From assembly GCA_050943595.1 (NCBI GenBank), contig JBMNPM010000001.1, forward strand, positions 112,794 to 176,793: a stretch of DNA of 64,000 nucleotides, given 5' to 3'. The stretch comes from Thermoleophilia bacterium. GTDB lineage: Bacteria > Actinomycetota > Thermoleophilia > RBG-16-64-13. Below, piece by piece: positions 1 to 64,000 of the stretch (positions are counted from its first letter, which is position 1; every line of letters starts with the position of its first letter). The translations under genes were made by a program, and so were the position numbers. The notes below the pieces were generated by a model that made no database searches, was not told where the DNA came from, and worked only from the letters and a program-made list of their open reading frames with translations.

Positions 1-386
1 AGCGTATCGCTCGAGAGGCGGCAAAACAGAGCAGGCAGACGCGAATACCCTGGGTCGAGATTTTTGGGTCGCAGGTCGAGGCGATGACGCGTCTGGGAGG
101 GGAGATGGCGCACACAGTGGTCCTCGATCCAGAGGCGACGCAGACTCTATCCGATTTCCTGCAGGCGTCCGCCGGTGGTGAGGGTGGAGGCTCCGGTGGG
201 TGCTCGGCCGGATGTCGGCGGGTGACGCTTTGGGTTGGACCGGAAAGTGGCTGGAGCGTCGGTGAGCTGGACCGTCTTGTTGGTGCAGGGGCGCTGCCTG
301 CGAGGCTGGGGCGGGGCGTTCTGCGGACTGAGACGGCGGGCCCTGTGGCGCTGGCCATTGCGCGGTTGACCTTGAACGATTGGTAG
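1..386 (+). CDS. rsmE: 16S rRNA (uracil1498-N3)-methyltransferase RsmE, C-terminal part (5' end lies outside the window)
   Basis: Open frame from the window edge. 'RIAREAAKQSRQTRIPWV...LGRGVLRTETA' matches the RsmE C-terminal motifs. Confidence 0.7.
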   Translation, partial: RIAREAAKQSRQTRIPWVEIFGSQVEAMTRLGGEMAHTVVLDPEATQTLSDFLQASAGGEGGGSGGCSAGCRRVTLWVGPESGWSVGELDRLVGAGALPARLGRGVLRTETAGPVALAIARLTLNDW

Positions 387-399
387 TATAATCGTGTAG

Positions 400-741
400 A
401 TGGATGACTGTATTTTTTGTAGGATCGCACGTGGGGATGTACCCAGCGATATAGTCCTTGAAGATGACGCCTTCGTCGCTTTCCGGGACATCAATCCCAA
501 GGCCCCTCAACACGTACTGGTGATACCGAAGGAGCACATCGCGTCGCTCAACGACGTGGGCCGGTGGCAGGCGGGTGAGGGCCACCTCCTTCTCCAGTTC
601 ATCGCTCGAGTGGCGGCGGTACTCGCGATCGACAAGACGGGTTACCGGGTGTTGGTGAATGTGGGCTCCGACGGGGGTCAGGAGGTCGCCCATCTGCACT
701 TCCATATCCTGGGCGGACGAAAGTTGGGCGGCTTGGAATGA
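400..741 (+). CDS. HIT-family (histidine triad) nucleotide hydrolase
   Basis: 113 aa with an HxHxHxx motif 'HLHFHIL' and an N-terminal CIFC motif typical of HinT-like proteins. Confidence 0.85.
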   Translation: MDDCIFCRIARGDVPSDIVLEDDAFVAFRDINPKAPQHVLVIPKEHIASLNDVGRWQAGEGHLLLQFIARVAAVLAIDKTGYRVLVNVGSDGGQEVAHLHFHILGGRKLGGLE

Positions 742-894
742 GCATCGTTGGCATCCTGCAGGATGCGATGAAAGTGGCCCTCAGGGCGGGCGACAAGGAG
801 CGTGCCGGCGCCCTGCGCACCATAGAGGGTACTGAGGGGAGATCAAGGTGGACGGACGGCTGGCATCTCGCTTGGTCAAAGAAAGACCGTCCTT

Positions 895-1998
895 GTGAAG
901 CGGCCTGAGGGGGCTTCGATAGAGGTTGCGGATGGTCGCGAGGTGAGGGACGTGGGTGTGCCGGAAGTGAGCCGGCTGATCGACCTCGACAATCATGAAG
1001 CGGCCCTGCTGGTTGGAGCCAATGATACCCATCTGCGCACCCTGGAACAGCTGTTGGCGTGCGATATCTACCTGCGTGGTAATCAGCTGATGCTGGAAGG
1101 TCCCAGCGCAGAGGTGGAGCGAGGTCGCGCCCTCGTGGAAGAACTGCGCACTCTGTTGCGCTCGGGGGAAGGTTTGGATCGGTCGACTCTGGAGCTGGCG
1201 GCGTCACTTAGTACGGGGCGCAGGGGGTGGGGCGCGGAGCTGGAGGGCATCGTCTCTGACGTCATCCTTGAGCACAGGGGCAGGCGCATCCGGCCCAAGA
1301 CCGTCAATCAGAAGGCCTATGTCGATGCCATCCGCACCAACACCATCACATTCGGTATTGGGCCTGCCGGTACCGGCAAGACCTACCTGGCGATGGCCAT
1401 GGCGACATCGGCCCTCCTATCGGGCGAAGTGGCCCGCATCATCCTCACACGTCCGGCCGTGGAGGCCGGGGAGAAGCTCGGTTTTCTCCCCGGGGGCCTG
1501 ATGGAGAAGGTCGATCCATATTTGCGTCCTCTGTTCGATGCTCTGTACGACATGATGGACACGGATCGGCTGACTGAACATCTCCAGCGGGGCACCATCG
1601 AAGTGGCCCCCCTGGCTTATATGCGTGGTCGCACTTTGAATGATTCACTCATAATCCTGGATGAGGCGCAGAACACGAGCCCGGAGCAGATGAAGATGTT
1701 TCTTACCCGGCTGGGCTTTGGGGCTAAGATGATTGTGACCGGCGACATCACCCAAATCGATCTCCCCCGTGACCAACGGTCGGGGCTGGTGAACGTCCGT
1801 GAGGTGTTGGCCGGGGTGGCCGACATCTGTTTCATCAACTTCGACAGCCGTGATGTCGTCCGACACAAGCTGGTCCAGGATATCGTCTCCGCTTACAAGA
1901 AGTACGGTGAGCAGCACCGGCCGGCCCACAAGGGGATCCGTACGGCGGGCGAGAAGCATCACATGGACCGGGGTCGCGACTCCGGAGTCCGCTCCTAG
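895..1998 (+). CDS. phoH: PhoH-like ATPase
   Basis: Walker A 'GPAGTGKTYLAMA' and PhoH C-terminal region. Sits in the conserved phoH-HD-ybeY gene order. GTG start. Confidence 0.85.
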   Translation: MKRPEGASIEVADGREVRDVGVPEVSRLIDLDNHEAALLVGANDTHLRTLEQLLACDIYLRGNQLMLEGPSAEVERGRALVEELRTLLRSGEGLDRSTLELAASLSTGRRGWGAELEGIVSDVILEHRGRRIRPKTVNQKAYVDAIRTNTITFGIGPAGTGKTYLAMAMATSALLSGEVARIILTRPAVEAGEKLGFLPGGLMEKVDPYLRPLFDALYDMMDTDRLTEHLQRGTIEVAPLAYMRGRTLNDSLIILDEAQNTSPEQMKMFLTRLGFGAKMIVTGDITQIDLPRDQRSGLVNVREVLAGVADICFINFDSRDVVRHKLVQDIVSAYKKYGEQHRPAHKGIRTAGEKHHMDRGRDSGVRS

Positions 1999-2010
1999 CC
2001 AAAACTACAC

Positions 2011-4428
2011 ATGGATACGTTGCGTTCTTGGCTCGGGGAGAGGCTGACAGCCCATCGGGAGTGGATAGGTAAGCGTGATCCGGCCCGCTTCAGGCTCGTC
2101 ATGTTGTGCTGCCTCATCATCGGACTCGCCATAATCGTGTCGACTGCGTACCTGCCTGCCTTCGATGCGTTCTCTGTAGGGAAGCCTGCCCCACGTGCAA
2201 TCTCGGCTTCTCAAACCGTGACGGTTCTCGATAGTCCGGCCACTGATGCGCTGCGGGAGGACATGGCTGCGCTGGTCGAACCGGTCCGGGTCTCTGATCC
2301 CGCGGTCCTCAAGAGGGCCGACGCGGATTTGAAGGCCTTCTTTAGGACGGTCGACGATGAGAGGGCGGGATTGGCTACGTTGGACGGACGGGCTGGAACG
2401 GATGCAGCCGTGCAGGACGCTGTGGGTCGCCTGCGGATCGTGGCGCCGACGACGGCCTCCGATACCACACTGATCCTCCTGCTGCAGGCAGACACCTCCA
2501 CGTACGATCTAATTCTTACCCAGGCGGTGGGCACGCTGCAGACGGTGTTCACGAACCCGATCACTGACTCCACTCTCAAAGCTGCTCGGCAGAAGGTGCG
2601 TTCCATAACGGAGTCCCTCTCCGTTTCGGTTTCCAGCGCCGATGCGGTCTACGAGGTGACCGCCGGTTTCGTGCGCCCGAATCAGATTGTTGATGAACAC
2701 CAGACCATGACCCGGCGGCAGGCGGCCATGGACCACGTGGCACCGGTCACTATCACCGTGCTTGAGGACACCCAGGTGGTTCGCGAGGGTGAAGTGGTGA
2801 CTGAGCAGGACATGCTCATCCTGCGGGCGCTGCGAACAGACCAGACACGCTCTGGCTGGGATGTCTGGCTGGGAATACTGTTGCTTATCGCCCTTGCAGG
2901 GCTGGCTTTCTTCCGTCTCATCTATCGTTTCAATAGGGGTCAGGGGCTGGAGAACATCATGCTCCTCGCATTGGTGATCCTGCAACTCTTCTTCACCTTG
3001 GTGGCCCGTCTCTTGATCATCCAGCCTCTCTCCGCCTACCTCATCCCGGTGGCGGCTATCGGCATGATTGTCACTATCATTTTGAATGCCCGCACCGGTT
3101 TTCTAATGACGGCCATCATGTCGCTGAACGTGGGTATTTTGAGCGATCTGGATATGCGCTATTCCTTGGTGGCTATCATCGTCGGTATGTTTTCCGTCTA
3201 TCTGGTGTCCAAAGTGGTTCAGCGTGTAGCCATGCTGGGCGCGGCGGTAGCGGTCATGGTAATTGCGGCGTTCACGATCTTCTCCGTGGAACTCTTCCAA
3301 GGGACGGGGGTGGGCGATGCTCTGCGCCTGGCTCTCTGGGGGTTGGCGAACGGGCTTCTCTCCTGGGTGCTGACGGTGATCATACTGCTCATTTTAGATA
3401 CGGTATTTAACCTCAACACACCTTTGCGGCTGCTTGAGCTGGCCAACCCGGCTCACCCTCTCCTCAGGCGGCTTCTGCAGGTCGCACCCGGTACCTACAA
3501 TCACAGTGTGATGATGGGTAATCTGGCAGAAGCCGCTGCGGAAGCCATAGGTGCCAACCCGCTGCTGGCACGAGTGGGGGCCTACTACCACGATATCGGC
3601 AAGGTCATCCGTCCAGAATACTTCGTTGAGAACCAGATTTACGTGGACAATCCCCACGACCGATTGAGTCCCAACCTTTCCAAGCTGGCGATTGCTGCGC
3701 ACGTGAGGGATGGGGAGAACCTGGCCAAGCAGTACGGCCTACCCAGTCCCGTTCTGGAGATCATCCGCCAGCACCATGGAACCTCGGTCATCGCCTTCTT
3801 CTACCATAAGGCACGAAAGTCATCGAAGGTGCCTGTGGATGAAGAGAACTACCGATACGAAGAAGAGAAGCCTCGTTCAAAGGAGGCCGCCATAATCATG
3901 CTGGCCGACGGGACTGAGGCAGCTGTACGTGCGCTCTCCGACCCCACCCGCCGGAAGATCCAAGGGATGATCCAGGAGGTGTTCAAGCAGAAGATCGAGG
4001 ATGGGCAACTGGATGATTCCGATCTAACCTTGGCCGATCTGCGCAAGATTCGCGAGGCGTTCGACGTGAGTATGCGGGGGTTGGCCGGGCACCGGCTCCG
4101 CTATCCGGACAAAGACGAGGAGCAACGGGACCGGCCGGGCCGTCCACCTGGTGCCCCGTCTGTCGGACCTGCGGAGACGGACACCGGAATGAAAGCCCCC
4201 GGGGCCTCGAATCCACCGGCCTCCGGTCGCCGCGTTCCCCCGAGCGCAGCAGCGTTGAGAGCGCGGCGTTCGGCTGCCGAGCGGACCGAGCCATCGGAGA
4301 AGCCCGTGGTCAATCAGCCGCCGCCGGTGGTCTTGGAGTCCGCGCCCATTCGGGAGTTGAGTGACGATGAATCGTCGCCTGCGGCTGATGGTGCTGAGGG
4401 CCGGGACGACGGCCGTAACGGTTTATGA
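2011..4428 (+). CDS. 7TM-receptor HD-domain phosphohydrolase (YqfF/PgpH-like, cyclic-di-AMP-phosphodiesterase family) with a disordered Pro/Ala/Arg-rich C-terminal tail
   Basis: Multiple TM helices followed by an HD motif 'YHDIGK'. Located between phoH and ybeY. Confidence 0.8.
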   Translation: MDTLRSWLGERLTAHREWIGKRDPARFRLVMLCCLIIGLAIIVSTAYLPAFDAFSVGKPAPRAISASQTVTVLDSPATDALREDMAALVEPVRVSDPAVLKRADADLKAFFRTVDDERAGLATLDGRAGTDAAVQDAVGRLRIVAPTTASDTTLILLLQADTSTYDLILTQAVGTLQTVFTNPITDSTLKAARQKVRSITESLSVSVSSADAVYEVTAGFVRPNQIVDEHQTMTRRQAAMDHVAPVTITVLEDTQVVREGEVVTEQDMLILRALRTDQTRSGWDVWLGILLLIALAGLAFFRLIYRFNRGQGLENIMLLALVILQLFFTLVARLLIIQPLSAYLIPVAAIGMIVTIILNARTGFLMTAIMSLNVGILSDLDMRYSLVAIIVGMFSVYLVSKVVQRVAMLGAAVAVMVIAAFTIFSVELFQGTGVGDALRLALWGLANGLLSWVLTVIILLILDTVFNLNTPLRLLELANPAHPLLRRLLQVAPGTYNHSVMMGNLAEAAAEAIGANPLLARVGAYYHDIGKVIRPEYFVENQIYVDNPHDRLSPNLSKLAIAAHVRDGENLAKQYGLPSPVLEIIRQHHGTSVIAFFYHKARKSSKVPVDEENYRYEEEKPRSKEAAIIMLADGTEAAVRALSDPTRRKIQGMIQEVFKQKIEDGQLDDSDLTLADLRKIREAFDVSMRGLAGHRLRYPDKDEEQRDRPGRPPGAPSVGPAETDTGMKAPGASNPPASGRRVPPSAAALRARRSAAERTEPSEKPVVNQPPPVVLESAPIRELSDDESSPAADGAEGRDDGRNGL

Positions 4429-4958
4429 GTCTGCGCGTCGAAGTACTGGATGAGACGGGGAGCGATCTACCGGCGTCGGCCCTAGCGGCGCTGGTAGAGG
4501 CCGTCGTGACCGCCGAGCAGCGGGACGGAGTGGTCGGTGTGGTCCTGGTGGATGAGGCGGCCATGACCGGATTGAACGAGCGATATCGAGGTGGGTCGGG
4601 ATCCACCGATGTGCTCTCCTTTCTCGAGGAAGGAGAGGGAGACGATTGGCCGGATCCCGATCGGGCAGGAGACGGTGGCCGAGGTACCGAGGCCTGTCCT
4701 ACCTTGGGTGAGATTGTGGTGTGTCCCTCAGTCGTGGCAAAGTACGCCGGGGAGGAGGGGGTGCCGCTGTGCCGCCAGATGGGATGGACGGTCATCCACG
4801 GCATCCTGCATCTCCTCGGCTACGATCACGAGGTCGATCAGGGCCAGATGCGCGCACGCGAACAGGCGTTACTGATACGCTTTGCCGAGGAAGTGGCGAA
4901 GTTGGTCCCGGCTCATGGGCGTCGACCTCAGATCCGGAGGCCGTCGTATGGCATCTAG
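4425..4958 (+). CDS. ybeY: rRNA maturation endoribonuclease YbeY
   Basis: 'HGILHLLGYDHE' zinc-binding motif. 4-nt overlap with the upstream gene. Confidence 0.85.
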   Translation: MSLRVEVLDETGSDLPASALAALVEAVVTAEQRDGVVGVVLVDEAAMTGLNERYRGGSGSTDVLSFLEEGEGDDWPDPDRAGDGGRGTEACPTLGEIVVCPSVVAKYAGEEGVPLCRQMGWTVIHGILHLLGYDHEVDQGQMRAREQALLIRFAEEVAKLVPAHGRRPQIRRPSYGI

Positions 4959-4967
4959 ACTCGGCAT

Positions 4968-5453
4968 ATGAGCGATCTCACTTTCACCCGTCTAAGACAT
5001 CCGGATTACGATTTGCTGATGCGACTGGCCACCTACGATGAGGATGTTTTTGGCTCCGTTGGGTTGAGGGCCTGCGATTTGGCTGTGGTGGCTGAGGCGG
5101 GAGCGGTCTTCCTGGCCCACTTCGAGGGAGAGACGGTCGGTAGCTGCCAACTCCTCCGTGTCCTTGAGGAACCCTCGTTCGTGTATGTATTGGGATTCTA
5201 CATACGTCCGTCTTGGCAGGGGCGGGGGTTCGGACGGCGTCTTCTGCAGCAGATGATCGAGGAATGTCGTGGGCTTGGTGTTGATGGTATGGTGCTGACG
5301 GTCTCCCCGGATAATACCAGGGCTATCAATCTCTATAGGAGTGCCGGTTTCGTAGAGGAAGACTGCGTTCCCGATTTCTACGGAGCAGGCGAAGACCGTT
5401 TTATCCTGCGTTGGCGGTCCGGCGAGGTGGACTTGCCCTACCGTGTATCATAG
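4968..5453 (+). CDS. GNAT family N-acetyltransferase
   Basis: 'RPSWQGRGFGRRLL' acetyl-CoA-binding motif. Confidence 0.7.
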   Translation: MSDLTFTRLRHPDYDLLMRLATYDEDVFGSVGLRACDLAVVAEAGAVFLAHFEGETVGSCQLLRVLEEPSFVYVLGFYIRPSWQGRGFGRRLLQQMIEECRGLGVDGMVLTVSPDNTRAINLYRSAGFVEEDCVPDFYGAGEDRFILRWRSGEVDLPYRVS

Positions 5454-5480
5454 AAGCTCCAGCTGAGGAGACGAGGATTC

Positions 5481-6179
5481 GTGAGAATAGAGGAACTAGC
5501 TAAGACTATCGATAGCGCACTGCTCGATGTGACCGCCAGTACGAACACTGCCGTAGAAGGTCTCTGTCGCGACGCCATCTCATACCACTTCGCGTCGATC
5601 TGCGTCCTTCCCTACTGTGTTCCCGTAGCCCGTCAGTTGCTCCAAGGCTACGATGTCAAGGTGGGGACGGTGGTGTCTTATCCCTACGGGGCCGATTCAC
5701 AGAGAACCAAGATCGTCGGAGCCGAGCAGGCGGTCGCATTGGGGGCCGATGAGGTTGACGTCGTGCTCAACATCCCTGCCATGTTGTCTGGTGATTTCCG
5801 TTACGCGCGCGATGAGTTGCGCAGCGTGGTGCGCGCGGTGCGCATGACAAGCGTCAACACCGGCCGGGGGCTGGTGTTGGTGAAAGCCAACGTGGAGGCT
5901 TACTATCTCGATGAGAAGCTGAAGCGCCTGGTCTGCAAGATCGTTGAGGATTCGGGCGCCGACTTCATCAAGACCTCCACCGGTAAGGCTCCCGGGGGAG
6001 CCACCAGCAAGGATGTGGAGCTGTTCCGCGACCTTCTTCCCGAGAGTGTGGGAGTGGATGCTTCGGGAGGTATACGCACGGCGGAACATGCCGAGTTGAT
6101 GATCAATGCAGGCGCAGCCCGCATCGGTACGTCATACGCGGTGGATATCATCAAGGAGTTCTCTGCGGAGCGAGAGTAA
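5481..6179 (+). CDS. deoC: deoxyribose-phosphate aldolase
   Basis: 'FIKTSTGK' Schiff-base lysine motif and overall DeoC length. GTG start with a GAGGAG RBS. Confidence 0.8.
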   Translation: MRIEELAKTIDSALLDVTASTNTAVEGLCRDAISYHFASICVLPYCVPVARQLLQGYDVKVGTVVSYPYGADSQRTKIVGAEQAVALGADEVDVVLNIPAMLSGDFRYARDELRSVVRAVRMTSVNTGRGLVLVKANVEAYYLDEKLKRLVCKIVEDSGADFIKTSTGKAPGGATSKDVELFRDLLPESVGVDASGGIRTAEHAELMINAGAARIGTSYAVDIIKEFSAERE

Positions 6180-6221
6180 GTTACGACCAAGGGCCGGGGT
6201 ATGGCCCGAGGGAGGCTGTGT

Positions 6222-6938
6222 ATGGGCTCGCGCTTCTTTACGACCGAGGCTCTCGTCATCGGGTCGATGCGCTATCGTGAAGCCGACCGCATCGTCACGT
6301 TGTACACGAAGGACCGGGGCCGCGTCGGCGCCGTCGCCAAAGGCGTGCGGAGGACCAGGTCGAAGGTGGGGGGTCGTCTCGAGCCGTACAGCTTGGTCCA
6401 GGCCAGCCTACACTGCGGCCGCGGTCTTTACACCGTCTGCGGGGTGGAGACCCTGCGCACCTTTCAGGGAGTGCGCGACGAGCTGTTTCGCATGGAAGAA
6501 GGCGCCCGACTGTTGGGTGCGGTGCGTCATCTCTTCCCCGCTGAGGAGGGGAGCCCTCCGGCCTTCAATCTCCTTGTGCGCGGCGTCGCCCGGCTGGCCG
6601 AGGCTCACGATGCGGCCATGGCGGCCGCCGTCGTTCTGGCCGTCAGATTGAAGCTGTTGGTGCTGCTTGGATACGCTCCTGAGACGACGTGCTGTGCCGT
6701 TTGCGGGTCGGAGGAAGCCGCCCACGGTTTCTCTCCCCGTATGGGGGGAGTGGTGTGCGAGGTCTGCGCAGTGAGTGGCTCCCTGTCGTGCGTGCCTCTC
6801 AGCAGTGGAGTCTTGGCCACCTTACGCACTCTTATGGAAGGTCCACTGGGGCGGCTCCAGTATCTGGATCTTGATGACCGCGCCGCGGCGGAAGTGCAGC
6901 AGGTACTGACGCAGACCTTGGCCTACCACGGTCACTGA
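6222..6938 (+). CDS. recO: DNA repair protein RecO
   Basis: N-terminal OB fold 'TEALVIGSMRYREADRIVTL' and a C-terminal CxxC...CxxC zinc finger. The ATG at 6222 has a GGAGG RBS, so it is preferred over the 6201 start. Confidence 0.8.
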   Translation: MGSRFFTTEALVIGSMRYREADRIVTLYTKDRGRVGAVAKGVRRTRSKVGGRLEPYSLVQASLHCGRGLYTVCGVETLRTFQGVRDELFRMEEGARLLGAVRHLFPAEEGSPPAFNLLVRGVARLAEAHDAAMAAAVVLAVRLKLLVLLGYAPETTCCAVCGSEEAAHGFSPRMGGVVCEVCAVSGSLSCVPLSSGVLATLRTLMEGPLGRLQYLDLDDRAAAEVQQVLTQTLAYHGH

Positions 6939-7070
6939 GGTGAGGCCCATAGTGGGGCTCACCGGCTGCGAAATCACGACCCAGCTTCATCGTGGGCCGT
7001 CGGAGGCGACGAAGTCGGCCTTTGCGAAGGCGACAGCGGACCTCAGCGCGCGTCTGATTATGTACTTGCC

Positions 7071-8576
<1,506 letters not shown>

Positions 8577-8711
8577 CTAGCAAAGCGCAGACAGTTGTGT
8601 GGGGACCACCGGACGGAGGCGGCCCGGCGCGCCTCCGCTGCCGCTATAGTAATACGGCACCATACTACGCCATATGGATCGGATGGACGCCGTCACCTCC
8701 GGCCGGCTGGA

Positions 8712-9302
8712 CTAGGAGTCCGCAGCCGCCCGGCGTTTGCCGTCCGCCACCAGAGCGAACATGAACCCTCCCAGGTTGTCGACGGTGACCGTCTCAAAGA
8801 AGGGGCGGAAGATCTGAGCAGCTTGTGTGTTGCTCAACCGGAGATGGGGCGGAGGGCCATTCTGCCACGAGGCCGGTTCGGTCCGCCAGTCAATCATGAC
8901 CACTCGGCCGGGATCGCGTAGTGCCTTGAGCAGACGACTCATCCCCACGTCGCCCGCGGTCTCGTGCAGCGTGACTATGGAGTAGGCTGTGTCGATACTG
9001 TTTGCGGGTAGAGGCATATCGCGGATGTCGCCCTCGAGCAGGTGGACGTTGGCCGGTACGCCTCTCTGCCTGTAGGCGTCGTTCATTCGCGGGGACAACT
9101 CTAGGGCGTAGATGACGCCGGTTGTGTGTTTGGCGACCAGATCCGTGTAGAAGCCGGTACCGCTACCCAGGTCGGCCAAGTCCTCGGTGCCACGCAGGTC
9201 GAGCAGACGGAGAAGGTCCTCTTCGCTCACCTGGCTCTTGAGCCGAGCAGGATTGTTCAGGCGATGAGCGTTCTCGGGATCAAAGCGCCGGTGATCATCC
9301 AT
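8712..9302 (-). CDS. class I SAM-dependent methyltransferase
   Basis: 'DLGSGTGFYT' SAM motif. I chose the start at 9302 (ATG with an AGGAGG RBS 7 nt upstream). The ORF track extends to 9395. Confidence 0.65.
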   Translation of the reverse strand: MDDHRRFDPENAHRLNNPARLKSQVSEEDLLRLLDLRGTEDLADLGSGTGFYTDLVAKHTTGVIYALELSPRMNDAYRQRGVPANVHLLEGDIRDMPLPANSIDTAYSIVTLHETAGDVGMSRLLKALRDPGRVVMIDWRTEPASWQNGPPPHLRLSNTQAAQIFRPFFETVTVDNLGGFMFALVADGKRRAAADS

Positions 9303-9469
9303 GGAAAGGCCTCCTGACGGGCGGTACGCGTAGCGCATCACGTTGTCAATCATGACACATCTTTCCGCTCCATCTACTCCACCACCGGCGGCCAATGCTC
9401 TAAGGTCATCCCTATGGGCATCGTGGCCCTCTTCGCCATCGGCGCAGTGCTATACTCGTGCCGTCAAGA

Positions 9470-9570
9470 CACTTTGCTAGGGGAGCGTCGAGCTGAGAGT
9501 GTGGTTCCGGCCACAGACCCTACGAACCTGATCTGGGTAATGCCAGCGAAGGGAAGTAAACGGTTTGATC
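9470..9570 (+). ncRNA. TPP (THI-box) riboswitch
   Basis: 'GGGGAGCGUCGAGCUGAGA...ACCCUACGAACCUGAUCUGGGUAAUGCCAGCGAAGGGAAG' matches the THI-box consensus (CUGAGA and ACCUGAUCUGG-UAAUGCCAGCG-AGGGAA). It lies directly upstream of the thiamine operon. Confidence 0.85.
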
Positions 9571-9640
9571 GCGTGAGCGCCGAACTTCTCCGGTGTACCG
9601 CGACTGCTACGGCTGCTCCCCGGCCACGGGAGGCAGAGAA

Positions 9641-10279
9641 GTGCGTGCGGTGGTAGTTGCCGGATCCGATCTCAATGAGACCTTGGACACCTCATTGCTG
9701 GCGACGGCCGACGTCCTGGTCGCCGTCGACGGGGGAGCGGACGCTCTAGCCCGCGTAGGTGCACTGCCGGCTGTTCTCGTCGGCGATCTCGATTCCATCA
9801 CTCCGCACACCCGTGCGCATCTCGATACGCAGGGGGTGGAAGTGGTGCTCCTACCTGTTGCCAAAGATATCACCGATACCGAAGCCGCCCTTCGTCTGGT
9901 GGTGGAGCGAGGTGCCGACGACATCGTCGTTCTAGGCGCTCTGGGTGGGCCTCGTCTCGACCACCTGGTCGGCAATCTGCTGCTGCTCACCGCCAATTGG
10001 TTGGTCGGGTGCCGGGTTTGCCTGATCGACGAGCGGCACGAGGCCTTTCTGTGTGGAGGTGATGCCGTCTTGATGGGGGAGCGTGGTGACACGGTTTCCT
10101 TGATTCCGCTGACGTCTGAGGTGACCGGTGTATCTACTGAAGGGCTCTTGTATCCGCTGACGGGCGAGACGCTACGTTGGGCGGTCACGCGCTCCCTCAG
10201 CAACACCATGATTAGAGATGAGGCACGTGTGACCCACAGCGACGGTCAGTTACTCGTTATCCACTATCGAGGGAGATGA
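9641..10279 (+). CDS. thiamine pyrophosphokinase
   Basis: 'VLVGDLDS' and 'VVLGALGGPRLDH' TPK motifs. GTG at 9641 with a GGGAGG RBS. The 9593 start would overlap the riboswitch expression platform. Confidence 0.75.
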   Translation: MRAVVVAGSDLNETLDTSLLATADVLVAVDGGADALARVGALPAVLVGDLDSITPHTRAHLDTQGVEVVLLPVAKDITDTEAALRLVVERGADDIVVLGALGGPRLDHLVGNLLLLTANWLVGCRVCLIDERHEAFLCGGDAVLMGERGDTVSLIPLTSEVTGVSTEGLLYPLTGETLRWAVTRSLSNTMIRDEARVTHSDGQLLVIHYRGR

Positions 10280-10614
10280 TACTCATGGATGGCACATCAA
10301 CCACAAGAGAAGGCTACCAGAGCCCCGACATCGTTGGCTGCCAGTTCTCCATCTATCCCCTGCGACAGCCTGACTTGGATGGTTCTATCCGTGGGGCGAT
10401 CCAGGCTGCGGCAGATCAGGGGTGCCGCGTGCGGGTACAGAACCTGAGCACATTGCTCTCCGGAAGCGAAGATGAGGTACTCGCAGGGTTGCGCGCGGCC
10501 TTCCGTGCCGCGCAGGAGCGTGGCCCTATGGTTATGGTCGCCACCTTAGTGGCCGGCATGCCCACCGACGAACTGGTGGGTAAGATCCAGCAGGAGCTTG
10601 ACGCCGGCACGTGA
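10276..10614 (+). CDS. YkoF-like thiamine/HMP-binding protein (MTH1187/YkoF family)
   Basis: ~110 aa ACT-like protein between the TPK gene and an ABC transporter, under TPP riboswitch control. Confidence 0.5.
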   Translation: MILMDGTSTTREGYQSPDIVGCQFSIYPLRQPDLDGSIRGAIQAAADQGCRVRVQNLSTLLSGSEDEVLAGLRAAFRAAQERGPMVMVATLVAGMPTDELVGKIQQELDAGT

Positions 10615-11417
10615 GGACTGCCGCCAGGACATTGTGGCGCAGTGATGTCGTTCCGCCCCTGTCGCTCCTTGTCGCACTCGGTCTGGCCTGGTATTTCGTA
10701 GCCGAGTTCAGCGGCCTTGGATCGTTCGTTCTGCCCTCGCCGGTGGACGTTGCGCGGGCAGCCTGGGAGACTCGTGGTCTCCTCTTTGATGCGGTCGGCA
10801 CTACGGTGATGGCGACTGCGATAGGGTTGTTTATCGCTCTCGTGGCCGGGGTGGGGTTGGCGGCTCTGATTGATTTCTGGCCGTTGGCGCGCCGGGCCCT
10901 TTACCCACTCCTGGTGGTATCACAAACGTTGCAGATACTAGCGATCGCACCCATCCTGGTCATTTGGTTTGGGTTCGGAATGGTTCCGACCGTCTCTATC
11001 GTTGTGCTGTTCTGCTTCTTTCCGCTAACCATAAGCACTGCCGATGGCTTGGCGTCCTCAGATCCAGAATTGGTGGCCCTGCTCCGGGCCATGGGGGCTG
11101 GTAGGCGACAGATCTGGAGGATGGTGCGACTGCCGTCGGCTCTGCCGTCGTTCTTCACCGGGTTGCGCATGGCGGTCACATACAGTGTGGTGGCGGCGAC
11201 CGTTGGAGAGTGGGTGGGAGGCTCCCCGGGGCTGGGGCTGTATCTGCTCCGCTCCAAGAATTCGCTTGCGACGGACCAGGTGTTCGCGGCTATGTTCGTC
11301 ACGTCGTTGCTGAGCATATGCCTGTTTCTATTGGTTATGGGTATCGAGCGAATCGCGCTGCCCTGGTACTACTCCGCGCAGCGGCAGGAGCAGTGGGAAG
11401 GCCAGGGCATCTACTGA
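10611..11417 (+). CDS. ABC transporter permease (NitT/TauT/ThiX-type)
   Basis: 6 TM helices and a binding-protein-dependent transport signature. Coupled to the neighbouring genes. Confidence 0.8.
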   Translation: MRTAARTLWRSDVVPPLSLLVALGLAWYFVAEFSGLGSFVLPSPVDVARAAWETRGLLFDAVGTTVMATAIGLFIALVAGVGLAALIDFWPLARRALYPLLVVSQTLQILAIAPILVIWFGFGMVPTVSIVVLFCFFPLTISTADGLASSDPELVALLRAMGAGRRQIWRMVRLPSALPSFFTGLRMAVTYSVVAATVGEWVGGSPGLGLYLLRSKNSLATDQVFAAMFVTSLLSICLFLLVMGIERIALPWYYSAQRQEQWEGQGIY

Positions 11418-11433
11418 ATCATCAGAAGGAGAG

Positions 11434-12450
11434 TTGTATATGAAACGCGTGTCTCTTATCGTGTTGACGCTGCTGTTGGCGGTGTCGGTAGTCGCCTGTG
11501 GGGGCGACGCGTCGACAGAGTCAACGACCCCGAGATCAACGGCGTCGGGGTCGGTGCCGGTGACCCTCATGCTCGATTGGGTGCCGAACACCAATCACAC
11601 AGGTGTCTATGTCGCTCAGCAGAAGGGGTATTTCAAGGAGGCTGGGCTCAACGTCAAGATCGTTGAACCCGGTGAGGTCTACCCGGAGGGAGCGGTCGCC
11701 AGTGGTGCTGCCGATTTCGGCATCAGCTTCCAGGAGTCTGTCACCCTTGCTCGGGCTGAGGGTGCGCCCATTGTTTCTGTTGCCGCAGTACTTCAGCACA
11801 ATACGTCGGGCTTCGCTTCGCTCGCCGGTCTCGGCGTTGCCGGACCGGCGGATTTTGAAGGGTTGCATTATGGTGCCTGGGGATCGCCCTCTGAGATTCC
11901 CACCTTAAAAGCCCTCATGGAAGGTGTGGGTGCCGATTTCAACAGGCTGAAGATGGTGACCACCGGTTTTGCGGATGCGCTTGCGCTTTTATCTCAGAAA
12001 CAGGTGGATCTGGTGTGGATCTACTACGGTTGGCAGGGCATCCAGGCGAAGCAACAAGGTATCGACCTCGACATCGTCATGATGCAGGACTATCTGGATT
12101 CCGTCCCTGATTTCTACACGCCTGTGGTGATCGCCGGAGAGTCGACTATTGCTCAGAGACCCGACACGGTGAAAAGGCTCATCGGGGCGCTGTCCCGTGG
12201 GTATACGTTCGCGGCTCAGAATCCGGACGAAGCGGCGGATATCCTCATGGCGGCGGCGCCGGAGTTGGACAAGGAGTTGGTTAAAGAGAGCCAGAGGTGG
12301 ATCTCACCTTACTACATAGCCGAAGCGCCTCGCTGGGGGGAGCAGAAGGAGAGTGTCTGGCAGGGCTATTCCGACTGGCTGGCCAAGAACGGTGTTGTCG
12401 CCTCCTCAGACGATGTCAAGAAAGCATTCACGAACCAATTCTTGCCTTGA
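11434..12450 (+). CDS. ABC substrate-binding lipoprotein, NMT1/THI5 (ThiY-like) family
   Basis: Lipobox 'VVACGG' and NMT1-like SBP fold features. Sits in the thiamine operon. Confidence 0.75.
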   Translation: MYMKRVSLIVLTLLLAVSVVACGGDASTESTTPRSTASGSVPVTLMLDWVPNTNHTGVYVAQQKGYFKEAGLNVKIVEPGEVYPEGAVASGAADFGISFQESVTLARAEGAPIVSVAAVLQHNTSGFASLAGLGVAGPADFEGLHYGAWGSPSEIPTLKALMEGVGADFNRLKMVTTGFADALALLSQKQVDLVWIYYGWQGIQAKQQGIDLDIVMMQDYLDSVPDFYTPVVIAGESTIAQRPDTVKRLIGALSRGYTFAAQNPDEAADILMAAAPELDKELVKESQRWISPYYIAEAPRWGEQKESVWQGYSDWLAKNGVVASSDDVKKAFTNQFLP

Positions 12451-13208
12451 TACCGCGGATCGAACTACGACACGTGAGTAAGACGTTCGTGGGCGGCGGC
12501 CGCGTTGTTCCGGCACTGCGCGATGTCTCTTTCCAGGTGATGCCTGGGGAGTTCATCACCATCATAGGGGCCAGCGGCAGCGGCAAGAGCACGTTGTTCA
12601 ACCTCTGCGTGGGGCTGCTTGAGCCGGATGAAGGTGCGATCGTCATCGACGGTGTGGAGCCTGAGAAGCGTCTGGGCATGGTTGGCTACATGCCTCAACG
12701 CGACCTGCTGCTGCCTTGGCGAAGTGTCCTGGATAACGTACTCCTGCCGCGGGATGTCAGAGGCATTCCGCGGCAGGAGTCGCGGCACGAGGCGCTGGGG
12801 ATGTTGGAGTACTTTGGATTGAGTGGCTTTGAGCAGGACTATCCGTCCGCGCTGTCTGGGGGTATGCGCCAACGTGCCGCCCTACTGCGGACCTGGCTCA
12901 CAGATTGCGACACCTTGCTATTGGATGAACCATTCGGAGCGCTGGACGCTCTCACGCGTAAGGAGCTCCAGGATTGGCTGCTGCACGTGTGGGAAGAGTT
13001 CGGAAGAACGGTGATGTTTATTACCCATGATGTAGAGGAGGCCGTTTATCTTGCCGACCGAGTGATCGTTCTCAGCTCCCGTCCGGGTACGGTGCAGCGG
13101 GAACTGACCGTGGATCTACCCCGACCCCGCCGGCAGGGGATGGTTGCAGAGCCCGGCTTCGGTATCTACGTCCGGGATCTACTGCGGGATCTGGGCGTCG
13201 ATACGTGA
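12447..13208 (+). CDS. ABC transporter ATP-binding protein (ThiZ-like)
   Basis: Walker A 'GASGSGKST', signature 'LSGGMRQR', Walker B 'LLLDEPFGALD'. The start is likely a TTG at 12447 or a GTG at 12474. The ORF-track start at 12297 overlaps the SBP gene. Confidence 0.8.
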   Translation: MIPRIELRHVSKTFVGGGRVVPALRDVSFQVMPGEFITIIGASGSGKSTLFNLCVGLLEPDEGAIVIDGVEPEKRLGMVGYMPQRDLLLPWRSVLDNVLLPRDVRGIPRQESRHEALGMLEYFGLSGFEQDYPSALSGGMRQRAALLRTWLTDCDTLLLDEPFGALDALTRKELQDWLLHVWEEFGRTVMFITHDVEEAVYLADRVIVLSSRPGTVQRELTVDLPRPRRQGMVAEPGFGIYVRDLLRDLGVDT

Positions 13209-13236
13209 CGCCTGCGGCTTCGTTTTCACCGGCCTT

Positions 13237-14976
13237 CTAGCGGTAGAAACGGATCTCGGTCAACTCCACTCCCCAGCGGCCGTTGCTGAGTTCGGCCATC
13301 TGTGTCAACCAGATACGGCCTGACGTGATGCCTTCCCGTAGGGTGAGGATCTGCGAAGTGTGCCCCGCGAGCACGGCCAGGCGGGCCGAGGCGTCGGAGG
13401 AGACATCCTGCAGCAGTTCTCCCTTCCACCCCTCGACGGTAGATGTGATCTCAATGACGGTGGCCTTCTCTGCGAGCGTGAACCGAAGTCCTACGCCCGT
13501 CTTGTCTATGCTGCCGAAGGTGCTGGATCGATAGGGTTCGGTCGTCCAGCCGGTAGACTCATCACCGTCGGTGAGGCGTGCGATGAGCTCTGGATTCTCT
13601 TGCTCGTCCCCCTCCGGGTCGTAGTCCTCCATCTTGGTCACTTTGACGGGCTGAGGCTTTCTGGCCACGGTGAGGCGGAGGATGTCGTCGGCGCCCTCGC
13701 CGGCGGGCGGATCCTGCTCGAGTACCAGACCTGTCGGTTGGTCGAAGGAGGGGACCTGATAGGCCATCTCTACTTTCATGTCCTTCTGCTCAGCCAGCTT
13801 CTGCGCCTCGTCAAAGTGTAGGCCTACGACGTCGGGGGCCTTGTCGTCACCCAGAGCGAGTAGGAGTACCACGACGATGATGACAATGAGGAGTGCTGTG
13901 GCGCCCACCATGCGCCAGCGTTGTATGGTTCGCTTCTTGCGCGCTAGGGCACGTGCCTGCATGCGGCTGGGGGCGGATCTCGCGGCGCCGTCTGCCCGTC
14001 GGGCCACGGATGTGGGTGGGACGCCCGCCGGGATGCGGCGGAAGCGAGTCGCTTCTTCGCCGGTTCGCCTGTGTAGGCGGCGGTGCTCTCGGGCTTCAGG
14101 TACTCTTTGAAGTGTGTATAGGCCGAGGCCCACAAGGGCGCCGAGGAGTTCGTCCATGGAGGAGAATCTGTCTTCGGGACGTTTCTCCAGGCAGCGCATT
14201 ACCACTTTCTCCAGGCCGGGCGGCAGGTCGGTTCGGGTTTTCCGAGCTTCCGACAACGGCACGGGTGGCGTGCTCAGATGTTGTCGCGCGATTTCGGGCA
14301 TGCTGTTGCCATCGAACGGAGGATGGCCGACCAACATCTCATACATGACGATGCCAAGGGAGTAGATGTCGGAACGGGCATCGACCGGTTTGCTGCGCAC
14401 CTGCTCGGGCGACATATACCGCGCACTGCCTATGATCGATCCGGCCCGTGTTACCCGGGTCCAATCTGTCCCGGTAGCGATGCCGAAGTCGGTCACCTTC
14501 GCGTGGTTGTGTCTGTCGATGAGGATGTTCTGCGGCTTGACGTCGCGGTGGATGATGCCGGCGAGATGAGCCACTGCCAGTCCTTCGGCCGCCTGGCCGG
14601 CTATGTGCCCGGCCTCCGCCGCAGGCAGAGGGCCGTTGCGGGTCGATTCCTTTAAGGAGCGCCCCTCAACGTATTCGAACACCAGGTAGTCTTCCTTATC
14701 GGTTGAACCGCGATCGATGAGGGTGACCAGGTTGGGGTGGGATAGTTGTGCCAGGGCTCGACCTTCGCGGTCGAAGCGGGCCCTGGTCCGGGCGTCTTCG
14801 TTGAGGGGCGGCTCGAGCCACTTGACGGCCACGTTTCGTTCCAGACGAGTATCCCAAGCCTGATAGACGACGCACATGCCTCCTCGTCCCAAGATCCGGC
14901 CCAGTCGATACCGGTTTTTGAGGAGGGGAGTGTTCTTGTTCTGGTCATCTTGTTTCTGATCGCGAGTGTCTGCCAT
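13237..14976 (-). CDS. Ser/Thr protein kinase with TM helix, PASTA domain and C-terminal discoidin/galactose-binding-like domain
   Basis: Hanks kinase motifs 'HRDVKPQNIL', 'DFGIA' and 'GSARYMSPEQ'. A TM helix 'ALLIVIIVVVLLLAL', then a PASTA-like segment and a ~170-aa C-terminal domain. Confidence 0.85.
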   Translation of the reverse strand: MADTRDQKQDDQNKNTPLLKNRYRLGRILGRGGMCVVYQAWDTRLERNVAVKWLEPPLNEDARTRARFDREGRALAQLSHPNLVTLIDRGSTDKEDYLVFEYVEGRSLKESTRNGPLPAAEAGHIAGQAAEGLAVAHLAGIIHRDVKPQNILIDRHNHAKVTDFGIATGTDWTRVTRAGSIIGSARYMSPEQVRSKPVDARSDIYSLGIVMYEMLVGHPPFDGNSMPEIARQHLSTPPVPLSEARKTRTDLPPGLEKVVMRCLEKRPEDRFSSMDELLGALVGLGLYTLQRVPEAREHRRLHRRTGEEATRFRRIPAGVPPTSVARRADGAARSAPSRMQARALARKKRTIQRWRMVGATALLIVIIVVVLLLALGDDKAPDVVGLHFDEAQKLAEQKDMKVEMAYQVPSFDQPTGLVLEQDPPAGEGADDILRLTVARKPQPVKVTKMEDYDPEGDEQENPELIARLTDGDESTGWTTEPYRSSTFGSIDKTGVGLRFTLAEKATVIEITSTVEGWKGELLQDVSSDASARLAVLAGHTSQILTLREGITSGRIWLTQMAELSNGRWGVELTEIRFYR

Positions 14977-15065
14977 GGGCCTGCCTAATGGGTCCTGATG
15001 ACGCTTTGCTATGGGTCGACCAAATACTATGATAGTACGTGTAGACGGTTTGGAGGTGATGACTC

Positions 15066-15266
15066 GTGATCTACTACGTGATCCCGCGCGAACTGGCGGA
15101 TAAGTACTACGAAGAATTCAAGAAGCGCTTCGAGGGTGTCGAAGGCGTGGAAGTCATAATCGACCGTCGTGAGCATGACCGTCGCGGAAACTCTCAAGGC
15201 GGAGGGCAGCGTGTGCTGCGGGACCGCCGGCGTCGTCGGGCCTACGGCTCGTTCTTGGACGTGTAA
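15066..15266 (+). CDS. small Arg-rich hypothetical protein (66 aa), first gene of the AmmeMemoRadiSam operon
   Basis: GTG start with a GGAGG RBS 10 nt upstream. Its stop lies 6 nt before the PHP gene. Sequence is 'MIYYVIPRELADKYYEEFKKRFEG...RDRRRRRAYGSFLDV'. Confidence 0.5.
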   Translation: MIYYVIPRELADKYYEEFKKRFEGVEGVEVIIDRREHDRRGNSQGGGQRVLRDRRRRRAYGSFLDV

Positions 15267-15271
15267 GTACG

Positions 15272-15964
15272 GTGCCTGCCGGATTCAAGCTGGATCTCCA
15301 TAATCACACGAACTATTCGTCGGATGGTGTGTTGCCGCCGGCCGCTCTGTTGAATATGGCCAAGCAGCGTGGTCTCGATTGCCTGGCGATCACCGACCAT
15401 GATTCGGTTCGTGGCGCTCTGGAGGCAGCTTCACTGGCTTTGGCCGATCCGACTCTTCCTCGAGTCATTCCCGGCGTGGAATTGACCACTCGGGTGGGAG
15501 AGATCATCGGTCTCTACGTGAGTGAGGATATTCCCAAGCGGCTACCGCTCAACGAGGCCGTGACCCGTATCCGGGAACAGGGCGGACTCGTTTATCTTCC
15601 GCACCCGTTTGATTATCTGCGCCGTGGGACCATTTCCCCTCGTGAGCGTCTCCGGGCTGCACAGTGGGCCGACATCATAGAAGTCGTCAACGGACGCTCA
15701 CTGGGGCCGGGGCCGGCCAAGAAGGCGGCTGCGCTGGCGGAGAAGCTTGGTAAGCCGGCAGGCGCCGGGAGCGATGCCCACTGGCCGTCGGAAGTTGGCA
15801 CGGTATACGTCGTGACCGCGGCTCTACCGACGGTGGAGACGCTGGTCGACTTACTTGCAGCGGGGCATGTGCAGGGGGGTATGCGATCGCGGCAGTACGT
15901 GCTCAATTGGGGGTTGAAGAGCTTGGCGCCGGTCACGCGTTTGCGTAGCCGCCTACCCTCATGA
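15272..15964 (+). CDS. PHP-domain phosphoesterase
   Basis: 'LDLHNHTNYSSDG' and 'ITDHD' PHP metal-binding motifs. 4-nt overlap with the radical SAM gene. Confidence 0.75.
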   Translation: MPAGFKLDLHNHTNYSSDGVLPPAALLNMAKQRGLDCLAITDHDSVRGALEAASLALADPTLPRVIPGVELTTRVGEIIGLYVSEDIPKRLPLNEAVTRIREQGGLVYLPHPFDYLRRGTISPRERLRAAQWADIIEVVNGRSLGPGPAKKAAALAEKLGKPAGAGSDAHWPSEVGTVYVVTAALPTVETLVDLLAAGHVQGGMRSRQYVLNWGLKSLAPVTRLRSRLPS

Positions 15965-17043
15965 TCGTGACTGAACCCATGCAGGCCGCCCTGTGGGAGG
16001 AGTGGTGTTCCTCAGGAAAGATCCACTGTTTTCTCTGCGCTCATCATTGCCGTATCGGGCCGGGTGAGCGGGGTCTCTGTGGAGTACGCGAGAACCGTGA
16101 GGGTGCACTGTACACCCTGGTATATGGATGTCCCATATCGACGGCTGCTGATCCCATCGAGAAGAAGCCGTTGTTTCACTTTCTGCCCGGCACGTCCAGC
16201 TACTCCATTGCCACGGTGGGGTGTAACTTCAGGTGTTCGTTCTGCCAGAACGCCGATATCAGCCAGATGCCTCGCGGCGGCGGCCGGGTAGCGGGTGGGG
16301 TGATGCCGCCTGAGCAGGTGGTCTCCGCCGCCCGCAGGGCCGGTTGCCGGAGTATCTCCTTCACTTACACCGAGCCCACCATCTTCTACGAGTACGCTCG
16401 GGATTGCGCCCGCCTGGCCACTTCCCAGGGTCTCAAGAATATCTTAGTCACCAACGGCTACATGACAAGACAGATGCTGGCCGATCTGGACGGGGACCTA
16501 CACGCGGCCAACGTCGATCTCAAGTCGTTCTCCGACGAGTTCTATCGTACGATGACAGGCGCCCGTCTCCAGCCCGTTCTGGATTCGATCCGCCGTCTGC
16601 ACGAGATGGGTGTCTGGTTAGAAGTCACGACGCTGCTCATCCCCGGCTATAACGACAGCGCGGATGAGCTGCGCGCATTGGCTCGTTTCTTGGTGTCGGT
16701 GTCCCCCGACATCCCCTGGCACGTCTCGCGCTTTTCTCCCTGCTACCGATTATTGGACGTGCCGCCTACTTCTCGCTCCTCGCTTGAGGAGGCGTGGCGC
16801 ATCGGCCATGACATGGGTCTACACTATGTATACCTCGGGAACATCCCCGGCTCTGGCTTCGAATCCACCGTATGTCCGGGGTGTGGGGAGGTCGTTATCG
16901 AGCGCCGGGGTTTTGCCATACGGGCCGACAGGCTGAAAGATGGCACATGCCCTCATTGTAGACGGTGTATCGCCGGCATGTCGGATGGCGAAGTTCTGAT
17001 CGCCCGGTCGTCTCAAGGGAGGAAGAAGTATGACCCTACTTAG
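15961..17043 (+). CDS. AmmeMemoRadiSam system radical SAM enzyme
   Basis: 'CNFRCSFCQN' CxxxCxxC motif, an N-terminal Cys cluster 'CFLCAHHCRIG...GLCGVR', and 'DPIEKKPLFHF'. Confidence 0.85.
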   Translation: MIVTEPMQAALWEEWCSSGKIHCFLCAHHCRIGPGERGLCGVRENREGALYTLVYGCPISTAADPIEKKPLFHFLPGTSSYSIATVGCNFRCSFCQNADISQMPRGGGRVAGGVMPPEQVVSAARRAGCRSISFTYTEPTIFYEYARDCARLATSQGLKNILVTNGYMTRQMLADLDGDLHAANVDLKSFSDEFYRTMTGARLQPVLDSIRRLHEMGVWLEVTTLLIPGYNDSADELRALARFLVSVSPDIPWHVSRFSPCYRLLDVPPTSRSSLEEAWRIGHDMGLHYVYLGNIPGSGFESTVCPGCGEVVIERRGFAIRADRLKDGTCPHCRRCIAGMSDGEVLIARSSQGRKKYDPT

Positions 17044-17884
17044 TTGCTATATCACCCCGCACCCGCCCATCGTGGTCCCCGAAGTAGGGGGAGAAGAAGT
17101 GGCGCAGGTGAATGCCACCTATCAGGCTCTACGTACGCTGGGCCGCAGAGTGGCTCTGCTTGAACCGGACACCATCGTAGTGTTGTCTCCCCACAGCCCT
17201 ATGGCGCGCTTTGGGATGGGTGTGTCATTGGCCTCGTCCTTTCGAGGTTCGCTGGTTCACTTCCGGGCACCCCAGGTACGTCTTGAGGTGGCGGCCGACG
17301 TGCAGGTAGCCCGGGCCATCAACGACGATGCGGTCGCTCGCGGCATACCCATGGCTGTGACGGCATCGCCTGGGACCACTATGGATCTGGATCACGGAGC
17401 CATGGTCCCTCTCTATTTCTTGACCGCTGATTTGACGCGCCCGTACAAGCTGGTGTTGTTGTCCTTCTCGCATCTGAGCCTTGAGGAACACGTTCGCTTC
17501 GGCCGGATCATAGGACGGGTGTTGATGGCGAGTTCGGCCGGGATCGTGTATGTGGCAAGTGGCGATCTGAGTCATCGCCTCTGCCAGGGGGCTCCGGCCG
17601 GCTTCGATCCCCGGGGGGCGGATTTTGACCGGGCGGTGACCACTTTCTTTGCGGCGGGAGACTGGGAAGCGCTGCTGAGTATTGAACCGGGGACGGTGGA
17701 CGCGGCCGGAGAATGCGGTTACCGTTCATTGGCTGTGCTCTCCGGCATCATCGAGACGGTCACCGGCGCCGGTGACCGCACAGAGAACCATCTTCTCTCC
17801 TATGAAGGACCTTTTGGGGTGGGCTATTTGGTGGGGGAGATCAACATCATGAACGCAGATCCGCAAACGGAGAGTGTCCCATGA
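17030..17884 (+). CDS. LigB/Memo-superfamily protein (AmmeMemoRadiSam system protein B position; class III extradiol dioxygenase-like)
   Basis: 'ITPHPPIVVPE' and 'ASGDLSHRL' motifs. 14-nt overlap with the radical SAM gene and 4-nt overlap with the AMMECR1 gene. Confidence 0.65.
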   Translation: MTLLSCYITPHPPIVVPEVGGEEVAQVNATYQALRTLGRRVALLEPDTIVVLSPHSPMARFGMGVSLASSFRGSLVHFRAPQVRLEVAADVQVARAINDDAVARGIPMAVTASPGTTMDLDHGAMVPLYFLTADLTRPYKLVLLSFSHLSLEEHVRFGRIIGRVLMASSAGIVYVASGDLSHRLCQGAPAGFDPRGADFDRAVTTFFAAGDWEALLSIEPGTVDAAGECGYRSLAVLSGIIETVTGAGDRTENHLLSYEGPFGVGYLVGEINIMNADPQTESVP

Positions 17885-18417
17885 GTGGAAACGTAGAGCG
17901 CCCTGCCGACTCCGTGGTGTCCCTGGCACGGCGGGCCGTCGAAGCCTACGTACGGGATGGGGAGGTCGTCGAGCCGGCTGAGATCCCCGAGCTGGAACCG
18001 CGGCGGGCGGGGGTTTTTGTGTCGCTACATCTGAGGGACGGATCGTTGCGGGGCTGTATCGGCACCCTACAGGCTACCTGTGACACCATTGAGAAGGAGA
18101 TCGTGAGCAACGCCGTCAGCGCCGCGACTCGTGATCCACGTTTCATGCCCCTGTCCCCGGACGAACTCGAGGGGCTTGATGTATCGGTGGATGTGCTCGG
18201 ATCGTCCGAGGAGGTGTCTGGCGTCGAGGATCTTGATCCCAAAAAATACGGTCTGATCGTGCGCACGGAAGACGGCCGGCAGGCTCTGCTCCTGCCCGAT
18301 CTGGAGGGCGTGGATACGGCTGAGCAGCAGCTACGGTTCACCTGCCGCAAGGGTGGGATCAACCCGAAGCGCGATCGTTACCGGCTCTTTCGCTTTCAGG
18401 TGGATCGCTATCACTAA
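17881..18417 (+). CDS. AMMECR1-domain protein (AmmeMemoRadiSam system protein A)
   Basis: 'LRGCIGT' AMMECR1 signature, 178 aa. Confidence 0.8.
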   Translation: MSGNVERPADSVVSLARRAVEAYVRDGEVVEPAEIPELEPRRAGVFVSLHLRDGSLRGCIGTLQATCDTIEKEIVSNAVSAATRDPRFMPLSPDELEGLDVSVDVLGSSEEVSGVEDLDPKKYGLIVRTEDGRQALLLPDLEGVDTAEQQLRFTCRKGGINPKRDRYRLFRFQVDRYH

Positions 18418-18541
18418 ACTGGGGGGCTTCGTTTTTCGGCGACCTCCCAGCGTCCCTGAGCCCAAACCCGTCCTTTGCATGGGTTCGGTCCTAGGTTATG
18501 ATAATTTTACACATAGTGAGCATCAGTGATAGGGAGTATCC

Positions 18542-18958
18542 GTGTCGATTTATGCACCCGGGGCTGTAGTCTTGAGCTCCAAGTTTCGTAAGCCCAGGCT
18601 CTTCCGATTCTCGCTCACGCGTCATCTGGTCTGGCGCGCCCTACTGAAGATTTTATACCGCGCCACCCATATCAAACACGGTAACCTTTGGGAGTACAAA
18701 CTCGGTTACAGCGTGCGTGACGTGGTGGGCGACAAGAGCCGGGCTGTGAAGGACCAGATGGAAGTATTTGCCCAAGCTGTACAAAAAGCGGGATCCTATA
18801 AGGCCAAAGATGAGGCTACGCGTGCTTTCCGCGCCGTTATGGAGGCTCTGAACGATCGCGTACCTCCCGACGTACTTATAAAACTGAGTGAGTCGCTCCC
18901 CGTGCGCGAGGCCGCCCGTCTGCGCCGCGCCGCCACTCAGAAACTGAACAAGAGCTGA
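18542..18958 (+). CDS. hypothetical protein, possibly DUF2267-like
   Basis: GTG start with an AGGGAG RBS and an AT-rich -10 region upstream. A helical repeat 'AFRAVMEALNDRVPPDVLIKLSESLP' resembles DUF2267. Confidence 0.4.
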   Translation: MSIYAPGAVVLSSKFRKPRLFRFSLTRHLVWRALLKILYRATHIKHGNLWEYKLGYSVRDVVGDKSRAVKDQMEVFAQAVQKAGSYKAKDEATRAFRAVMEALNDRVPPDVLIKLSESLPVREAARLRRAATQKLNKS

Positions 18959-19040
18959 GAGGCTGCTGGGACGGACGCCCAAGTATTAGCCGATGTGTGA
19001 GAGTCGACGGGCCGGCGTGGACCTCGTTACGATGGTGCGT

Positions 19041-20489
19041 TCAGCCTTTCACTACTCCTAAGGGCCGTAGGCGGGCTACTCGAGGCGAGATGCCTGCACG
19101 GTGCATCACACCGACGACCTGCTCTACGTCCTTGTACGCCTCCGGCATCTCTTCGCCCAGCGTCTTGGGGCCCTGGGAGCGAACTACTATGCCTGCAGCC
19201 GACAATTCGCGGTCAATGGCTCTGCCACGGGCGCGTTTAAGGGCTTGGCTCCGGCTCATCACTCGTCCCGCACCGTGACATGTGGAGCCGAAGGTCTGTG
19301 TCATGGCCTCCGCAGTGCCCTTACACACGAAGGAGGCGGTGCCCATATCCCCTGGGATGAGGACCGGCTGGCCGACTTCTCGATAGTCGTCCGGCACGTC
19401 GGTGTGGCCCGGGGCAAAGGCTCGGGTAGCTCCTTTTCTGTGCACACAGGCTCTGATGGTTGTACCGTTCAGGTCATGGGTTTCGAGCTTAGCGATGTTG
19501 TGGGCTACGTCGTATACCAGCCGTAGACCCAACTCGCGGGGAGAGATGCGCAGGGCGTGAAGGATGGCTTTCTCCACCAGGTGCATGATTATCTGGCGGT
19601 TGGTCCAGGCATAGTTGGCCGCACAGGCCATCGCAGCCAGGTAGCGGCGGCCTTCCGGTGAGGCCACGGGGGCGCAAACCAATTGACGATCGGGAAGCTC
19701 GATCTTGTAGCGGCGGCTCGCCTCAGCCATGACCTTCAGGTAGTCCTCGCAGATCTGATACCCGAGACCTCGTGAGCCGCAGTGGATCATGATGGTCAAT
19801 TGCCCTTCGTGGAGGCCGTAGGCTGCGGCCGCCCGGCGGTCAAAGACGGTCTCGACCACCTGCAGTTCGAGGAAATGGTTGCCCGAACCCAAAGTGCCCA
19901 ACTGATCGGCCCCGCGTGTGTAGGCACGTTCGCTCACCATCGCCGGATCGGCTCCGGCCAGAGCGCCGTGGTCCTCGGTGTGCTCCAGGTCGGCTGCTGC
20001 ACCGTAACCCTGTTCCACCGCCCAGCCTGCACCTTGTATCAGCACTCGCTCCAGTTCGCTGCGGGCCAGGCGGGCGATCGCTCCCTTGGAGCCCACTCCC
20101 GAGGGCACGTCTCGGAACATCTGCTCAATCAGACGGGGCTCCTTTCCTGTGATGCTCTCGGTGGTGAGGTCGGTGGCCAAGAGCCGGCAGCCACAGTTGA
20201 TGTCGTAGCCGACTCCGCCGGGTGATATCACACCGTCATCCACGCTGAACGCCGCCACCCCCCCGATGGGGAAGCCGTAGCCGAAGTGGATGTCGGGCAT
20301 GGCCAGCGAGTAGCGGACGATCCCGGGTAGCTGGGCCACGTTGCTCACCTGGGTCAGGCTTGAGTCGTCCCGCAGCGCCTGCATGAGCTCGTCGTCGGCG
20401 TAGATACGCCCCGGCACGCGCATGACCTCCGTCGGAGGCAGTTCCCAGACTACTTCATCAATGCGCCGTGGTGCTCTCATCCCACTCAT
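19041..20489 (-). CDS. rtcB: RNA-splicing ligase RtcB
   Basis: 482 aa with the RtcB motifs 'HCGSRGLG' and 'HNIA', and catalytic His 'HGAGR'. Confidence 0.9.
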   Translation of the reverse strand: MSGMRAPRRIDEVVWELPPTEVMRVPGRIYADDELMQALRDDSSLTQVSNVAQLPGIVRYSLAMPDIHFGYGFPIGGVAAFSVDDGVISPGGVGYDINCGCRLLATDLTTESITGKEPRLIEQMFRDVPSGVGSKGAIARLARSELERVLIQGAGWAVEQGYGAAADLEHTEDHGALAGADPAMVSERAYTRGADQLGTLGSGNHFLELQVVETVFDRRAAAAYGLHEGQLTIMIHCGSRGLGYQICEDYLKVMAEASRRYKIELPDRQLVCAPVASPEGRRYLAAMACAANYAWTNRQIIMHLVEKAILHALRISPRELGLRLVYDVAHNIAKLETHDLNGTTIRACVHRKGATRAFAPGHTDVPDDYREVGQPVLIPGDMGTASFVCKGTAEAMTQTFGSTCHGAGRVMSRSQALKRARGRAIDRELSAAGIVVRSQGPKTLGEEMPEAYKDVEQVVGVMHRAGISPRVARLRPLGVVKG

Positions 20490-20524
20490 CTTCTACTCAT
20501 CTCCTACTTAGCTCATCGTCCACG

Positions 20525-20977
20525 TCACACGTCGAGTAGTACCGTCGCCACCCATCCCTGGTCCGGTGTATGGGCGGCCGTCAATTGGTGATAGGTGACC
20601 GCTTTGACCTCGGCAAACAAGGGGTGCCGTAGTGGATCGACGGTCTCTCCCCACAGATGGGCCTCGGCCAGGAGATGAGGAGTCTCGGCTCGTGGCGTCA
20701 TTGGGCCTGTCTGCACGTCGACGCGCGCACCGGCGGCGACGAAACCATCGACCTCGAACCGAAACAACGCTTCGGCCAGTAGGGCGCGCAACGTGGTCTC
20801 CACCGAGGGGCCGGTGACCTTCAAGACCAGTTCGTTATCGGGCTGAACGGTCTTTACATCAGTTATCTGCCGGTACAGGGCATAGAGGGCGTTCTCGAGA
20901 AGCTCGTTGACCACCCGGCCGTGGATCTCCAGAAAGAGATCGGCCGGGTGGTCGAGGTCGGTATAGGCGCAGCTCAT
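20525..20977 (-). CDS. archease (RtcB activator)
   Basis: 'YTDLDHPADLFLEIHG' matches the archease N-terminus. The start is probably the second Met. The ORF track begins at 21001. Confidence 0.7.
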   Translation of the reverse strand: MSCAYTDLDHPADLFLEIHGRVVNELLENALYALYRQITDVKTVQPDNELVLKVTGPSVETTLRALLAEALFRFEVDGFVAAGARVDVQTGPMTPRAETPHLLAEAHLWGETVDPLRHPLFAEVKAVTYHQLTAAHTPDQGWVATVLLDV

Positions 20978-21005
20978 GTCCCTGTCTATCCAGAGAAGCA
21001 TGTCT

Positions 21006-23522
21006 TCAGCTCTCCGCGTCCTCTGAGGCTGCTTCGGCCCGACCGGCTCCCTTCTTGGCTTTGGTCGCGCGGCGCTTCTTTGCGCTTTCCAAGACCTGCT
21101 CGAGCACAGTGCTCACGTGGTCCGTATATACGAACGTCAGTCCCGCCAGTAGGTCCTCTTCTCGTATGTCGGCCACATCGGCCTCGTTGCGGTCGGGGAG
21201 GAAGACCTTGGTGATCCCGGCGGCGCGGGCGGCCAGCACTTTCTCCTTGATGCCGCCTACGGGGAGCACCTGGCCGGTGAGGGTCACCTCGCCGGTCATG
21301 GCCACATCTGGGTCGACAGGACGTCCGGAGACCATGCTGGCTATGGCGACGGTCATGGCTACGCCTGCCGAAGGACCGTCTTTGGGCACTGCGCCCGCGG
21401 GGACGTGCACGTGGATGTCGTTTTTCTGGAAGAATTCATCGTCGCCCCCCAGGTCGTCCGACATGCTGCGTACCACGGTCAGGGCGGCCTGTGCCGACTC
21501 TTTCATCACATCGCCGAGTTGGCCGGTGAGGATCAGACGGCCGGTGCCCGGCATGGCCCGCGCTTCGATGAACAGTATGTCGCCTCCCGTGGGAGTCCAG
21601 GCCAGGCCCGTGGAGACGCCGGGATCGCGGGTGCGACGCTTGGTTTCACGGAAGACCTTCCTCTTACCCAGGAAATCCGGCACCTGCTCAGAGTCGACGG
21701 TCAGGTTATCTTTGGTCTCTTCGGCCACCATACGGGCGAACTTACGGGCGATGGTACCTATCTCGCGCTCTAGGCTGCGCACTCCGGCTTCGCGCGTATA
21801 ACTCTCGATGACCGCCTCTAGGGCCTCATCGGTGAACTCCAGTTGGCCCTCCTTCAGCCCGTTGCGGTCCAGCTGCCTGGGTACCAAGTATCGTTTGGCA
21901 ATGTGTAGCTTGTCTTTCTGCGTGTATCCGGCGATGGAGATGATCTCCATACGGTCACGCAGGGGGCCGGGGATGGTGTCGAGCATATTGGCGGTGCAGA
22001 TGAACATGACCCGGGAAAGATCAAAGGGCAGGTCGAGATAGTGATCGCGGAAGGTGTTGTGTTGCTCGGGGTCGAGCACTTCCAACATGGCACTGGAGGG
22101 ATCTCCCCGCCAGTCGGATCCCATCTTGTCGATCTCGTCGATCATAAAAACTGGATTGTTGCTGCCGGCATCACGAAGGGCCCGGATTATGGTGCCCGGC
22201 ATGGCGCCTACATACGTGCGCCTGTGTCCGCGGATCTCCGACTCGTCGCGTACGCCCCCCACGCTGATGCGGATAAACTTCCTCCCCATTGCTCTGGCGA
22301 TGCTCTTGCCGAGACTGGTTTTGCCCACCCCCGGGGGTCCCGCGAAGCAGAGGATCGGTCCCGATACCTCGCTTTTGAGTTTCTGCACGGCAAGGAACTC
22401 AAGGATGCGGTCCTTGACATCTTCGAGGTCGTAGTGGTCTTCGTCGAGAACGGTGCGGGCGTGCCCGATGTCGAGGTTATCCTCGGTGGTCACCGACCAG
22501 GGCAGTGAGAGTATCCAGTCCAGGTAGGTGCGGATGACCCCATACTCGGCTGCGGCCGGCGGCAGTTTCGAGAGCCGGTCCAGCTCGCGCCGAGCCTGCT
22601 TGTCGACTTCTTCAGGCAGCTGCGCCTCGTCCAGTCGGTCTCGTAGCTCATTGGTCTCAGCTTGGGTCTCGTCGGTCTCACCCAGCTCCTCCTGGATGGC
22701 CTTCAGCTGCTGGCGAAGGAAGTACTCGCGTTGGTTCTTGTCCATCTCCGACTGGACCTGGCTCTGGATCTTCGAGCCGAGTTCCAGGACCTCGAGTTCA
22801 CGGTTCATGAGGCCGGTGAGGCGGCGGAGGCGCTTGGAGACCTCCACCTCTTCCAACAATTCCTGCTTCTCCTCCGCCTTGAGACGCATGGTCGAGGCGA
22901 TGAAGTAGCCGAGTGCGGATGGGTCCTCGATGTTGGCCGCCGCCATCTCGAGCTCATCAGGGAGATTGGGCACCAACTGGATGATCTTGGTGTATACCGA
23001 TAGCAGGTTGCGTTGCAGGGCTTGGAGTTCCGGGCCTTCTTCCAGCACATCGGGTAGATCGGTGACCTTCGCCATCAAATAAGGCTCTTCAGCGATGAAC
23101 TCATCGATGGTGAAGCGACGTACACCTTGGGCGACGATGCGCAACGAGCCGTCCGGTGCCTTGAGCATCTTCTGGATGTTGGCCAGCACGCCTACGTGGT
23201 AGACGTCTCCGGGCATGGGGATCTCGATATCCGCCGATTTGGCCGCCACGAGGCCGACCTGTCTGTCGCCACGCAGTATGTCATCGATGAGGTGCACAGA
23301 TCGCGGCTGGGCTACAGCCAGGGGCAACAGGGTATCCGGGAAGATGACCGTGTCTTTGAGGGGCATTATGGGCAACCCCTGGGAGTGTAGCCGTTCGGTC
23401 GCGTCTGCGGGTTCCTGGGAGACGAGGATGAAGTCCTGATCGGCGGCGCCCGGGTCGTTTCTCTCCTCGCTTTCTGGGCTCATGAGGGCGCCGAAATCGA
23501 TTTCGTGAGCCGCCATAGTCAC
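21006..23522 (-). CDS. lon: ATP-dependent Lon protease
   Basis: LON N-domain, AAA+ 'GPPGVGKTS', and the proteolytic 'PKDGPSAG' Ser-Lys dyad. Confidence 0.92.
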   Translation of the reverse strand: MTMAAHEIDFGALMSPESEERNDPGAADQDFILVSQEPADATERLHSQGLPIMPLKDTVIFPDTLLPLAVAQPRSVHLIDDILRGDRQVGLVAAKSADIEIPMPGDVYHVGVLANIQKMLKAPDGSLRIVAQGVRRFTIDEFIAEEPYLMAKVTDLPDVLEEGPELQALQRNLLSVYTKIIQLVPNLPDELEMAAANIEDPSALGYFIASTMRLKAEEKQELLEEVEVSKRLRRLTGLMNRELEVLELGSKIQSQVQSEMDKNQREYFLRQQLKAIQEELGETDETQAETNELRDRLDEAQLPEEVDKQARRELDRLSKLPPAAAEYGVIRTYLDWILSLPWSVTTEDNLDIGHARTVLDEDHYDLEDVKDRILEFLAVQKLKSEVSGPILCFAGPPGVGKTSLGKSIARAMGRKFIRISVGGVRDESEIRGHRRTYVGAMPGTIIRALRDAGSNNPVFMIDEIDKMGSDWRGDPSSAMLEVLDPEQHNTFRDHYLDLPFDLSRVMFICTANMLDTIPGPLRDRMEIISIAGYTQKDKLHIAKRYLVPRQLDRNGLKEGQLEFTDEALEAVIESYTREAGVRSLEREIGTIARKFARMVAEETKDNLTVDSEQVPDFLGKRKVFRETKRRTRDPGVSTGLAWTPTGGDILFIEARAMPGTGRLILTGQLGDVMKESAQAALTVVRSMSDDLGGDDEFFQKNDIHVHVPAGAVPKDGPSAGVAMTVAIASMVSGRPVDPDVAMTGEVTLTGQVLPVGGIKEKVLAARAAGITKVFLPDRNEADVADIREEDLLAGLTFVYTDHVSTVLEQVLESAKKRRATKAKKGAGRAEAASEDAES

Positions 23523-24019
23523 TTGTCTCCTTTGTCGGCCGATTGTCCGGCTTCACCGGCGGACGGGCGTTCTTCGGTGGCATCTATGCTGATGCGCCTA
23601 CGGCCCGATCGCTGTTTGAGGGGCAGCAGGATCTCGAGGAAGCCGTTGGTGTAGTCGGCCGAAGCGTTGGCGGTGTCAACCTCGGGTGGCAGGGGTACCC
23701 GGCGCTCAAAACGCCCATAGCTGATCTCCATCTGCTGGTAGACGGCGTCCGGATGTTTACTATCCACCCGGTTGCCACCCACCCGTAGGACTCCATCGTC
23801 GACCTCTAGATCGATCGTAGCCGGGTCGATGCCGGCGAGTTCCAGCTTGATTACCAGGATGCGTTGGCGGCGGTCGAAGTACACATCGGCGTTGGGTCTG
23901 AGGTAGGTGCCGCCGTAGCGGCACGTCCGTTCGCCACGTAATAACTCGAGGAAGATCCTATCGACGTCGTTTTGCGCGCGCCGGAATCCGGGCGGATCAT
24001 CTTTATGTCTTGGTTCCAC
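23519..24019 (-). CDS. Hsp20/alpha-crystallin family small heat-shock protein
   Basis: ACD motifs 'FERRVPLP...GFLEILLPLK'. GTG start. 4-nt overlap with lon. Confidence 0.8.
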   Translation of the reverse strand: MEPRHKDDPPGFRRAQNDVDRIFLELLRGERTCRYGGTYLRPNADVYFDRRQRILVIKLELAGIDPATIDLEVDDGVLRVGGNRVDSKHPDAVYQQMEISYGRFERRVPLPPEVDTANASADYTNGFLEILLPLKQRSGRRRISIDATEERPSAGEAGQSADKGDK

Positions 24020-24068
24020 TATGACCTCGTGTGGGAGTGTTTACCATAGGGATCGGTTGCTCGATTAC

Positions 24069-24090
24069 CAGTACTGTTTAGTAGTACTGT
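24069..24090 (-). promoter_or_regulatory. candidate operator upstream of hsp20-lon: direct repeat CAGTACT-N7-CAGTACT (AGTACT is itself palindromic)
   Basis: Located ~50-70 nt upstream of the hsp20 GTG, just upstream of a TATGGT -10-like hexamer on the coding strand. Confidence 0.4.
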
Positions 24091-24225
24091 CTAGTGTAGT
24101 GTCCCATAGTCGCCCCGCCAAACCACCCGACCGGCCTGCCTGCCCTGACCGACCGGGTGCACGCACTTGCGCGTAATCCAGGCCGGTCCACGGTGGTTTC
24201 GTCCACGTTCCGGCGTTCGCGGGCA

Positions 24226-27108
24226 CTAACGCTGCAGCGCGTTCAAGGCCTCCAACACTGTGCCTAGTGCCTGCAGTTCGCGCGTGTGCTCAGCCGTGTC
24301 GCCACGTTCTTGGGCTGCTACAGCGGCTTGGTAGTGCCGGTTCGCCTGGGTGATCAATTCTGCGGCTTCGGAGGGTAGCGTAGTGGTCGGGCCCGTTGGG
24401 ATTGTAGTGCCGGTGGTGCCACCCGGCGTCTCCACATCCGATGGCGCGGTGGTCGCGGCTGAGCCGGCTCCGATGGATCCGCCGAAAATCTTGGCCAGCG
24501 CGTCCGTCAGGGTGGGCTCCATGACCACCTTGTCGCCGTAGCTCACGATCACTCGAGTCAACTCGGGGATGGGACTCTGCTTGGCTTGGAGGTACAGAGG
24601 TTCGAAGTACATCACTCCGTCCTCAAGGGGGACCACCAACAGATTGCCGCGTATCACCTCGCTCCCCGCCTGGTCCCATAAGGTGAGTTGCGAGGATATC
24701 ACAGGGTCGTTGGTGATGCGGGCCTCCACCTGTGCAGGGCCGAAGACCAGTTTGTCCTTGGGGAAGGTGACAAGGGCGAGCCTGCCGTAGTTGTCACCAT
24801 CCTGCCTGGCCACCAAGAGAGAGACGAGGTTCTTCTTTTTGAGAGGGGTGAAGGGCTGTAAGAGTGCGAATTCAGGATCCGTCTCTCCGGGAAGGGCCAG
24901 CACCTCGTAGTACGGCACCACCGGGATCTCCTTTTTTCCATAGATCTCCATCGGTATCGCCCAAACGTCCTCCTTGTTGTAGAAGATCTGTGGGTTCTCC
25001 ATATGGTAGATGGTCAGGACCTCAGCCTGGATCTTGTACATGTCTTCGGGATAGCGCATGTGTCGGCGTAGGTCGTCCGGCATCTGGTTGCCGGGGGTGA
25101 ACAGCCCGTCGTAGACGCCTCCCCATGCGGTGGCTATAGGGTCGTGGGCATCAACCTGGTAGAAGGTGATCTTTCCGTCGTACGCGTTGATGACCACCTT
25201 TATGGGGTTGCGCAGGTAGTTGATGCCGTCCTTGCGCGGCTGCGAGTAGGGGAAGTGGTCAGAGGTGGTATAGGCGTCCCACATCCACACCAGTGAACCG
25301 TCGTCCCGGATCACTAGGTAAGGGTCGGCGTCGTATCTGAGGAAGGGGGCGAGAGTGCGCACCCGCTCTTCGATGGTCCGGCGGTACATGATGCGCGAGT
25401 CACTCGTGAGCGAATTGGAGAAGAATAACTTGGCATCCGCGAAGCGAAATCCGAAGGCGATACGGCGGAGTCTGTTGCCGATGGAGATGCCGCCGTCACC
25501 TTGATAGGTGGTCGTCACGCTGGAGTCGCCGCGTGGGTAGTCGAACTCAGGGGTCGTGGTGTTCACCACGACGAACTCATTGCCCATCTCTCCGTAGTAG
25601 ATCTCGGGCCTGGTGATGCGTAGGTCGGTGCTGGAGCGCGGCGGTATGTCTTTTATGAAAAGCAGGGGTAGTCCGTCCGCGCCGGCCTCGTTGACCGGGC
25701 TGACTACAGCGCCGTAACCGTGCGTGTATGTGAGATGCAGGTTGACCCAGGTCTGCGACTGCTTCTGAAGCCGACTCTGGTCGAGTTCGCGCGCGCTCAC
25801 CAAAACCTCGCGATATTTACCGTCGATCGTGTAGCGATCGACGTCGACGTCCTTGAACGAGTAGTAGAGACGGATCTCCTGGATCTGCGCGTAGGTGGAC
25901 AGGGCGGGGCGCGGCTCCCAAAGGCGGATGTTGTCGACAGTAGCCGAGTTGTCCTGTATATCCGCTGCCGTTAGGTTGTCGGCGGCTTTTGAGGAGACGT
26001 CGGTCATGTTGTTTAGGCCGTAAGCCCACCGGGTGGCGGCGATGTTGTTGGATATGTAGGGGGCCTCCGCTGATATCTCATTGGGGGTTACTCGGTACTG
26101 CTGGATGATGGCCGGGTAGGCCTTACCCCCTATGGCCCAGGAAAGCACCATGATGAGGACGGCCAGGGCGGGTAGCCTCCAGCCGCGGTAGCGTATGTTG
26201 ACCATGAACATGACCGCTGCTACCAGCGATACGACGGCCAAGAAGTGCAGTACGGGTAGCCGGGCGTGCACGTCTGTGTAGCCGGCGCCGAATACGGTTG
26301 CGTTTTGGCTCAGGTTGATCGACCAGGCTTGGATCATGTAATCGCCGGCTTTAGCCAACATGGCGATGGCCAGGATGATGGAGAGGTGTGTTTTGACGTA
26401 GGGCGCGGGGCGGATCCGGCGTCTGACGTCCAAGACCATCGCTCGGTTGAACACATAGGCGAGGACTGTGGCTATGAAGGTGAACAGCATAGCTAGGCCC
26501 ACGAAGTTGACCAGCGTTTTCCACAACGGCAGGGTGAACACGAAGAATGAGGCGTCCTTACCGAAGATGGGATCGTTGTACCCGAACGCGCTACGGTTGA
26601 GGAACAGGAGCACCTGCTCCCAACGTGGGGCATAGAAGATGCCGACGACGGCGGCGGCGACGACAGAGGCGATGAGCATCAACCGCTCCGGCCAACGCCG
26701 GCGCGGCGCCGGATCGAATACCGCACTCTCCGGCGTCTCCCGCACTTGCCGCATCCTGGCCGAGATCCTGTGGGCTGCGTAGAGACTGCCGTAGAAGATG
26801 ACGAAGAAGATTGCCGCGAAAAAGAGGCCCACCAGGGTTTGGGCCCACACGGGAGTCCAGAAGACCGATGTATAGCCGACTTCGCGATACCAGAGGATCT
26901 CTGTCCACAGAAGGGACAAGAGCCCGCCTACTCCGAACACCAGCACGAGGATGATGGCGATGATGACGGCGCGGCGAAGTGGCCCCGGTCTCAGCTTCAA
27001 GATGCGACTGCGCTTGGTACCGCCGGTGCCGGGGTCCTCCGGCTGATCATGTGATTCTGTGCGGGGTGTGGACTCCGGCGGGGTGGCGGTGGATGAGGCG
27101 TCGGTCAC
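24226..27108 (-). CDS. UPF0182 family membrane protein
   Basis: 960 aa with an N-terminal polytopic region (about 7 TM helices) and a large soluble C-terminal domain, as in UPF0182. Confidence 0.7.
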   Translation of the reverse strand: MTDASSTATPPESTPRTESHDQPEDPGTGGTKRSRILKLRPGPLRRAVIIAIILVLVFGVGGLLSLLWTEILWYREVGYTSVFWTPVWAQTLVGLFFAAIFFVIFYGSLYAAHRISARMRQVRETPESAVFDPAPRRRWPERLMLIASVVAAAVVGIFYAPRWEQVLLFLNRSAFGYNDPIFGKDASFFVFTLPLWKTLVNFVGLAMLFTFIATVLAYVFNRAMVLDVRRRIRPAPYVKTHLSIILAIAMLAKAGDYMIQAWSINLSQNATVFGAGYTDVHARLPVLHFLAVVSLVAAVMFMVNIRYRGWRLPALAVLIMVLSWAIGGKAYPAIIQQYRVTPNEISAEAPYISNNIAATRWAYGLNNMTDVSSKAADNLTAADIQDNSATVDNIRLWEPRPALSTYAQIQEIRLYYSFKDVDVDRYTIDGKYREVLVSARELDQSRLQKQSQTWVNLHLTYTHGYGAVVSPVNEAGADGLPLLFIKDIPPRSSTDLRITRPEIYYGEMGNEFVVVNTTTPEFDYPRGDSSVTTTYQGDGGISIGNRLRRIAFGFRFADAKLFFSNSLTSDSRIMYRRTIEERVRTLAPFLRYDADPYLVIRDDGSLVWMWDAYTTSDHFPYSQPRKDGINYLRNPIKVVINAYDGKITFYQVDAHDPIATAWGGVYDGLFTPGNQMPDDLRRHMRYPEDMYKIQAEVLTIYHMENPQIFYNKEDVWAIPMEIYGKKEIPVVPYYEVLALPGETDPEFALLQPFTPLKKKNLVSLLVARQDGDNYGRLALVTFPKDKLVFGPAQVEARITNDPVISSQLTLWDQAGSEVIRGNLLVVPLEDGVMYFEPLYLQAKQSPIPELTRVIVSYGDKVVMEPTLTDALAKIFGGSIGAGSAATTAPSDVETPGGTTGTTIPTGPTTTLPSEAAELITQANRHYQAAVAAQERGDTAEHTRELQALGTVLEALNALQR

Positions 27109-27115
27109 GGCGCGT

Positions 27116-27772
27116 TCATAGTGAGGGGGAGAGGACTATAACGCTCCGTTCCTTAGGCAGTGTACCGTTGGTCACCTCGATAGTAGATGATGTCTTGCGC
27201 TCCACTCGTCCTTGGCCTGCCAGGAACGGGTCGACTCCGGCGATGGGAAAATCGATACGGTTGGTCTTGTAGTGCATGGGTACGACGATGCGGGGTTCAA
27301 GAGCCTTCACGACTTCGGTGGCCTCGTCGTGGTCGATGGTGAAGTGGCCTCCTACCGGTATGAGGAGGATGTCCACCCTGCCTAACTGCTCGACGATGTC
27401 TGGAGTGAGGAGATGACCGAGGTCGCCGAGATGGACGAGGCGGACGTCACCGTCGTCGAGGATGACTATGGTGTTGGAGCCTCGTTCGCTCCCATGACTC
27501 CCGTCGTGAAATACGTCGACGCCTTTAATGCGCAGATCACCGATGGTCTCTGTCTTGGGCTGCACGAGTACCAGCGGCTTCCCCGGTATGGCATCGATAC
27601 CGGCGTGGTCGGGGTGAGTGTGGCTGGCTATTGCCACATCGGCCGCATCGGTTATGGCTCCGTAGCGGACGGCGCCGTCGTAGCATCCTGGGACGTAGGG
27701 GTCGAGGATCACTCGCGTCCCGTCACGAGTCTCGACGAGGAAAGACGAGTGGCCGTAGTAGGTAAGTCTCAT
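27116..27772 (-). CDS. MBL-fold metallo-hydrolase
   Basis: 'HTHPDH' metal-binding motif. Confidence 0.75.
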   Translation of the reverse strand: MRLTYYGHSSFLVETRDGTRVILDPYVPGCYDGAVRYGAITDAADVAIASHTHPDHAGIDAIPGKPLVLVQPKTETIGDLRIKGVDVFHDGSHGSERGSNTIVILDDGDVRLVHLGDLGHLLTPDIVEQLGRVDILLIPVGGHFTIDHDEATEVVKALEPRIVVPMHYKTNRIDFPIAGVDPFLAGQGRVERKTSSTIEVTNGTLPKERSVIVLSPSL

Positions 27773-28084
27773 AATAATATCGCCTCCTCTGACTGTTTTC
27801 CCGTGCAGTGTGGGTTAGCCGATAGCCGTAAAAGGTAACAATAGCAAATAGGCGGTCTGGCCCTCTTCCAGAGGCAGTCATCGATCTGGGGCCGGTCCGG
27901 CAGAGAACGTGCGGTGTGCTAAAATACCCCATCAGGTATACTGTGGGAGGCGCCGAACCGGTCGCACAGTAACGATGGTATACGTTGTGGCAGTACGTAG
28001 TAGTTAGAATAAATAGTGAGGCACCACGATGACACGTTGGTGGCCGGGTCAGCCTATACAACAACCTATGCAAGGAGGACGATA

Positions 28085-28408
28085 ATGAGCGAGGCAGTGC
28101 AGGACTTAGATACCCAGGGGTTCGAACAGATCGTCTCCACATCCACTATTCCTGTGATTGCCGATTTTTGGGCACCCTGGTGCGGTCCCTGCCGCATGGT
28201 GGGCCCCGTGCTGGAGAAGTTGGCCGCCGACCATGCGGGCAAGGTCGCCGTCGTCAAGGTCAACGTGGACAATAATCAGGACTTGGCGGCGCGCTTCGGG
28301 ATCAGGAGTATCCCCACGGTCTTGATGTTTGAGGGCGGTGAGAAGAAAACCGAAGTGGTCGGTGCCCGGAACCAGAAGGATTACGAAGCCGCGTTCGGGT
28401 TGGCCTAG
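28085..28408 (+). CDS. trxA: thioredoxin
   Basis: 'WAPWCGPC' active site. AAGGAGG RBS 6 nt upstream of the ATG at 28085. Confidence 0.9.
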   Translation: MSEAVQDLDTQGFEQIVSTSTIPVIADFWAPWCGPCRMVGPVLEKLAADHAGKVAVVKVNVDNNQDLAARFGIRSIPTVLMFEGGEKKTEVVGARNQKDYEAAFGLA

Positions 28409-28650
28409 GAGGAGAAGGCTGCTGAAAAACGAAACCCCGGCCGCCGGAGCGCACTAAACAACACGATAGTACGTCATCGGTCGCGCGAATAGCGCTGCTA
28501 TTCGCGCTCCCTCTATCCTTCTCTCGCGCGTGCTGATTGCGCTCCTGCGGCGAAGTGTCATAGTTCAGCAGCCTTCTGGGCATCGTTGTGATTGATGTGT
28601 AGGTGTGGGGCGCGTGAGATAATTCTTCGGCAGCCTTGCAAAGGAGCAGA

Positions 28651-29487
28651 ATGCATCCGGAACTCTTTCACATCGGTGGCTTCACGATGAATTCGTTCGG
28701 GGTGATGCTGGCGTTGGCCTTCATCACCGCCGGCTTTGTGGCTCATTGGCAGTTCAAGAAGCGGGGCGTTAGACCCGATTTCATCTATGGGCTGCTGATT
28801 GCAGCCATCATCGGCGGTCTGCTGGGGGCCAAGATCCACTACCTAATCCTTCACCCTGCTGAGTGGCCGGGCAACCTGGTTAGCGGTGAGGGCCTTGTGT
28901 GGTTCGGCGGCCTGTTCGGTGCGATAGTCGCGGTGGTCATTGTCACACTGCTCTCCAAGCAACGATTGGCTGCGGTGATGGATTCAGGGGCCCCGGCCGT
29001 GGCCATCGGGTATGGAGTGGGGAGGATCGGCTGCTTCTTGAGGGGTTGTGATCACGGGGTACCCACTGATCTGCCCTGGGGGATGGTCTTCCATGAAGGG
29101 ATCCCGCCTACCACCGTGCCTGTACATCCCACCCAGTTGTATGAAACGGGTGCCTCCCTGGTCATCTTCGCTTTGCTCGTGTGGGTGGTGGGTCCTCGCT
29201 TCAGGCGGGAAGGGGGACTCATGTTCGCATACCTTGTCTTCGCCGGTGTGGAACGGTTCCTGGTTGAGTTCATCCGGACGAATACCCCGGTGGCCTTAGG
29301 GCTGACGCAGCAACAGTGGATTAGCGTAGCCCTCTTCGTCATAGGCATCGCCGGTATCTGGTGGTTCGAGACACATGGCCGCCTGCGCTCCACGGGGACG
29401 CAGGTCGTCGCTGCATCCGGCACGGGCTCAGGGGCCGGAGCGTCTGGATCGGCCGGGCCCGGCCGCACACAAAGGGCCGACAAATGA
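28651..29487 (+). CDS. lgt: prolipoprotein diacylglyceryl transferase
   Basis: Lgt signature 'GRIGCFLRGCDHG' and polytopic membrane profile. AAGGAG RBS. Confidence 0.85.
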   Translation: MHPELFHIGGFTMNSFGVMLALAFITAGFVAHWQFKKRGVRPDFIYGLLIAAIIGGLLGAKIHYLILHPAEWPGNLVSGEGLVWFGGLFGAIVAVVIVTLLSKQRLAAVMDSGAPAVAIGYGVGRIGCFLRGCDHGVPTDLPWGMVFHEGIPPTTVPVHPTQLYETGASLVIFALLVWVVGPRFRREGGLMFAYLVFAGVERFLVEFIRTNTPVALGLTQQQWISVALFVIGIAGIWWFETHGRLRSTGTQVVAASGTGSGAGASGSAGPGRTQRADK

Positions 29488-29641
29488 GGCTCCGGGTCTG
29501 ACGCCGTCCTTCTGGACGGCCTTGTGCACCGCTGAGCGTTTTCCATAATCTTTGACCGGCTGGGCTGTGATCTCCACGGTGGAACCTCTCTGCCCTGAGG
29601 TCTCGTCACACCTGCAACATGAGGTGGTAGGGGGTGGCGAA

Positions 29642-30784
29642 ATGCACGGCATCGTGAGGACGGCTCGGCCGTTCGGGGCGTGGCTGCCGGTGCTGCTTCT
29701 GGCAGCGATGATGGCTTTGGCCCTGGGTGTAGCGGGATGTGGAGATACAGAGGATGTGGAGTCGGCGACCATGACCACGTCCGCAGTGGGGGTCACCACC
29801 ACTGCCTACGGTAGGGCGGAGTCGGACATGTCCACGGCGAGTGCGTCGTCTCCTACAGCGGCCGCCGCCCCGGCGGACTCCGCGAAGAACGGTAGTGCAC
29901 GGGATGATGCTGCCTTAGCGGCCCTCACCACCTCGGCCGGGCAGAAAGTCATCAGTGACGCCCAGCTAGATATCGAGGTGGAGCCCGACAGATTCGAGGG
30001 GGTGTTCGGTCAAGCGCTGTCGCTCGCTGATCGGTACGGTGGCTACCTGGTGGGCTCCAGCTCCCAGGCCGCCGGTGACGAGGCCGCGATGAAGAGCGGC
30101 ACTATCTCCATCCGTGTCCCCGCCACCTCTTTCACTCGGGCGTTGGCGGACGCGGCTAAGCTGGGCAAGGTCAGGAGCCGCCAGGTCCAGACCCAAGATG
30201 TGACCGAAGAATATGTTGATTTGAAGGCGCGCATAGCCAACTCCAAGGCTCATGTCCAAGCTCTGTTAGACCTCCTCACTAAGGCAAAGACGGTGGATGA
30301 GATCCTGCAGGTGCAACAGGTGCTCACCGGAGCCCAGCAACAGCTGGAGGAGCTGGAGGGCAGAATGCGCTACCTCGATGAACATACCGGCTACTCCACC
30401 ATTACGCTCACCATATACGAGACGGGTGCGACAGTCATCGCACCTTCGAGCGGATGGGGATTTACCCAGGCGCTCAAGGATGCGCTGCACAATGTGGTCC
30501 GGGCTGTGAATGCCATCATGCGGGGCCTGGGCATACTGATCCCGGTACTGATCGTGCTCGCGATCATCGCCTACATCATCCACCGTATTTGGCGGTTCGC
30601 GGTTCGTAGAAGGCAGGAACATGAAACCCGCCGTCACCACCCGTATGTGGAGGGGGGACATCCGCCGGCCGGTCGGTCGGGGCCGACGGACCGGGCTGAG
30701 TCTGCGCCTCCAGTTGCCACGGCTGCTACGGAGGCTCCCACCGTAGATGATCCCTCACCGGATAAAACCGGAACCGGGACCTGA
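29642..30784 (+). CDS. DUF4349-domain protein (secreted/anchored, coiled-coil, C-terminal TM)
   Basis: N-terminal signal/lipobox 'ALGVAGCG', central coiled coil, C-terminal TM 'LGILIPVLIVLAIIAYII'. Confidence 0.6.
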   Translation: MHGIVRTARPFGAWLPVLLLAAMMALALGVAGCGDTEDVESATMTTSAVGVTTTAYGRAESDMSTASASSPTAAAAPADSAKNGSARDDAALAALTTSAGQKVISDAQLDIEVEPDRFEGVFGQALSLADRYGGYLVGSSSQAAGDEAAMKSGTISIRVPATSFTRALADAAKLGKVRSRQVQTQDVTEEYVDLKARIANSKAHVQALLDLLTKAKTVDEILQVQQVLTGAQQQLEELEGRMRYLDEHTGYSTITLTIYETGATVIAPSSGWGFTQALKDALHNVVRAVNAIMRGLGILIPVLIVLAIIAYIIHRIWRFAVRRRQEHETRRHHPYVEGGHPPAGRSGPTDRAESAPPVATAATEAPTVDDPSPDKTGTGT

Positions 30785-31017
30785 CATGCTGTAGCCGGAG
30801 TGTCAGAGCAACAACGTTGGTCAGTGGAAAGCATTGGGTGGCGCCGAACACTTCGCCGATGGTGCCGTCCCCAGACGCGGTGTATACTGCCTTCTTCGTA
30901 GCGTCGGCAGAAGGTCGGTGATGAGATACTTGTCTGACGTCACGATTAGAATTCCATATCACACCCCTGCTCCGGCAGTGAGGCCGGGGCCGCTCAGACC
31001 GTAGGAGGTGACCCAAA

Positions 31018-31428
31018 CTGAACAGCTATGAGCTGGTTCTCATCCTGCGCAACGACGTGGAGGATGAAGAACGAAACGCGGTGCTCGATCGCACCAAAGA
31101 GATCATCACGAGTGACGGCGGCGTCATCGTGAAGATCGACGAGTGGGGAAAGCGACGCCTGGCATATGAGATCAATGACTGTTTCGACGGCGTCTATTAC
31201 ATTCTCTATTTCGAGGCTGAAGCCAAGACGCTGAATGAAGTGACCCGAGTACTCGGCATCACCGACAGTGTACTGCGCTACATGCCGCTCAAGCACGAAA
31301 AGCCTTTCAACTTCCAGTCGGCTGCGGCTTCCGCGGAACCGGCGGATTCCGTAACTCCTGTGTCTGCCGTGGCATCTACGGCGTCCGCGGAGCCTGCAGA
31401 GTCTGCCCCCACATCCGAAGAAGCCTAG
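31018..31428 (+). CDS. rpsF: 30S ribosomal protein S6 (probable CTG start)
   Basis: 'NSYELVLILRND...' matches the S6 N-terminus. A strong RBS AGGAGGTG lies at 31003-31010. The only in-frame candidate at the right spacing is CTG 31018. A GTG at 31057 would truncate the conserved N-terminus. Confidence 0.75.
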   Translation: MNSYELVLILRNDVEDEERNAVLDRTKEIITSDGGVIVKIDEWGKRRLAYEINDCFDGVYYILYFEAEAKTLNEVTRVLGITDSVLRYMPLKHEKPFNFQSAAASAEPADSVTPVSAVASTASAEPAESAPTSEEA

Positions 31429-31443
31429 GCGAAGGAGCACATC

Positions 31444-31890
31444 ATGGCTCGTGGCATCGCTCGCGTGACCTTGGTGGGTAATCTTACCCGCGACCCTGAG
31501 CTTCGGCAGACACCGAACGGTACCTCGGTGTGCCAACTGGGCGTCGCCGTCAACTCCTCCTACAAGGATGCGTCGGGCCAGTGGGTAGAGAAACCCAATT
31601 TCTTCGACGTGGTCGTTTGGGCCGCTCAGGGCGAGAACTGCGCCCGTTATCTGAGCAAAGGACGCCAGGTAGCTGTGGACGGACGACTTGACTATCGGTC
31701 CTGGGAAGCTCAGGACGGAACTAGGCGCAGTAAGGTGGAGATCGTCGCCGACACAGTGATGTTCATCGGCGGGCAGGGTGGTGAAGCGCGTGAACCGGCC
31801 TTCCGGGGCGGCGCGCAGCCCGCGCCGGCTACGGCGGCGCAGGACGATTTTCGTGACATCGATTTCGGAGGCGACGATATTCCCTTCTAG
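31444..31890 (+). CDS. ssb: single-stranded DNA-binding protein
   Basis: OB fold 'TLVGNLTRDPELR' and the acidic C-terminal tail 'DDIPF'. Confidence 0.9.
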   Translation: MARGIARVTLVGNLTRDPELRQTPNGTSVCQLGVAVNSSYKDASGQWVEKPNFFDVVVWAAQGENCARYLSKGRQVAVDGRLDYRSWEAQDGTRRSKVEIVADTVMFIGGQGGEAREPAFRGGAQPAPATAAQDDFRDIDFGGDDIPF

Positions 31891-31915
31891 TCGTTCTCCA
31901 AGGAGGTAGAACAAC

Positions 31916-32173
31916 GTGGCAAATCCCAAGAAACAGCAGCGCCGAGCTCGGCCGGCGGTCGGCTCGCGGCGGCGTAAGTACTGTTTTTTCTGTAAAGAAG
32001 GCGTAGAGATGGTCGACTACAAGGACTTCACCACGCTGCGTAGGTTCATGTCTGAGCGTGGCAAGATCCGTTCTCGTCGTACCACGGGCGCATGCCGTCG
32101 GCATCAGCGTCAGGTTGCGCTGGCTATCAAGCGGGCTCGTGAGGTAGCGCTGCTTCCCTACAGCAGCCGCTGA
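31916..32173 (+). CDS. rpsR: 30S ribosomal protein S18
   Basis: 'CFFCKEG...DYKD...LRRF' S18 signature. Confidence 0.9.
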
Positions 32174-32187
32174 GAGCCGCCCCGCTG

Positions 32188-33168
32188 ATGCATCGACCTT
32201 CTCAGGTCGCGCTTATCCGGTTCGGTAGGGCGACGGCATCGATTGTCGTTTTGGGGCTGTGTATGTCGTTTTTGCCTCTAGGCCTGGTTGTACTCATGCC
32301 TTTCGTGGTCCTGTCGTGCGCGCACCTGGTCGTGCAGGGCGGGCTGGGTCGGGGCCTGGCGTCGGCCATCGTAGCCGGTGTGCTGATCGGGGTGGTGGCC
32401 GGTGTTGGCATGGCGGCGGCGGTTTTTCTGGTTGCGCTTGGAGTGGGGGGTGTCCTAGGAGAAGCCGTGCGCCGACAGTGGCCGTTCGGCAGGGCCCTGG
32501 CCGCAACGGCTTCCGCTGCGCTTGTGGCCCTCGTGCTTTGGGGGGTCACTCTGTGGCAGGTCTTGGGCCTTGATCCAACCGCTCTGCGGGAGGCCGCCTT
32601 CGATTCCATCGAACACGCCACGGAGCTGTACGTCCAAGCGGGTGTGTCCGCCGGTACCACAGAAACGGTATCCGGCCAGATGCAACAGTTGGTGGGTGTG
32701 CTTCCCTACGTGGCCCCAGGTCTGCTCGGTATGGGGGTGATACTTCTGGCTGCATGCTGTATCGGCCTGGCGTATTGGCTCTTTCCGCGCCTGCGTGACA
32801 CAGTAGAGGTGCGTATGGGACTCTCGCGGTTTCGGATGCATTGGTCCGTGGCATATCTATCTATCGCCGGACTCGCCTTGTTGCTTGTGTACGGGGGCGG
32901 TGGCGGGTGGCGTACCGCCATGCTTTATTCGGGGCTCAACCTGTTGTTGGTATCGCAGACGCTGTTCTTTCTGCAGGGGCTGGGTGTTGTGCATTGGTTT
33001 GTGAAGACACGGCAGGTGCGGCCGGGTGCCCGTGCGGCCTCGTATATCATCGCGCTGTTCGGCCAGGTCTTCCTGCAGTTGACCGGGTTGCTGGGACTGT
33101 TCGATACATGGTTGGATTGTCGCAAGAGATTCGCCCTTGAGGGCCCACGTTCGGGTTCTTTGAGGTGA
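32188..33168 (+). CDS. DUF2232 (YybS-like) membrane protein
   Basis: Polytopic membrane protein between rpsR and rplI, as in Firmicutes. Confidence 0.6.
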   Translation: MHRPSQVALIRFGRATASIVVLGLCMSFLPLGLVVLMPFVVLSCAHLVVQGGLGRGLASAIVAGVLIGVVAGVGMAAAVFLVALGVGGVLGEAVRRQWPFGRALAATASAALVALVLWGVTLWQVLGLDPTALREAAFDSIEHATELYVQAGVSAGTTETVSGQMQQLVGVLPYVAPGLLGMGVILLAACCIGLAYWLFPRLRDTVEVRMGLSRFRMHWSVAYLSIAGLALLLVYGGGGGWRTAMLYSGLNLLLVSQTLFFLQGLGVVHWFVKTRQVRPGARAASYIIALFGQVFLQLTGLLGLFDTWLDCRKRFALEGPRSGSLR

Positions 33169-33187
33169 TATCGCTAAGGAGTTAGAT

Positions 33188-33649
33188 ATGGATGTGATCC
33201 TGCTACAAGACGTGGACAAGTTGGGCAACAAGGGTGAAGTGGCAAGTGTGTCGGATGGGTACGCCCGTAACTTCCTGTTTCCCCGCAAACTGGCCGAGAA
33301 GGCTACCGCCGGCCGTATTGCCCAGGTGCGCAGGATGATGGAAGAGAAGGTCGCCCAGCAGCGGCGCCAGGCTGAGCAGGCCGACGAGATACGCGATCTC
33401 CTCTGCAAGACGGTGTTGACCATCACTGCTCCTGTGGGCTCGGCCGATCGTCTGTTTGGCTCCGTTACCAGCCAGGACATCTGCGATGCGATCTACGCGG
33501 CCCGTAAGATCCGCGTCGAGAAGCGCGACGTGGCTCTGGAAGAGCCCATCAAGACCGTGGGTAGTTTTATGGTGAAGATCGCAGTTCATCAGAGTGTGGA
33601 GCCGGCCGATGTCAAGGTCATGGTCGTCCCGGAGGAAGCCAAGGCTTAA
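33188..33649 (+). CDS. rplI: 50S ribosomal protein L9
   Basis: 'MDVILLQDVDKLGNKGEVASVSDGYARNFL' L9 N-domain. Confidence 0.9.
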   Translation: MDVILLQDVDKLGNKGEVASVSDGYARNFLFPRKLAEKATAGRIAQVRRMMEEKVAQQRRQAEQADEIRDLLCKTVLTITAPVGSADRLFGSVTSQDICDAIYAARKIRVEKRDVALEEPIKTVGSFMVKIAVHQSVEPADVKVMVVPEEAKA

Positions 33650-33711
33650 CAGGCTTTCAATGCGACTACTCGAAGGGGGCGCTCTGACGCGAGCGCGACG
33701 GATATGCTTGG

Positions 33712-35115
33712 GTGAAGGACGTTGACGGGGGTCTCGTGGAATTAGCGATGAGCAGGGGAGGACCGGCGATGGCGCCGGGTGAGGAGCAGGCTCCCCCCCA
33801 GAACATCGATGCTGAGATATCGGTGTTGGGTGCCAGCATGCTCACGCCCAATGTGATCCCTGGGGTGAGCGAGATCGTACGTCCGCAGCATTTCTATCGG
33901 CAGGCCCACCAACGCATCTTCGAAGTCATTGAGGACCTGTTCTCGCGGGGCGAACCGGTCGACCCCATCACGGTCAGCGAGGAGCTGGCCAATCGTGCCA
34001 GCCTCGATCTGGTCGGCGGCAGGGCGTTCATCCACAGCTTGGCGACGGCGGTTCCGGCGGCCACCAATGCGTGGCACTATGCGGAGATCGTCAAAGAGAA
34101 TTACTATCTACGCTCTCTCATACGGGTCGGGGGAGAGATCACCGAGATGGGGTACCGGCGCGAGCAGCCGCCCATGGAGCTCATCGATAGGGCTGAGCAG
34201 ATGGTGTTCGACATCTCTCAGGACCGGGTTACAGGTGAGTTCGAGCCCATCGGAGAGTTGATCAGTGAGAGCTTTGCTGAACTCGAGCAGGCCATAACCG
34301 AGGGGCATGAGACCGTGGGCTGTAAAACCGGCTTTCGCGATCTCGATGACATATTGAGCGGATTTCAACCGGCGAATCTGGTCATCTTGGCTGCACGACC
34401 ATCCATGGGCAAGACGGCCTTTGCACTCAACATCGCCCGCAACGTCGCCGTCGATCAGGGCAAGGGTGTGGCCGTCTTCAGCCTAGAGATGTCGAAGATG
34501 GAAGTAGTGCGTCGGATGATGTGCGCTGAAGCCCGGGTAGATAGTTGGCGGGTGCATCGCGGTCTCATGCAGCCACAGGAATGGAGTCGTCTGGTTGCGG
34601 CATGTACACCGCTGCATTCCGCACCCATCTTTGTTGACGATAGCGCTTCTCTGAGTCTCATGGAGATACGGGCTAAGGCCAGGCGGCTAAAAGCCAAAGA
34701 GAAGAACCTGGGTCTCATCGTGGTCGACTATCTCCAGCTCATGATGGGTGGTGATGTGGGTATCGAGAACCGGCAACAGGAGATCTCTCGTATCTCGCGA
34801 GGCCTGAAGATTCTGGCGCGGGAACTTGAAGTGCCGGTGATGGCCCTCTCTCAGCTATCCCGACAGGTTGAGCAAAGAGCTGGGAACCGGCCGGTGCTGT
34901 CCGATTTGAGGGAATCGGGCGCCATCGAACAGGACGCCGACCTAGTGATATTCATCTATCGCGATGAGGTTTACAATCGCGATAGCCCCGATAAGGGGAC
35001 TGCTGAGATCATCGTGGGAAAACAGAGGAATGGGCCTATCGGTGACTGTAAATTGGCCTTCATCCAAAGCTACACACGCTTCGCCGACCTGGCCGACAGG
35101 CGTGAGTCTCAGTAG
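33712..35115 (+). CDS. dnaB: replicative DNA helicase DnaB
   Basis: 'NIDAEISVLGA', Walker A 'ARPSMGKTAF', RecA-like fold. An alternative start at ATG 33768 has a better RBS. Confidence 0.9.
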   Translation: MKDVDGGLVELAMSRGGPAMAPGEEQAPPQNIDAEISVLGASMLTPNVIPGVSEIVRPQHFYRQAHQRIFEVIEDLFSRGEPVDPITVSEELANRASLDLVGGRAFIHSLATAVPAATNAWHYAEIVKENYYLRSLIRVGGEITEMGYRREQPPMELIDRAEQMVFDISQDRVTGEFEPIGELISESFAELEQAITEGHETVGCKTGFRDLDDILSGFQPANLVILAARPSMGKTAFALNIARNVAVDQGKGVAVFSLEMSKMEVVRRMMCAEARVDSWRVHRGLMQPQEWSRLVAACTPLHSAPIFVDDSASLSLMEIRAKARRLKAKEKNLGLIVVDYLQLMMGGDVGIENRQQEISRISRGLKILARELEVPVMALSQLSRQVEQRAGNRPVLSDLRESGAIEQDADLVIFIYRDEVYNRDSPDKGTAEIIVGKQRNGPIGDCKLAFIQSYTRFADLADRRESQ

Positions 35116-35143
35116 CGTCGTGTCCGCAGTTGAGGAGTAGAGT

Positions 35144-36604
35144 GTGCCGGCCGGCTCTCGGTACGATGCGATCATAGTTGGTGGTGGTCCCGCTGGTATC
35201 TTCGCCGCGCTGGAACTCTCACGACATCCGAATCTGCGGATACTCCTCCTCGAGCAGGGGGCCGATATCTCGGAACGCCACTGTCCGGCCCGCGTGGTTG
35301 GGATGTGTACTCACTGTGCCCGTTGCGATATAACCACCGGCTGGGGTGGAGCGGGGGTCTTCTCGGACGGTAAACTGACGCTGGGGTCGGACGTAGGCGG
35401 GTGGCTGGCAGAGTATTTGGACGACGATGCGTTGCGACTCCTCATCGCACGCGTGGACGGTATCTACCGTGACTTCGGAGCCCCCGGACGGCTCTATGGG
35501 GCCCGGTCGGATGCGCTTGAGCGCTGGGCCGGGCTGGCTTCGACCTACGGACTGCGCCTTGTTCACTCGCCGGTGAGGCACCTGGGCACCGAGAATGCCA
35601 CCGGTGTTTTGGCGGCCATGCGGACCCATCTCGAAGACAAGGTCGATATCCGCACCCACACCGAAGTGGTCGAGGTTCTGACCGAACCTGCACAAGGGGA
35701 AGGAGCGGAGGGTGGGCGGCCTCGCCGCCGGGTGGTGGGCGTGACGACGGCCGCTGGTGACGTTTATCGCAGTAGCGCAGTCATCCTGGCTCCGGGGCGG
35801 CGCGGCTCGGCCTGGCTCTCCGGGGAGGCCGAGCGGCTGGGTATCCCCCTGGTCAGCAACGCTGTGGATGTTGGTGTTCGTGTGGAGGTGCCGGCTGTGG
35901 TGACCGATCCGATCACTGCCGAACTCTACGAACCGAAGTTGTTGTATACGTCATTCCATTTCGAGGATCAGGTGCGAACGTTCTGCATGAATCCGGGTGG
36001 TGTCGTGTGCACGGAGAGCTGGGGAGATGCCGTGACCGTAAACGGACATAGCTATGGTGACGCCGCACGAAAGACCGCGAACACCAACTTTGCGCTCCTG
36101 GTCTCAACACACTTTACGGAACCCTTCAGGGAGCCTATCGCCTACGGCAAGTCTATTGCCCGCCTGGCTAATATGCTGGGAAAGGACGTCCTGGTGCAAC
36201 GACTCGGTGATTTACGCACTGGGCATCGCACCACTCCGGCGAGGCTGGCGCGCAGTACAGTGGAGCCGACGCTGCGTGCTGCCACTCCGGGCGATCTCAG
36301 TTTCGCTTTTCCCTACCGTCATCTGCGTAACCTGCTTGAGATGCTCGATGCCTTAGACGGCCTACTCCCGGGGGTGGGTGGACCGGACACTCTCCTCTAC
36401 GGCGCCGAGGTGAAGTTCTACTCCTCGCGCGTGGCGCTGGACGCACACCTCGAGACTCCCATCTTCGGTCTCTATGCTGCGGGTGACGGGGCGGGAGTGA
36501 CCCGTGGATTGGTGCAGGCCTCCGCCTCCGGACTGGTGGTCGGTGCGGCTGTGGCCGCCACGAAGGGAATGGGTGGAGATGAGGCCCGCGACCGTGCCTG
36601 GTAA
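35144..36604 (+). CDS. FAD-dependent oxidoreductase (COG2509-like NAD(FAD)-utilizing dehydrogenase)
   Basis: Rossmann motif 'DAIIVGGGPAGIFAA'. Confidence 0.6.
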   Translation: MPAGSRYDAIIVGGGPAGIFAALELSRHPNLRILLLEQGADISERHCPARVVGMCTHCARCDITTGWGGAGVFSDGKLTLGSDVGGWLAEYLDDDALRLLIARVDGIYRDFGAPGRLYGARSDALERWAGLASTYGLRLVHSPVRHLGTENATGVLAAMRTHLEDKVDIRTHTEVVEVLTEPAQGEGAEGGRPRRRVVGVTTAAGDVYRSSAVILAPGRRGSAWLSGEAERLGIPLVSNAVDVGVRVEVPAVVTDPITAELYEPKLLYTSFHFEDQVRTFCMNPGGVVCTESWGDAVTVNGHSYGDAARKTANTNFALLVSTHFTEPFREPIAYGKSIARLANMLGKDVLVQRLGDLRTGHRTTPARLARSTVEPTLRAATPGDLSFAFPYRHLRNLLEMLDALDGLLPGVGGPDTLLYGAEVKFYSSRVALDAHLETPIFGLYAAGDGAGVTRGLVQASASGLVVGAAVAATKGMGGDEARDRAW

Positions 36605-36661
36605 ACTGTCGGCAACGCGGGTCGTGTTGCTCGGTGTAGGGGCGCGTATGGCGGCCTGTAA

Positions 36662-38011
<1,350 letters not shown>

Positions 38012-38036
38012 CCGGTCGAGAACCTGGGAGGACGAA

Positions 38037-39356
38037 GTGGCGGCGAACCGCCGGTTCAGTGTAGTCGTAGTCGGTGGAGGTGCTCGGGAGCACGCGATCG
38101 TGCGGGCTCTGGCCAAGAGCCCGCGGGTGGGGAGGCTCCTCTGTGCGCCGGGGAATGCTGGGATCGCTGAGGAGGCAGAGGTGGTGGCTATCGAAGCCGA
38201 TGACCTCTCCGGCCTCGTCGGCCTAGTCGAGCGCGAAAAGATCGACCTCACGGTGGTCGGCCCCGAGGCTCCGCTTGTGGATGGGCTGGCCGACCGGTTG
38301 CGTGCACGGGGCTTTGCCGTATTCGGGCCCGGAGCCGCCGGAGCCCGGCTGGAGGGCTCCAAGGCCTTTGCTAAGCAGATCATGGAGGCGGCGGAGGTCC
38401 CCACCGGTCGCGCACAGGTGTTCACGGATCATCAGAGTGCCTTGGAGTTCCTCGGCACCACGAGGGTGCCCGTGGTTATCAAAGCCGATGGCCTGGCGGC
38501 CGGTAAGGGTGTCGTCGTAGCACAGACGCGCGAAGAGGCCGAGACTGCCTTGGCCGCCTGTTTCGTTGAGCGCCGTTTCGGGGAGGCGGCCGATACCGTG
38601 CTCGTGGAGGAGTTTCTCGAGGGAGAGGAAGTCTCCCTGCTGTCTTTCGTCAGTGGGGAGCGGATACTGCCTCTGGCTCCTGCCCAGGACTACAAGCGGG
38701 CTCTCGACGCTGATGCTGGTCCCAACACAGGCGGCATGGGGTCGTATTCTCCTGTGCCTGTGGTGGACGACGCGTCATACCAGGAGTTGGTGGAGGGCAT
38801 AATCCGTCCTACCGTAGCCGAACTCAAACGGCGGGGGATCGACTATCGTGGAGTGCTCTACGCGGGATTGATGCTCACCTCTGCAGGTCCCAAGGTGCTG
38901 GAGTTCAACTGCCGGTTCGGTGATCCCGAGACTCAGGCCCTCCTCTCTCGTCTCCGTTCCGATCTCTTTGAGTACCTTTGGGCGGTGGCACATGGTGACG
39001 CCTTGCCGGCGGCGGTCGAGTGGAGCGAGGGGCCGGCCGTTGGTGTGGTCATGGCTTCGCGCGGATATCCTGCCACGAGTTCGAAAGGCGACGTCATCAG
39101 TGGTCTGAGCGAGGTGCACGACCTCGAAGACGTGGAGGTTTACCACGCTGCGACCAAGAAGGTGGATGGTTCGCTGGTCACCAGCGGGGGTCGTGTGCTC
39201 ACCGTGACCGGACTAGGGGCGACCTTTGCCGAGGCTCGGGCCCGAGCCTACGCTGCGGTGGCGGCTATCGAGTTCGCCGGTGCCCAGTATCGGTCGGATA
39301 TCGCACTTCGAGCCGAGGAGTGGGAAGGCCGCGGCGCTGCTTCCAACCCACGTTGA
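38037..39356 (+). CDS. purD: phosphoribosylamine--glycine ligase
   Basis: '[12 protein letters not shown]' and an ATP-grasp domain. GTG start at 38037 with a GGGAGG RBS. The ORF-track start at 37953 overlaps purA. Confidence 0.88.
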
Positions 39357-39397
39357 CCCGTCCGGCCGACGAGCAGACGGGCAAGAAGGGAGACATA

Positions 39398-39861
39398 TGT
39401 CCGAGATGTCCACGCATCCCCTGGTAGGCATACTGATGGGGTCGCAGTCTGACGCGGAGGTGATGGACGCCGGCGCCGCGGAGCTCGAAGTGCGGGGTAT
39501 CGCGTACGAAGTAAACGTTCTGTCCGCTCACCGCGATCCTGAGGGGGTACGCGAATACTCTCTCAGCGCCGAGGCGCGGGGACTCAAGGTGATCATCGCC
39601 GGAGCCGGAAAGGCCGCGGCGCTGCCTGGTGTGGTGGCCTCAATGACAGATCTGCCTGTCATCGGTGTACCTATCCGCACCTCTGACTTGGGTGGTCTCG
39701 ACTCGTTACTGTCGATGGTACAGATGCCGGCCGGTGTGCCTGTGGCCACTGTGGCCATCAACGGCGCCCGCAATGCCGCCATCCTGGCTGCGCAAATCTT
39801 GCGGGTAGGTGGTCTGCTATCTGCATCCGACCCAGTCGCCGGCCAAGGCGGTTCACAGTGA
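39398..39861 (+). CDS. purE: N5-carboxyaminoimidazole ribonucleotide mutase
   Basis: '[10 protein letters not shown]' and '[13 protein letters not shown]' PurE motifs. Confidence 0.88.
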
Positions 39862-41159
39862 TCGCGCGGTACTCCACTCCGGAGATGGAGGCTATTTGGA
39901 CCGACCAGGCTCGTATGGCCGCCTGGCTCGAGGTGGAGCTGGCTGTCTGTGAGGCGTGGACGCGGCTGGGTCGCATCCCGGTCGAAGCCATGGCTGAGAT
40001 TAGGGGGCGGGCTGCTTTTGACGTGGACCGCGTGAACGAGATTGAGGAGGTCACGCACCACGACGTCATCGCTTTCGTCAGTTGCGTGGCGGAGAGCGTG
40101 GGTGATGCTTCCAAGTACATCCACTATGGTCTTACTTCGTCGGATGTCCTTGACACCGGTCTCGCCCTGCAGTTGCGGGCAGCCGGCGCGCTCCTCGAAG
40201 AGGAAATCAGTAGGTTGGGACGCATCTTACAGCGTCGCGCTCTGGAGCACCGCGACACGGTCATGATCGGGCGCACACATGGTGTACATGCGGAGCCCAT
40301 CACTTTTGGCATGGTTCTCGGTCTCTGGGCCTTCGAGGTAGAGCGGGGCCTACAGAGGCTGCAGCGGGCTGTCCGGCAGGTCGCGGTGGGGAAGATCTCG
40401 GGCGCGGTGGGCACCTATGCCAACGTCGATCCCGAGGTCGAACAGATTGCCATGTCTCTGCTCGACCTGGATAGTGCGCCTATCTCCACGCAGATAGTGC
40501 AGCGCGACCGACATGCCGAGTTCATGGCCTCATTGGCTCTATTGGCTGGTAGTCTTGAGAAGATAGCTCTGCAAATACGCCACTATCAGCGAACCGAGGT
40601 CTTGGAGGCTGAGGAGTACTTTGCTCCCGGCCAGAAGGGCTCATCGGCGATGCCTCACAAGCGTAACCCCATCATCTCTGAGAGGCTATGTGGTCAGGCA
40701 CGCATCATCCGAAGCAATATGTTGGCCGCCTTCGAGAACGTGGCTTTGTGGCATGAGCGCGACATAAGTCACTCCAGTGTAGAACGAATTATTCTGCCCG
40801 ACAGCACCATCCTTCTCCACTACATGCTCAAGAAGGCCTGCTGGCTCATCGATAGGCTGAACGTATATCCGCAGAACATGTCTGCGAACTTGGAGAAGAG
40901 TTTTGGTCTCGTGTATAGCCAGAAGGTGCTCCTGGCTTTGGTGGAGGCGGGTGTTCTCCGTGATGATGCCTACCAGATCGTCCAGCGGAGCGCCATGCGG
41001 GCTTGGGAGGAGAAGACCCCTTTCTTGGATGTGCTGAAGAGCGACTCGGAGGTCACCAGCCGCCTCTCTGCTACAGAGATCAAGGCTCTGTTCGCGCCTG
41101 ATGAGCAACTGCGTAACATGGGCGTGATCTTCGACCGCGTGGCGGCGTTGGAGTGGTGA
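39858..41159 (+). CDS. purB: adenylosuccinate lyase
   Basis: 'IARYSTPEM' N-terminus and fumarate-lyase signature '[11 protein letters not shown]'. Confidence 0.9.
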
Positions 41160-41331
41160 GAGACGGTCGGGGTATATGCCGAAGCTGATAGAATCGAAGC
41201 CCGCATCAACACTGAACGTGGGTGTGGGAGATGGTGAGTGGGACCGGCGTGCGGAGCGTCCGGCAAACGGTGACCGGCCATCCGCGGAAGGATGCAGCTG
41301 GTGTTGCAGACCACGCCGAGGAGGAGAGAGG

Positions 41332-41547
41332 ATGACACGCCAGACAGTGTGCCCGCGTTGCGGAGCACGCGACTCGTTCATGAAGGGATACCTGCCTGAT
41401 ACCTGCGTCTGTCGCGTCTGTCAGAGCCAGCTCGACTGGAGGGAGATTACGGGTTGTGGCCCGGACTGCAAGGGGCTTCCCGAAGACAAGCCGTCGACAG
41501 GGTTGGGTATACACGAGACGGCTGTGCCGCCGGCCACGGGGGAATGA
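41332..41547 (+). CDS. small 4-Cys zinc-ribbon protein (72 aa), translationally coupled to purF
   Basis: GAGGAGGAGAGAGG RBS before the ATG at 41332. Motifs 'CPRC...CRVC'. Its stop overlaps the purF start (ATGA). Confidence 0.5.
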   Translation: MTRQTVCPRCGARDSFMKGYLPDTCVCRVCQSQLDWREITGCGPDCKGLPEDKPSTGLGIHETAVPPATGE

Positions 41548-42998
41548 TGCTTGGTCCATGGCAGGACGACTGTCCCCACGATGAGTGTGGGGTATTTGGT
41601 ATTTATGCCCCCGAGATGGATGTAGCCCGGCTCACCTTCTACGCCCTCTTCGCATTACAACACCGCGGTCAGGAATCCGCCGGCATCGCGGTCACCGATG
41701 GATCCCGCCTCATCGTACACAAGGATATGGGGCTGGTATCGCAGGTCTTCGCCGAACATACCCTGCAGAGCCTCCCCGGCCGGCTGGCCATCGGCCACGT
41801 GCGCTACTCGACCACCGGTGCTAACGAAATACGGAACGCACAGCCTTTCGCGCGCACGCGTGACAGCTCCTTTATTGCCTTGGCCCACAACGGCAATCTG
41901 GTGAATACTGACGAACTACGCGCCGATCTCCTGCGCAGTGGCCACGTGTTTGCCGGCACCTCGGACACGGAGGTCATCGCAGCTCTGCTGGCTGAACATC
42001 CTTCCCGTGATGTGTGTGAGGCTCTTCGCGACATTGTGCCTCGTCTGCGGGGCGCTTTCAGTGCTGTGCTTCTCGCCAAGGACAGGGTTGTCGGATTTCG
42101 CGATCCCTACGGAATCCGGCCTCTGGTACTCGGAGAGATCGACGGATACTACTGTATGTCCAGCGAGTCATCGGGCTTGGATATCCTGGGCGCGAAGCTC
42201 ATACGCGATATCGAACCGGGTGAGATATGTGTCATTGACGCCGACGGCTATCACATCGAACAGGTTGTCAAGCGCGAGCGAGAGTCGTTGTGCGTCTTCG
42301 AGTTCATCTATTTCGCCCGCCCCGACTCGGTGATGAAGGGGCAGACGTTGTATGCTGCCCGCAGCCGCATGGGCGAGGAGTTGGCTAGAGAGTCGGGAGT
42401 GGATGCCGACCTGGTCATCCCCGTGCCCGACACCGGCAATTCGGCTGCCATAGGCTTCTCGGCGGCGAGTGGTATCAAGTACGGCGAGGCTCTCATCAAG
42501 AACAGGTACATCGGTCGCACATTCATCAACCCCGACGACCGTGTGCGGAAGCTTGGCGTCCGTCTGAAGTTCAATCCTCTGACGTCGGCCATCCGCGGCA
42601 AGCGTTTGGTGCTGGTGGATGATTCTATCGTCCGGGGCAATACTACTCGGGCTCTAGTACGCGTGCTGTTTGAAGCCGGAGCCCGCGAGATTCATCTGCG
42701 TGTCAGCTCACCTCCCATCGTCTTTCCCTGCTTCTACGGTATCGACATGGCCGACCAGGATGAGTTCATCGCCTTCGGCAAGAGCGTGGATGAGATCAGC
42801 CGGGAGCTGGGGGCCACCTCCGTGGCCTACCTCTCTTTGGAGGGGCTTCTCAAAGCGACGCGCGCCAATTCCGATCAAGGATGTTTCTGCACCGCCTGCT
42901 TTAGTGGCGACTATCCGTGTGAGGTGCCGGAGACCCTACGCCTGTCGAAGTTTCGCTACGAGCCTGCGGTGCACGACATTGAGATGAGCACCCGCTGA
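41544..42998 (+). CDS. purF: amidophosphoribosyltransferase (with short propeptide)
   Basis: Propeptide 'MMLGPWQDDCPHDE' before the catalytic 'CGVFGI'. Ntn-glutaminase plus PRTase 'VLVDDSIVRGNT'. C-terminal Cys cluster. Confidence 0.9.
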   Translation: MMLGPWQDDCPHDECGVFGIYAPEMDVARLTFYALFALQHRGQESAGIAVTDGSRLIVHKDMGLVSQVFAEHTLQSLPGRLAIGHVRYSTTGANEIRNAQPFARTRDSSFIALAHNGNLVNTDELRADLLRSGHVFAGTSDTEVIAALLAEHPSRDVCEALRDIVPRLRGAFSAVLLAKDRVVGFRDPYGIRPLVLGEIDGYYCMSSESSGLDILGAKLIRDIEPGEICVIDADGYHIEQVVKRERESLCVFEFIYFARPDSVMKGQTLYAARSRMGEELARESGVDADLVIPVPDTGNSAAIGFSAASGIKYGEALIKNRYIGRTFINPDDRVRKLGVRLKFNPLTSAIRGKRLVLVDDSIVRGNTTRALVRVLFEAGAREIHLRVSSPPIVFPCFYGIDMADQDEFIAFGKSVDEISRELGATSVAYLSLEGLLKATRANSDQGCFCTACFSGDYPCEVPETLRLSKFRYEPAVHDIEMSTR

Positions 42999-43046
42999 AT
43001 CGCAGTCTTAGGCCGGATCCATCTCACTTTCTGATACGCTGGGGCA

Positions 43047-43289
43047 ATGAAAAGCTCTATTAGTGTCCTTTTGTTCTTTTTGCTCAGCGGCTTTTTTCTG
43101 AGCGCCCTTCTGAGCGCCCTTGAGCGAAGTCGCAAGATGCTGGGCATCGCGGGTCTCTGTCTGGCGGCTGTGGTCTGTGTGGTGGTGTTTCTGACGCCGG
43201 TCAGTCTCCCGTCGTGGAACTTTGGTCGCGACTCGGATACTACTGAATCCACCCTCACAACGGAGGCTTCCCGTGTCCAACCTCGGTAA
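43047..43289 (+). CDS. possible small membrane protein (2 TM, 80 aa), doubtful
   Basis: ORF in the 270-bp purF-purM gap with two hydrophobic segments. It contains a 13-bp tandem duplication (LSALLSAL). Antisense ORFs also exist here. Confidence 0.25.
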   Translation: MKSSISVLLFFLLSGFFLSALLSALERSRKMLGIAGLCLAAVVCVVVFLTPVSLPSWNFGRDSDTTESTLTTEASRVQPR

Positions 43290-44328
43290 AGGCGGTGACC
43301 TGACCTATCGCTCGGCCGGGGTTGACATAGAGGCCGGTGATGAAGCGGTTAGGTTGATTGCAAGGGATGTTGAAAGTACCTACATCCCGGGCGTAGAGGG
43401 CTCGTTGGGTGGTTTTGCCGGTCTGTTCGCTCTACCCGCGGGCCTGGAGGAGCCCGTCTTGGTTACGGCTACCGACGGCGTGGGGACCAAGCTGCTCTTG
43501 GCTCAGGAGATGGGGCGGCTGGACACGGTAGGCATAGACCTGGTGGCCATGTCAGTGAATGACGTGCTCACTGTAGGTGCTCGTCCTATCCTGTTCCTCG
43601 ACTACGTGGCGGTGGGGCGGCTCACACCTGCTGAGATGGTGCAGATCGTCGGTGGGGTGGCCGAAGGGTGCCGCCGGGCCGGGTGTGCGTTGGTGGGTGG
43701 CGAGATGGCTGAGATGCCGGGCTTGTATGACCCGGGTGAGTTCGATCTGGCTGGGTTTTGCGTGGGCCTGGCGGAGCGGTGCAGGTTGGTCGATCCGGCT
43801 GGGATCAGTGAGGGTGATGTGGTTCTCGGCCTGGCTTCCAGCGGTTTTCATTCCAACGGTTACTCGTTGGTGCGCAAAGTGCTGGAGGTCGCAGGTTGTG
43901 ACCTGACCGGCACCTTTCCCTTCTCCGACCGAAGTGTTGCCGAGATCCTACTCGAACCTACCCGCATCTATGTGCGGAGTGTGCTGGCTCTGCTCGATGC
44001 AGGTGTGCCCGTCAGGGCTATGGCCCATATCACCGGCGGGGGGGTGGCCGGCAACCTGTCACGGGTCATTCCCGAGGGGCTCTCTGCGCGGTTGCACTTT
44101 GCCGAGTGGAGTGTTCCGCCTGCGTTCAAAACTCTTCAAGAGCTGGGCGGTATTGCCACCGGGGAGATGTTCCGCACTTTCAACATGGGGATCGGCTACG
44201 TGGTGGTGGTGCCGGAAACCGCAGCCGGGCAGGCCGCGGCGCAGTTGCGCCGCGCCGGCGAGGAGGTAGTTCGCTTGGGCGATATAGTGGCCGGGACTCC
44301 GAGAGTTACGCTGGACGGTTTGTCATGA
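43273..44328 (+). CDS. purM: phosphoribosylformylglycinamidine cyclo-ligase
   Basis: 'DLTYRSAGVDIEAGDEAV' PurM N-terminus. GTG start with a GGAGG RBS. Confidence 0.88.
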   Translation: MSNLGKGGDLTYRSAGVDIEAGDEAVRLIARDVESTYIPGVEGSLGGFAGLFALPAGLEEPVLVTATDGVGTKLLLAQEMGRLDTVGIDLVAMSVNDVLTVGARPILFLDYVAVGRLTPAEMVQIVGGVAEGCRRAGCALVGGEMAEMPGLYDPGEFDLAGFCVGLAERCRLVDPAGISEGDVVLGLASSGFHSNGYSLVRKVLEVAGCDLTGTFPFSDRSVAEILLEPTRIYVRSVLALLDAGVPVRAMAHITGGGVAGNLSRVIPEGLSARLHFAEWSVPPAFKTLQELGGIATGEMFRTFNMGIGYVVVVPETAAGQAAAQLRRAGEEVVRLGDIVAGTPRVTLDGLS

Positions 44329-45077
44329 GCTTCGCCGGTCGCGAGGAGTGGACGCCGGGAGACCCGTGCACGTTTTACAGGATCGTGGTGTTGGCCTCCG
44401 GTAACGGTTCCAACTTCCAGGCCATCGTCGATGCTCTACAGCATCGTGCACTCGCCGATATGGAGGGTGGGCTGCTCCTGGCACCGGTCACTGGTGCGGG
44501 GGAGAAAGCGGTGATGGGCCCTCTGGTCTTCGACGTGGTTTTGATGATCACCGATGTCCCTGGTGCGCCTGTGTTGCAGCGAGCCTGGTCGCGAGGTATT
44601 CCCACGGCCGTGCTGCCCTACGCGTCCTATGCCACGCTGGAGGAGCACGACACGCACTTGGCCGATGTTGTTCGCGAGAGCCGGGCCGATCTGATTGTCC
44701 TGGCCGGTTACATGCGCGTGCTGTCCGCAGCGTTCGTGCAGGAGTTCGCGGGCAGGATCATCAACCTCCACCCCGCTCTTCTACCTGCCTTCCCGGGGGT
44801 CAGGTCTATCGCCGATGCTCTCGCGTATGGGGTAAAGGTTACCGGGGTGACCGTCCACTATGTCGATGAAGGGGTGGATACGGGGCCGGTCATAGCTCAG
44901 GAGCCGGTGCGGGTGAACAATAGTGACACGGTAGAGTCGTTGGCTGAGAGGCTTCGCGCGGTTGAGCACAGGCTTCTCCCGGAGACCATAAGGATGATTG
45001 CCGCTGGTAGGGTGGTGGCTCCCGGGGCAGGTTCCCGGGTCGTGCGGATCGTGCAGCAGGGCGAGAAGAACGAATAA
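44325..45077 (+). CDS. purN: phosphoribosylglycinamide formyltransferase
   Basis: 'RIVVLASGNGSNFQAI' and 'NLHPALLPAFPG'. The ATG overlaps the purM stop (ATGA). Confidence 0.85.
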   Translation: MSFAGREEWTPGDPCTFYRIVVLASGNGSNFQAIVDALQHRALADMEGGLLLAPVTGAGEKAVMGPLVFDVVLMITDVPGAPVLQRAWSRGIPTAVLPYASYATLEEHDTHLADVVRESRADLIVLAGYMRVLSAAFVQEFAGRIINLHPALLPAFPGVRSIADALAYGVKVTGVTVHYVDEGVDTGPVIAQEPVRVNNSDTVESLAERLRAVEHRLLPETIRMIAAGRVVAPGAGSRVVRIVQQGEKNE

Positions 45078-45118
45078 GCGGGTCTAAGCGAAAATCGCCC
45101 GTCAATGAGGAGGCGAGA

Positions 45119-46660
45119 GTGAAGGTAGAGCGCGCGTTGGTCTCGGTGTCGGACAAGCGGGACCTGGAGCTGTTCGTCAGTGGCTTGGTGGAGTTGGGGA
45201 TCGAGGTCATCTCCACGGGTGGTACGGCCCGCGCTCTGCGCGACACCGGTCTGCCCATCACGAGTATCTCCGATGTCACGGGTTTCCCCGAGATCATGGA
45301 CGGACGGGTGAAGACCCTGCATCCGGCCATCCACGGCGGTATCCTGGCAGACCGTGGTCGCGCCACCCATATGAAGGCCATCGCCGACCTGGGCATTGAG
45401 CCCATCGATCTGGTTGTGGTCAACCTGTATCCCTTTGAAGAGGTGACTTCGCAGCGCGGTGTCAAGGAGTCTGAGGCGGTCGAGAATATCGATATCGGCG
45501 GCCCCTGTATGGTGCGCTCTGCGGCGAAGAATTTCGTGGGGGTTGGTATTGTCGTTGATCCTGATGACTACGAAGCCGTGTTGGCGGAACTTCGAGCTAA
45601 TCGGGGCGAACTTCTGCTCGAGACCCGACGCAGGTTGGCCGTCAAGGCTTTTCACCATACAGCTCACTACGATTCGGTTATCGCCAACTGGTTCAGCTCG
45701 CAGGAGAGTGACTTTCCCGATAATCTGGCGGTGAACCTCGTGAAACTCAAGGACCTGCGCTACGGGGAGAACCCGCATCAGCGCGCGGCTTGGTATGCGG
45801 AGAGCGACGCGTCCGGACAGGCCGAAGCGCTTCTAGAGCAACTACACGGTGGTGCGCTGTCCTTCAACAACCTACTGGATCTCGAAGCCGCCCGCCGTAC
45901 ACTCGATGAGTTCAGCTTGCCTGCTGCCGTCATTATCAAGCACAACAATCCCTGCGGTGTGGCTCTGGCTGAGACTGTGGCGGCTGCCTACGACAAGGCC
46001 TTCTCGTGTGATCCCGTGTCGGCCTACGGAAGCGTTATTGCGGTTAACCGAGTGGTTGATGAGGACATTGCCCGTCTACTCGCCAAGAATTTTGTGGAGG
46101 TGCTTTGGGCGCCCTCCTATACGAATGAGGCGTTCGAGATCCTTACAGTGAAGGAGAATATCCGCATCCTCACGGGCCAGCAGAGGCGGGAGGTCTGCGG
46201 TGGAAGTTTCGATATGAAGCGCATTCATCGCGGTATGTTGGTCCAGGATTGGGATTGTGAGGTCGATGAACGCGAGAACATGGAGGTCGTCAGCAGGCGC
46301 CATCCCACCGAGGCCGAATGGGGCGATCTCCTTTTTGCCTGGAGGGTGGCTAAACACACTAAGTCGAACGCCATCATTCTGGCCAAGGATCTCATGACCA
46401 TCGGCGTGGGGGCCGGCCAGATGAGCCGGGTCGACTCTTCCAATCTGGCGGTGACCAGGGCCCGTTTCCCGTTGACCGGTTGTGCGGTGGCTTCGGATGC
46501 CTTTTTCCCCTTCCCTGATGCGCTACAGGTGGCGGCCGACGCGGGTGCCACCAGCGTGATCCACCCTGGAGGTTCAAAGCGAGACAGCGAGTCGCTTGCC
46601 TTGGCCAACGAGCGAGACATGGCCATGGTGGTCACTGGGCGGAGGCACTTTAGGCACTAG
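45119..46660 (+). CDS. purH: bifunctional AICAR transformylase/IMP cyclohydrolase
   Basis: MGS-like N-terminus 'ALVSVSDKRDL' and AICARFT domain. 513 aa. Confidence 0.92.
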   Translation: MKVERALVSVSDKRDLELFVSGLVELGIEVISTGGTARALRDTGLPITSISDVTGFPEIMDGRVKTLHPAIHGGILADRGRATHMKAIADLGIEPIDLVVVNLYPFEEVTSQRGVKESEAVENIDIGGPCMVRSAAKNFVGVGIVVDPDDYEAVLAELRANRGELLLETRRRLAVKAFHHTAHYDSVIANWFSSQESDFPDNLAVNLVKLKDLRYGENPHQRAAWYAESDASGQAEALLEQLHGGALSFNNLLDLEAARRTLDEFSLPAAVIIKHNNPCGVALAETVAAAYDKAFSCDPVSAYGSVIAVNRVVDEDIARLLAKNFVEVLWAPSYTNEAFEILTVKENIRILTGQQRREVCGGSFDMKRIHRGMLVQDWDCEVDERENMEVVSRRHPTEAEWGDLLFAWRVAKHTKSNAIILAKDLMTIGVGAGQMSRVDSSNLAVTRARFPLTGCAVASDAFFPFPDALQVAADAGATSVIHPGGSKRDSESLALANERDMAMVVTGRRHFRH

Positions 46661-46812
46661 CAGGCTTCGTTTTTCAGCAGCCTCCTAAGAGCGGGCGCAG
46701 TCGCGGATCTGTAGTGGTGCCTCTGCAGGTGATGTGCACCGGCCGGCCGAACTGTATAGGTGACCGACCGTATGGTGGATGAGGTTTTAGATTTGATTCT
46801 TACCTGTATGAT

Positions 46813-49200
46813 GTGAGCGGATCTCAGCTCCTTTTCTATATTGGTATATCCGTCAGTGTCGTCATCTGCGGGGTTCTGGCGGCGATGGGATTTCGGCAAC
46901 GTAGGCGATTCGGCGGATTGCTCTTCGGTTTGTTGCTGAGTTGGGGGGGCGCTTGGTCCCTGCTCTCTGGACTCGAGATCGCCACCACCGATTTCGAAAT
47001 CAAAGTGATATTGGCCAAGTTGGAGTACTTTCCCATCACAACGTTGCCGGTGCTGTGGTTTCTGTTCGCCCTCAACTACAGCGGAGTCCGTTCGATGAAG
47101 CGGATCATCCTCGTCTTGCTCTCCCTACTCATCATCCCTTGTATCACTTTCTTCTTGGTGCTCACCAACGAATGGCACCACCTCATCTGGACCACGGTCT
47201 CCCTCATCGATATGAGTGGCTTCTCAGTACTCGATTGCTCATATGGGCGATGGTTCTGGGTCCATACCGTGTATTCGTACGCCTTGCTCATACTGGCTAC
47301 TGTGTACCTCTTGAGAGCTGCGTATGGGCTCCCGATGCTCTATAGACGGCAGGCTTCCCTCCTAGCACTAGCCGCCGTCATCCCGCTGATCGCCAGTTGG
47401 ATCACTGTGTACCTGGCGCAGCAGGGGGCAGTCTTGGATCTGACCCCCTTCGCTTTTGTGTTGACGGGGATCTTTCTCTGGCTGAGTACGAAGCGCTTTA
47501 AACTCCTCGCCGTCATGCCTACCCTGGTGCCACTTGCCCAAAGCGAAGTATTGGAGATTATGAACGACGGGGTGATCGTTTTGGACCAGGGGGCCAGGGT
47601 GCTGAGTGTCAACCCAGCGGCGGGCACTCTCCTGCAGAAGAAGTCGACAGAGATCGCCGGACAACACGTCGGGGAGCTCCTGGGGCCGGCGGCAGTTCAT
47701 CACTTGACGGGAGAGACGGTGAGCGGGCAGTTTCAGATAGAACTGGGAGACTCAGGCGCGAGGCGGACGTACGATGTGTTGGTCTCGCCGCTCGAATTGG
47801 GCTGGGGCCGGGGGCGAGGGAACGTATTGGTGTTGCGCGATATCACCGAGTATAAAAAATTCGAAGCACGACTGGAACACCAAGCCCTCCATGACTATCT
47901 TACAGGGTTGGCCAATCGCGACCTGTTGCTGGATCGCATCCAGCATGCGTTTTCCCGTCGGCGACATGCGCAGGGTACGTTCTACCTGCTCGCCTTCGAC
48001 ATCGACGACTTCAAAGACGTGAACAACACGCTTGGTCACGCGGAAGGCGATCGTCTCCTGCGCGAAACGGTGGCTCGTATCCAGCACTGCTGTCCGGCAG
48101 CAGCTACATTCGCCCGATTGGATGGCGATGAGTTCGCACTATTCCTTGAAGATATTCCCGATGACGAAACAGCGGATCAGGCGGTTGCACAACTGCTCAC
48201 CACGGTACAGGGTTCCGGTACCGGATCACGAGACGAGCTCCAGTTCACTGTAAGCGTTGGTGTGGCCAAGACCGAGGGACATATGGAGCCGGATGAGCTA
48301 TTGCGTCAAGCCGACGCGGCCATGCATGCTGCAAAAGAGGCCGGTAAGAACAGGGTCCGCCGTTTCGACTCTGATTTGGACGCGTTTTTGCGGAGGCGCG
48401 CACGCCTGGGAGTCGATCTCAAGCAGGCACTCGTTGATTCTGATCTGGTGGCGTACTACCAGCCCATTGTCTCCCTTGCTACGGCGGAGATCGTGGGCGG
48501 AGAGGCGCTGGTGCGCTGGCAGCATCCGGAACTGGGTCTGCTCATGCCCAACGACTTCCTCGATATCGCTGAGGAAGTCAATCTGATGACTTCCATCGAC
48601 CGTGCCGTCCTCTCGGCAGCGTGCCGTGACGCTGTGCAATGGCCATGCGCGGCGCTGGGGAAGCGCTTGTTCGTGAGCGTGAATCTATCCCGGGCTCAGC
48701 TGCTGAACCCTGAGTTGCCGCGTCATGTGGAAACGGCTCTGCGGGATTCCGGCTTCGATGCGCCTCAGCTGCTTCTGGAGGTGACCGAGAACACCCTCAT
48801 TGGCGACCACTCGATATTCATCCGTCGTTTGGCTGATCTACAGAAGCAGGGGGTGCGCATCGCCATCGATGATTTTGGCGTGCACTATGCTTCGCTTCGC
48901 TACCTCAGGAGTCTTCCTGCCCAGATCGTCAAGTTGGACCGGTCGTTCGTCACTGATCTCACGGTGGACGATTGCTCACGGCACGTGACACGCGTGATCA
49001 CCGAATTGGGGGTGGAACTGGGCCTCGAAATCATTGCGGAAGGCATCGAGACGGCAGAGCAATGGAGGCTGCTGCATGAGCTCGGTTGCCCCTTGGGCCA
49101 GGGATATCTGTTCGGGCGGCCACAGCCCCTTGCTGAGTTCATGGAGCTGCTTGCATCGTATTCCGGCGCGGACGGGCTGCGCATCCCGGGTAAGCCTTAG
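46813..49200 (+). CDS. signalling protein: N-terminal 7TM sensor (HisKA_7TM-like) - PAS - GGDEF (degenerate 'DGDEF') - EAL
   Basis: TM-rich N-terminal region, a PAS-like segment, 'RLDGDEF' in the cyclase domain, and EAL motifs 'LLLEVTEN' and 'DDFG'. Confidence 0.85.
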   Translation: MSGSQLLFYIGISVSVVICGVLAAMGFRQRRRFGGLLFGLLLSWGGAWSLLSGLEIATTDFEIKVILAKLEYFPITTLPVLWFLFALNYSGVRSMKRIILVLLSLLIIPCITFFLVLTNEWHHLIWTTVSLIDMSGFSVLDCSYGRWFWVHTVYSYALLILATVYLLRAAYGLPMLYRRQASLLALAAVIPLIASWITVYLAQQGAVLDLTPFAFVLTGIFLWLSTKRFKLLAVMPTLVPLAQSEVLEIMNDGVIVLDQGARVLSVNPAAGTLLQKKSTEIAGQHVGELLGPAAVHHLTGETVSGQFQIELGDSGARRTYDVLVSPLELGWGRGRGNVLVLRDITEYKKFEARLEHQALHDYLTGLANRDLLLDRIQHAFSRRRHAQGTFYLLAFDIDDFKDVNNTLGHAEGDRLLRETVARIQHCCPAAATFARLDGDEFALFLEDIPDDETADQAVAQLLTTVQGSGTGSRDELQFTVSVGVAKTEGHMEPDELLRQADAAMHAAKEAGKNRVRRFDSDLDAFLRRRARLGVDLKQALVDSDLVAYYQPIVSLATAEIVGGEALVRWQHPELGLLMPNDFLDIAEEVNLMTSIDRAVLSAACRDAVQWPCAALGKRLFVSVNLSRAQLLNPELPRHVETALRDSGFDAPQLLLEVTENTLIGDHSIFIRRLADLQKQGVRIAIDDFGVHYASLRYLRSLPAQIVKLDRSFVTDLTVDDCSRHVTRVITELGVELGLEIIAEGIETAEQWRLLHELGCPLGQGYLFGRPQPLAEFMELLASYSGADGLRIPGKP

Positions 49201-49345
49201 GAGGCGACGACTATATCTCTCCACCAAGGGATGATGCTCTCGCTCTGACAGTGTCCACTGATGACAGCAGGCAGTCACCGGTATCGTCGATCGCCGGTAC
49301 TATAATGCTAGGAGGCTGCCGGCTCACACGACGTACTCAAGCGGG

Positions 49346-51757
49346 GTGGAAGTGCTACCTCTTCTTATAGCGGGCATCGTGGTTTGCTTGGCCTTGGCGA
49401 TCGTGGGATATCACCAGCGCGACGAGCCCGGGGGGAAACTCTTCTGCGCCATGATGAGTTATATGGCCTTCTGGGCGGTGCTCCACACGCTGGAGATGGC
49501 ACCTTTCCCCCTGGATATCAAGCTCATGTTCGTGGAGCTTCAGTATTCACCGATCGTCACGTTGCCGGTGCTGTGGTTCCTGTTCGCGCTTATCTACACG
49601 GGCGCTCGGCCGGTCAGAATGGGGCCTATAGCTGCGCTGTTGGCGTTTCTTCCACTTGTCAGTTTTCTTCTTGTCATCACGAACGACTGGCACCATCTCG
49701 TTTGGTCGAACCCCAGACTGGTCACGGTGGCCGGCTTTGAGCTCATCCGCTATGACTTCGGATGGTGGTTCTGGCTGCAGAGCGGATACGGCACCATCTT
49801 GCTTGCAGCGGCGGCCGTTCTCTTCATGAGAGTTGCATACAGACTTGTATCTATGTATCGCAAAGAGGCCGTTCTACTGATGCTGGCAGCCGTGCTTCCG
49901 ATGGTGGTGAGGTTGGCGACCATCTTCCTTGCTGCAAAGGGAGGAGCTATGGTCGACGCTTTGTTGCTCGCGTACGTGCTCAGCGGGGCGTTGCTCTGGT
50001 TCGGCACTAAGGGTCTTGAGCTCCTCAAGGTTATGCCCATCCTGGTGCCGGTTGCCCAGGGTGTAGTACTCGAGACAATGAGGGACGGGGTGATCATTTT
50101 CGATGATAACGCTCATGTGCTGATTCTTAATCCCGCGGTGGAAGCGATTCTTGGTAGGGATGCCGAGGGGCTCATTGGTAGTCACGTGGATGAGTTTTTA
50201 GGCCCTGCTGTGCTGCATCGCTTGGCCGGCTCAGATATCAGTTCGCACTTTGAGATCGAATTGGGGGGGGAAGGTGATGGGCGTGTGTACGAAGTCTCCA
50301 CTTCCTCCCTAGACTTAGGCTGGGGGCTTGGATTAGCTAATATCTTGGTGCTACGGGATATCACCGACCGCAAGCACTTCGAGACGCAACTCGAGCATCA
50401 GGCCCTCCATGATCCCCTCACGGGCCTGGCAAACCGCGCGCTTCTCATGAATCGGATTGAGCAGGTCTTGGCCGAACGCAAGCATAGGCTTGGGGCTGTG
50501 TATCTCCTCTACTTCGACATCGACGACTTTAAACACGTGAACAACACGGTGGGTTACGTAGAAGGCGATCGGCTGCTGCGTGAGCTCGTGGGGCGGATGG
50601 AGAACTGCTGCCCTTCCGCTGATACAATCGCCCGCTTGGGGGGCGACGAGTTTGCAGTGCTTCTCCAGGGCGTGGCCGACGATGAGGCTGCGGAGCAATC
50701 CGTTAAGCGCATCCTCGATTGTATTCGTGAGTCTGGCGAGGATACGCTCGGTCACTTTCACGTGACGGCCAGTGCGGGAGTGGCCAGAGCGGTGGATGTG
50801 GTCAAGCCATCGGAGTTGCTTCGCCAGGCGGATGTGGCTATGTATGCGGCAAAGGCTGCCGGTAAGAACCGATTCCGTAGGTTCACGCCCGATATGGATC
50901 GCCACCTGCTCCGGCGCGTACGTCTTGAGGCCGACCTGAAGCAGATGCTCTGGGATACAGACTTGGTGGTGTACTACCAGCCGATAGTGTCACTGGAGAC
51001 CGCGAGGGTCATAGGAGCGGAGGCGCTGGTGCGTTGGCAGCACCCGCAATTGGGGATTCTCATGCCCCGGGACTTCATGGGCATCGCCGAAGAGATCGGC
51101 CTTGTGACCGCCATCGACCGCGCGGTCCTTCGTACGGCGTGTCGCGACGCCGTCCAGTGGCAGCCGTATGCAGACTCTGCAGAGGGGCTGGTTGTAAGCT
51201 TAAATTTTTCTCGCGCTCAGATTCTTAGTGATGATCTGTTCGATGATGTACAGAAATCTCTGAAAGATGTTGGTCTGGAGGAGCGGCATCTGCTCATTGA
51301 GGTTGCTGAGAGCGCTTTTATCGGAGATCAGGTGTTGTTCTCAGAGCGTCTGACCGAGATCCGTCAAAAGGGCATTCGTATAGCCATCGATGATTTCGGG
51401 GTGCACTACTCCTCTCTCAGATACCTCCGCAGTCTGCCTGCACAGGTCATCAAGCTCGACCGCTCCTTTATAGCCGACATCGTCGTAGATGAACGGTCTC
51501 GCAGCATCGTGCATGCGGTCACCAAACTGGGTACTGCACTTGACCTGGACGTGATCGCGGAAGGCATCGAGACGGTAGAGCAATGGAGGCTGCTGTATGA
51601 GCTCGGTTGTCCCTTGGGCCAGGGGTTCTGCGTTGGTCGATCGTTGCCGGCGCAGGATCTGATCGAATATCTTCGGGGCCGGGCGGGACGTGCCGGTGCG
51701 CTGATGTTGGAAAAAATCGGCTCTGTGACCACTGTCAATGCGGGCAGGGGCAGATAG
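49346..51757 (+). CDS. paralogous 7TM-PAS-GGDEF-EAL signalling protein (intact GGDEF)
   Basis: Same architecture as the upstream gene. 'RLGGDEF' is intact. EAL motifs 'LLIEVAES' and 'DDFG'. Confidence 0.85.
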   Translation: MEVLPLLIAGIVVCLALAIVGYHQRDEPGGKLFCAMMSYMAFWAVLHTLEMAPFPLDIKLMFVELQYSPIVTLPVLWFLFALIYTGARPVRMGPIAALLAFLPLVSFLLVITNDWHHLVWSNPRLVTVAGFELIRYDFGWWFWLQSGYGTILLAAAAVLFMRVAYRLVSMYRKEAVLLMLAAVLPMVVRLATIFLAAKGGAMVDALLLAYVLSGALLWFGTKGLELLKVMPILVPVAQGVVLETMRDGVIIFDDNAHVLILNPAVEAILGRDAEGLIGSHVDEFLGPAVLHRLAGSDISSHFEIELGGEGDGRVYEVSTSSLDLGWGLGLANILVLRDITDRKHFETQLEHQALHDPLTGLANRALLMNRIEQVLAERKHRLGAVYLLYFDIDDFKHVNNTVGYVEGDRLLRELVGRMENCCPSADTIARLGGDEFAVLLQGVADDEAAEQSVKRILDCIRESGEDTLGHFHVTASAGVARAVDVVKPSELLRQADVAMYAAKAAGKNRFRRFTPDMDRHLLRRVRLEADLKQMLWDTDLVVYYQPIVSLETARVIGAEALVRWQHPQLGILMPRDFMGIAEEIGLVTAIDRAVLRTACRDAVQWQPYADSAEGLVVSLNFSRAQILSDDLFDDVQKSLKDVGLEERHLLIEVAESAFIGDQVLFSERLTEIRQKGIRIAIDDFGVHYSSLRYLRSLPAQVIKLDRSFIADIVVDERSRSIVHAVTKLGTALDLDVIAEGIETVEQWRLLYELGCPLGQGFCVGRSLPAQDLIEYLRGRAGRAGALMLEKIGSVTTVNAGRGR

Positions 51758-51886
51758 TTCATGCAGCTCCTGAGTAAGAGCATAGGGCAGCGCTACCGGC
51801 CACCGGTTGCCGGCCACCGGTGGGATTGAGCCCGTATGTCACGTTGACACCCGCTAATGCGAGGGCTAAAATCGGACCTCCCACGT

Positions 51887-51959
51887 GGGCCGTTAGCTCA
51901 GTTGGTAGAGCACCGGACTTTTAATCCGTTGGTCGCTGGTTCGAATCCAGCACGGCTCA
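51887..51959 (+). tRNA. tRNA-Lys (anticodon TTT)
   Basis: Cloverleaf with acceptor GGGCCGT/ACGGCTC, D-arm GCTC/GAGC, anticodon loop CTTTTAA, and T-arm GCTGG-TTCGAAT-CCAGC. Very similar to E. coli tRNA-Lys. CCA is not encoded. Confidence 0.9.
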
Positions 51960-51965
51960 TTAGAA

Positions 51966-51995
51966 AAAAGCCCCGCAGAAGCGGGGCTTTTTTCT
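51966..51995 (+). terminator. rho-independent terminator after tRNA-Lys
   Basis: 'AAAAAAGCCCCGCagaaGCGGGGCTTTTTT' hairpin followed by a T-tract. Confidence 0.85.
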
Positions 51996-52069
51996 ATCAG
52001 GGCGCTTTTTGGTCAAATCGATGTCCGGGCTGTGTGCCGGAGCGGCGCCGGATGTCTGCGGGCGGAACC

Positions 52070-52504
52070 TCAGGCTTTGACCGCCTCATATGCCTTGGCG
52101 AGCGCTGCGCTGATTGCGTCGGGCGTGGCGTCGGCGTAAGCGATGTGGTAGAAGCTAAACGCGGGGAACTTCTTCTCCAGTTCTCTTCCAAGAGCCCCCA
52201 GCCTTTCGGTCTGCTCCTGTCTTTCGGCGTCGCGATTGATGGTTATGCTCACCATAGCCAACTTCTTGCCGCTCTTGAGGTAGTCGGTATGATTTAGCAG
52301 CCACCAGTACTTCTGGATGCACTGAGACGGAAAGTCGCGCTCATACTCGATCGCCACGATGCCTCCGGGAAACTCGAAGGTCTCATCCGGCTTTGGCGAG
52401 CAGGACAGCTGGGTGCTGATCAGATCCTGCTCAAGGGCGTGTGACGATGGGTTATGCGGCATCAGTGACGAACGAACGATGTTTTCGGCTTCTTTCAGTT
52501 CCAC
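52070..52504 (-). CDS. hypothetical protein (144 aa)
   Basis: GTG start with a GGAGG RBS 6 nt upstream. The upstream promoter has a TATACT -10 and a 2x12-bp direct repeat. No recognisable domain, though 'GIVAIEYERD' is faintly PD-(D/E)xK-like. Confidence 0.45.
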   Translation of the reverse strand: MELKEAENIVRSSLMPHNPSSHALEQDLISTQLSCSPKPDETFEFPGGIVAIEYERDFPSQCIQKYWWLLNHTDYLKSGKKLAMVSITINRDAERQEQTERLGALGRELEKKFPAFSFYHIAYADATPDAISAALAKAYEAVKA

Positions 52505-52557
52505 CTACGACCTCCAAGGGGCTGACAAGGGTACACGCTCACAACGATATGTCAGAG

Positions 52558-52587
52558 AGTATAGTAAAGACAAATGTAAAGACAAAT
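52558..52587 (-). promoter_or_regulatory. promoter of the 52070-52504 gene: TATACT -10 preceded by 2x12-bp direct repeat ATTTGTCTTTAC
   Basis: The minus strand reads ATTTGTCTTTAC ATTTGTCTTTAC TATACT, ~55 nt upstream of the GTG start. Confidence 0.45.
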
Positions 52588-53026
52588 ACCTTCGGCTATT
52601 CTCGACCGAGTATTCACGGCGATCTGCGGTTTAGATTTGGGCTTTTGCCGGTCTTTTTCGACGGACTGAAGCAGCGAATTCCAGGCCGGGGCTCGTTTGG
52701 CCGCCGGTGCTGAGCCCATCAGGTCCGGCCTGCTGGGCTCCGGACTATCCGTTCCTCAAGCACGGCTCGGCCATTCTCATACTCCAGTCCGGCTTTCCGG
52801 GGCCCATAGTCACCCAGAGAAAACCCGGCGGATCGGGGAACGGTCGAGTTTCTCATCGAAGCGGGGCACTATTCCTGCTTCTAAGTAATAAATAAGCAGT
52901 CTAATTATACGGTATTACCAACGGACCGACAACCGTTCAGGGTCATTGTTGGAAGAAAAGGGTCTTCACGTTTTGGAGGATAATCGTCAGGTTGATCCTT
53001 GCGACGTGGATGGATGGTCGAATTTG

Positions 53027-53296
53027 ATGCACACCGTGGCTTATATACTCTACGCGGCACTGCTGATTTATAGTTGGTTGATCATCGCCCGCGCCGTGCT
53101 CTCGTGGTTCCGGGCGCCGTATGGCGGTCCCGTTTATCAGATACAGAGAGCGCTTTATGCGTTGACAGAGCCCTATCTGCGCCTCTTCCGTCGTATTATC
53201 CCCACGGCTCGTCTTGGTTCCGTGGGGCTCGACCTGAGTTCGCTGGTGGGACTGTTTGTTCTCTACGTTGTCATCCGGCTGCTGACCAGGATTTGA
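53027..53296 (+). CDS. yggT: YggT-family membrane protein
   Basis: 'AYILYAALLIYSWLIIARAVLSWF...PYL' matches the YggT repeat. The start is uncertain (ATG 53027, GTG 53007, or ATG 52946). Confidence 0.65.
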   Translation: MHTVAYILYAALLIYSWLIIARAVLSWFRAPYGGPVYQIQRALYALTEPYLRLFRRIIPTARLGSVGLDLSSLVGLFVLYVVIRLLTRI

Positions 53297-53487
53297 GGGG
53301 CGGTTGGGACATGTCAAGCACGCAGAGTGTCGTGCGCAGCTGTGGTTGGTGCTATGGCAGTGCGGATGGGGGCATCTCTACTTTGCGAAGGCCAAGCGAA
53401 GCTGGGGCGGTAGGATGTAAGGTGAGGTTGCGTATGCCGGCCACAGCCCCTCAGGCTGTGGCCGGCACGCCGCACCAAGGTCGGACT

Positions 53488-54684
53488 CTAGTGCCGGCCG
53501 AGTTCCACCAGGCGCCGAGCAAGAAGCAGCGCATCCACCGGCCAGAGAGACGTGGGCCGGGGGCGGTGTACTCCGGGTCGCCCTGGTTCCGGGCGGCAGG
53601 AGAGGATGGTTTCGCGCCAGCGGGTTGGTATGGCATCGATCCCGTGGACGGCCCCCAAGAGCGCACCGGCGATGGCCGCGTTGGTGTCGGTGTCACCGCC
53701 GCGCATGACGGTGTCCGACACACCCTCCTCTAGGCTGGGGGCATGCAGCAGCTGCCAGAAGGCGTTGCACAAGGCGATGAGCACCCAACCCTGCTGATTC
53801 TCGAAGTCCTCTGGAGGCTCGGTGGCGGCCAGTTCGAGGCAGTCGCGTATTGCGCTGTGCACGGAGGTCGTACTGTCGGGCTGAGTGTGATCCTCTTCGG
53901 TGGCCCAGTTCATCACGAACCGGTAGACCTCCTCCGCCTGCGCACCGGTGGCTACGGCATGGGCTATGGCTACGACGAAGGTTGCACTGGCGTCCCGGCA
54001 GACTCGGTTGGGATGAGTGATGGCTGCATCCTGTCTCGCCAGGTCGGCAGCTGCAGCCGGGGACAGGGTATGGGCGTAGATGCCCAGGGGGCTCACGCGC
54101 ATGAGGGCGCCGTTGGCCTGGCTCTCCCGCGCTGCTGTCGACCTGGCTGTCGCTGCTACGGAGGCCGGGTCTTCTCCACGCTTGAGGGCAGCTACAGCCG
54201 GCATTAGAGCCTGAGTTGTGGCGGCTCCATAGTCGAAGGGGGGTGACGCGTACCAGTGAGCGTAGGCGACCGCCGCCTCGCTCGGATCAAATCGGCCGGC
54301 CCGTATGATGGAGCGCGCCAACATGAGTGCCATCTCTGAGTCGTCGGTCGGCTGTCCAGCGATGAGACGGTGAAGGCCGCCATCGGCCAGGTCACGGATG
54401 CCGTTGGGGTAATGCGTGCGGATGGACGATGTGCTCTGGAGCTCGACGAGGCTTCCGAGAGAATCGCCTGCCAGTTGTCCCAGCATACAGCCTTGAGCGC
54501 GTCCGATGACATCATGTGCCGCCTCCGGTTCGCTCTCGTAGTCTTCCAGCAGCGGGTATAACGTCTCTATATCTGTCTCGATATCGTTTGGGTTGCTCAC
54601 CACGGCGACTCCTTTGTGTTCGATCGGGCCCAGCGGGGAGGCCTGCGCGGCGCTGGCGTGCCGCGCAGGCCTCAATCTTCTCAC
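53488..54684 (-). CDS. ADP-ribosylglycohydrolase-family protein with ~60-aa N-terminal extension
   Basis: 'GQLAGDSLGSLVE', 'ADGGLHRL...TDDSEMAL' and 'GGDTDTNAAIAGALLGAVHG' ARH motifs. Its ATG overlaps the stop of the Fe-S subunit gene (ATGA). Confidence 0.75.
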   Translation of the reverse strand: MRRLRPARHASAAQASPLGPIEHKGVAVVSNPNDIETDIETLYPLLEDYESEPEAAHDVIGRAQGCMLGQLAGDSLGSLVELQSTSSIRTHYPNGIRDLADGGLHRLIAGQPTDDSEMALMLARSIIRAGRFDPSEAAVAYAHWYASPPFDYGAATTQALMPAVAALKRGEDPASVAATARSTAARESQANGALMRVSPLGIYAHTLSPAAAADLARQDAAITHPNRVCRDASATFVVAIAHAVATGAQAEEVYRFVMNWATEEDHTQPDSTTSVHSAIRDCLELAATEPPEDFENQQGWVLIALCNAFWQLLHAPSLEEGVSDTVMRGGDTDTNAAIAGALLGAVHGIDAIPTRWRETILSCRPEPGRPGVHRPRPTSLWPVDALLLARRLVELGRH

Positions 54685-55499
54685 TCAGCCAGGGGGATAT
54701 CGCCCAGATTCACGTCTTTTTCGGTGGTGAGACCCGAGAAGGTCTTGGTAGCGTAGCCGTCGGCAGCGATGGTCAACTCGTAGGCCTCTTCGGCCAGTCC
54801 GTGGAACCAGAAATCGCCGAAGTCGTCGGTGACGGCGGTCTGGGGTGCGGACCCGTCCGGTCCGTGCAGGGTGCAGACGGCTCCGATCACCACCTCTTCT
54901 TCCACCGGATCGTAGACCGTGCCGGCGATGAACTTTTTAGGCATGTTGAGGTAGTAGACCAGGGGCTCAGTGTCGCACTCGGGCTTTAGGGTCTCAGCCT
55001 CGGCGATTTCAGCGGCGAAGTCCTCCGCTTCCCCGAACTGTATGGCCTCGGTGGGGCAGGCATCGACGCACCGCGGCACCTTCCACTCGCCGCTATCAAG
55101 GAGATGGGCGCAGCCGGTGCACTTCTGGGCCAGGTTGAGGTTCTCGTTGAAGAATATGGCGTCGTGAGGGCAGGCGTCCACACAGGCCTTACAGCCGGTG
55201 CACTTCTGCGGGTCGATGATTACCAGTCCATCGTCCCGCCGGTAGATAGCCCCCTCAATGGGGCAGATGGGCATGCAGGGGGCCAGGTGGCAGTGCATGC
55301 AGGGCTGGGGTACGTAGTGCATCTGTACTTTGGGTACCGTGCCTCGTATGTGCTCGGTCAGCCGCATCCAGAACTGTCCCGTGTCGGGCTGGGGCTTGGC
55401 GATCGGTGACCAGTCGTTAGCGACGTGTTCGTCTTTGCATACGATCTGACAGTTGTAGCAACCGTTGCAGAGCCCTATGTCGATCACAAACGCTTTCAT
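54681..55499 (-). CDS. 4Fe-4S cluster beta subunit of a molybdopterin oxidoreductase, with C-terminal carboxypeptidase-regulatory-like (Ig-fold) domain; pyrogallol hydroxytransferase small-subunit-like
   Basis: Multiple CxxCxxCxxxCP ferredoxin motifs. A C-terminal ~80-aa beta-sandwich segment 'GTVYDPVEEEVVIGAVCTLHGPDG...ELTIAADGY'. 272 aa. Confidence 0.75.
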   Translation of the reverse strand: MKAFVIDIGLCNGCYNCQIVCKDEHVANDWSPIAKPQPDTGQFWMRLTEHIRGTVPKVQMHYVPQPCMHCHLAPCMPICPIEGAIYRRDDGLVIIDPQKCTGCKACVDACPHDAIFFNENLNLAQKCTGCAHLLDSGEWKVPRCVDACPTEAIQFGEAEDFAAEIAEAETLKPECDTEPLVYYLNMPKKFIAGTVYDPVEEEVVIGAVCTLHGPDGSAPQTAVTDDFGDFWFHGLAEEAYELTIAADGYATKTFSGLTTEKDVNLGDIPLAE

Positions 55500-58121
55500 C
55501 TAAGCCTTCTCTCCTTCGATCCAGGCGTCGAAACGCAGCCCGGCGGCGTGATCGTATTCTCGGGCGAAGGCTTCCGGGTGGTCTCGGCGCCACTCGTCCC
55601 ACTCCTCCCCCCTGACTTTCTGCACATCCACCAGGTAGCCACTAGTGGCTTGGCCTACCGCGTTCCGGGAGGTCAGCCCGTTGGGAGCGATAGCGTTGAT
55701 GGCGCCGCCACGATCCACACGCTCGCTGATGGGATCGTGGCGCGCCCCGTGGTCGATGTAGACAACTCTGGGCATTATTCTCTCCCAGACACGGGCCCCG
55801 GCAAGGACGATGCCTCGCTCGTTGAAGACCTTGACGACGTCACCATCCTTGATGCCTCGTTCGGCGGCGTCGCGGGGGTTGATCCACAGGGGCTCATACT
55901 TGTAGCCATCGAAGCCCAGCACCTTACACGTGGGTATCTCGCGGGTCCAGGTTATGTCGTCACACTGGGAGTGTGTGCGCCACCGGCCGTGGTTGGACAT
56001 GAGGAGCAGCGGGAACATGTCCGCCCGCTCACTGGAGATGCGCTCGTCGTGGGTCTCGGTTCGTTCGATCCACTTGGGATACGGTGGTCTCTCAGCATCG
56101 TAGGGGAAATGCTGGGCCAGGGCTTCGGAATAGAACTCAAGCTTGCCCGTAGGCGTGGGAAGCGGATGGGCCACCGGGTCGTCGTGGAAGTCTCGCAGAC
56201 CCGGTGTGTCGTCCTCCCAATCATGGGCGGTGGGGAAGACGAAGTACTTCTTGTCCTCAAACTCGTCCCAGGTTATGAAGTCGGTGACTTCCATATCCTG
56301 GAACACCTGCATCTGCAGGTCGCGGGTGGTCATGCCTTCCGTGAATTGCTCCCCTAGACCCAACTTCTTGGCTACTTCGAGGACCACCTCGTAATCGCTC
56401 TTGGACTCGCCGATGGGAGCGATGGCCTGCTCCTGGATCATAATGCTCTGGAAGTGCGGACCTTGTCTGGTGTTGGTGACGATGTCCTCGACCTCTAAGG
56501 TGGTGTTTACCGGTAGGATGAGATCGGCATAGAGACAGTCGTTCTCCAACCAGGGGTGCTGGGCTACGATGCACTCGATCTTGGGGCTGCGGTAGGCCTC
56601 GATAGTCCAGTTGCCGTGGTTCCAGCAGGTGATGCGGCAGGGAGTGTCGGTCCATATCATGTGGATCTCAGTGCCGCCGTCTTCCTTCGGGATGGGGTAG
56701 GTGTATTTGATGAACTGGTCATCGGTGTCTGATTCCTGCCCGCCGCTGCCCATGAAGGTGAGGGGCGGACGGAGAATGGCCTCCTGGATGAGGGTCTTGG
56801 GGATGAGTTGTTTGCCCCAGGCGTCGGAGCTGGTCCGTACTGGGGTCCGTATGCGTTCGCTCAGCGCCGGGTTGAAAAAACGTGCGCTCTTGATGCCCTC
56901 GGCCCGAGGCATGCCGAAGTAGGTTATCTGGCATTGGTGTACGCCCGGGGCGCCCAGCCCCTGCATGCCTAACAGTATGCATTCCAGACGCCCAGGTTCA
57001 TGTGAGAAGGGGCCCCTTATCATGGAGCCGCCGAAGTAGTGCACGATGGACGTGACCTGCTTGGCAAACTTGCGGGCCAGAGCTTTGATGGTCCACGGGG
57101 GTACGCCGCATTTTTTCGTGGCCCAAGATGGTGTCTTGGCGACGCCGTCCTCCTTGCCGAGGACGTAATCCGCCACCTTGTCCATGCCCACGGCATGAGT
57201 GGCCACATACTCCTTGTCCCACGTCCCCTCCGTCAGCCACACGTGGATGATGGCGAGCTGCAGGGCTGCGTCGGTGTTGGGCAAGATGGGGATCCACTTG
57301 CCTGCGTGGATGGCGGCCCCGTAGTTGAGGTCCGGGCAGATATAGACCTGTTCGATCCCGGCTCGGGTCCAGAACTGACAGATACGGGTGGCGTACTGCC
57401 CCGTGAATCCCCACGGTGTCGTCTCCGGGTCACCGCCCCAAAAGAGCAGTAGTTCGCTGTGCTCAGTGATGTCTTTGATGAGATTGTTGGCGGGTGACAT
57501 CATGCCTTGGAACCCCTGGCCCCACACGTGCTTGGCACCCCAGTACCAACCCTCCCAGCTGTCCGGATTCCTCACCTGCTGTGTGAATCCGCCCATCAGG
57601 TCGAGGAGGTGTGCGGAATGACCGTGGGGGGTGTGGATGGTCAGACACTCCCCGTGACCGTCTCCCTGCACTAGGACTCCCAGTGGACCGTATTGCTCGT
57701 GGACCCTGCGAATCTCGGCTGCGATGATGTCGGTGGCTTCGTCCCACGAGATGCGTTGGTACGTGCTCTTCCCGCGATTCTGTGGGTTTCGTTCTCCCTG
57801 TGGGTTCCAGTCCACCCGTTTGAGGGGGTACTTGATGCGATTGGGGGAGAAGGTTCTCTTCTTGTAGGCGAGTGAGAAGGGTGAGGGGAGGGATTTCATC
57901 AATGGCTGCAGCGTTTCGCCGTTGCGCCGCATGGTCCAAGAATTTAAGTGTTCGCGGTCATACTTCCAGTCGTAGTGGAAGGGCCTGATCCGGACGGCCT
58001 TGCCGTCCTTCACGTCCACGGCGCACTCGCCGCCGCCGCCCAGCATGCCGCCGAGGGCTAGAGACCTGAAGACGGTCTTATCCGGCCTGACGTCGGGTAG
58101 TTTCTGCTCTTGGTCGCTCAT
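55500..58121 (-). CDS. molybdopterin-dependent oxidoreductase catalytic subunit, pyrogallol-phloroglucinol transhydroxylase large-subunit-like (no Tat signal, no N-terminal Fe-S motif)
   Basis: 873 aa. 'RISWDEATDIIAAEI' and 'NPDSWEGWYWG' are motifs of the DMSO-reductase-family transhydroxylase branch. Its stop TAG directly abuts the beta-subunit ATG. Confidence 0.7.
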   Translation of the reverse strand: MSDQEQKLPDVRPDKTVFRSLALGGMLGGGGECAVDVKDGKAVRIRPFHYDWKYDREHLNSWTMRRNGETLQPLMKSLPSPFSLAYKKRTFSPNRIKYPLKRVDWNPQGERNPQNRGKSTYQRISWDEATDIIAAEIRRVHEQYGPLGVLVQGDGHGECLTIHTPHGHSAHLLDLMGGFTQQVRNPDSWEGWYWGAKHVWGQGFQGMMSPANNLIKDITEHSELLLFWGGDPETTPWGFTGQYATRICQFWTRAGIEQVYICPDLNYGAAIHAGKWIPILPNTDAALQLAIIHVWLTEGTWDKEYVATHAVGMDKVADYVLGKEDGVAKTPSWATKKCGVPPWTIKALARKFAKQVTSIVHYFGGSMIRGPFSHEPGRLECILLGMQGLGAPGVHQCQITYFGMPRAEGIKSARFFNPALSERIRTPVRTSSDAWGKQLIPKTLIQEAILRPPLTFMGSGGQESDTDDQFIKYTYPIPKEDGGTEIHMIWTDTPCRITCWNHGNWTIEAYRSPKIECIVAQHPWLENDCLYADLILPVNTTLEVEDIVTNTRQGPHFQSIMIQEQAIAPIGESKSDYEVVLEVAKKLGLGEQFTEGMTTRDLQMQVFQDMEVTDFITWDEFEDKKYFVFPTAHDWEDDTPGLRDFHDDPVAHPLPTPTGKLEFYSEALAQHFPYDAERPPYPKWIERTETHDERISSERADMFPLLLMSNHGRWRTHSQCDDITWTREIPTCKVLGFDGYKYEPLWINPRDAAERGIKDGDVVKVFNERGIVLAGARVWERIMPRVVYIDHGARHDPISERVDRGGAINAIAPNGLTSRNAVGQATSGYLVDVQKVRGEEWDEWRRDHPEAFAREYDHAAGLRFDAWIEGEKA

Positions 58122-58289
58122 GTAACTCGCCTTCCTTCAAGTCGGCGGCCTGTCGCGGAGGCCGTGTATGAGAGAGTCCGGGCGCCCTCACAGGTGGGGA
58201 GCCAACGCAACGTGCACACGAGAATATGTGTCGGCCCCATCGTACAAGAATAGTCTCTCAAGGGTGAAATCTGGGTCTGTGAGTATAGT

Positions 58290-58319
58290 GACCATTCGTT
58301 CGGCGACCATTCGTTCGGC
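58290..58319. repeat. 2x15-bp perfect tandem repeat GACCATTCGTTCGGC in divergent intergenic region between Mo-enzyme operon and SDR gene
   Basis: Read directly from the sequence. Preceded by a TATAGT-like hexamer. Confidence 0.6.
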
Positions 58320-58432
58320 TTCGATCCCCGAGGTGCCGTGTGTCCGGTTCGGGTACAGTGTGAGCAGCGGCTGAGCCGCCCTCTGGCGGGTGTTGCCGGT
58401 CGACCAACAGTGCGTGCGGTGGGAGGATCGAT

Positions 58433-59179
58433 ATGGATCTGGGATTCGAGGGCAAAGTGGCACTCGTTACCGGAGCAGCAAGCCAAATAGGATACGGGAA
58501 AGAGATTGCCCTATTGTTGGCTCGTGAAGGCTGCCGGGTCGTAGTTGCCGATATCGACCCAAAGGGCAGTGCGCAGACGGTGGAGCAAATCGAATCCATG
58601 GGCCGGGAGGCCATCGCCGTTGAGACCGACGTTACCGACCCGACAGCGGTGGACGCCTTGGTTGCTGCGGCGCTGGAGAGGTTTGGTTGCATCGACATCT
58701 TGATTAACAATGCCGGTGGCGTTGTCGGCGGGAAGCCCTTCTTGGAGATGACCAAGGACGAGTGCGCGTTTAACATGGAGGTCAACCTCTACGGGCAGAT
58801 GAATGTCTGCAGAGCGGTCATCCCGGGCATGGTTGCGCGTCGATACGGGCGGGTGGTCAGCATATCGGGGGGGCAGGGCCTTATGTATCTGTCGGCCTAC
58901 GGGGCCTCAAAGGCGGCTATCGAGGCCTTTACGCACTCGCTGGCCGGGGAGGTGGCACAGTTCGGTGTCATTGTGAACGGAGTGCATCCGGGGCTGTCCG
59001 AGACCAAGCTTACCCTCACAACCCCTCGGGAGGTCCTCGAAATGAATGCACAGATGTCTGCACTCAAGAGACTATGCACGGCACAGGATGTGGCTCCACT
59101 GGTGGCCTTCCTGGCCTCGGATCTCTGTAGCTATATGGTGGGACAGTTCGTACATATGGACACCTTTGTCGGTGTGTGA
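58433..59179 (+). CDS. SDR-family oxidoreductase
   Basis: 'TGAASQIGYG' cofactor motif and catalytic 'YGASKAA'. Confidence 0.8.
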   Translation: MDLGFEGKVALVTGAASQIGYGKEIALLLAREGCRVVVADIDPKGSAQTVEQIESMGREAIAVETDVTDPTAVDALVAAALERFGCIDILINNAGGVVGGKPFLEMTKDECAFNMEVNLYGQMNVCRAVIPGMVARRYGRVVSISGGQGLMYLSAYGASKAAIEAFTHSLAGEVAQFGVIVNGVHPGLSETKLTLTTPREVLEMNAQMSALKRLCTAQDVAPLVAFLASDLCSYMVGQFVHMDTFVGV

Positions 59180-59418
59180 TCGATCCCGTTGGTGATTATG
59201 CCGGCGGCCGTGGGCCGTAAAGATCGTGGGTTTGGACTACCAAAAGAGTACTCCCATGTGCTTGAGGAGCGAAAGCAGGTAAACTTTGCCGTCGTCGCGC
59301 CAAGACGCAGGAAATGGTGTGCGCAGGATAATGGTGCGACGAGCGTGTTCGGGTAGATAGACGAGGCCGGAGTCCTCGTAGTGTCCTTGAGCAGGGCTGG
59401 CGACTGGAGGGATGTGTC

Positions 59419-60090
59419 ATGGAGCCAGGGCTTCCACCATACTTCACGAATATGGACCCGCGACCCGGGCGGAAGGGTCCTCGGGAGAAGAAGCTCCTGC
59501 GCTTGGCTCTGGCTACCGCTCTGGGCGTGGTGGTCGTAGTCATGGTGGTCCTGACGGTCGTCGTGTTCGCGGGCGATGATACGACCGCTTCGACATCTAC
59601 CACCGTAGGACAGACCTCATCTTCTTCAACCGCGACCAGCATCGCGTCTACGACCACTACTGCGCGCGCTACGACTACCACTTTGGCAGGCGTCGCAACC
59701 TACACCGCTTCATTGACCGGTGAGAACCTGGTTCCTCCTCGGAGGTCTACAGCCAAGGGTACTCTTACTGTGACTGTAGCTGCGGACGGCTCATCGGCTT
59801 CTTACGCATTGAACGTCAGCAATCTCGATAGTTTGACTAAAGCTCGCCTTCACGAAGGTACGCCCGGTGCAGATGGGGGCACGATCCTCACGATATATGA
59901 TGGTCCTACGCGCAAAGACGTCTTTACGGGCACGGCGGCTGAGGGGGCCATCAGGGAAGTAAACTTTGAGGGACCTCTCAAGGGTAAGAAGATCGCCGAT
60001 TTGGAGACACTCATCAAAGGCGGCTCGGTGTGGCTGAATGTGGGGACGGTCGACCACCGCGCCGGGGAGATCTGTGGGCAGCTGGAGTAG
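59419..60090 (+). CDS. CHRD-domain protein with N-terminal TM anchor and Ser/Thr-rich linker
   Basis: TM 'LALATALGVVVVVMVVLTVVVF', S/T-rich stretch, then a CHRD-like 'ARLHEGTPGADGGTIL...GSVWLNVGTVDHRAGEICGQL'. Confidence 0.6.
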   Translation: MEPGLPPYFTNMDPRPGRKGPREKKLLRLALATALGVVVVVMVVLTVVVFAGDDTTASTSTTVGQTSSSSTATSIASTTTTARATTTTLAGVATYTASLTGENLVPPRRSTAKGTLTVTVAADGSSASYALNVSNLDSLTKARLHEGTPGADGGTILTIYDGPTRKDVFTGTAAEGAIREVNFEGPLKGKKIADLETLIKGGSVWLNVGTVDHRAGEICGQLE

Positions 60091-60273
60091 TGTGGATAGC
60101 TGGAGTAGTCCGTGCTGCGGGTGTGTTTGGATCTTTTCTCTCTGCCGAGGGCGGGGTCTCTCGAGTTCTTTCAGCTGGAATTTGAGAGTGGGTCGGCACT
60201 TCGACTTCGCGGCGCCATCCTGCTGAGGTGATCAACTCCTACTTGTCACCAACCGGTCAGTTCTCGGTCATTA

Positions 60274-60305
60274 TTGACAATAGCAGGTATAGTACTTACT
60301 ATACC
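60274..60305 (+). promoter_or_regulatory. sigma70-like promoter (TTGACA 60274-60279; TACTAT 60297-60302) overlapped by 20-bp perfect palindrome GGTATAGTACTTACTATACC (60286-60305)
   Basis: Read directly from the sequence. Spacer is 17 nt. The palindrome covers the -10 element. Confidence 0.55.
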
Positions 60306-60344
60306 TGTCTTTATCAAACAAGTGACTTTGAGGAGTGTCTACCC

Positions 60345-60617
60345 ATGGCCGATGAGATATTCAGCTTTGAACCAGCAGTTGTTCCGAAGGCCCAGCGCGG
60401 TTTCAGGAGAAGTAAGTACCTGGCTACCGTCGAGGCAATCGACCAGTTCTTGAAGGAAAATCCAAACGAAAACGCAGTTAAGATCGAATTAGGTGATGTG
60501 AGCAGCAAATCTGCCTACGCCAGCTTTCGTACAGTGATAGCGAGGGAATATCCTGACAGCATCCGTTTGACTCAGCGGGGTGGAGATCTATACATTGAGA
60601 GGCGTAGAGACGAATAA
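60345..60617 (+). CDS. small hypothetical protein (90 aa) in low-GC self-contained cassette
   Basis: ATG 60345 with a GAGGAG RBS. Own promoter TTGACA-17-TACTAT with a palindromic operator. Followed by a 20-bp-stem hairpin. Confidence 0.55.
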   Translation: MADEIFSFEPAVVPKAQRGFRRSKYLATVEAIDQFLKENPNENAVKIELGDVSSKSAYASFRTVIAREYPDSIRLTQRGGDLYIERRRDE

Positions 60618-60674
60618 AGAGGCGACCCGGCCAGCAGAATTTAGAGACGGCGTGTAGTGTGGCTCCTCTAAGAA

Positions 60675-60718
60675 AGCCGTCGCACCTGCACTGCTTCTGC
60701 AGTGCAGGTGCGACGGCT
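60675..60718. terminator. 20-bp perfect-stem hairpin between convergent genes (bidirectional terminator candidate)
   Basis: AGCCGTCGCACCTGCACTGC-ttct-GCAGTGCAGGTGCGACGGCT. No U-tract. Confidence 0.5.
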
Positions 60719-60734
60719 GAACGCCATTTGTGGA

Positions 60735-62201
60735 CTAGAAGCAGAGCTTTCCAGGATTCATGACGTTGTTTGGATCGAAGATACTCTTAACCTTGCGAAG
60801 CGCAATGGTGGTGGCGGCATCCCTTCTATAGGCTGTGTCCGCCCAGGGGCCGTATGGACGGGAGAAGAAGGCCCCTCGAGCCGATAGCGTGTGGACCGCC
60901 GCTTCCGACAGGGCTGCAACTTGTGCTGTTTCCTTGGCATCTGTCTTGTCAAAGAAAATATTGAATTCGCAATGGTAGTTGACGCCCTGCACAAGTGGTT
61001 GCAGGTAGATACCGATGTCGGAGACCTTTTGGTCATGCTTGACGGCAGTCTCTTCCATCACGCAGATGAGTTCGTTGAGTTTCTCGTATATGGTGATGAA
61101 GAAGATGTCGGTGCTGGAGCTGCCGCCCTTGCTTTTCCAGTATGAATCGGTGGAGGGTTCGTGTAGGGTCTTCATCAACTCGAAGGCGGAAACGGTTCCC
61201 ACCGATCGAAGGGGGTTTACTCTGATGGACTGCGCGACGGTGGCGATGTCCTTCTGTAGGTAGGCGATCTTCTCTTCGGGGAAGTAGTTGGTCCCCGAGA
61301 TGGTGTAGAAAAGGATCCAGCGTGGTAGTTCCGACTTGAGTCGTTCGTAGTCGGCAGGCCAATCTCGTGCCATGATGCGGGCCAAATTGGTATCGTTCAG
61401 CAGCAGGCAGTCATCGGCCCAGCGATTCCTGATGAGCCAGTGGGTGAACTCAAGCAGATTGTGGAGCTTGTCTGAGCCGACGAGATAGGGCTCCTCAATG
61501 GTGGGCAGATGTTCGCACCTGACTGTCGCCCAGGTTACGATACCCATGGTTCCCTGGGAACCTTGGATGAGCCTGAGGAAGTCGGCCTGGATGGGGCCGG
61601 CCGCTTCGTTTTGAGCCGCGCCGATGGCCCACTGCTCATCGAGAGTGCCGGGGCCGGCGGCTGAGCCCGTCTTGAAGGTGTCACCGGTGCCGTAGACCAC
61701 CTGGGTGCAGGCCAACGGGTCGGAGATGTCCCAGTGGTACTTGGGCATGATCACCGGCTCTCTCTCCAGTGTGCTGCCTACCACCGACTTGGTCGGGCGT
61801 GGGAGAAGGGGTAGGTTCAATCGCAGTCCGGCATCCCGCGCAGCAGGTATCAACTCCCCAAAGGTGACGCCGGGTTCGACCATGACTATACGGTGCTCGA
61901 GGTCGAGCCGGACGATCTTGTTCAATCTGCGCATGTCGACGATGACAGCGCCGCCGACACTGGGGACCGTGTCACCCCTATAGTGAGGGGGGCCGGAGCT
62001 GACGGGGATGAGGGGGGTGGCCGAGGTATTGGCCCAATTGATTATCTGTTGGACCTCCTCCGTATCCTTGGGTCGCACAACGCACCGGGGCGTAATGGGA
62101 TGGACGAAACTCTCATCGGCCGCGTATCCACTCAGGATATCGGGGTCGTCGGATACATTCTCTGCACCAACAATGTCGGCCAACGCTTGCTTTTCTAACA
62201 T
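60735..62201 (-). CDS. FAD-linked oxidase (GlcD/D-lactate dehydrogenase-like, FAD_binding_4 plus C-terminal domain)
   Basis: 488 aa with FAD-binding PCMH-type domain motifs and a C-terminal 'DPNNVMNPGKL'. Confidence 0.75.
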   Translation of the reverse strand: MLEKQALADIVGAENVSDDPDILSGYAADESFVHPITPRCVVRPKDTEEVQQIINWANTSATPLIPVSSGPPHYRGDTVPSVGGAVIVDMRRLNKIVRLDLEHRIVMVEPGVTFGELIPAARDAGLRLNLPLLPRPTKSVVGSTLEREPVIMPKYHWDISDPLACTQVVYGTGDTFKTGSAAGPGTLDEQWAIGAAQNEAAGPIQADFLRLIQGSQGTMGIVTWATVRCEHLPTIEEPYLVGSDKLHNLLEFTHWLIRNRWADDCLLLNDTNLARIMARDWPADYERLKSELPRWILFYTISGTNYFPEEKIAYLQKDIATVAQSIRVNPLRSVGTVSAFELMKTLHEPSTDSYWKSKGGSSSTDIFFITIYEKLNELICVMEETAVKHDQKVSDIGIYLQPLVQGVNYHCEFNIFFDKTDAKETAQVAALSEAAVHTLSARGAFFSRPYGPWADTAYRRDAATTIALRKVKSIFDPNNVMNPGKLCF

Positions 62202-62246
62202 GTGGCACCTCCCTGGTGACCAACGGTACGGAAATAAGGAAACACC

Positions 62247-63812
62247 CTATTCCTTGGCCGAAATGTACATTGCAGGTTCTGAAACACCCTGGGGGTCGAA
62301 GGTCTTCTTAATCTTGCGTAGCCATAGGTGGTAATTGTCCAAATGCGGACCCCATTTGTCATGCAGTCTGTCTCCCCAGACTGTGACCGGCGCCGTGTAA
62401 CACTTCTCGATGGCGAGGTCTTCGCACTTGTCGGAGAACTCCATCATGTCCTTCCAGCCTGCCCCGTTCGGGTGGGTCATGACCAGCTGTTCGGCGTGTC
62501 CGGTGTGGGCGTTCTCATAGACCATAGCCAAGATACAATCCGGGCCTTCATCGGCGCGGACATTGCCTCTGGCCTGGCATTCCTTCTTCAATTCTGAGGT
62601 GGCAAGCATGAACCTGGTGGATGTCTGGAACATGGCGGAATCACCGATGGAGCCGAGAAAACGCCCTGCGGCCCGGAACGACTCTCTGATGGCAGTGCAG
62701 TTGCGGGTCAGGATCCACAGATACTCGCGCTTCATGTCTTCACGTTCCATCTCACTCCAGAGCACACCGCCCGTCTCGGCGAGGATCTGATCGAACACCT
62801 TCTTGCGATAGGTGAACTCTGGGATGGTAGCTCCTGCGATGACCACCAGGAAACCGGGCCGGCCCGCGCATTCCGCACGCATGCGCTCGAGCAGGTCGAC
62901 CGCCTTGGTGCCGGTGCCGGTCATGGACTCGGCCAGCATAGGAGGAGGCAGCCTGAATATCAGAGTTGCTATCTCGCTCTCACCCATCTTGACGCCGGCC
63001 TCAATCAGCTTGTCCCAGTCTGGGAAGATGGGGTGGTGGACCTCGAAATTCGGCGGCATCTCCTTGAGGCGATAGTCGGGACATATGCCCTCCAGCTCCG
63101 GCTCCGGCGGGCCGAAGTACGGATACAGCTTCACCCCAGCCTTCGTATAGATGCCTAGTCCGCCCATGACGCCCTGCGGACCGTGGATCAGCCCTCGCAG
63201 GGATGGGCCCGGACCGTCGCCACAGAACCATCCGACGCCTGAGCCGAGCGAGCCGAACCTGATGAGTTCACCGTCCGGCGCTACCCATTCGACGGCCAGC
63301 GTGTTGCGGTCTCCACAGCTCGTGCTGACGCCGCCGGGACCGGTACCCTGATGTGCGGTGATGGGCATGGCGCTGGTGTTAGATCCGGCACCAACGCTGT
63401 GGACCGTGAAGCCTTTCTTCATGGCTTCGGACTGCAGCATAGCGCAGGTTACATAGGGCTCTACCACCGCATACATGCTCTTCTCGTTGAGCTCGATGAT
63501 GCGGTTGAAACGGCGCATGTCGACGTGAACGGCATTGTCGTCGAGACCCAATGCGCTGTAGAACCCCCAGCCGTTGCTGATGGCTTTATATCTGACGTTG
63601 TACTTGTTGCATGCTTTGACGATTGCCTGTACTTCCTCCGTCTTGCCCGGCATGAGGATGGCACCGGAGCGGGGGAGGAAGGGGGTGTTGGTGAACAACT
63701 CGGCGCCCCACTGAAAGGCGTAAGAGTCTAATACCGCCGGTTCTTCCGAGATGTATTCCGGTCCGACGATCTCCTCCAGAGCCTTGAATGCGTCTCTGTT
63801 ACTTAGAGCCAT
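62247..63812 (-). CDS. FAD-linked oxidase paralog (VAO/PCMH-type flavoprotein)
   Basis: 521 aa. A FAD_binding_4-like N-terminal half. GGAGGGG RBS upstream. Confidence 0.7.
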   Translation of the reverse strand: MALSNRDAFKALEEIVGPEYISEEPAVLDSYAFQWGAELFTNTPFLPRSGAILMPGKTEEVQAIVKACNKYNVRYKAISNGWGFYSALGLDDNAVHVDMRRFNRIIELNEKSMYAVVEPYVTCAMLQSEAMKKGFTVHSVGAGSNTSAMPITAHQGTGPGGVSTSCGDRNTLAVEWVAPDGELIRFGSLGSGVGWFCGDGPGPSLRGLIHGPQGVMGGLGIYTKAGVKLYPYFGPPEPELEGICPDYRLKEMPPNFEVHHPIFPDWDKLIEAGVKMGESEIATLIFRLPPPMLAESMTGTGTKAVDLLERMRAECAGRPGFLVVIAGATIPEFTYRKKVFDQILAETGGVLWSEMEREDMKREYLWILTRNCTAIRESFRAAGRFLGSIGDSAMFQTSTRFMLATSELKKECQARGNVRADEGPDCILAMVYENAHTGHAEQLVMTHPNGAGWKDMMEFSDKCEDLAIEKCYTAPVTVWGDRLHDKWGPHLDNYHLWLRKIKKTFDPQGVSEPAMYISAKE

Positions 63813-63827
63813 CTCTGCTTACCCCTC

Positions 63828-64000
63828 CTAGTCCTCTATGGACTGCTGAAACAACTCGACGACATCGTAGACTTTGAGGTCGGCTCCGGTGGCTTCAACG
63901 GAATCCCGGAAGTTCCTGATGCACCAGGGGCAGGTGGTGACCAGTGCCTCTGCTCCGGTGTCGAGGGCCTCCTGGATCCTCTCTGCGGCCGTCCATTCAC
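63828..64000 (-). CDS. (Fe-S)-binding CCG-domain protein, C-terminal fragment (GlcF/HdrD-like); N-terminus outside window
   Basis: The minus-strand translation ends '...EALVTTCPWCIRNFRDSVEATGADLKVYDVVELFQQSIED*', with the CCG-domain motif 'CPWC'. Confidence 0.55.
   Translation of the reverse strand, partial: EWTAAERIQEALDTGAEALVTTCPWCIRNFRDSVEATGADLKVYDVVELFQQSIED

Follow-up and report, generated by a model that had tools for sequence, protein, structure and literature searches.

Organization of the locus

The window analyzed here, a 64-kb stretch of DNA, carries a small gene with its own expression signals between a CHRD gene and a convergent FAD-oxidase gene. The locus comprises the following features:

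60274–60279, + strand: -35 hexamer TTGACA (consensus scan; TTGACA-17-TACTAT, 10/12)
60297–60302, + strand: -10 hexamer TACTAT, 17 nt after the -35 hexamer (consensus scan)
about 60309, + strand: predicted transcription start, placed by the usual distance of ~7 nt from the -10 hexamer, which would give a leader of ~36 nt
60284–60294 and 60297–60307, no strand: dyad with perfect 11-bp arms, CAGGTATAGTA and TACTATACCTG (inverted-repeat search)
60274–60294 and 60297–60317, no strand: extended imperfect symmetry with 21-nt arms, 81%, taking in TTGACA (+ strand) and TTGATA (- strand)
60317 to 60289, - strand: promoter-like site TTGATA-17-TACTAT, 9/12 (consensus scan)
60330–60335, + strand: Shine-Dalgarno sequence GAGGAG, 9 nt upstream of the ATG at 60345
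60345–60617 (stop codon included), + strand: CDS of 90 aa (ORF list; NCBI hypothetical protein ACOX8V_00885, from a Thermoleophilia MAG)
60675–60694 and 60699–60718, no strand: GC-rich hairpin, 20/20 bases complementary in the arms, 4-nt loop (inverted-repeat search)
60735–62201, - strand: FAD-oxidase gene

These elements support the view of the region 60230–60720 as a self-contained single-gene unit with its own promoter, ribosome binding site, conserved CDS and candidate terminator hairpin. They agree with an earlier description made from the letters of the window (hereafter, the sequence-only reading), which had pointed out the near-consensus promoter, the GAGGAG ribosome binding site, the 90-aa ORF and the perfect hairpin with a 20-bp stem.

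The same reading had noticed a GC content lower than that of the surroundings, and this was borne out: the region shows 49.5% GC, as compared to 60.0% (SD 3.0) across all 491-bp windows of the 64 kb, and is the stretch of around 490 bp with the lowest GC in the window, with only 0.2% of windows equally low, all of them overlapping the locus. Likewise, the GC3 of the ORF is 53%, vs. 64–78% in the five adjacent genes. In all loci examined, relatives included, the GC content of the ORF and its upstream region was 8–12 points lower than that of their flanks. Low GC of the promoter and the ORF is a family trait found in all locations, and is most simply explained by a phage or foreign ancestry.

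The downstream hairpin is placed between the convergent small gene and FAD-oxidase gene, in an intergenic region whose fold reaches -59.9 kcal/mol (z = -5.1). No T-run follows it on the + strand; the sequence TTTCTT follows on the - strand, so the hairpin could equally serve the FAD-oxidase gene. The terminator scan did not list this hairpin, no other copy of its sequence occurs in the window, and Rfam returned solely sub-threshold matches to microRNA hairpins, located on the terminator stem. The locus of the closest relative (L009) contains a different GC-rich hairpin in the same place, and downstream hairpins were also read in two other loci (L042 and L044); because relatives carry hairpins of other sequence at the same position, a terminator role is supported, and we consider that the structure is probably a bidirectional terminator.

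The promoter dyad

Three promoter sites scoring at least 10/12, that of the cassette among them, were found in the 64 kb, vs. 2.95 ± 1.9 expected by chance; one of the other two directly precedes a tRNA-Lys gene. Inverted repeats with perfect arms of at least 9 bp were more frequent than expected (11 in the window vs. 2.0 ± 1.3), and the dyad of the cassette is the sole AT-rich one among them, the other ten being GC-rich. The dyad is not a chance feature. Its 11-bp arms, whose centers are 13 bp apart, span the -10 hexamer and the discriminator; the right arm holds the -10 hexamer of the + strand and the left arm the -10-like hexamer of the - strand, so that the cassette promoter is pseudo-symmetric over its full length. 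The 20-bp perfect palindrome that the sequence-only reading had placed on the -10 hexamer is therefore correct as to an inverted repeat in that position, but the repeat is imperfect at its center, a CT (60295–60296) that is not self-complementary, and it extends further, with perfect arms of 11 bp and arms of 21 nt at 81%. As a separate observation, the - strand of this pseudo-symmetric region scores as a promoter too, which gives the symmetry a possible source other than an operator.

A search of the 64-kb window with up to three mismatches did not retrieve any second copy of the dyad, a recurrence that the previous reading had suggested looking for, and the dyad plus its half-sites occurred elsewhere in the window at chance level, with no enrichment.

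We then compared the upstream regions of about 12 homologous loci and found no comparable promoter-proximal inverted repeat in any of them; the loci lacking one include L001, L006–L013, L025, L027 and L042–L044. The closest relative, L009, with 81% protein identity to the window protein, has only a different, imperfect repeat upstream, while the predicted helix 54–68 of its product is identical and the predicted beta-hairpin differs in one residue. The main clade keeps another promoter, TTGATT-17-TATCCT, together with a long leader lacking the dyad. The AGG core of the Shine-Dalgarno sequence is invariant in the alignment of upstream regions, and GGAGG is kept in all relatives. A shared TAGTAC operator core was discarded as a family feature, since the window, L009 and the group formed by L001, L006 and L007 have it but the other relatives do not. 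A conserved RNA structure in the 5′ leader was also rejected, with a consensus energy of -3.55 kcal/mol and one covarying pair, and the leader from the window did not fold better than its shuffled versions.

The encoded protein and its family

The 90-aa ORF is a real gene under purifying selection, as judged from sequence comparisons: dN/dS values vs. relatives were 0.05–0.3, with pN of 0.09–0.24 and saturated synonymous sites, and an alignment of 12 close homologs contains 34 invariant columns. The family is sparse, with 16 representatives in 1.84 billion proteins and close relatives in three of 185,579 species genomes, all of them Actinomycetota MAGs. Profile iteration extended it to 282 clusters, none of them named or with a Pfam domain. 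Its members come from Thermoleophilia/Gaiellales-type Actinomycetota and from uncultured tailed phages.

Neither the sequence alone nor alignments of 23 and 45 members gave consistent matches in Pfam, PHROGs, NCBIfam, PADLOC and PDB, in agreement with the proposed lack of a recognizable family. Apart from two weak matches that we treated as spurious, one inside a 612-aa ORF of P2-EC46 (E 0.03) and the other inside a gamma-glutamyltransferase gene (E 0.9), there were no relatives among GenBank phages and PLSDB plasmids; six family queries did not find any in viral contigs from IMG/VR either, and we found no literature on this protein family.

The predicted N-terminal arm contains a conserved F-x-F-x-P-A-x-V-P motif, which is the most widely kept feature of the family, phage members included, and a basic cluster, R-G-x-R-R-S-K-Y. 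The proteins are mostly basic, with a median pI of 9.5 and values above 8 in 39 of 45 members; the protein from the window is itself near neutral (pI 6.3).

Three members (P0026, P0038 and P0023) reside in contigs of uncultured phages of around 100 kb, among early/replication genes and adjoining those for a JAB peptidase and a ThiF-like E1. The phage clade is a more distant relative of the chromosomal one (hhalign probability 99.7%, E 4e-26). Another member, P0045, belongs to an element that also encodes an integrase, an excisionase and an S24 peptidase. In general, gene neighbors vary widely among close relatives. A possible tandem paralog in L027 was discarded, since the adjacent ORF, of 79 aa, shows no similarity.

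Predicted structure

The AlphaFold model (pLDDT 84.4) predicts helices at residues 24–38 and 54–68 and strands at 44–47, 73–78 and 81–86, in other words, a compact helix-strand-helix-beta-hairpin domain preceded by a flexible, basic N-terminal arm. When two models were compared with PDB and BFVD in Foldseek, none of the matches had E below 1e-3, and the loose resemblance to winged-helix and Alba/IF3-C folds was at E of at least 0.02. The best PDB neighbors of the second model, the one with higher confidence, were winged-helix domains, including those from SSV1 F-112, the kleisin C-terminal domain, Cdt1-C and HlyU. By contrast, the neighbors of the first model were nucleic-acid-binding folds of beta-alpha-beta-alpha-beta-beta topology: Alba (3wbm, with RNA), IF3-C, Smr (2zqe, TM 0.58) and the DNase-I-like subdomain of RNase E.

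SSV1 F-112 (PDB 2vqc) and the ArsR-type HlyU resemble the window protein in size, in the helix-strand-helix-beta-hairpin order with its "wing", and in viral association; moreover, a promoter-overlapping dyad such as that of the cassette is the usual target of small winged-helix dimers. The similarity to 2vqc is low, however (E 0.078, TM 0.42/0.50, 14% identity); the predicted fold has only a six-residue loop at the position of the canonical helix 2, and there is no winged-helix match in Pfam, NCBIfam or PDB profiles. The small, basic proteins of the Alba/IF3-C/Smr type have the same order of secondary structure elements if residues 5–8 form a first strand. Model 1 has a strand of two residues (7–8), and its best neighbors (Alba, IF3-C and Smr) have E values of 0.16–0.4; the better model has no N-terminal strand, and neither motifs nor profile matches to these families were found. 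Hence, the dimeric DNA-binding protein anticipated by the sequence-only reading finds an echo in a weak structural resemblance to DNA-binding folds, but not in any significant structural or sequence match. The 90-aa protein probably binds nucleic acid.

Origin of the unit

Foreign ancestry of the gene is plausible because its composition is atypical and relatives are located in phages and in integrated elements. However, signatures of mobility were missing in the window: the vicinity of the gene lacks integrases and transposases, no mobility genes or target duplications flank it, and no direct repeats were found around the cassette. Of the traits of an acquired cassette, atypical composition was observed at this locus; mobility genes, flanking repeats and presence–absence polymorphism were not. 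A tRNA-Lys island was rejected, as no integrase was found, and the closest tRNA gene is 8 kb away. An IS21 element was near the gene only in L006 and L010, among the loci compared. The proposed insertion between the CHRD gene and the FAD-oxidase gene is only half shown, by a break of synteny in L009, which has the FAD-oxidase flank in common with the window and a different left flank; no empty syntenic site was recovered among the relatives compared.

Role of the dyad and of the protein

The best reading is that the unit expresses a small phage-derived protein, probably nucleic-acid-binding, from its own strong promoter. In our preferred explanation, to which we assign a probability of roughly 0.4, this is a monocistronic unit for a conserved phage-related protein in which the dyad is a candidate operator for self-repression. 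The near-consensus sigma-70-type promoter and the strong ribosome binding site would drive the gene, and the transcript would end at the GC-rich hairpin common to the convergent FAD-oxidase gene. The dyad over the -10 hexamer and the discriminator would act as the operator, where a bound dimeric repressor would block RNA polymerase; the first candidate for this repressor would be the product of the gene itself, leading to negative autoregulation. Classical repressor geometry consists of two half-sites separated by about one helical turn over the -10 hexamer, and by analogy the dyad is most simply seen as an operator to which a dimeric repressor would bind. Autorepressed regulators from phages and plasmids likewise combine a strong promoter, a dyad on the -10 hexamer, a single small gene and foreign composition, but the candidate operator of the cassette is not conserved with the protein, and no DNA-binding family can be assigned to the latter. 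Of the traits expected for an operator, we observed the inverted repeat over the core promoter but not its co-occurrence with the gene in orthologous loci. Because the palindrome is not shared by homologous loci, self-regulation through it is possible only as a guess that conservation does not support. In fact, absence from these loci, L009 included, had been set beforehand by the sequence-only reading as a refuting outcome, which weakens autoregulation through the palindrome.

In a rival explanation, in our opinion an unlikely one, the dyad would be no operator but a core promoter, pseudo-symmetric and bidirectional, within acquired DNA that is AT-rich; RNA polymerase could bind to it in both orientations, with divergent starts ~27 bp apart. 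The protein would then act not on DNA but through protein contacts of its conserved linear N-terminal motif, as a factor of phage origin with an accessory or host-modulating role. Sequence symmetry alone can yield bidirectional promoters, which are common and enriched in horizontally acquired DNA, with reported start spacings of 7–29 bp (Warman et al., bioRxiv 10.1101/2020.01.31.928960). The cassette is similar to these promoters in that it is AT-rich, probably acquired and has -10 and -35-like elements on both strands, the symmetry reaching both -35 hexamers; besides, absence of the dyad in relatives is in keeping with this explanation. Conversely, the commonest class in that study has overlapping -10 elements with 18-bp spacing, whereas those of the cassette are adjacent and its symmetry goes far beyond promoter need: five perfectly matching bases on the discriminator side (CAGGT/ACCTG) lie outside the hexamers and are not needed for promoter symmetry. 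Also, nothing plausible follows the - strand site, as the sole ORF downstream of it encodes 73 aa, is Pro/Arg-rich and overlaps the end of the CHRD gene. A role through protein contacts would suit the wide conservation of F-x-F-x-P-A-x-V-P, the location of the phage members next to the E1-like and JAB genes, and the lack of sequence matches to DNA-binding families; the mostly basic character of the family, and the fact that its nearest folds are all nucleic-acid binders, argue against it.

Rather improbably, the dyad could instead be the operator for another host transcription factor, encoded elsewhere and controlling the acquired gene only in the lineage of the window. This would account for a lineage-specific dyad in spite of the near identity of helix 54–68 and the beta-hairpin in L009, and it is well established that this geometry suits many dimeric helix-turn-helix repressors. 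Exact copies of the 18 specified bases of the dyad were found 14 times in JGI metagenomes, in unrelated contigs and in front of unrelated ORFs; by our estimate, though, this is about the chance number for 18 specified bases in that collection. The lack of further copies and of half-site enrichment in the 64 kb, and the absence of a candidate regulator gene adjoining the cassette, also argue against this possibility.

We give still less credit to a more elaborate proposal, in which the chromosomal and phage members would constitute a new alpha/beta nucleic-acid-binding variant acting in a phage adenylation/conjugation system as its partner, its substrate or a subunit that targets DNA, later domesticated in Thermoleophilia as a stand-alone, promoter-symmetric, self-controlled gene. 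The family protein could serve such a phage-encoded system because a ThiF-like E1 and a JAMM/JAB peptidase accompany the phage relatives in a conserved block. The family protein does not appear to be a ubiquitin-like modifier of this E1/JAB system, a candidate that we rejected since the predicted fold is not a beta-grasp and the C-termini are variable and lack GG.

It is very unlikely that the protein serves specifically to regulate the adjacent accessory catabolic genes, which include a pyrogallol-hydroxytransferase-like Mo enzyme, an SDR, CHRD and FAD-linked oxidases. Relatives too have catabolic or redox genes around them. An AhtL-like Mo enzyme with its Fer4_11 subunit is encoded close to the gene both in the window and in L013 and L025, in L013 directly upstream, and several loci of the main clade have a NicX-like gene ahead of it. 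Nonetheless, neighbors are diverse even between close relatives, phage and integrated-element members lack catabolic neighbors, the dyad and its half-sites are not upstream of any neighboring gene, and the regulators of these clusters, where visible in relatives, are separate MarR or TetR genes. The suggestion that the gene regulates the neighboring metabolism thus lost its footing, as neighbors vary and the dyad and half-sites are not enriched elsewhere in the window.

Chances are slimmer still that the dyad acts chiefly at the RNA level, as a hairpin that terminates read-through from the upstream CHRD gene and overlaps the next promoter by chance. RNA read from upstream through 60270–60325 folds to -17.9 kcal/mol (z = -4.7) and continues with UCUUUAUC, but its stem is AT-rich; nearer to CHRD, at 60146–60163, the stop codon is already followed by a terminator-like hairpin whose tail is T-rich, and the terminator scan does not include the dyad. 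Promoter function of the dyad is instead indicated by its exact registration with both -35/-10 pairs. Finally, an addiction-type or toxin–antitoxin module, also contemplated by the sequence-only reading, is effectively refuted: all that recalls one is the general look, with a gene that is small, acquired and AT-rich behind a palindromic promoter, while a single gene lies between CHRD and the FAD oxidase, no relative has a conserved partner, and there are no matches to Pfam toxin/antitoxin families or PADLOC models.

Significance

At present, the locus adds another small, conserved hypothetical protein with neat expression signals, which is of use for annotation. The low GC across lineages with saturated synonymous sites, together with the E1/JAB neighborhood in phages, hints at a phage gene that is recurrently exchanged. 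Should the protein bind to the palindrome at its own promoter, it would represent a new small DNA-binding family common to deep-branching Actinomycetota and uncultured phages and, also in that case, a class that has been little studied would yield a compact promoter/operator/terminator unit.

Cassette organization and composition

The segment at window positions 60230-60720 reads as the sequence-only reading had described it, with a promoter, a ribosome-binding site, a 90-aa ORF and a long hairpin:

60274-60279, + strand: -35 hexamer TTGACA, followed by a 17-nt spacer
60284-60294 and 60297-60307: dyad arms CAGGTATAGTA and TACTATACCTG, 11 bp each, matching perfectly
60297-60302, + strand: -10 hexamer TACTAT
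60330-60335, + strand: RBS GAGGAG, 9 nt upstream of the ATG at 60345
60345-60617, + strand: ORF of 90 aa, from ATG to the end of the TAA
60675-60694 and 60699-60718: hairpin with a 20-bp perfect stem and a 4-nt loop

The palindrome over the -10 had been called a perfect one of 20 bp; its central CT is not self-complementary, but the symmetry is present and larger than claimed, at 81% over 21-nt arms that reach TTGACA on the + strand and TTGATA on the - strand, so that TTGATA-17-TACTAT scores as a second promoter, on the - strand. The intergenic fold with the hairpin reaches -59.9 kcal/mol (z = -5.1). The hairpin lies 17 nt past the stop of the convergent FAD-oxidase gene (60735-62201, - strand), with no T-run on the + strand and TTTCTT after the stem on the - strand.

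The lower GC content of the segment was borne out (49.5% versus 60.0±3.0% for all 491-bp windows of the 64 kb); only 0.2% of these windows are equally low, every one overlapping the cassette locus, and the GC3 of the small ORF is 53% versus 64-78% in the five neighbouring genes. Matches of at least 10/12 to the sigma-70 consensus occur three times in the 64 kb, a number equal to chance (2.95±1.9); one is at the cassette, sensibly spaced from the RBS, and another directly precedes a tRNA-Lys gene (51886-51960, in the region 51844-51990). The latter is the best promoter match of the window (TTGACA-17-TAAAAT, 11/12); a textbook terminator, AAAAAAGCCCCGC...GCGGGGCTTTTTT, follows the tRNA, and no integrase was found near it in the window. 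Just past it, positions 52000-53320 form a second lower-GC stretch (52.6% in 52501-53000), with ORFs of 91-144 aa lacking Pfam matches, which could be another acquired or non-coding segment. Positions 46813-51757 hold tandem paralogues of 795 and 803 aa, both 7TM-PAS-GGDEF-EAL, which are cyclic-di-GMP signalling proteins.

A conserved small protein of a phage-related family

The small ORF is almost certainly a real protein-coding gene. It encodes the protein that NCBI lists, from a Thermoleophilia MAG, as 'hypothetical protein ACOX8V_00885', with an identical sequence, and 34 positions are invariant among 12 close homologues (87-90 aa, 60-81% identity). Between the window gene and these homologues pS is 0.70-0.92, at or close to saturation, versus a pN of 0.09-0.24, and dN/dS is 0.05-0.33 in the less diverged pairs; the coding signal whose absence from relatives would have counted against the gene is present. 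The description of the protein as having no recognisable family also holds: neither the protein alone nor alignments of 23 and 45 members matched anything in Pfam, PHROGs, NCBIfam, PADLOC or PDB sequences. When 1.84 billion representatives were searched exhaustively by profile, 16 proteins were recovered, and iteration with a widened alignment gave 282 clusters, mostly of 79-84-aa Actinomycetota MAG proteins, none with a name or a Pfam domain. Among 185,579 species genomes, close relatives occur in only three, those of a Gaiellales MAG, of Actinobacteria RBG_16_64_13 and of one uncultured Actinomycetes MAG.

Distant members (P0026, P0038, P0023; 30-37% identity) are on uncultured phage contigs of ~100 kb and 32-38% GC. 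The genes around them, for a CCA-adding enzyme, PTH2, RNA ligase, DnaB and primase, mark a region of replication and tRNA repair. Homology between the chromosomal and phage clades is clear (hhalign 99.7%, E 4e-26), and the element that carries another member, P0045, also has an S24 peptidase, an excisionase-like HTH_17 gene and a fragment of an integrase. We consider the family to be phage-related, with a probability of about 0.9. The phage contigs share a conserved five-gene block (L014:4677-8587, L019:4318-8596, L045:2784-6633; also L015-L018 and L020-L023) encoding, in order, a Cys-rich protein (580-641 aa), a JAMM/JAB peptidase (234-270 aa; readable E...HSHx7Sx2D motif, Pfam Prok-JAB 23.2 bits), a ThiF-like E1 (218 aa), the small family member, and a protein of 86-96 aa with a C-terminal hydrophobic helix. 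The E1 and JAB pair, in this replication and tRNA-repair region of lytic-type phages, may form a system of adenylation or conjugation encoded by the phage; a tie of the family to this block, seen in a single phage lineage, would be the most novel of the surviving readings and has a low probability. Features of a ubiquitin-like modifier are missing from the family protein.

The AlphaFold model of the window protein, built with 45 sequences (pLDDT 84.4), has an N-terminal arm (residues 1-23, pLDDT ~70) followed by H24-38, E44-47, H54-68 and the hairpin E73-78/E81-86. Conserved positions fall in four clusters: the arm (F6-x-F8-x-P10-A-x-x-P14), a basic cluster (R18-G-x-R-R-S-K-Y25), helix 2 (K55-S-A-x-x-S-F-R62) and the hairpin (R74-L-x-Q-R-G79-x-D-L-Y-I-E85). 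Foldseek gave no match at E < 1e-3; the nearest folds were winged-helix for the better model (SSV1 F-112, E 0.078, TM 0.42-0.50; kleisin C-terminal, Cdt1-C, HlyU) and beta-alpha-beta-alpha-beta-beta for the first (Alba-RNA, IF3-C, Smr with TM 0.58, the RNase E DNase-I-like subdomain), and BFVD matches were all uncharacterised phage proteins (E >= 1.5e-3). The odds that the small protein binds nucleic acid would be about even, since both candidate fold classes do so and most family members are basic, with a median pI of 9.5, whereas the window protein is near neutral (pI 6.3).

The promoter dyad

Two half-sites about one helical turn apart over a -10 and discriminator are the classical geometry of dimeric-repressor operators, and the dyad fits it. 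Conservation speaks against a family-wide role of such a dyad as operator for the protein itself: no homologous locus has a comparable repeat. The main clade keeps another promoter (TTGATT-17-TATCCT) and a ~80-nt leader. No conserved RNA structure was seen in the leader. In the closest relative (L009, 81% protein identity) predicted helix 54-68 is identical and the hairpin differs by one residue, and upstream there is, apart from the spacer motif that the two loci share, TAGTACTT, only an imperfect repeat unlike the dyad. Self-repression through the dyad, as read from the sequence, seems rather doubtful.

Markov simulations give 2.0±1.3 inverted repeats with perfect arms of at least 9 bp, and the window has 11; the promoter dyad is the sole AT-rich one, the other ten being GC-rich. 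GC-rich long perfect palindromes lie at 17758-17777 and 39230-39250 (e.g., GGTCACCGGCGCCGGTGACC and GAGGCTCGGGCCCGAGCCT). The search for the palindrome elsewhere in the 64-kb window found no enrichment of the dyad or its half-sites and no further copy at up to three mismatches, and JGI metagenomes contain 14 exact matches, about as many as chance would give, at unrelated loci. Exact GGTATAGTA-N2-TACTATACC copies on two unrelated ~60% GC metagenome contigs (L029:5701-5720 and L032:385-404) have a promoter-like position, a short way ahead of an RBS-like sequence and a start codon, and are probably independent promoter-embedded palindromes.

Alternatively, the dyad could be a symmetric bidirectional promoter, a type reported as frequent, and as enriched in acquired DNA (10.1101/2020.01.31.928960), although this leaves its perfectly matching non-consensus bases unexplained, or else the operator of another host regulator. 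Less likely, it would be a terminator for transcripts that read through from CHRD: the RNA of this region has a fold of -17.9 kcal/mol, with UCUUUAUC after it, but there is a nearer terminator-like site at 60146-60163.

Genomic neighbourhood and ancestry

At every locus the small gene stands alone, between an AT-rich upstream region of its own and a downstream hairpin, and the ORF plus upstream region is about 8-12 GC points under the flanks. Given the saturation of synonymous sites between lineages, the low GC is being maintained rather than fading after one transfer event. The genes beside the small gene differ: several main-clade loci have a NicX-like gene upstream, L013 the Fer4 subunit of an AhtL-like Mo enzyme, L008 CMD and transporter genes, and L006 and L010 IS21 downstream. 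L009 has the FAD-oxidase flank in common with the window; its left flank holds a glycosyltransferase and a truncated AsnB fragment. This 68-aa remnant of an asparagine-synthase N-terminus (MCGIAG..., L009:434-640) lies directly to the left of the cassette and marks the breakpoint of a rearrangement with respect to the window.

The IS21-type istA/istB genes lie ~0.7-0.9 kb downstream of the small gene (L006:1381-3651, L010:1236-2435), and the small genes of these two loci are only 77% identical; the region is prone to insertions. An AhtL-like (pyrogallol-hydroxytransferase-like) molybdopterin enzyme occurs a few kb from the small gene at three independent loci (window 54681-58121, L013:4024-7903, L025:1136-3796), with a Fer4_11 subunit called in the window and L013, which may be genome background or a loose association. 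In the window, an ADP-ribosylglycohydrolase gene (53488-54684, Pfam E 1e-65) adjoins the Fer4/Mo-enzyme pair.

Regarding the proposal of a horizontally acquired module inserted between the CHRD and FAD oxidase genes, foreign ancestry of the small gene is supported; neither an integrase nor flanking repeats were found in the window and no empty site was recovered, and a discrete insertion here is therefore not demonstrated. No positive evidence was obtained for a regulator of the neighbouring metabolism genes, and an addiction-type module is effectively refuted by a single gene without partner or model matches. The cassette is real and tidy: a single strongly signalled, monocistronic gene of low GC, encoding a small conserved protein whose family is unnamed and phage-related. 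At the system level it is an ordinary kind of thing; the protein family itself is new to curated databases.
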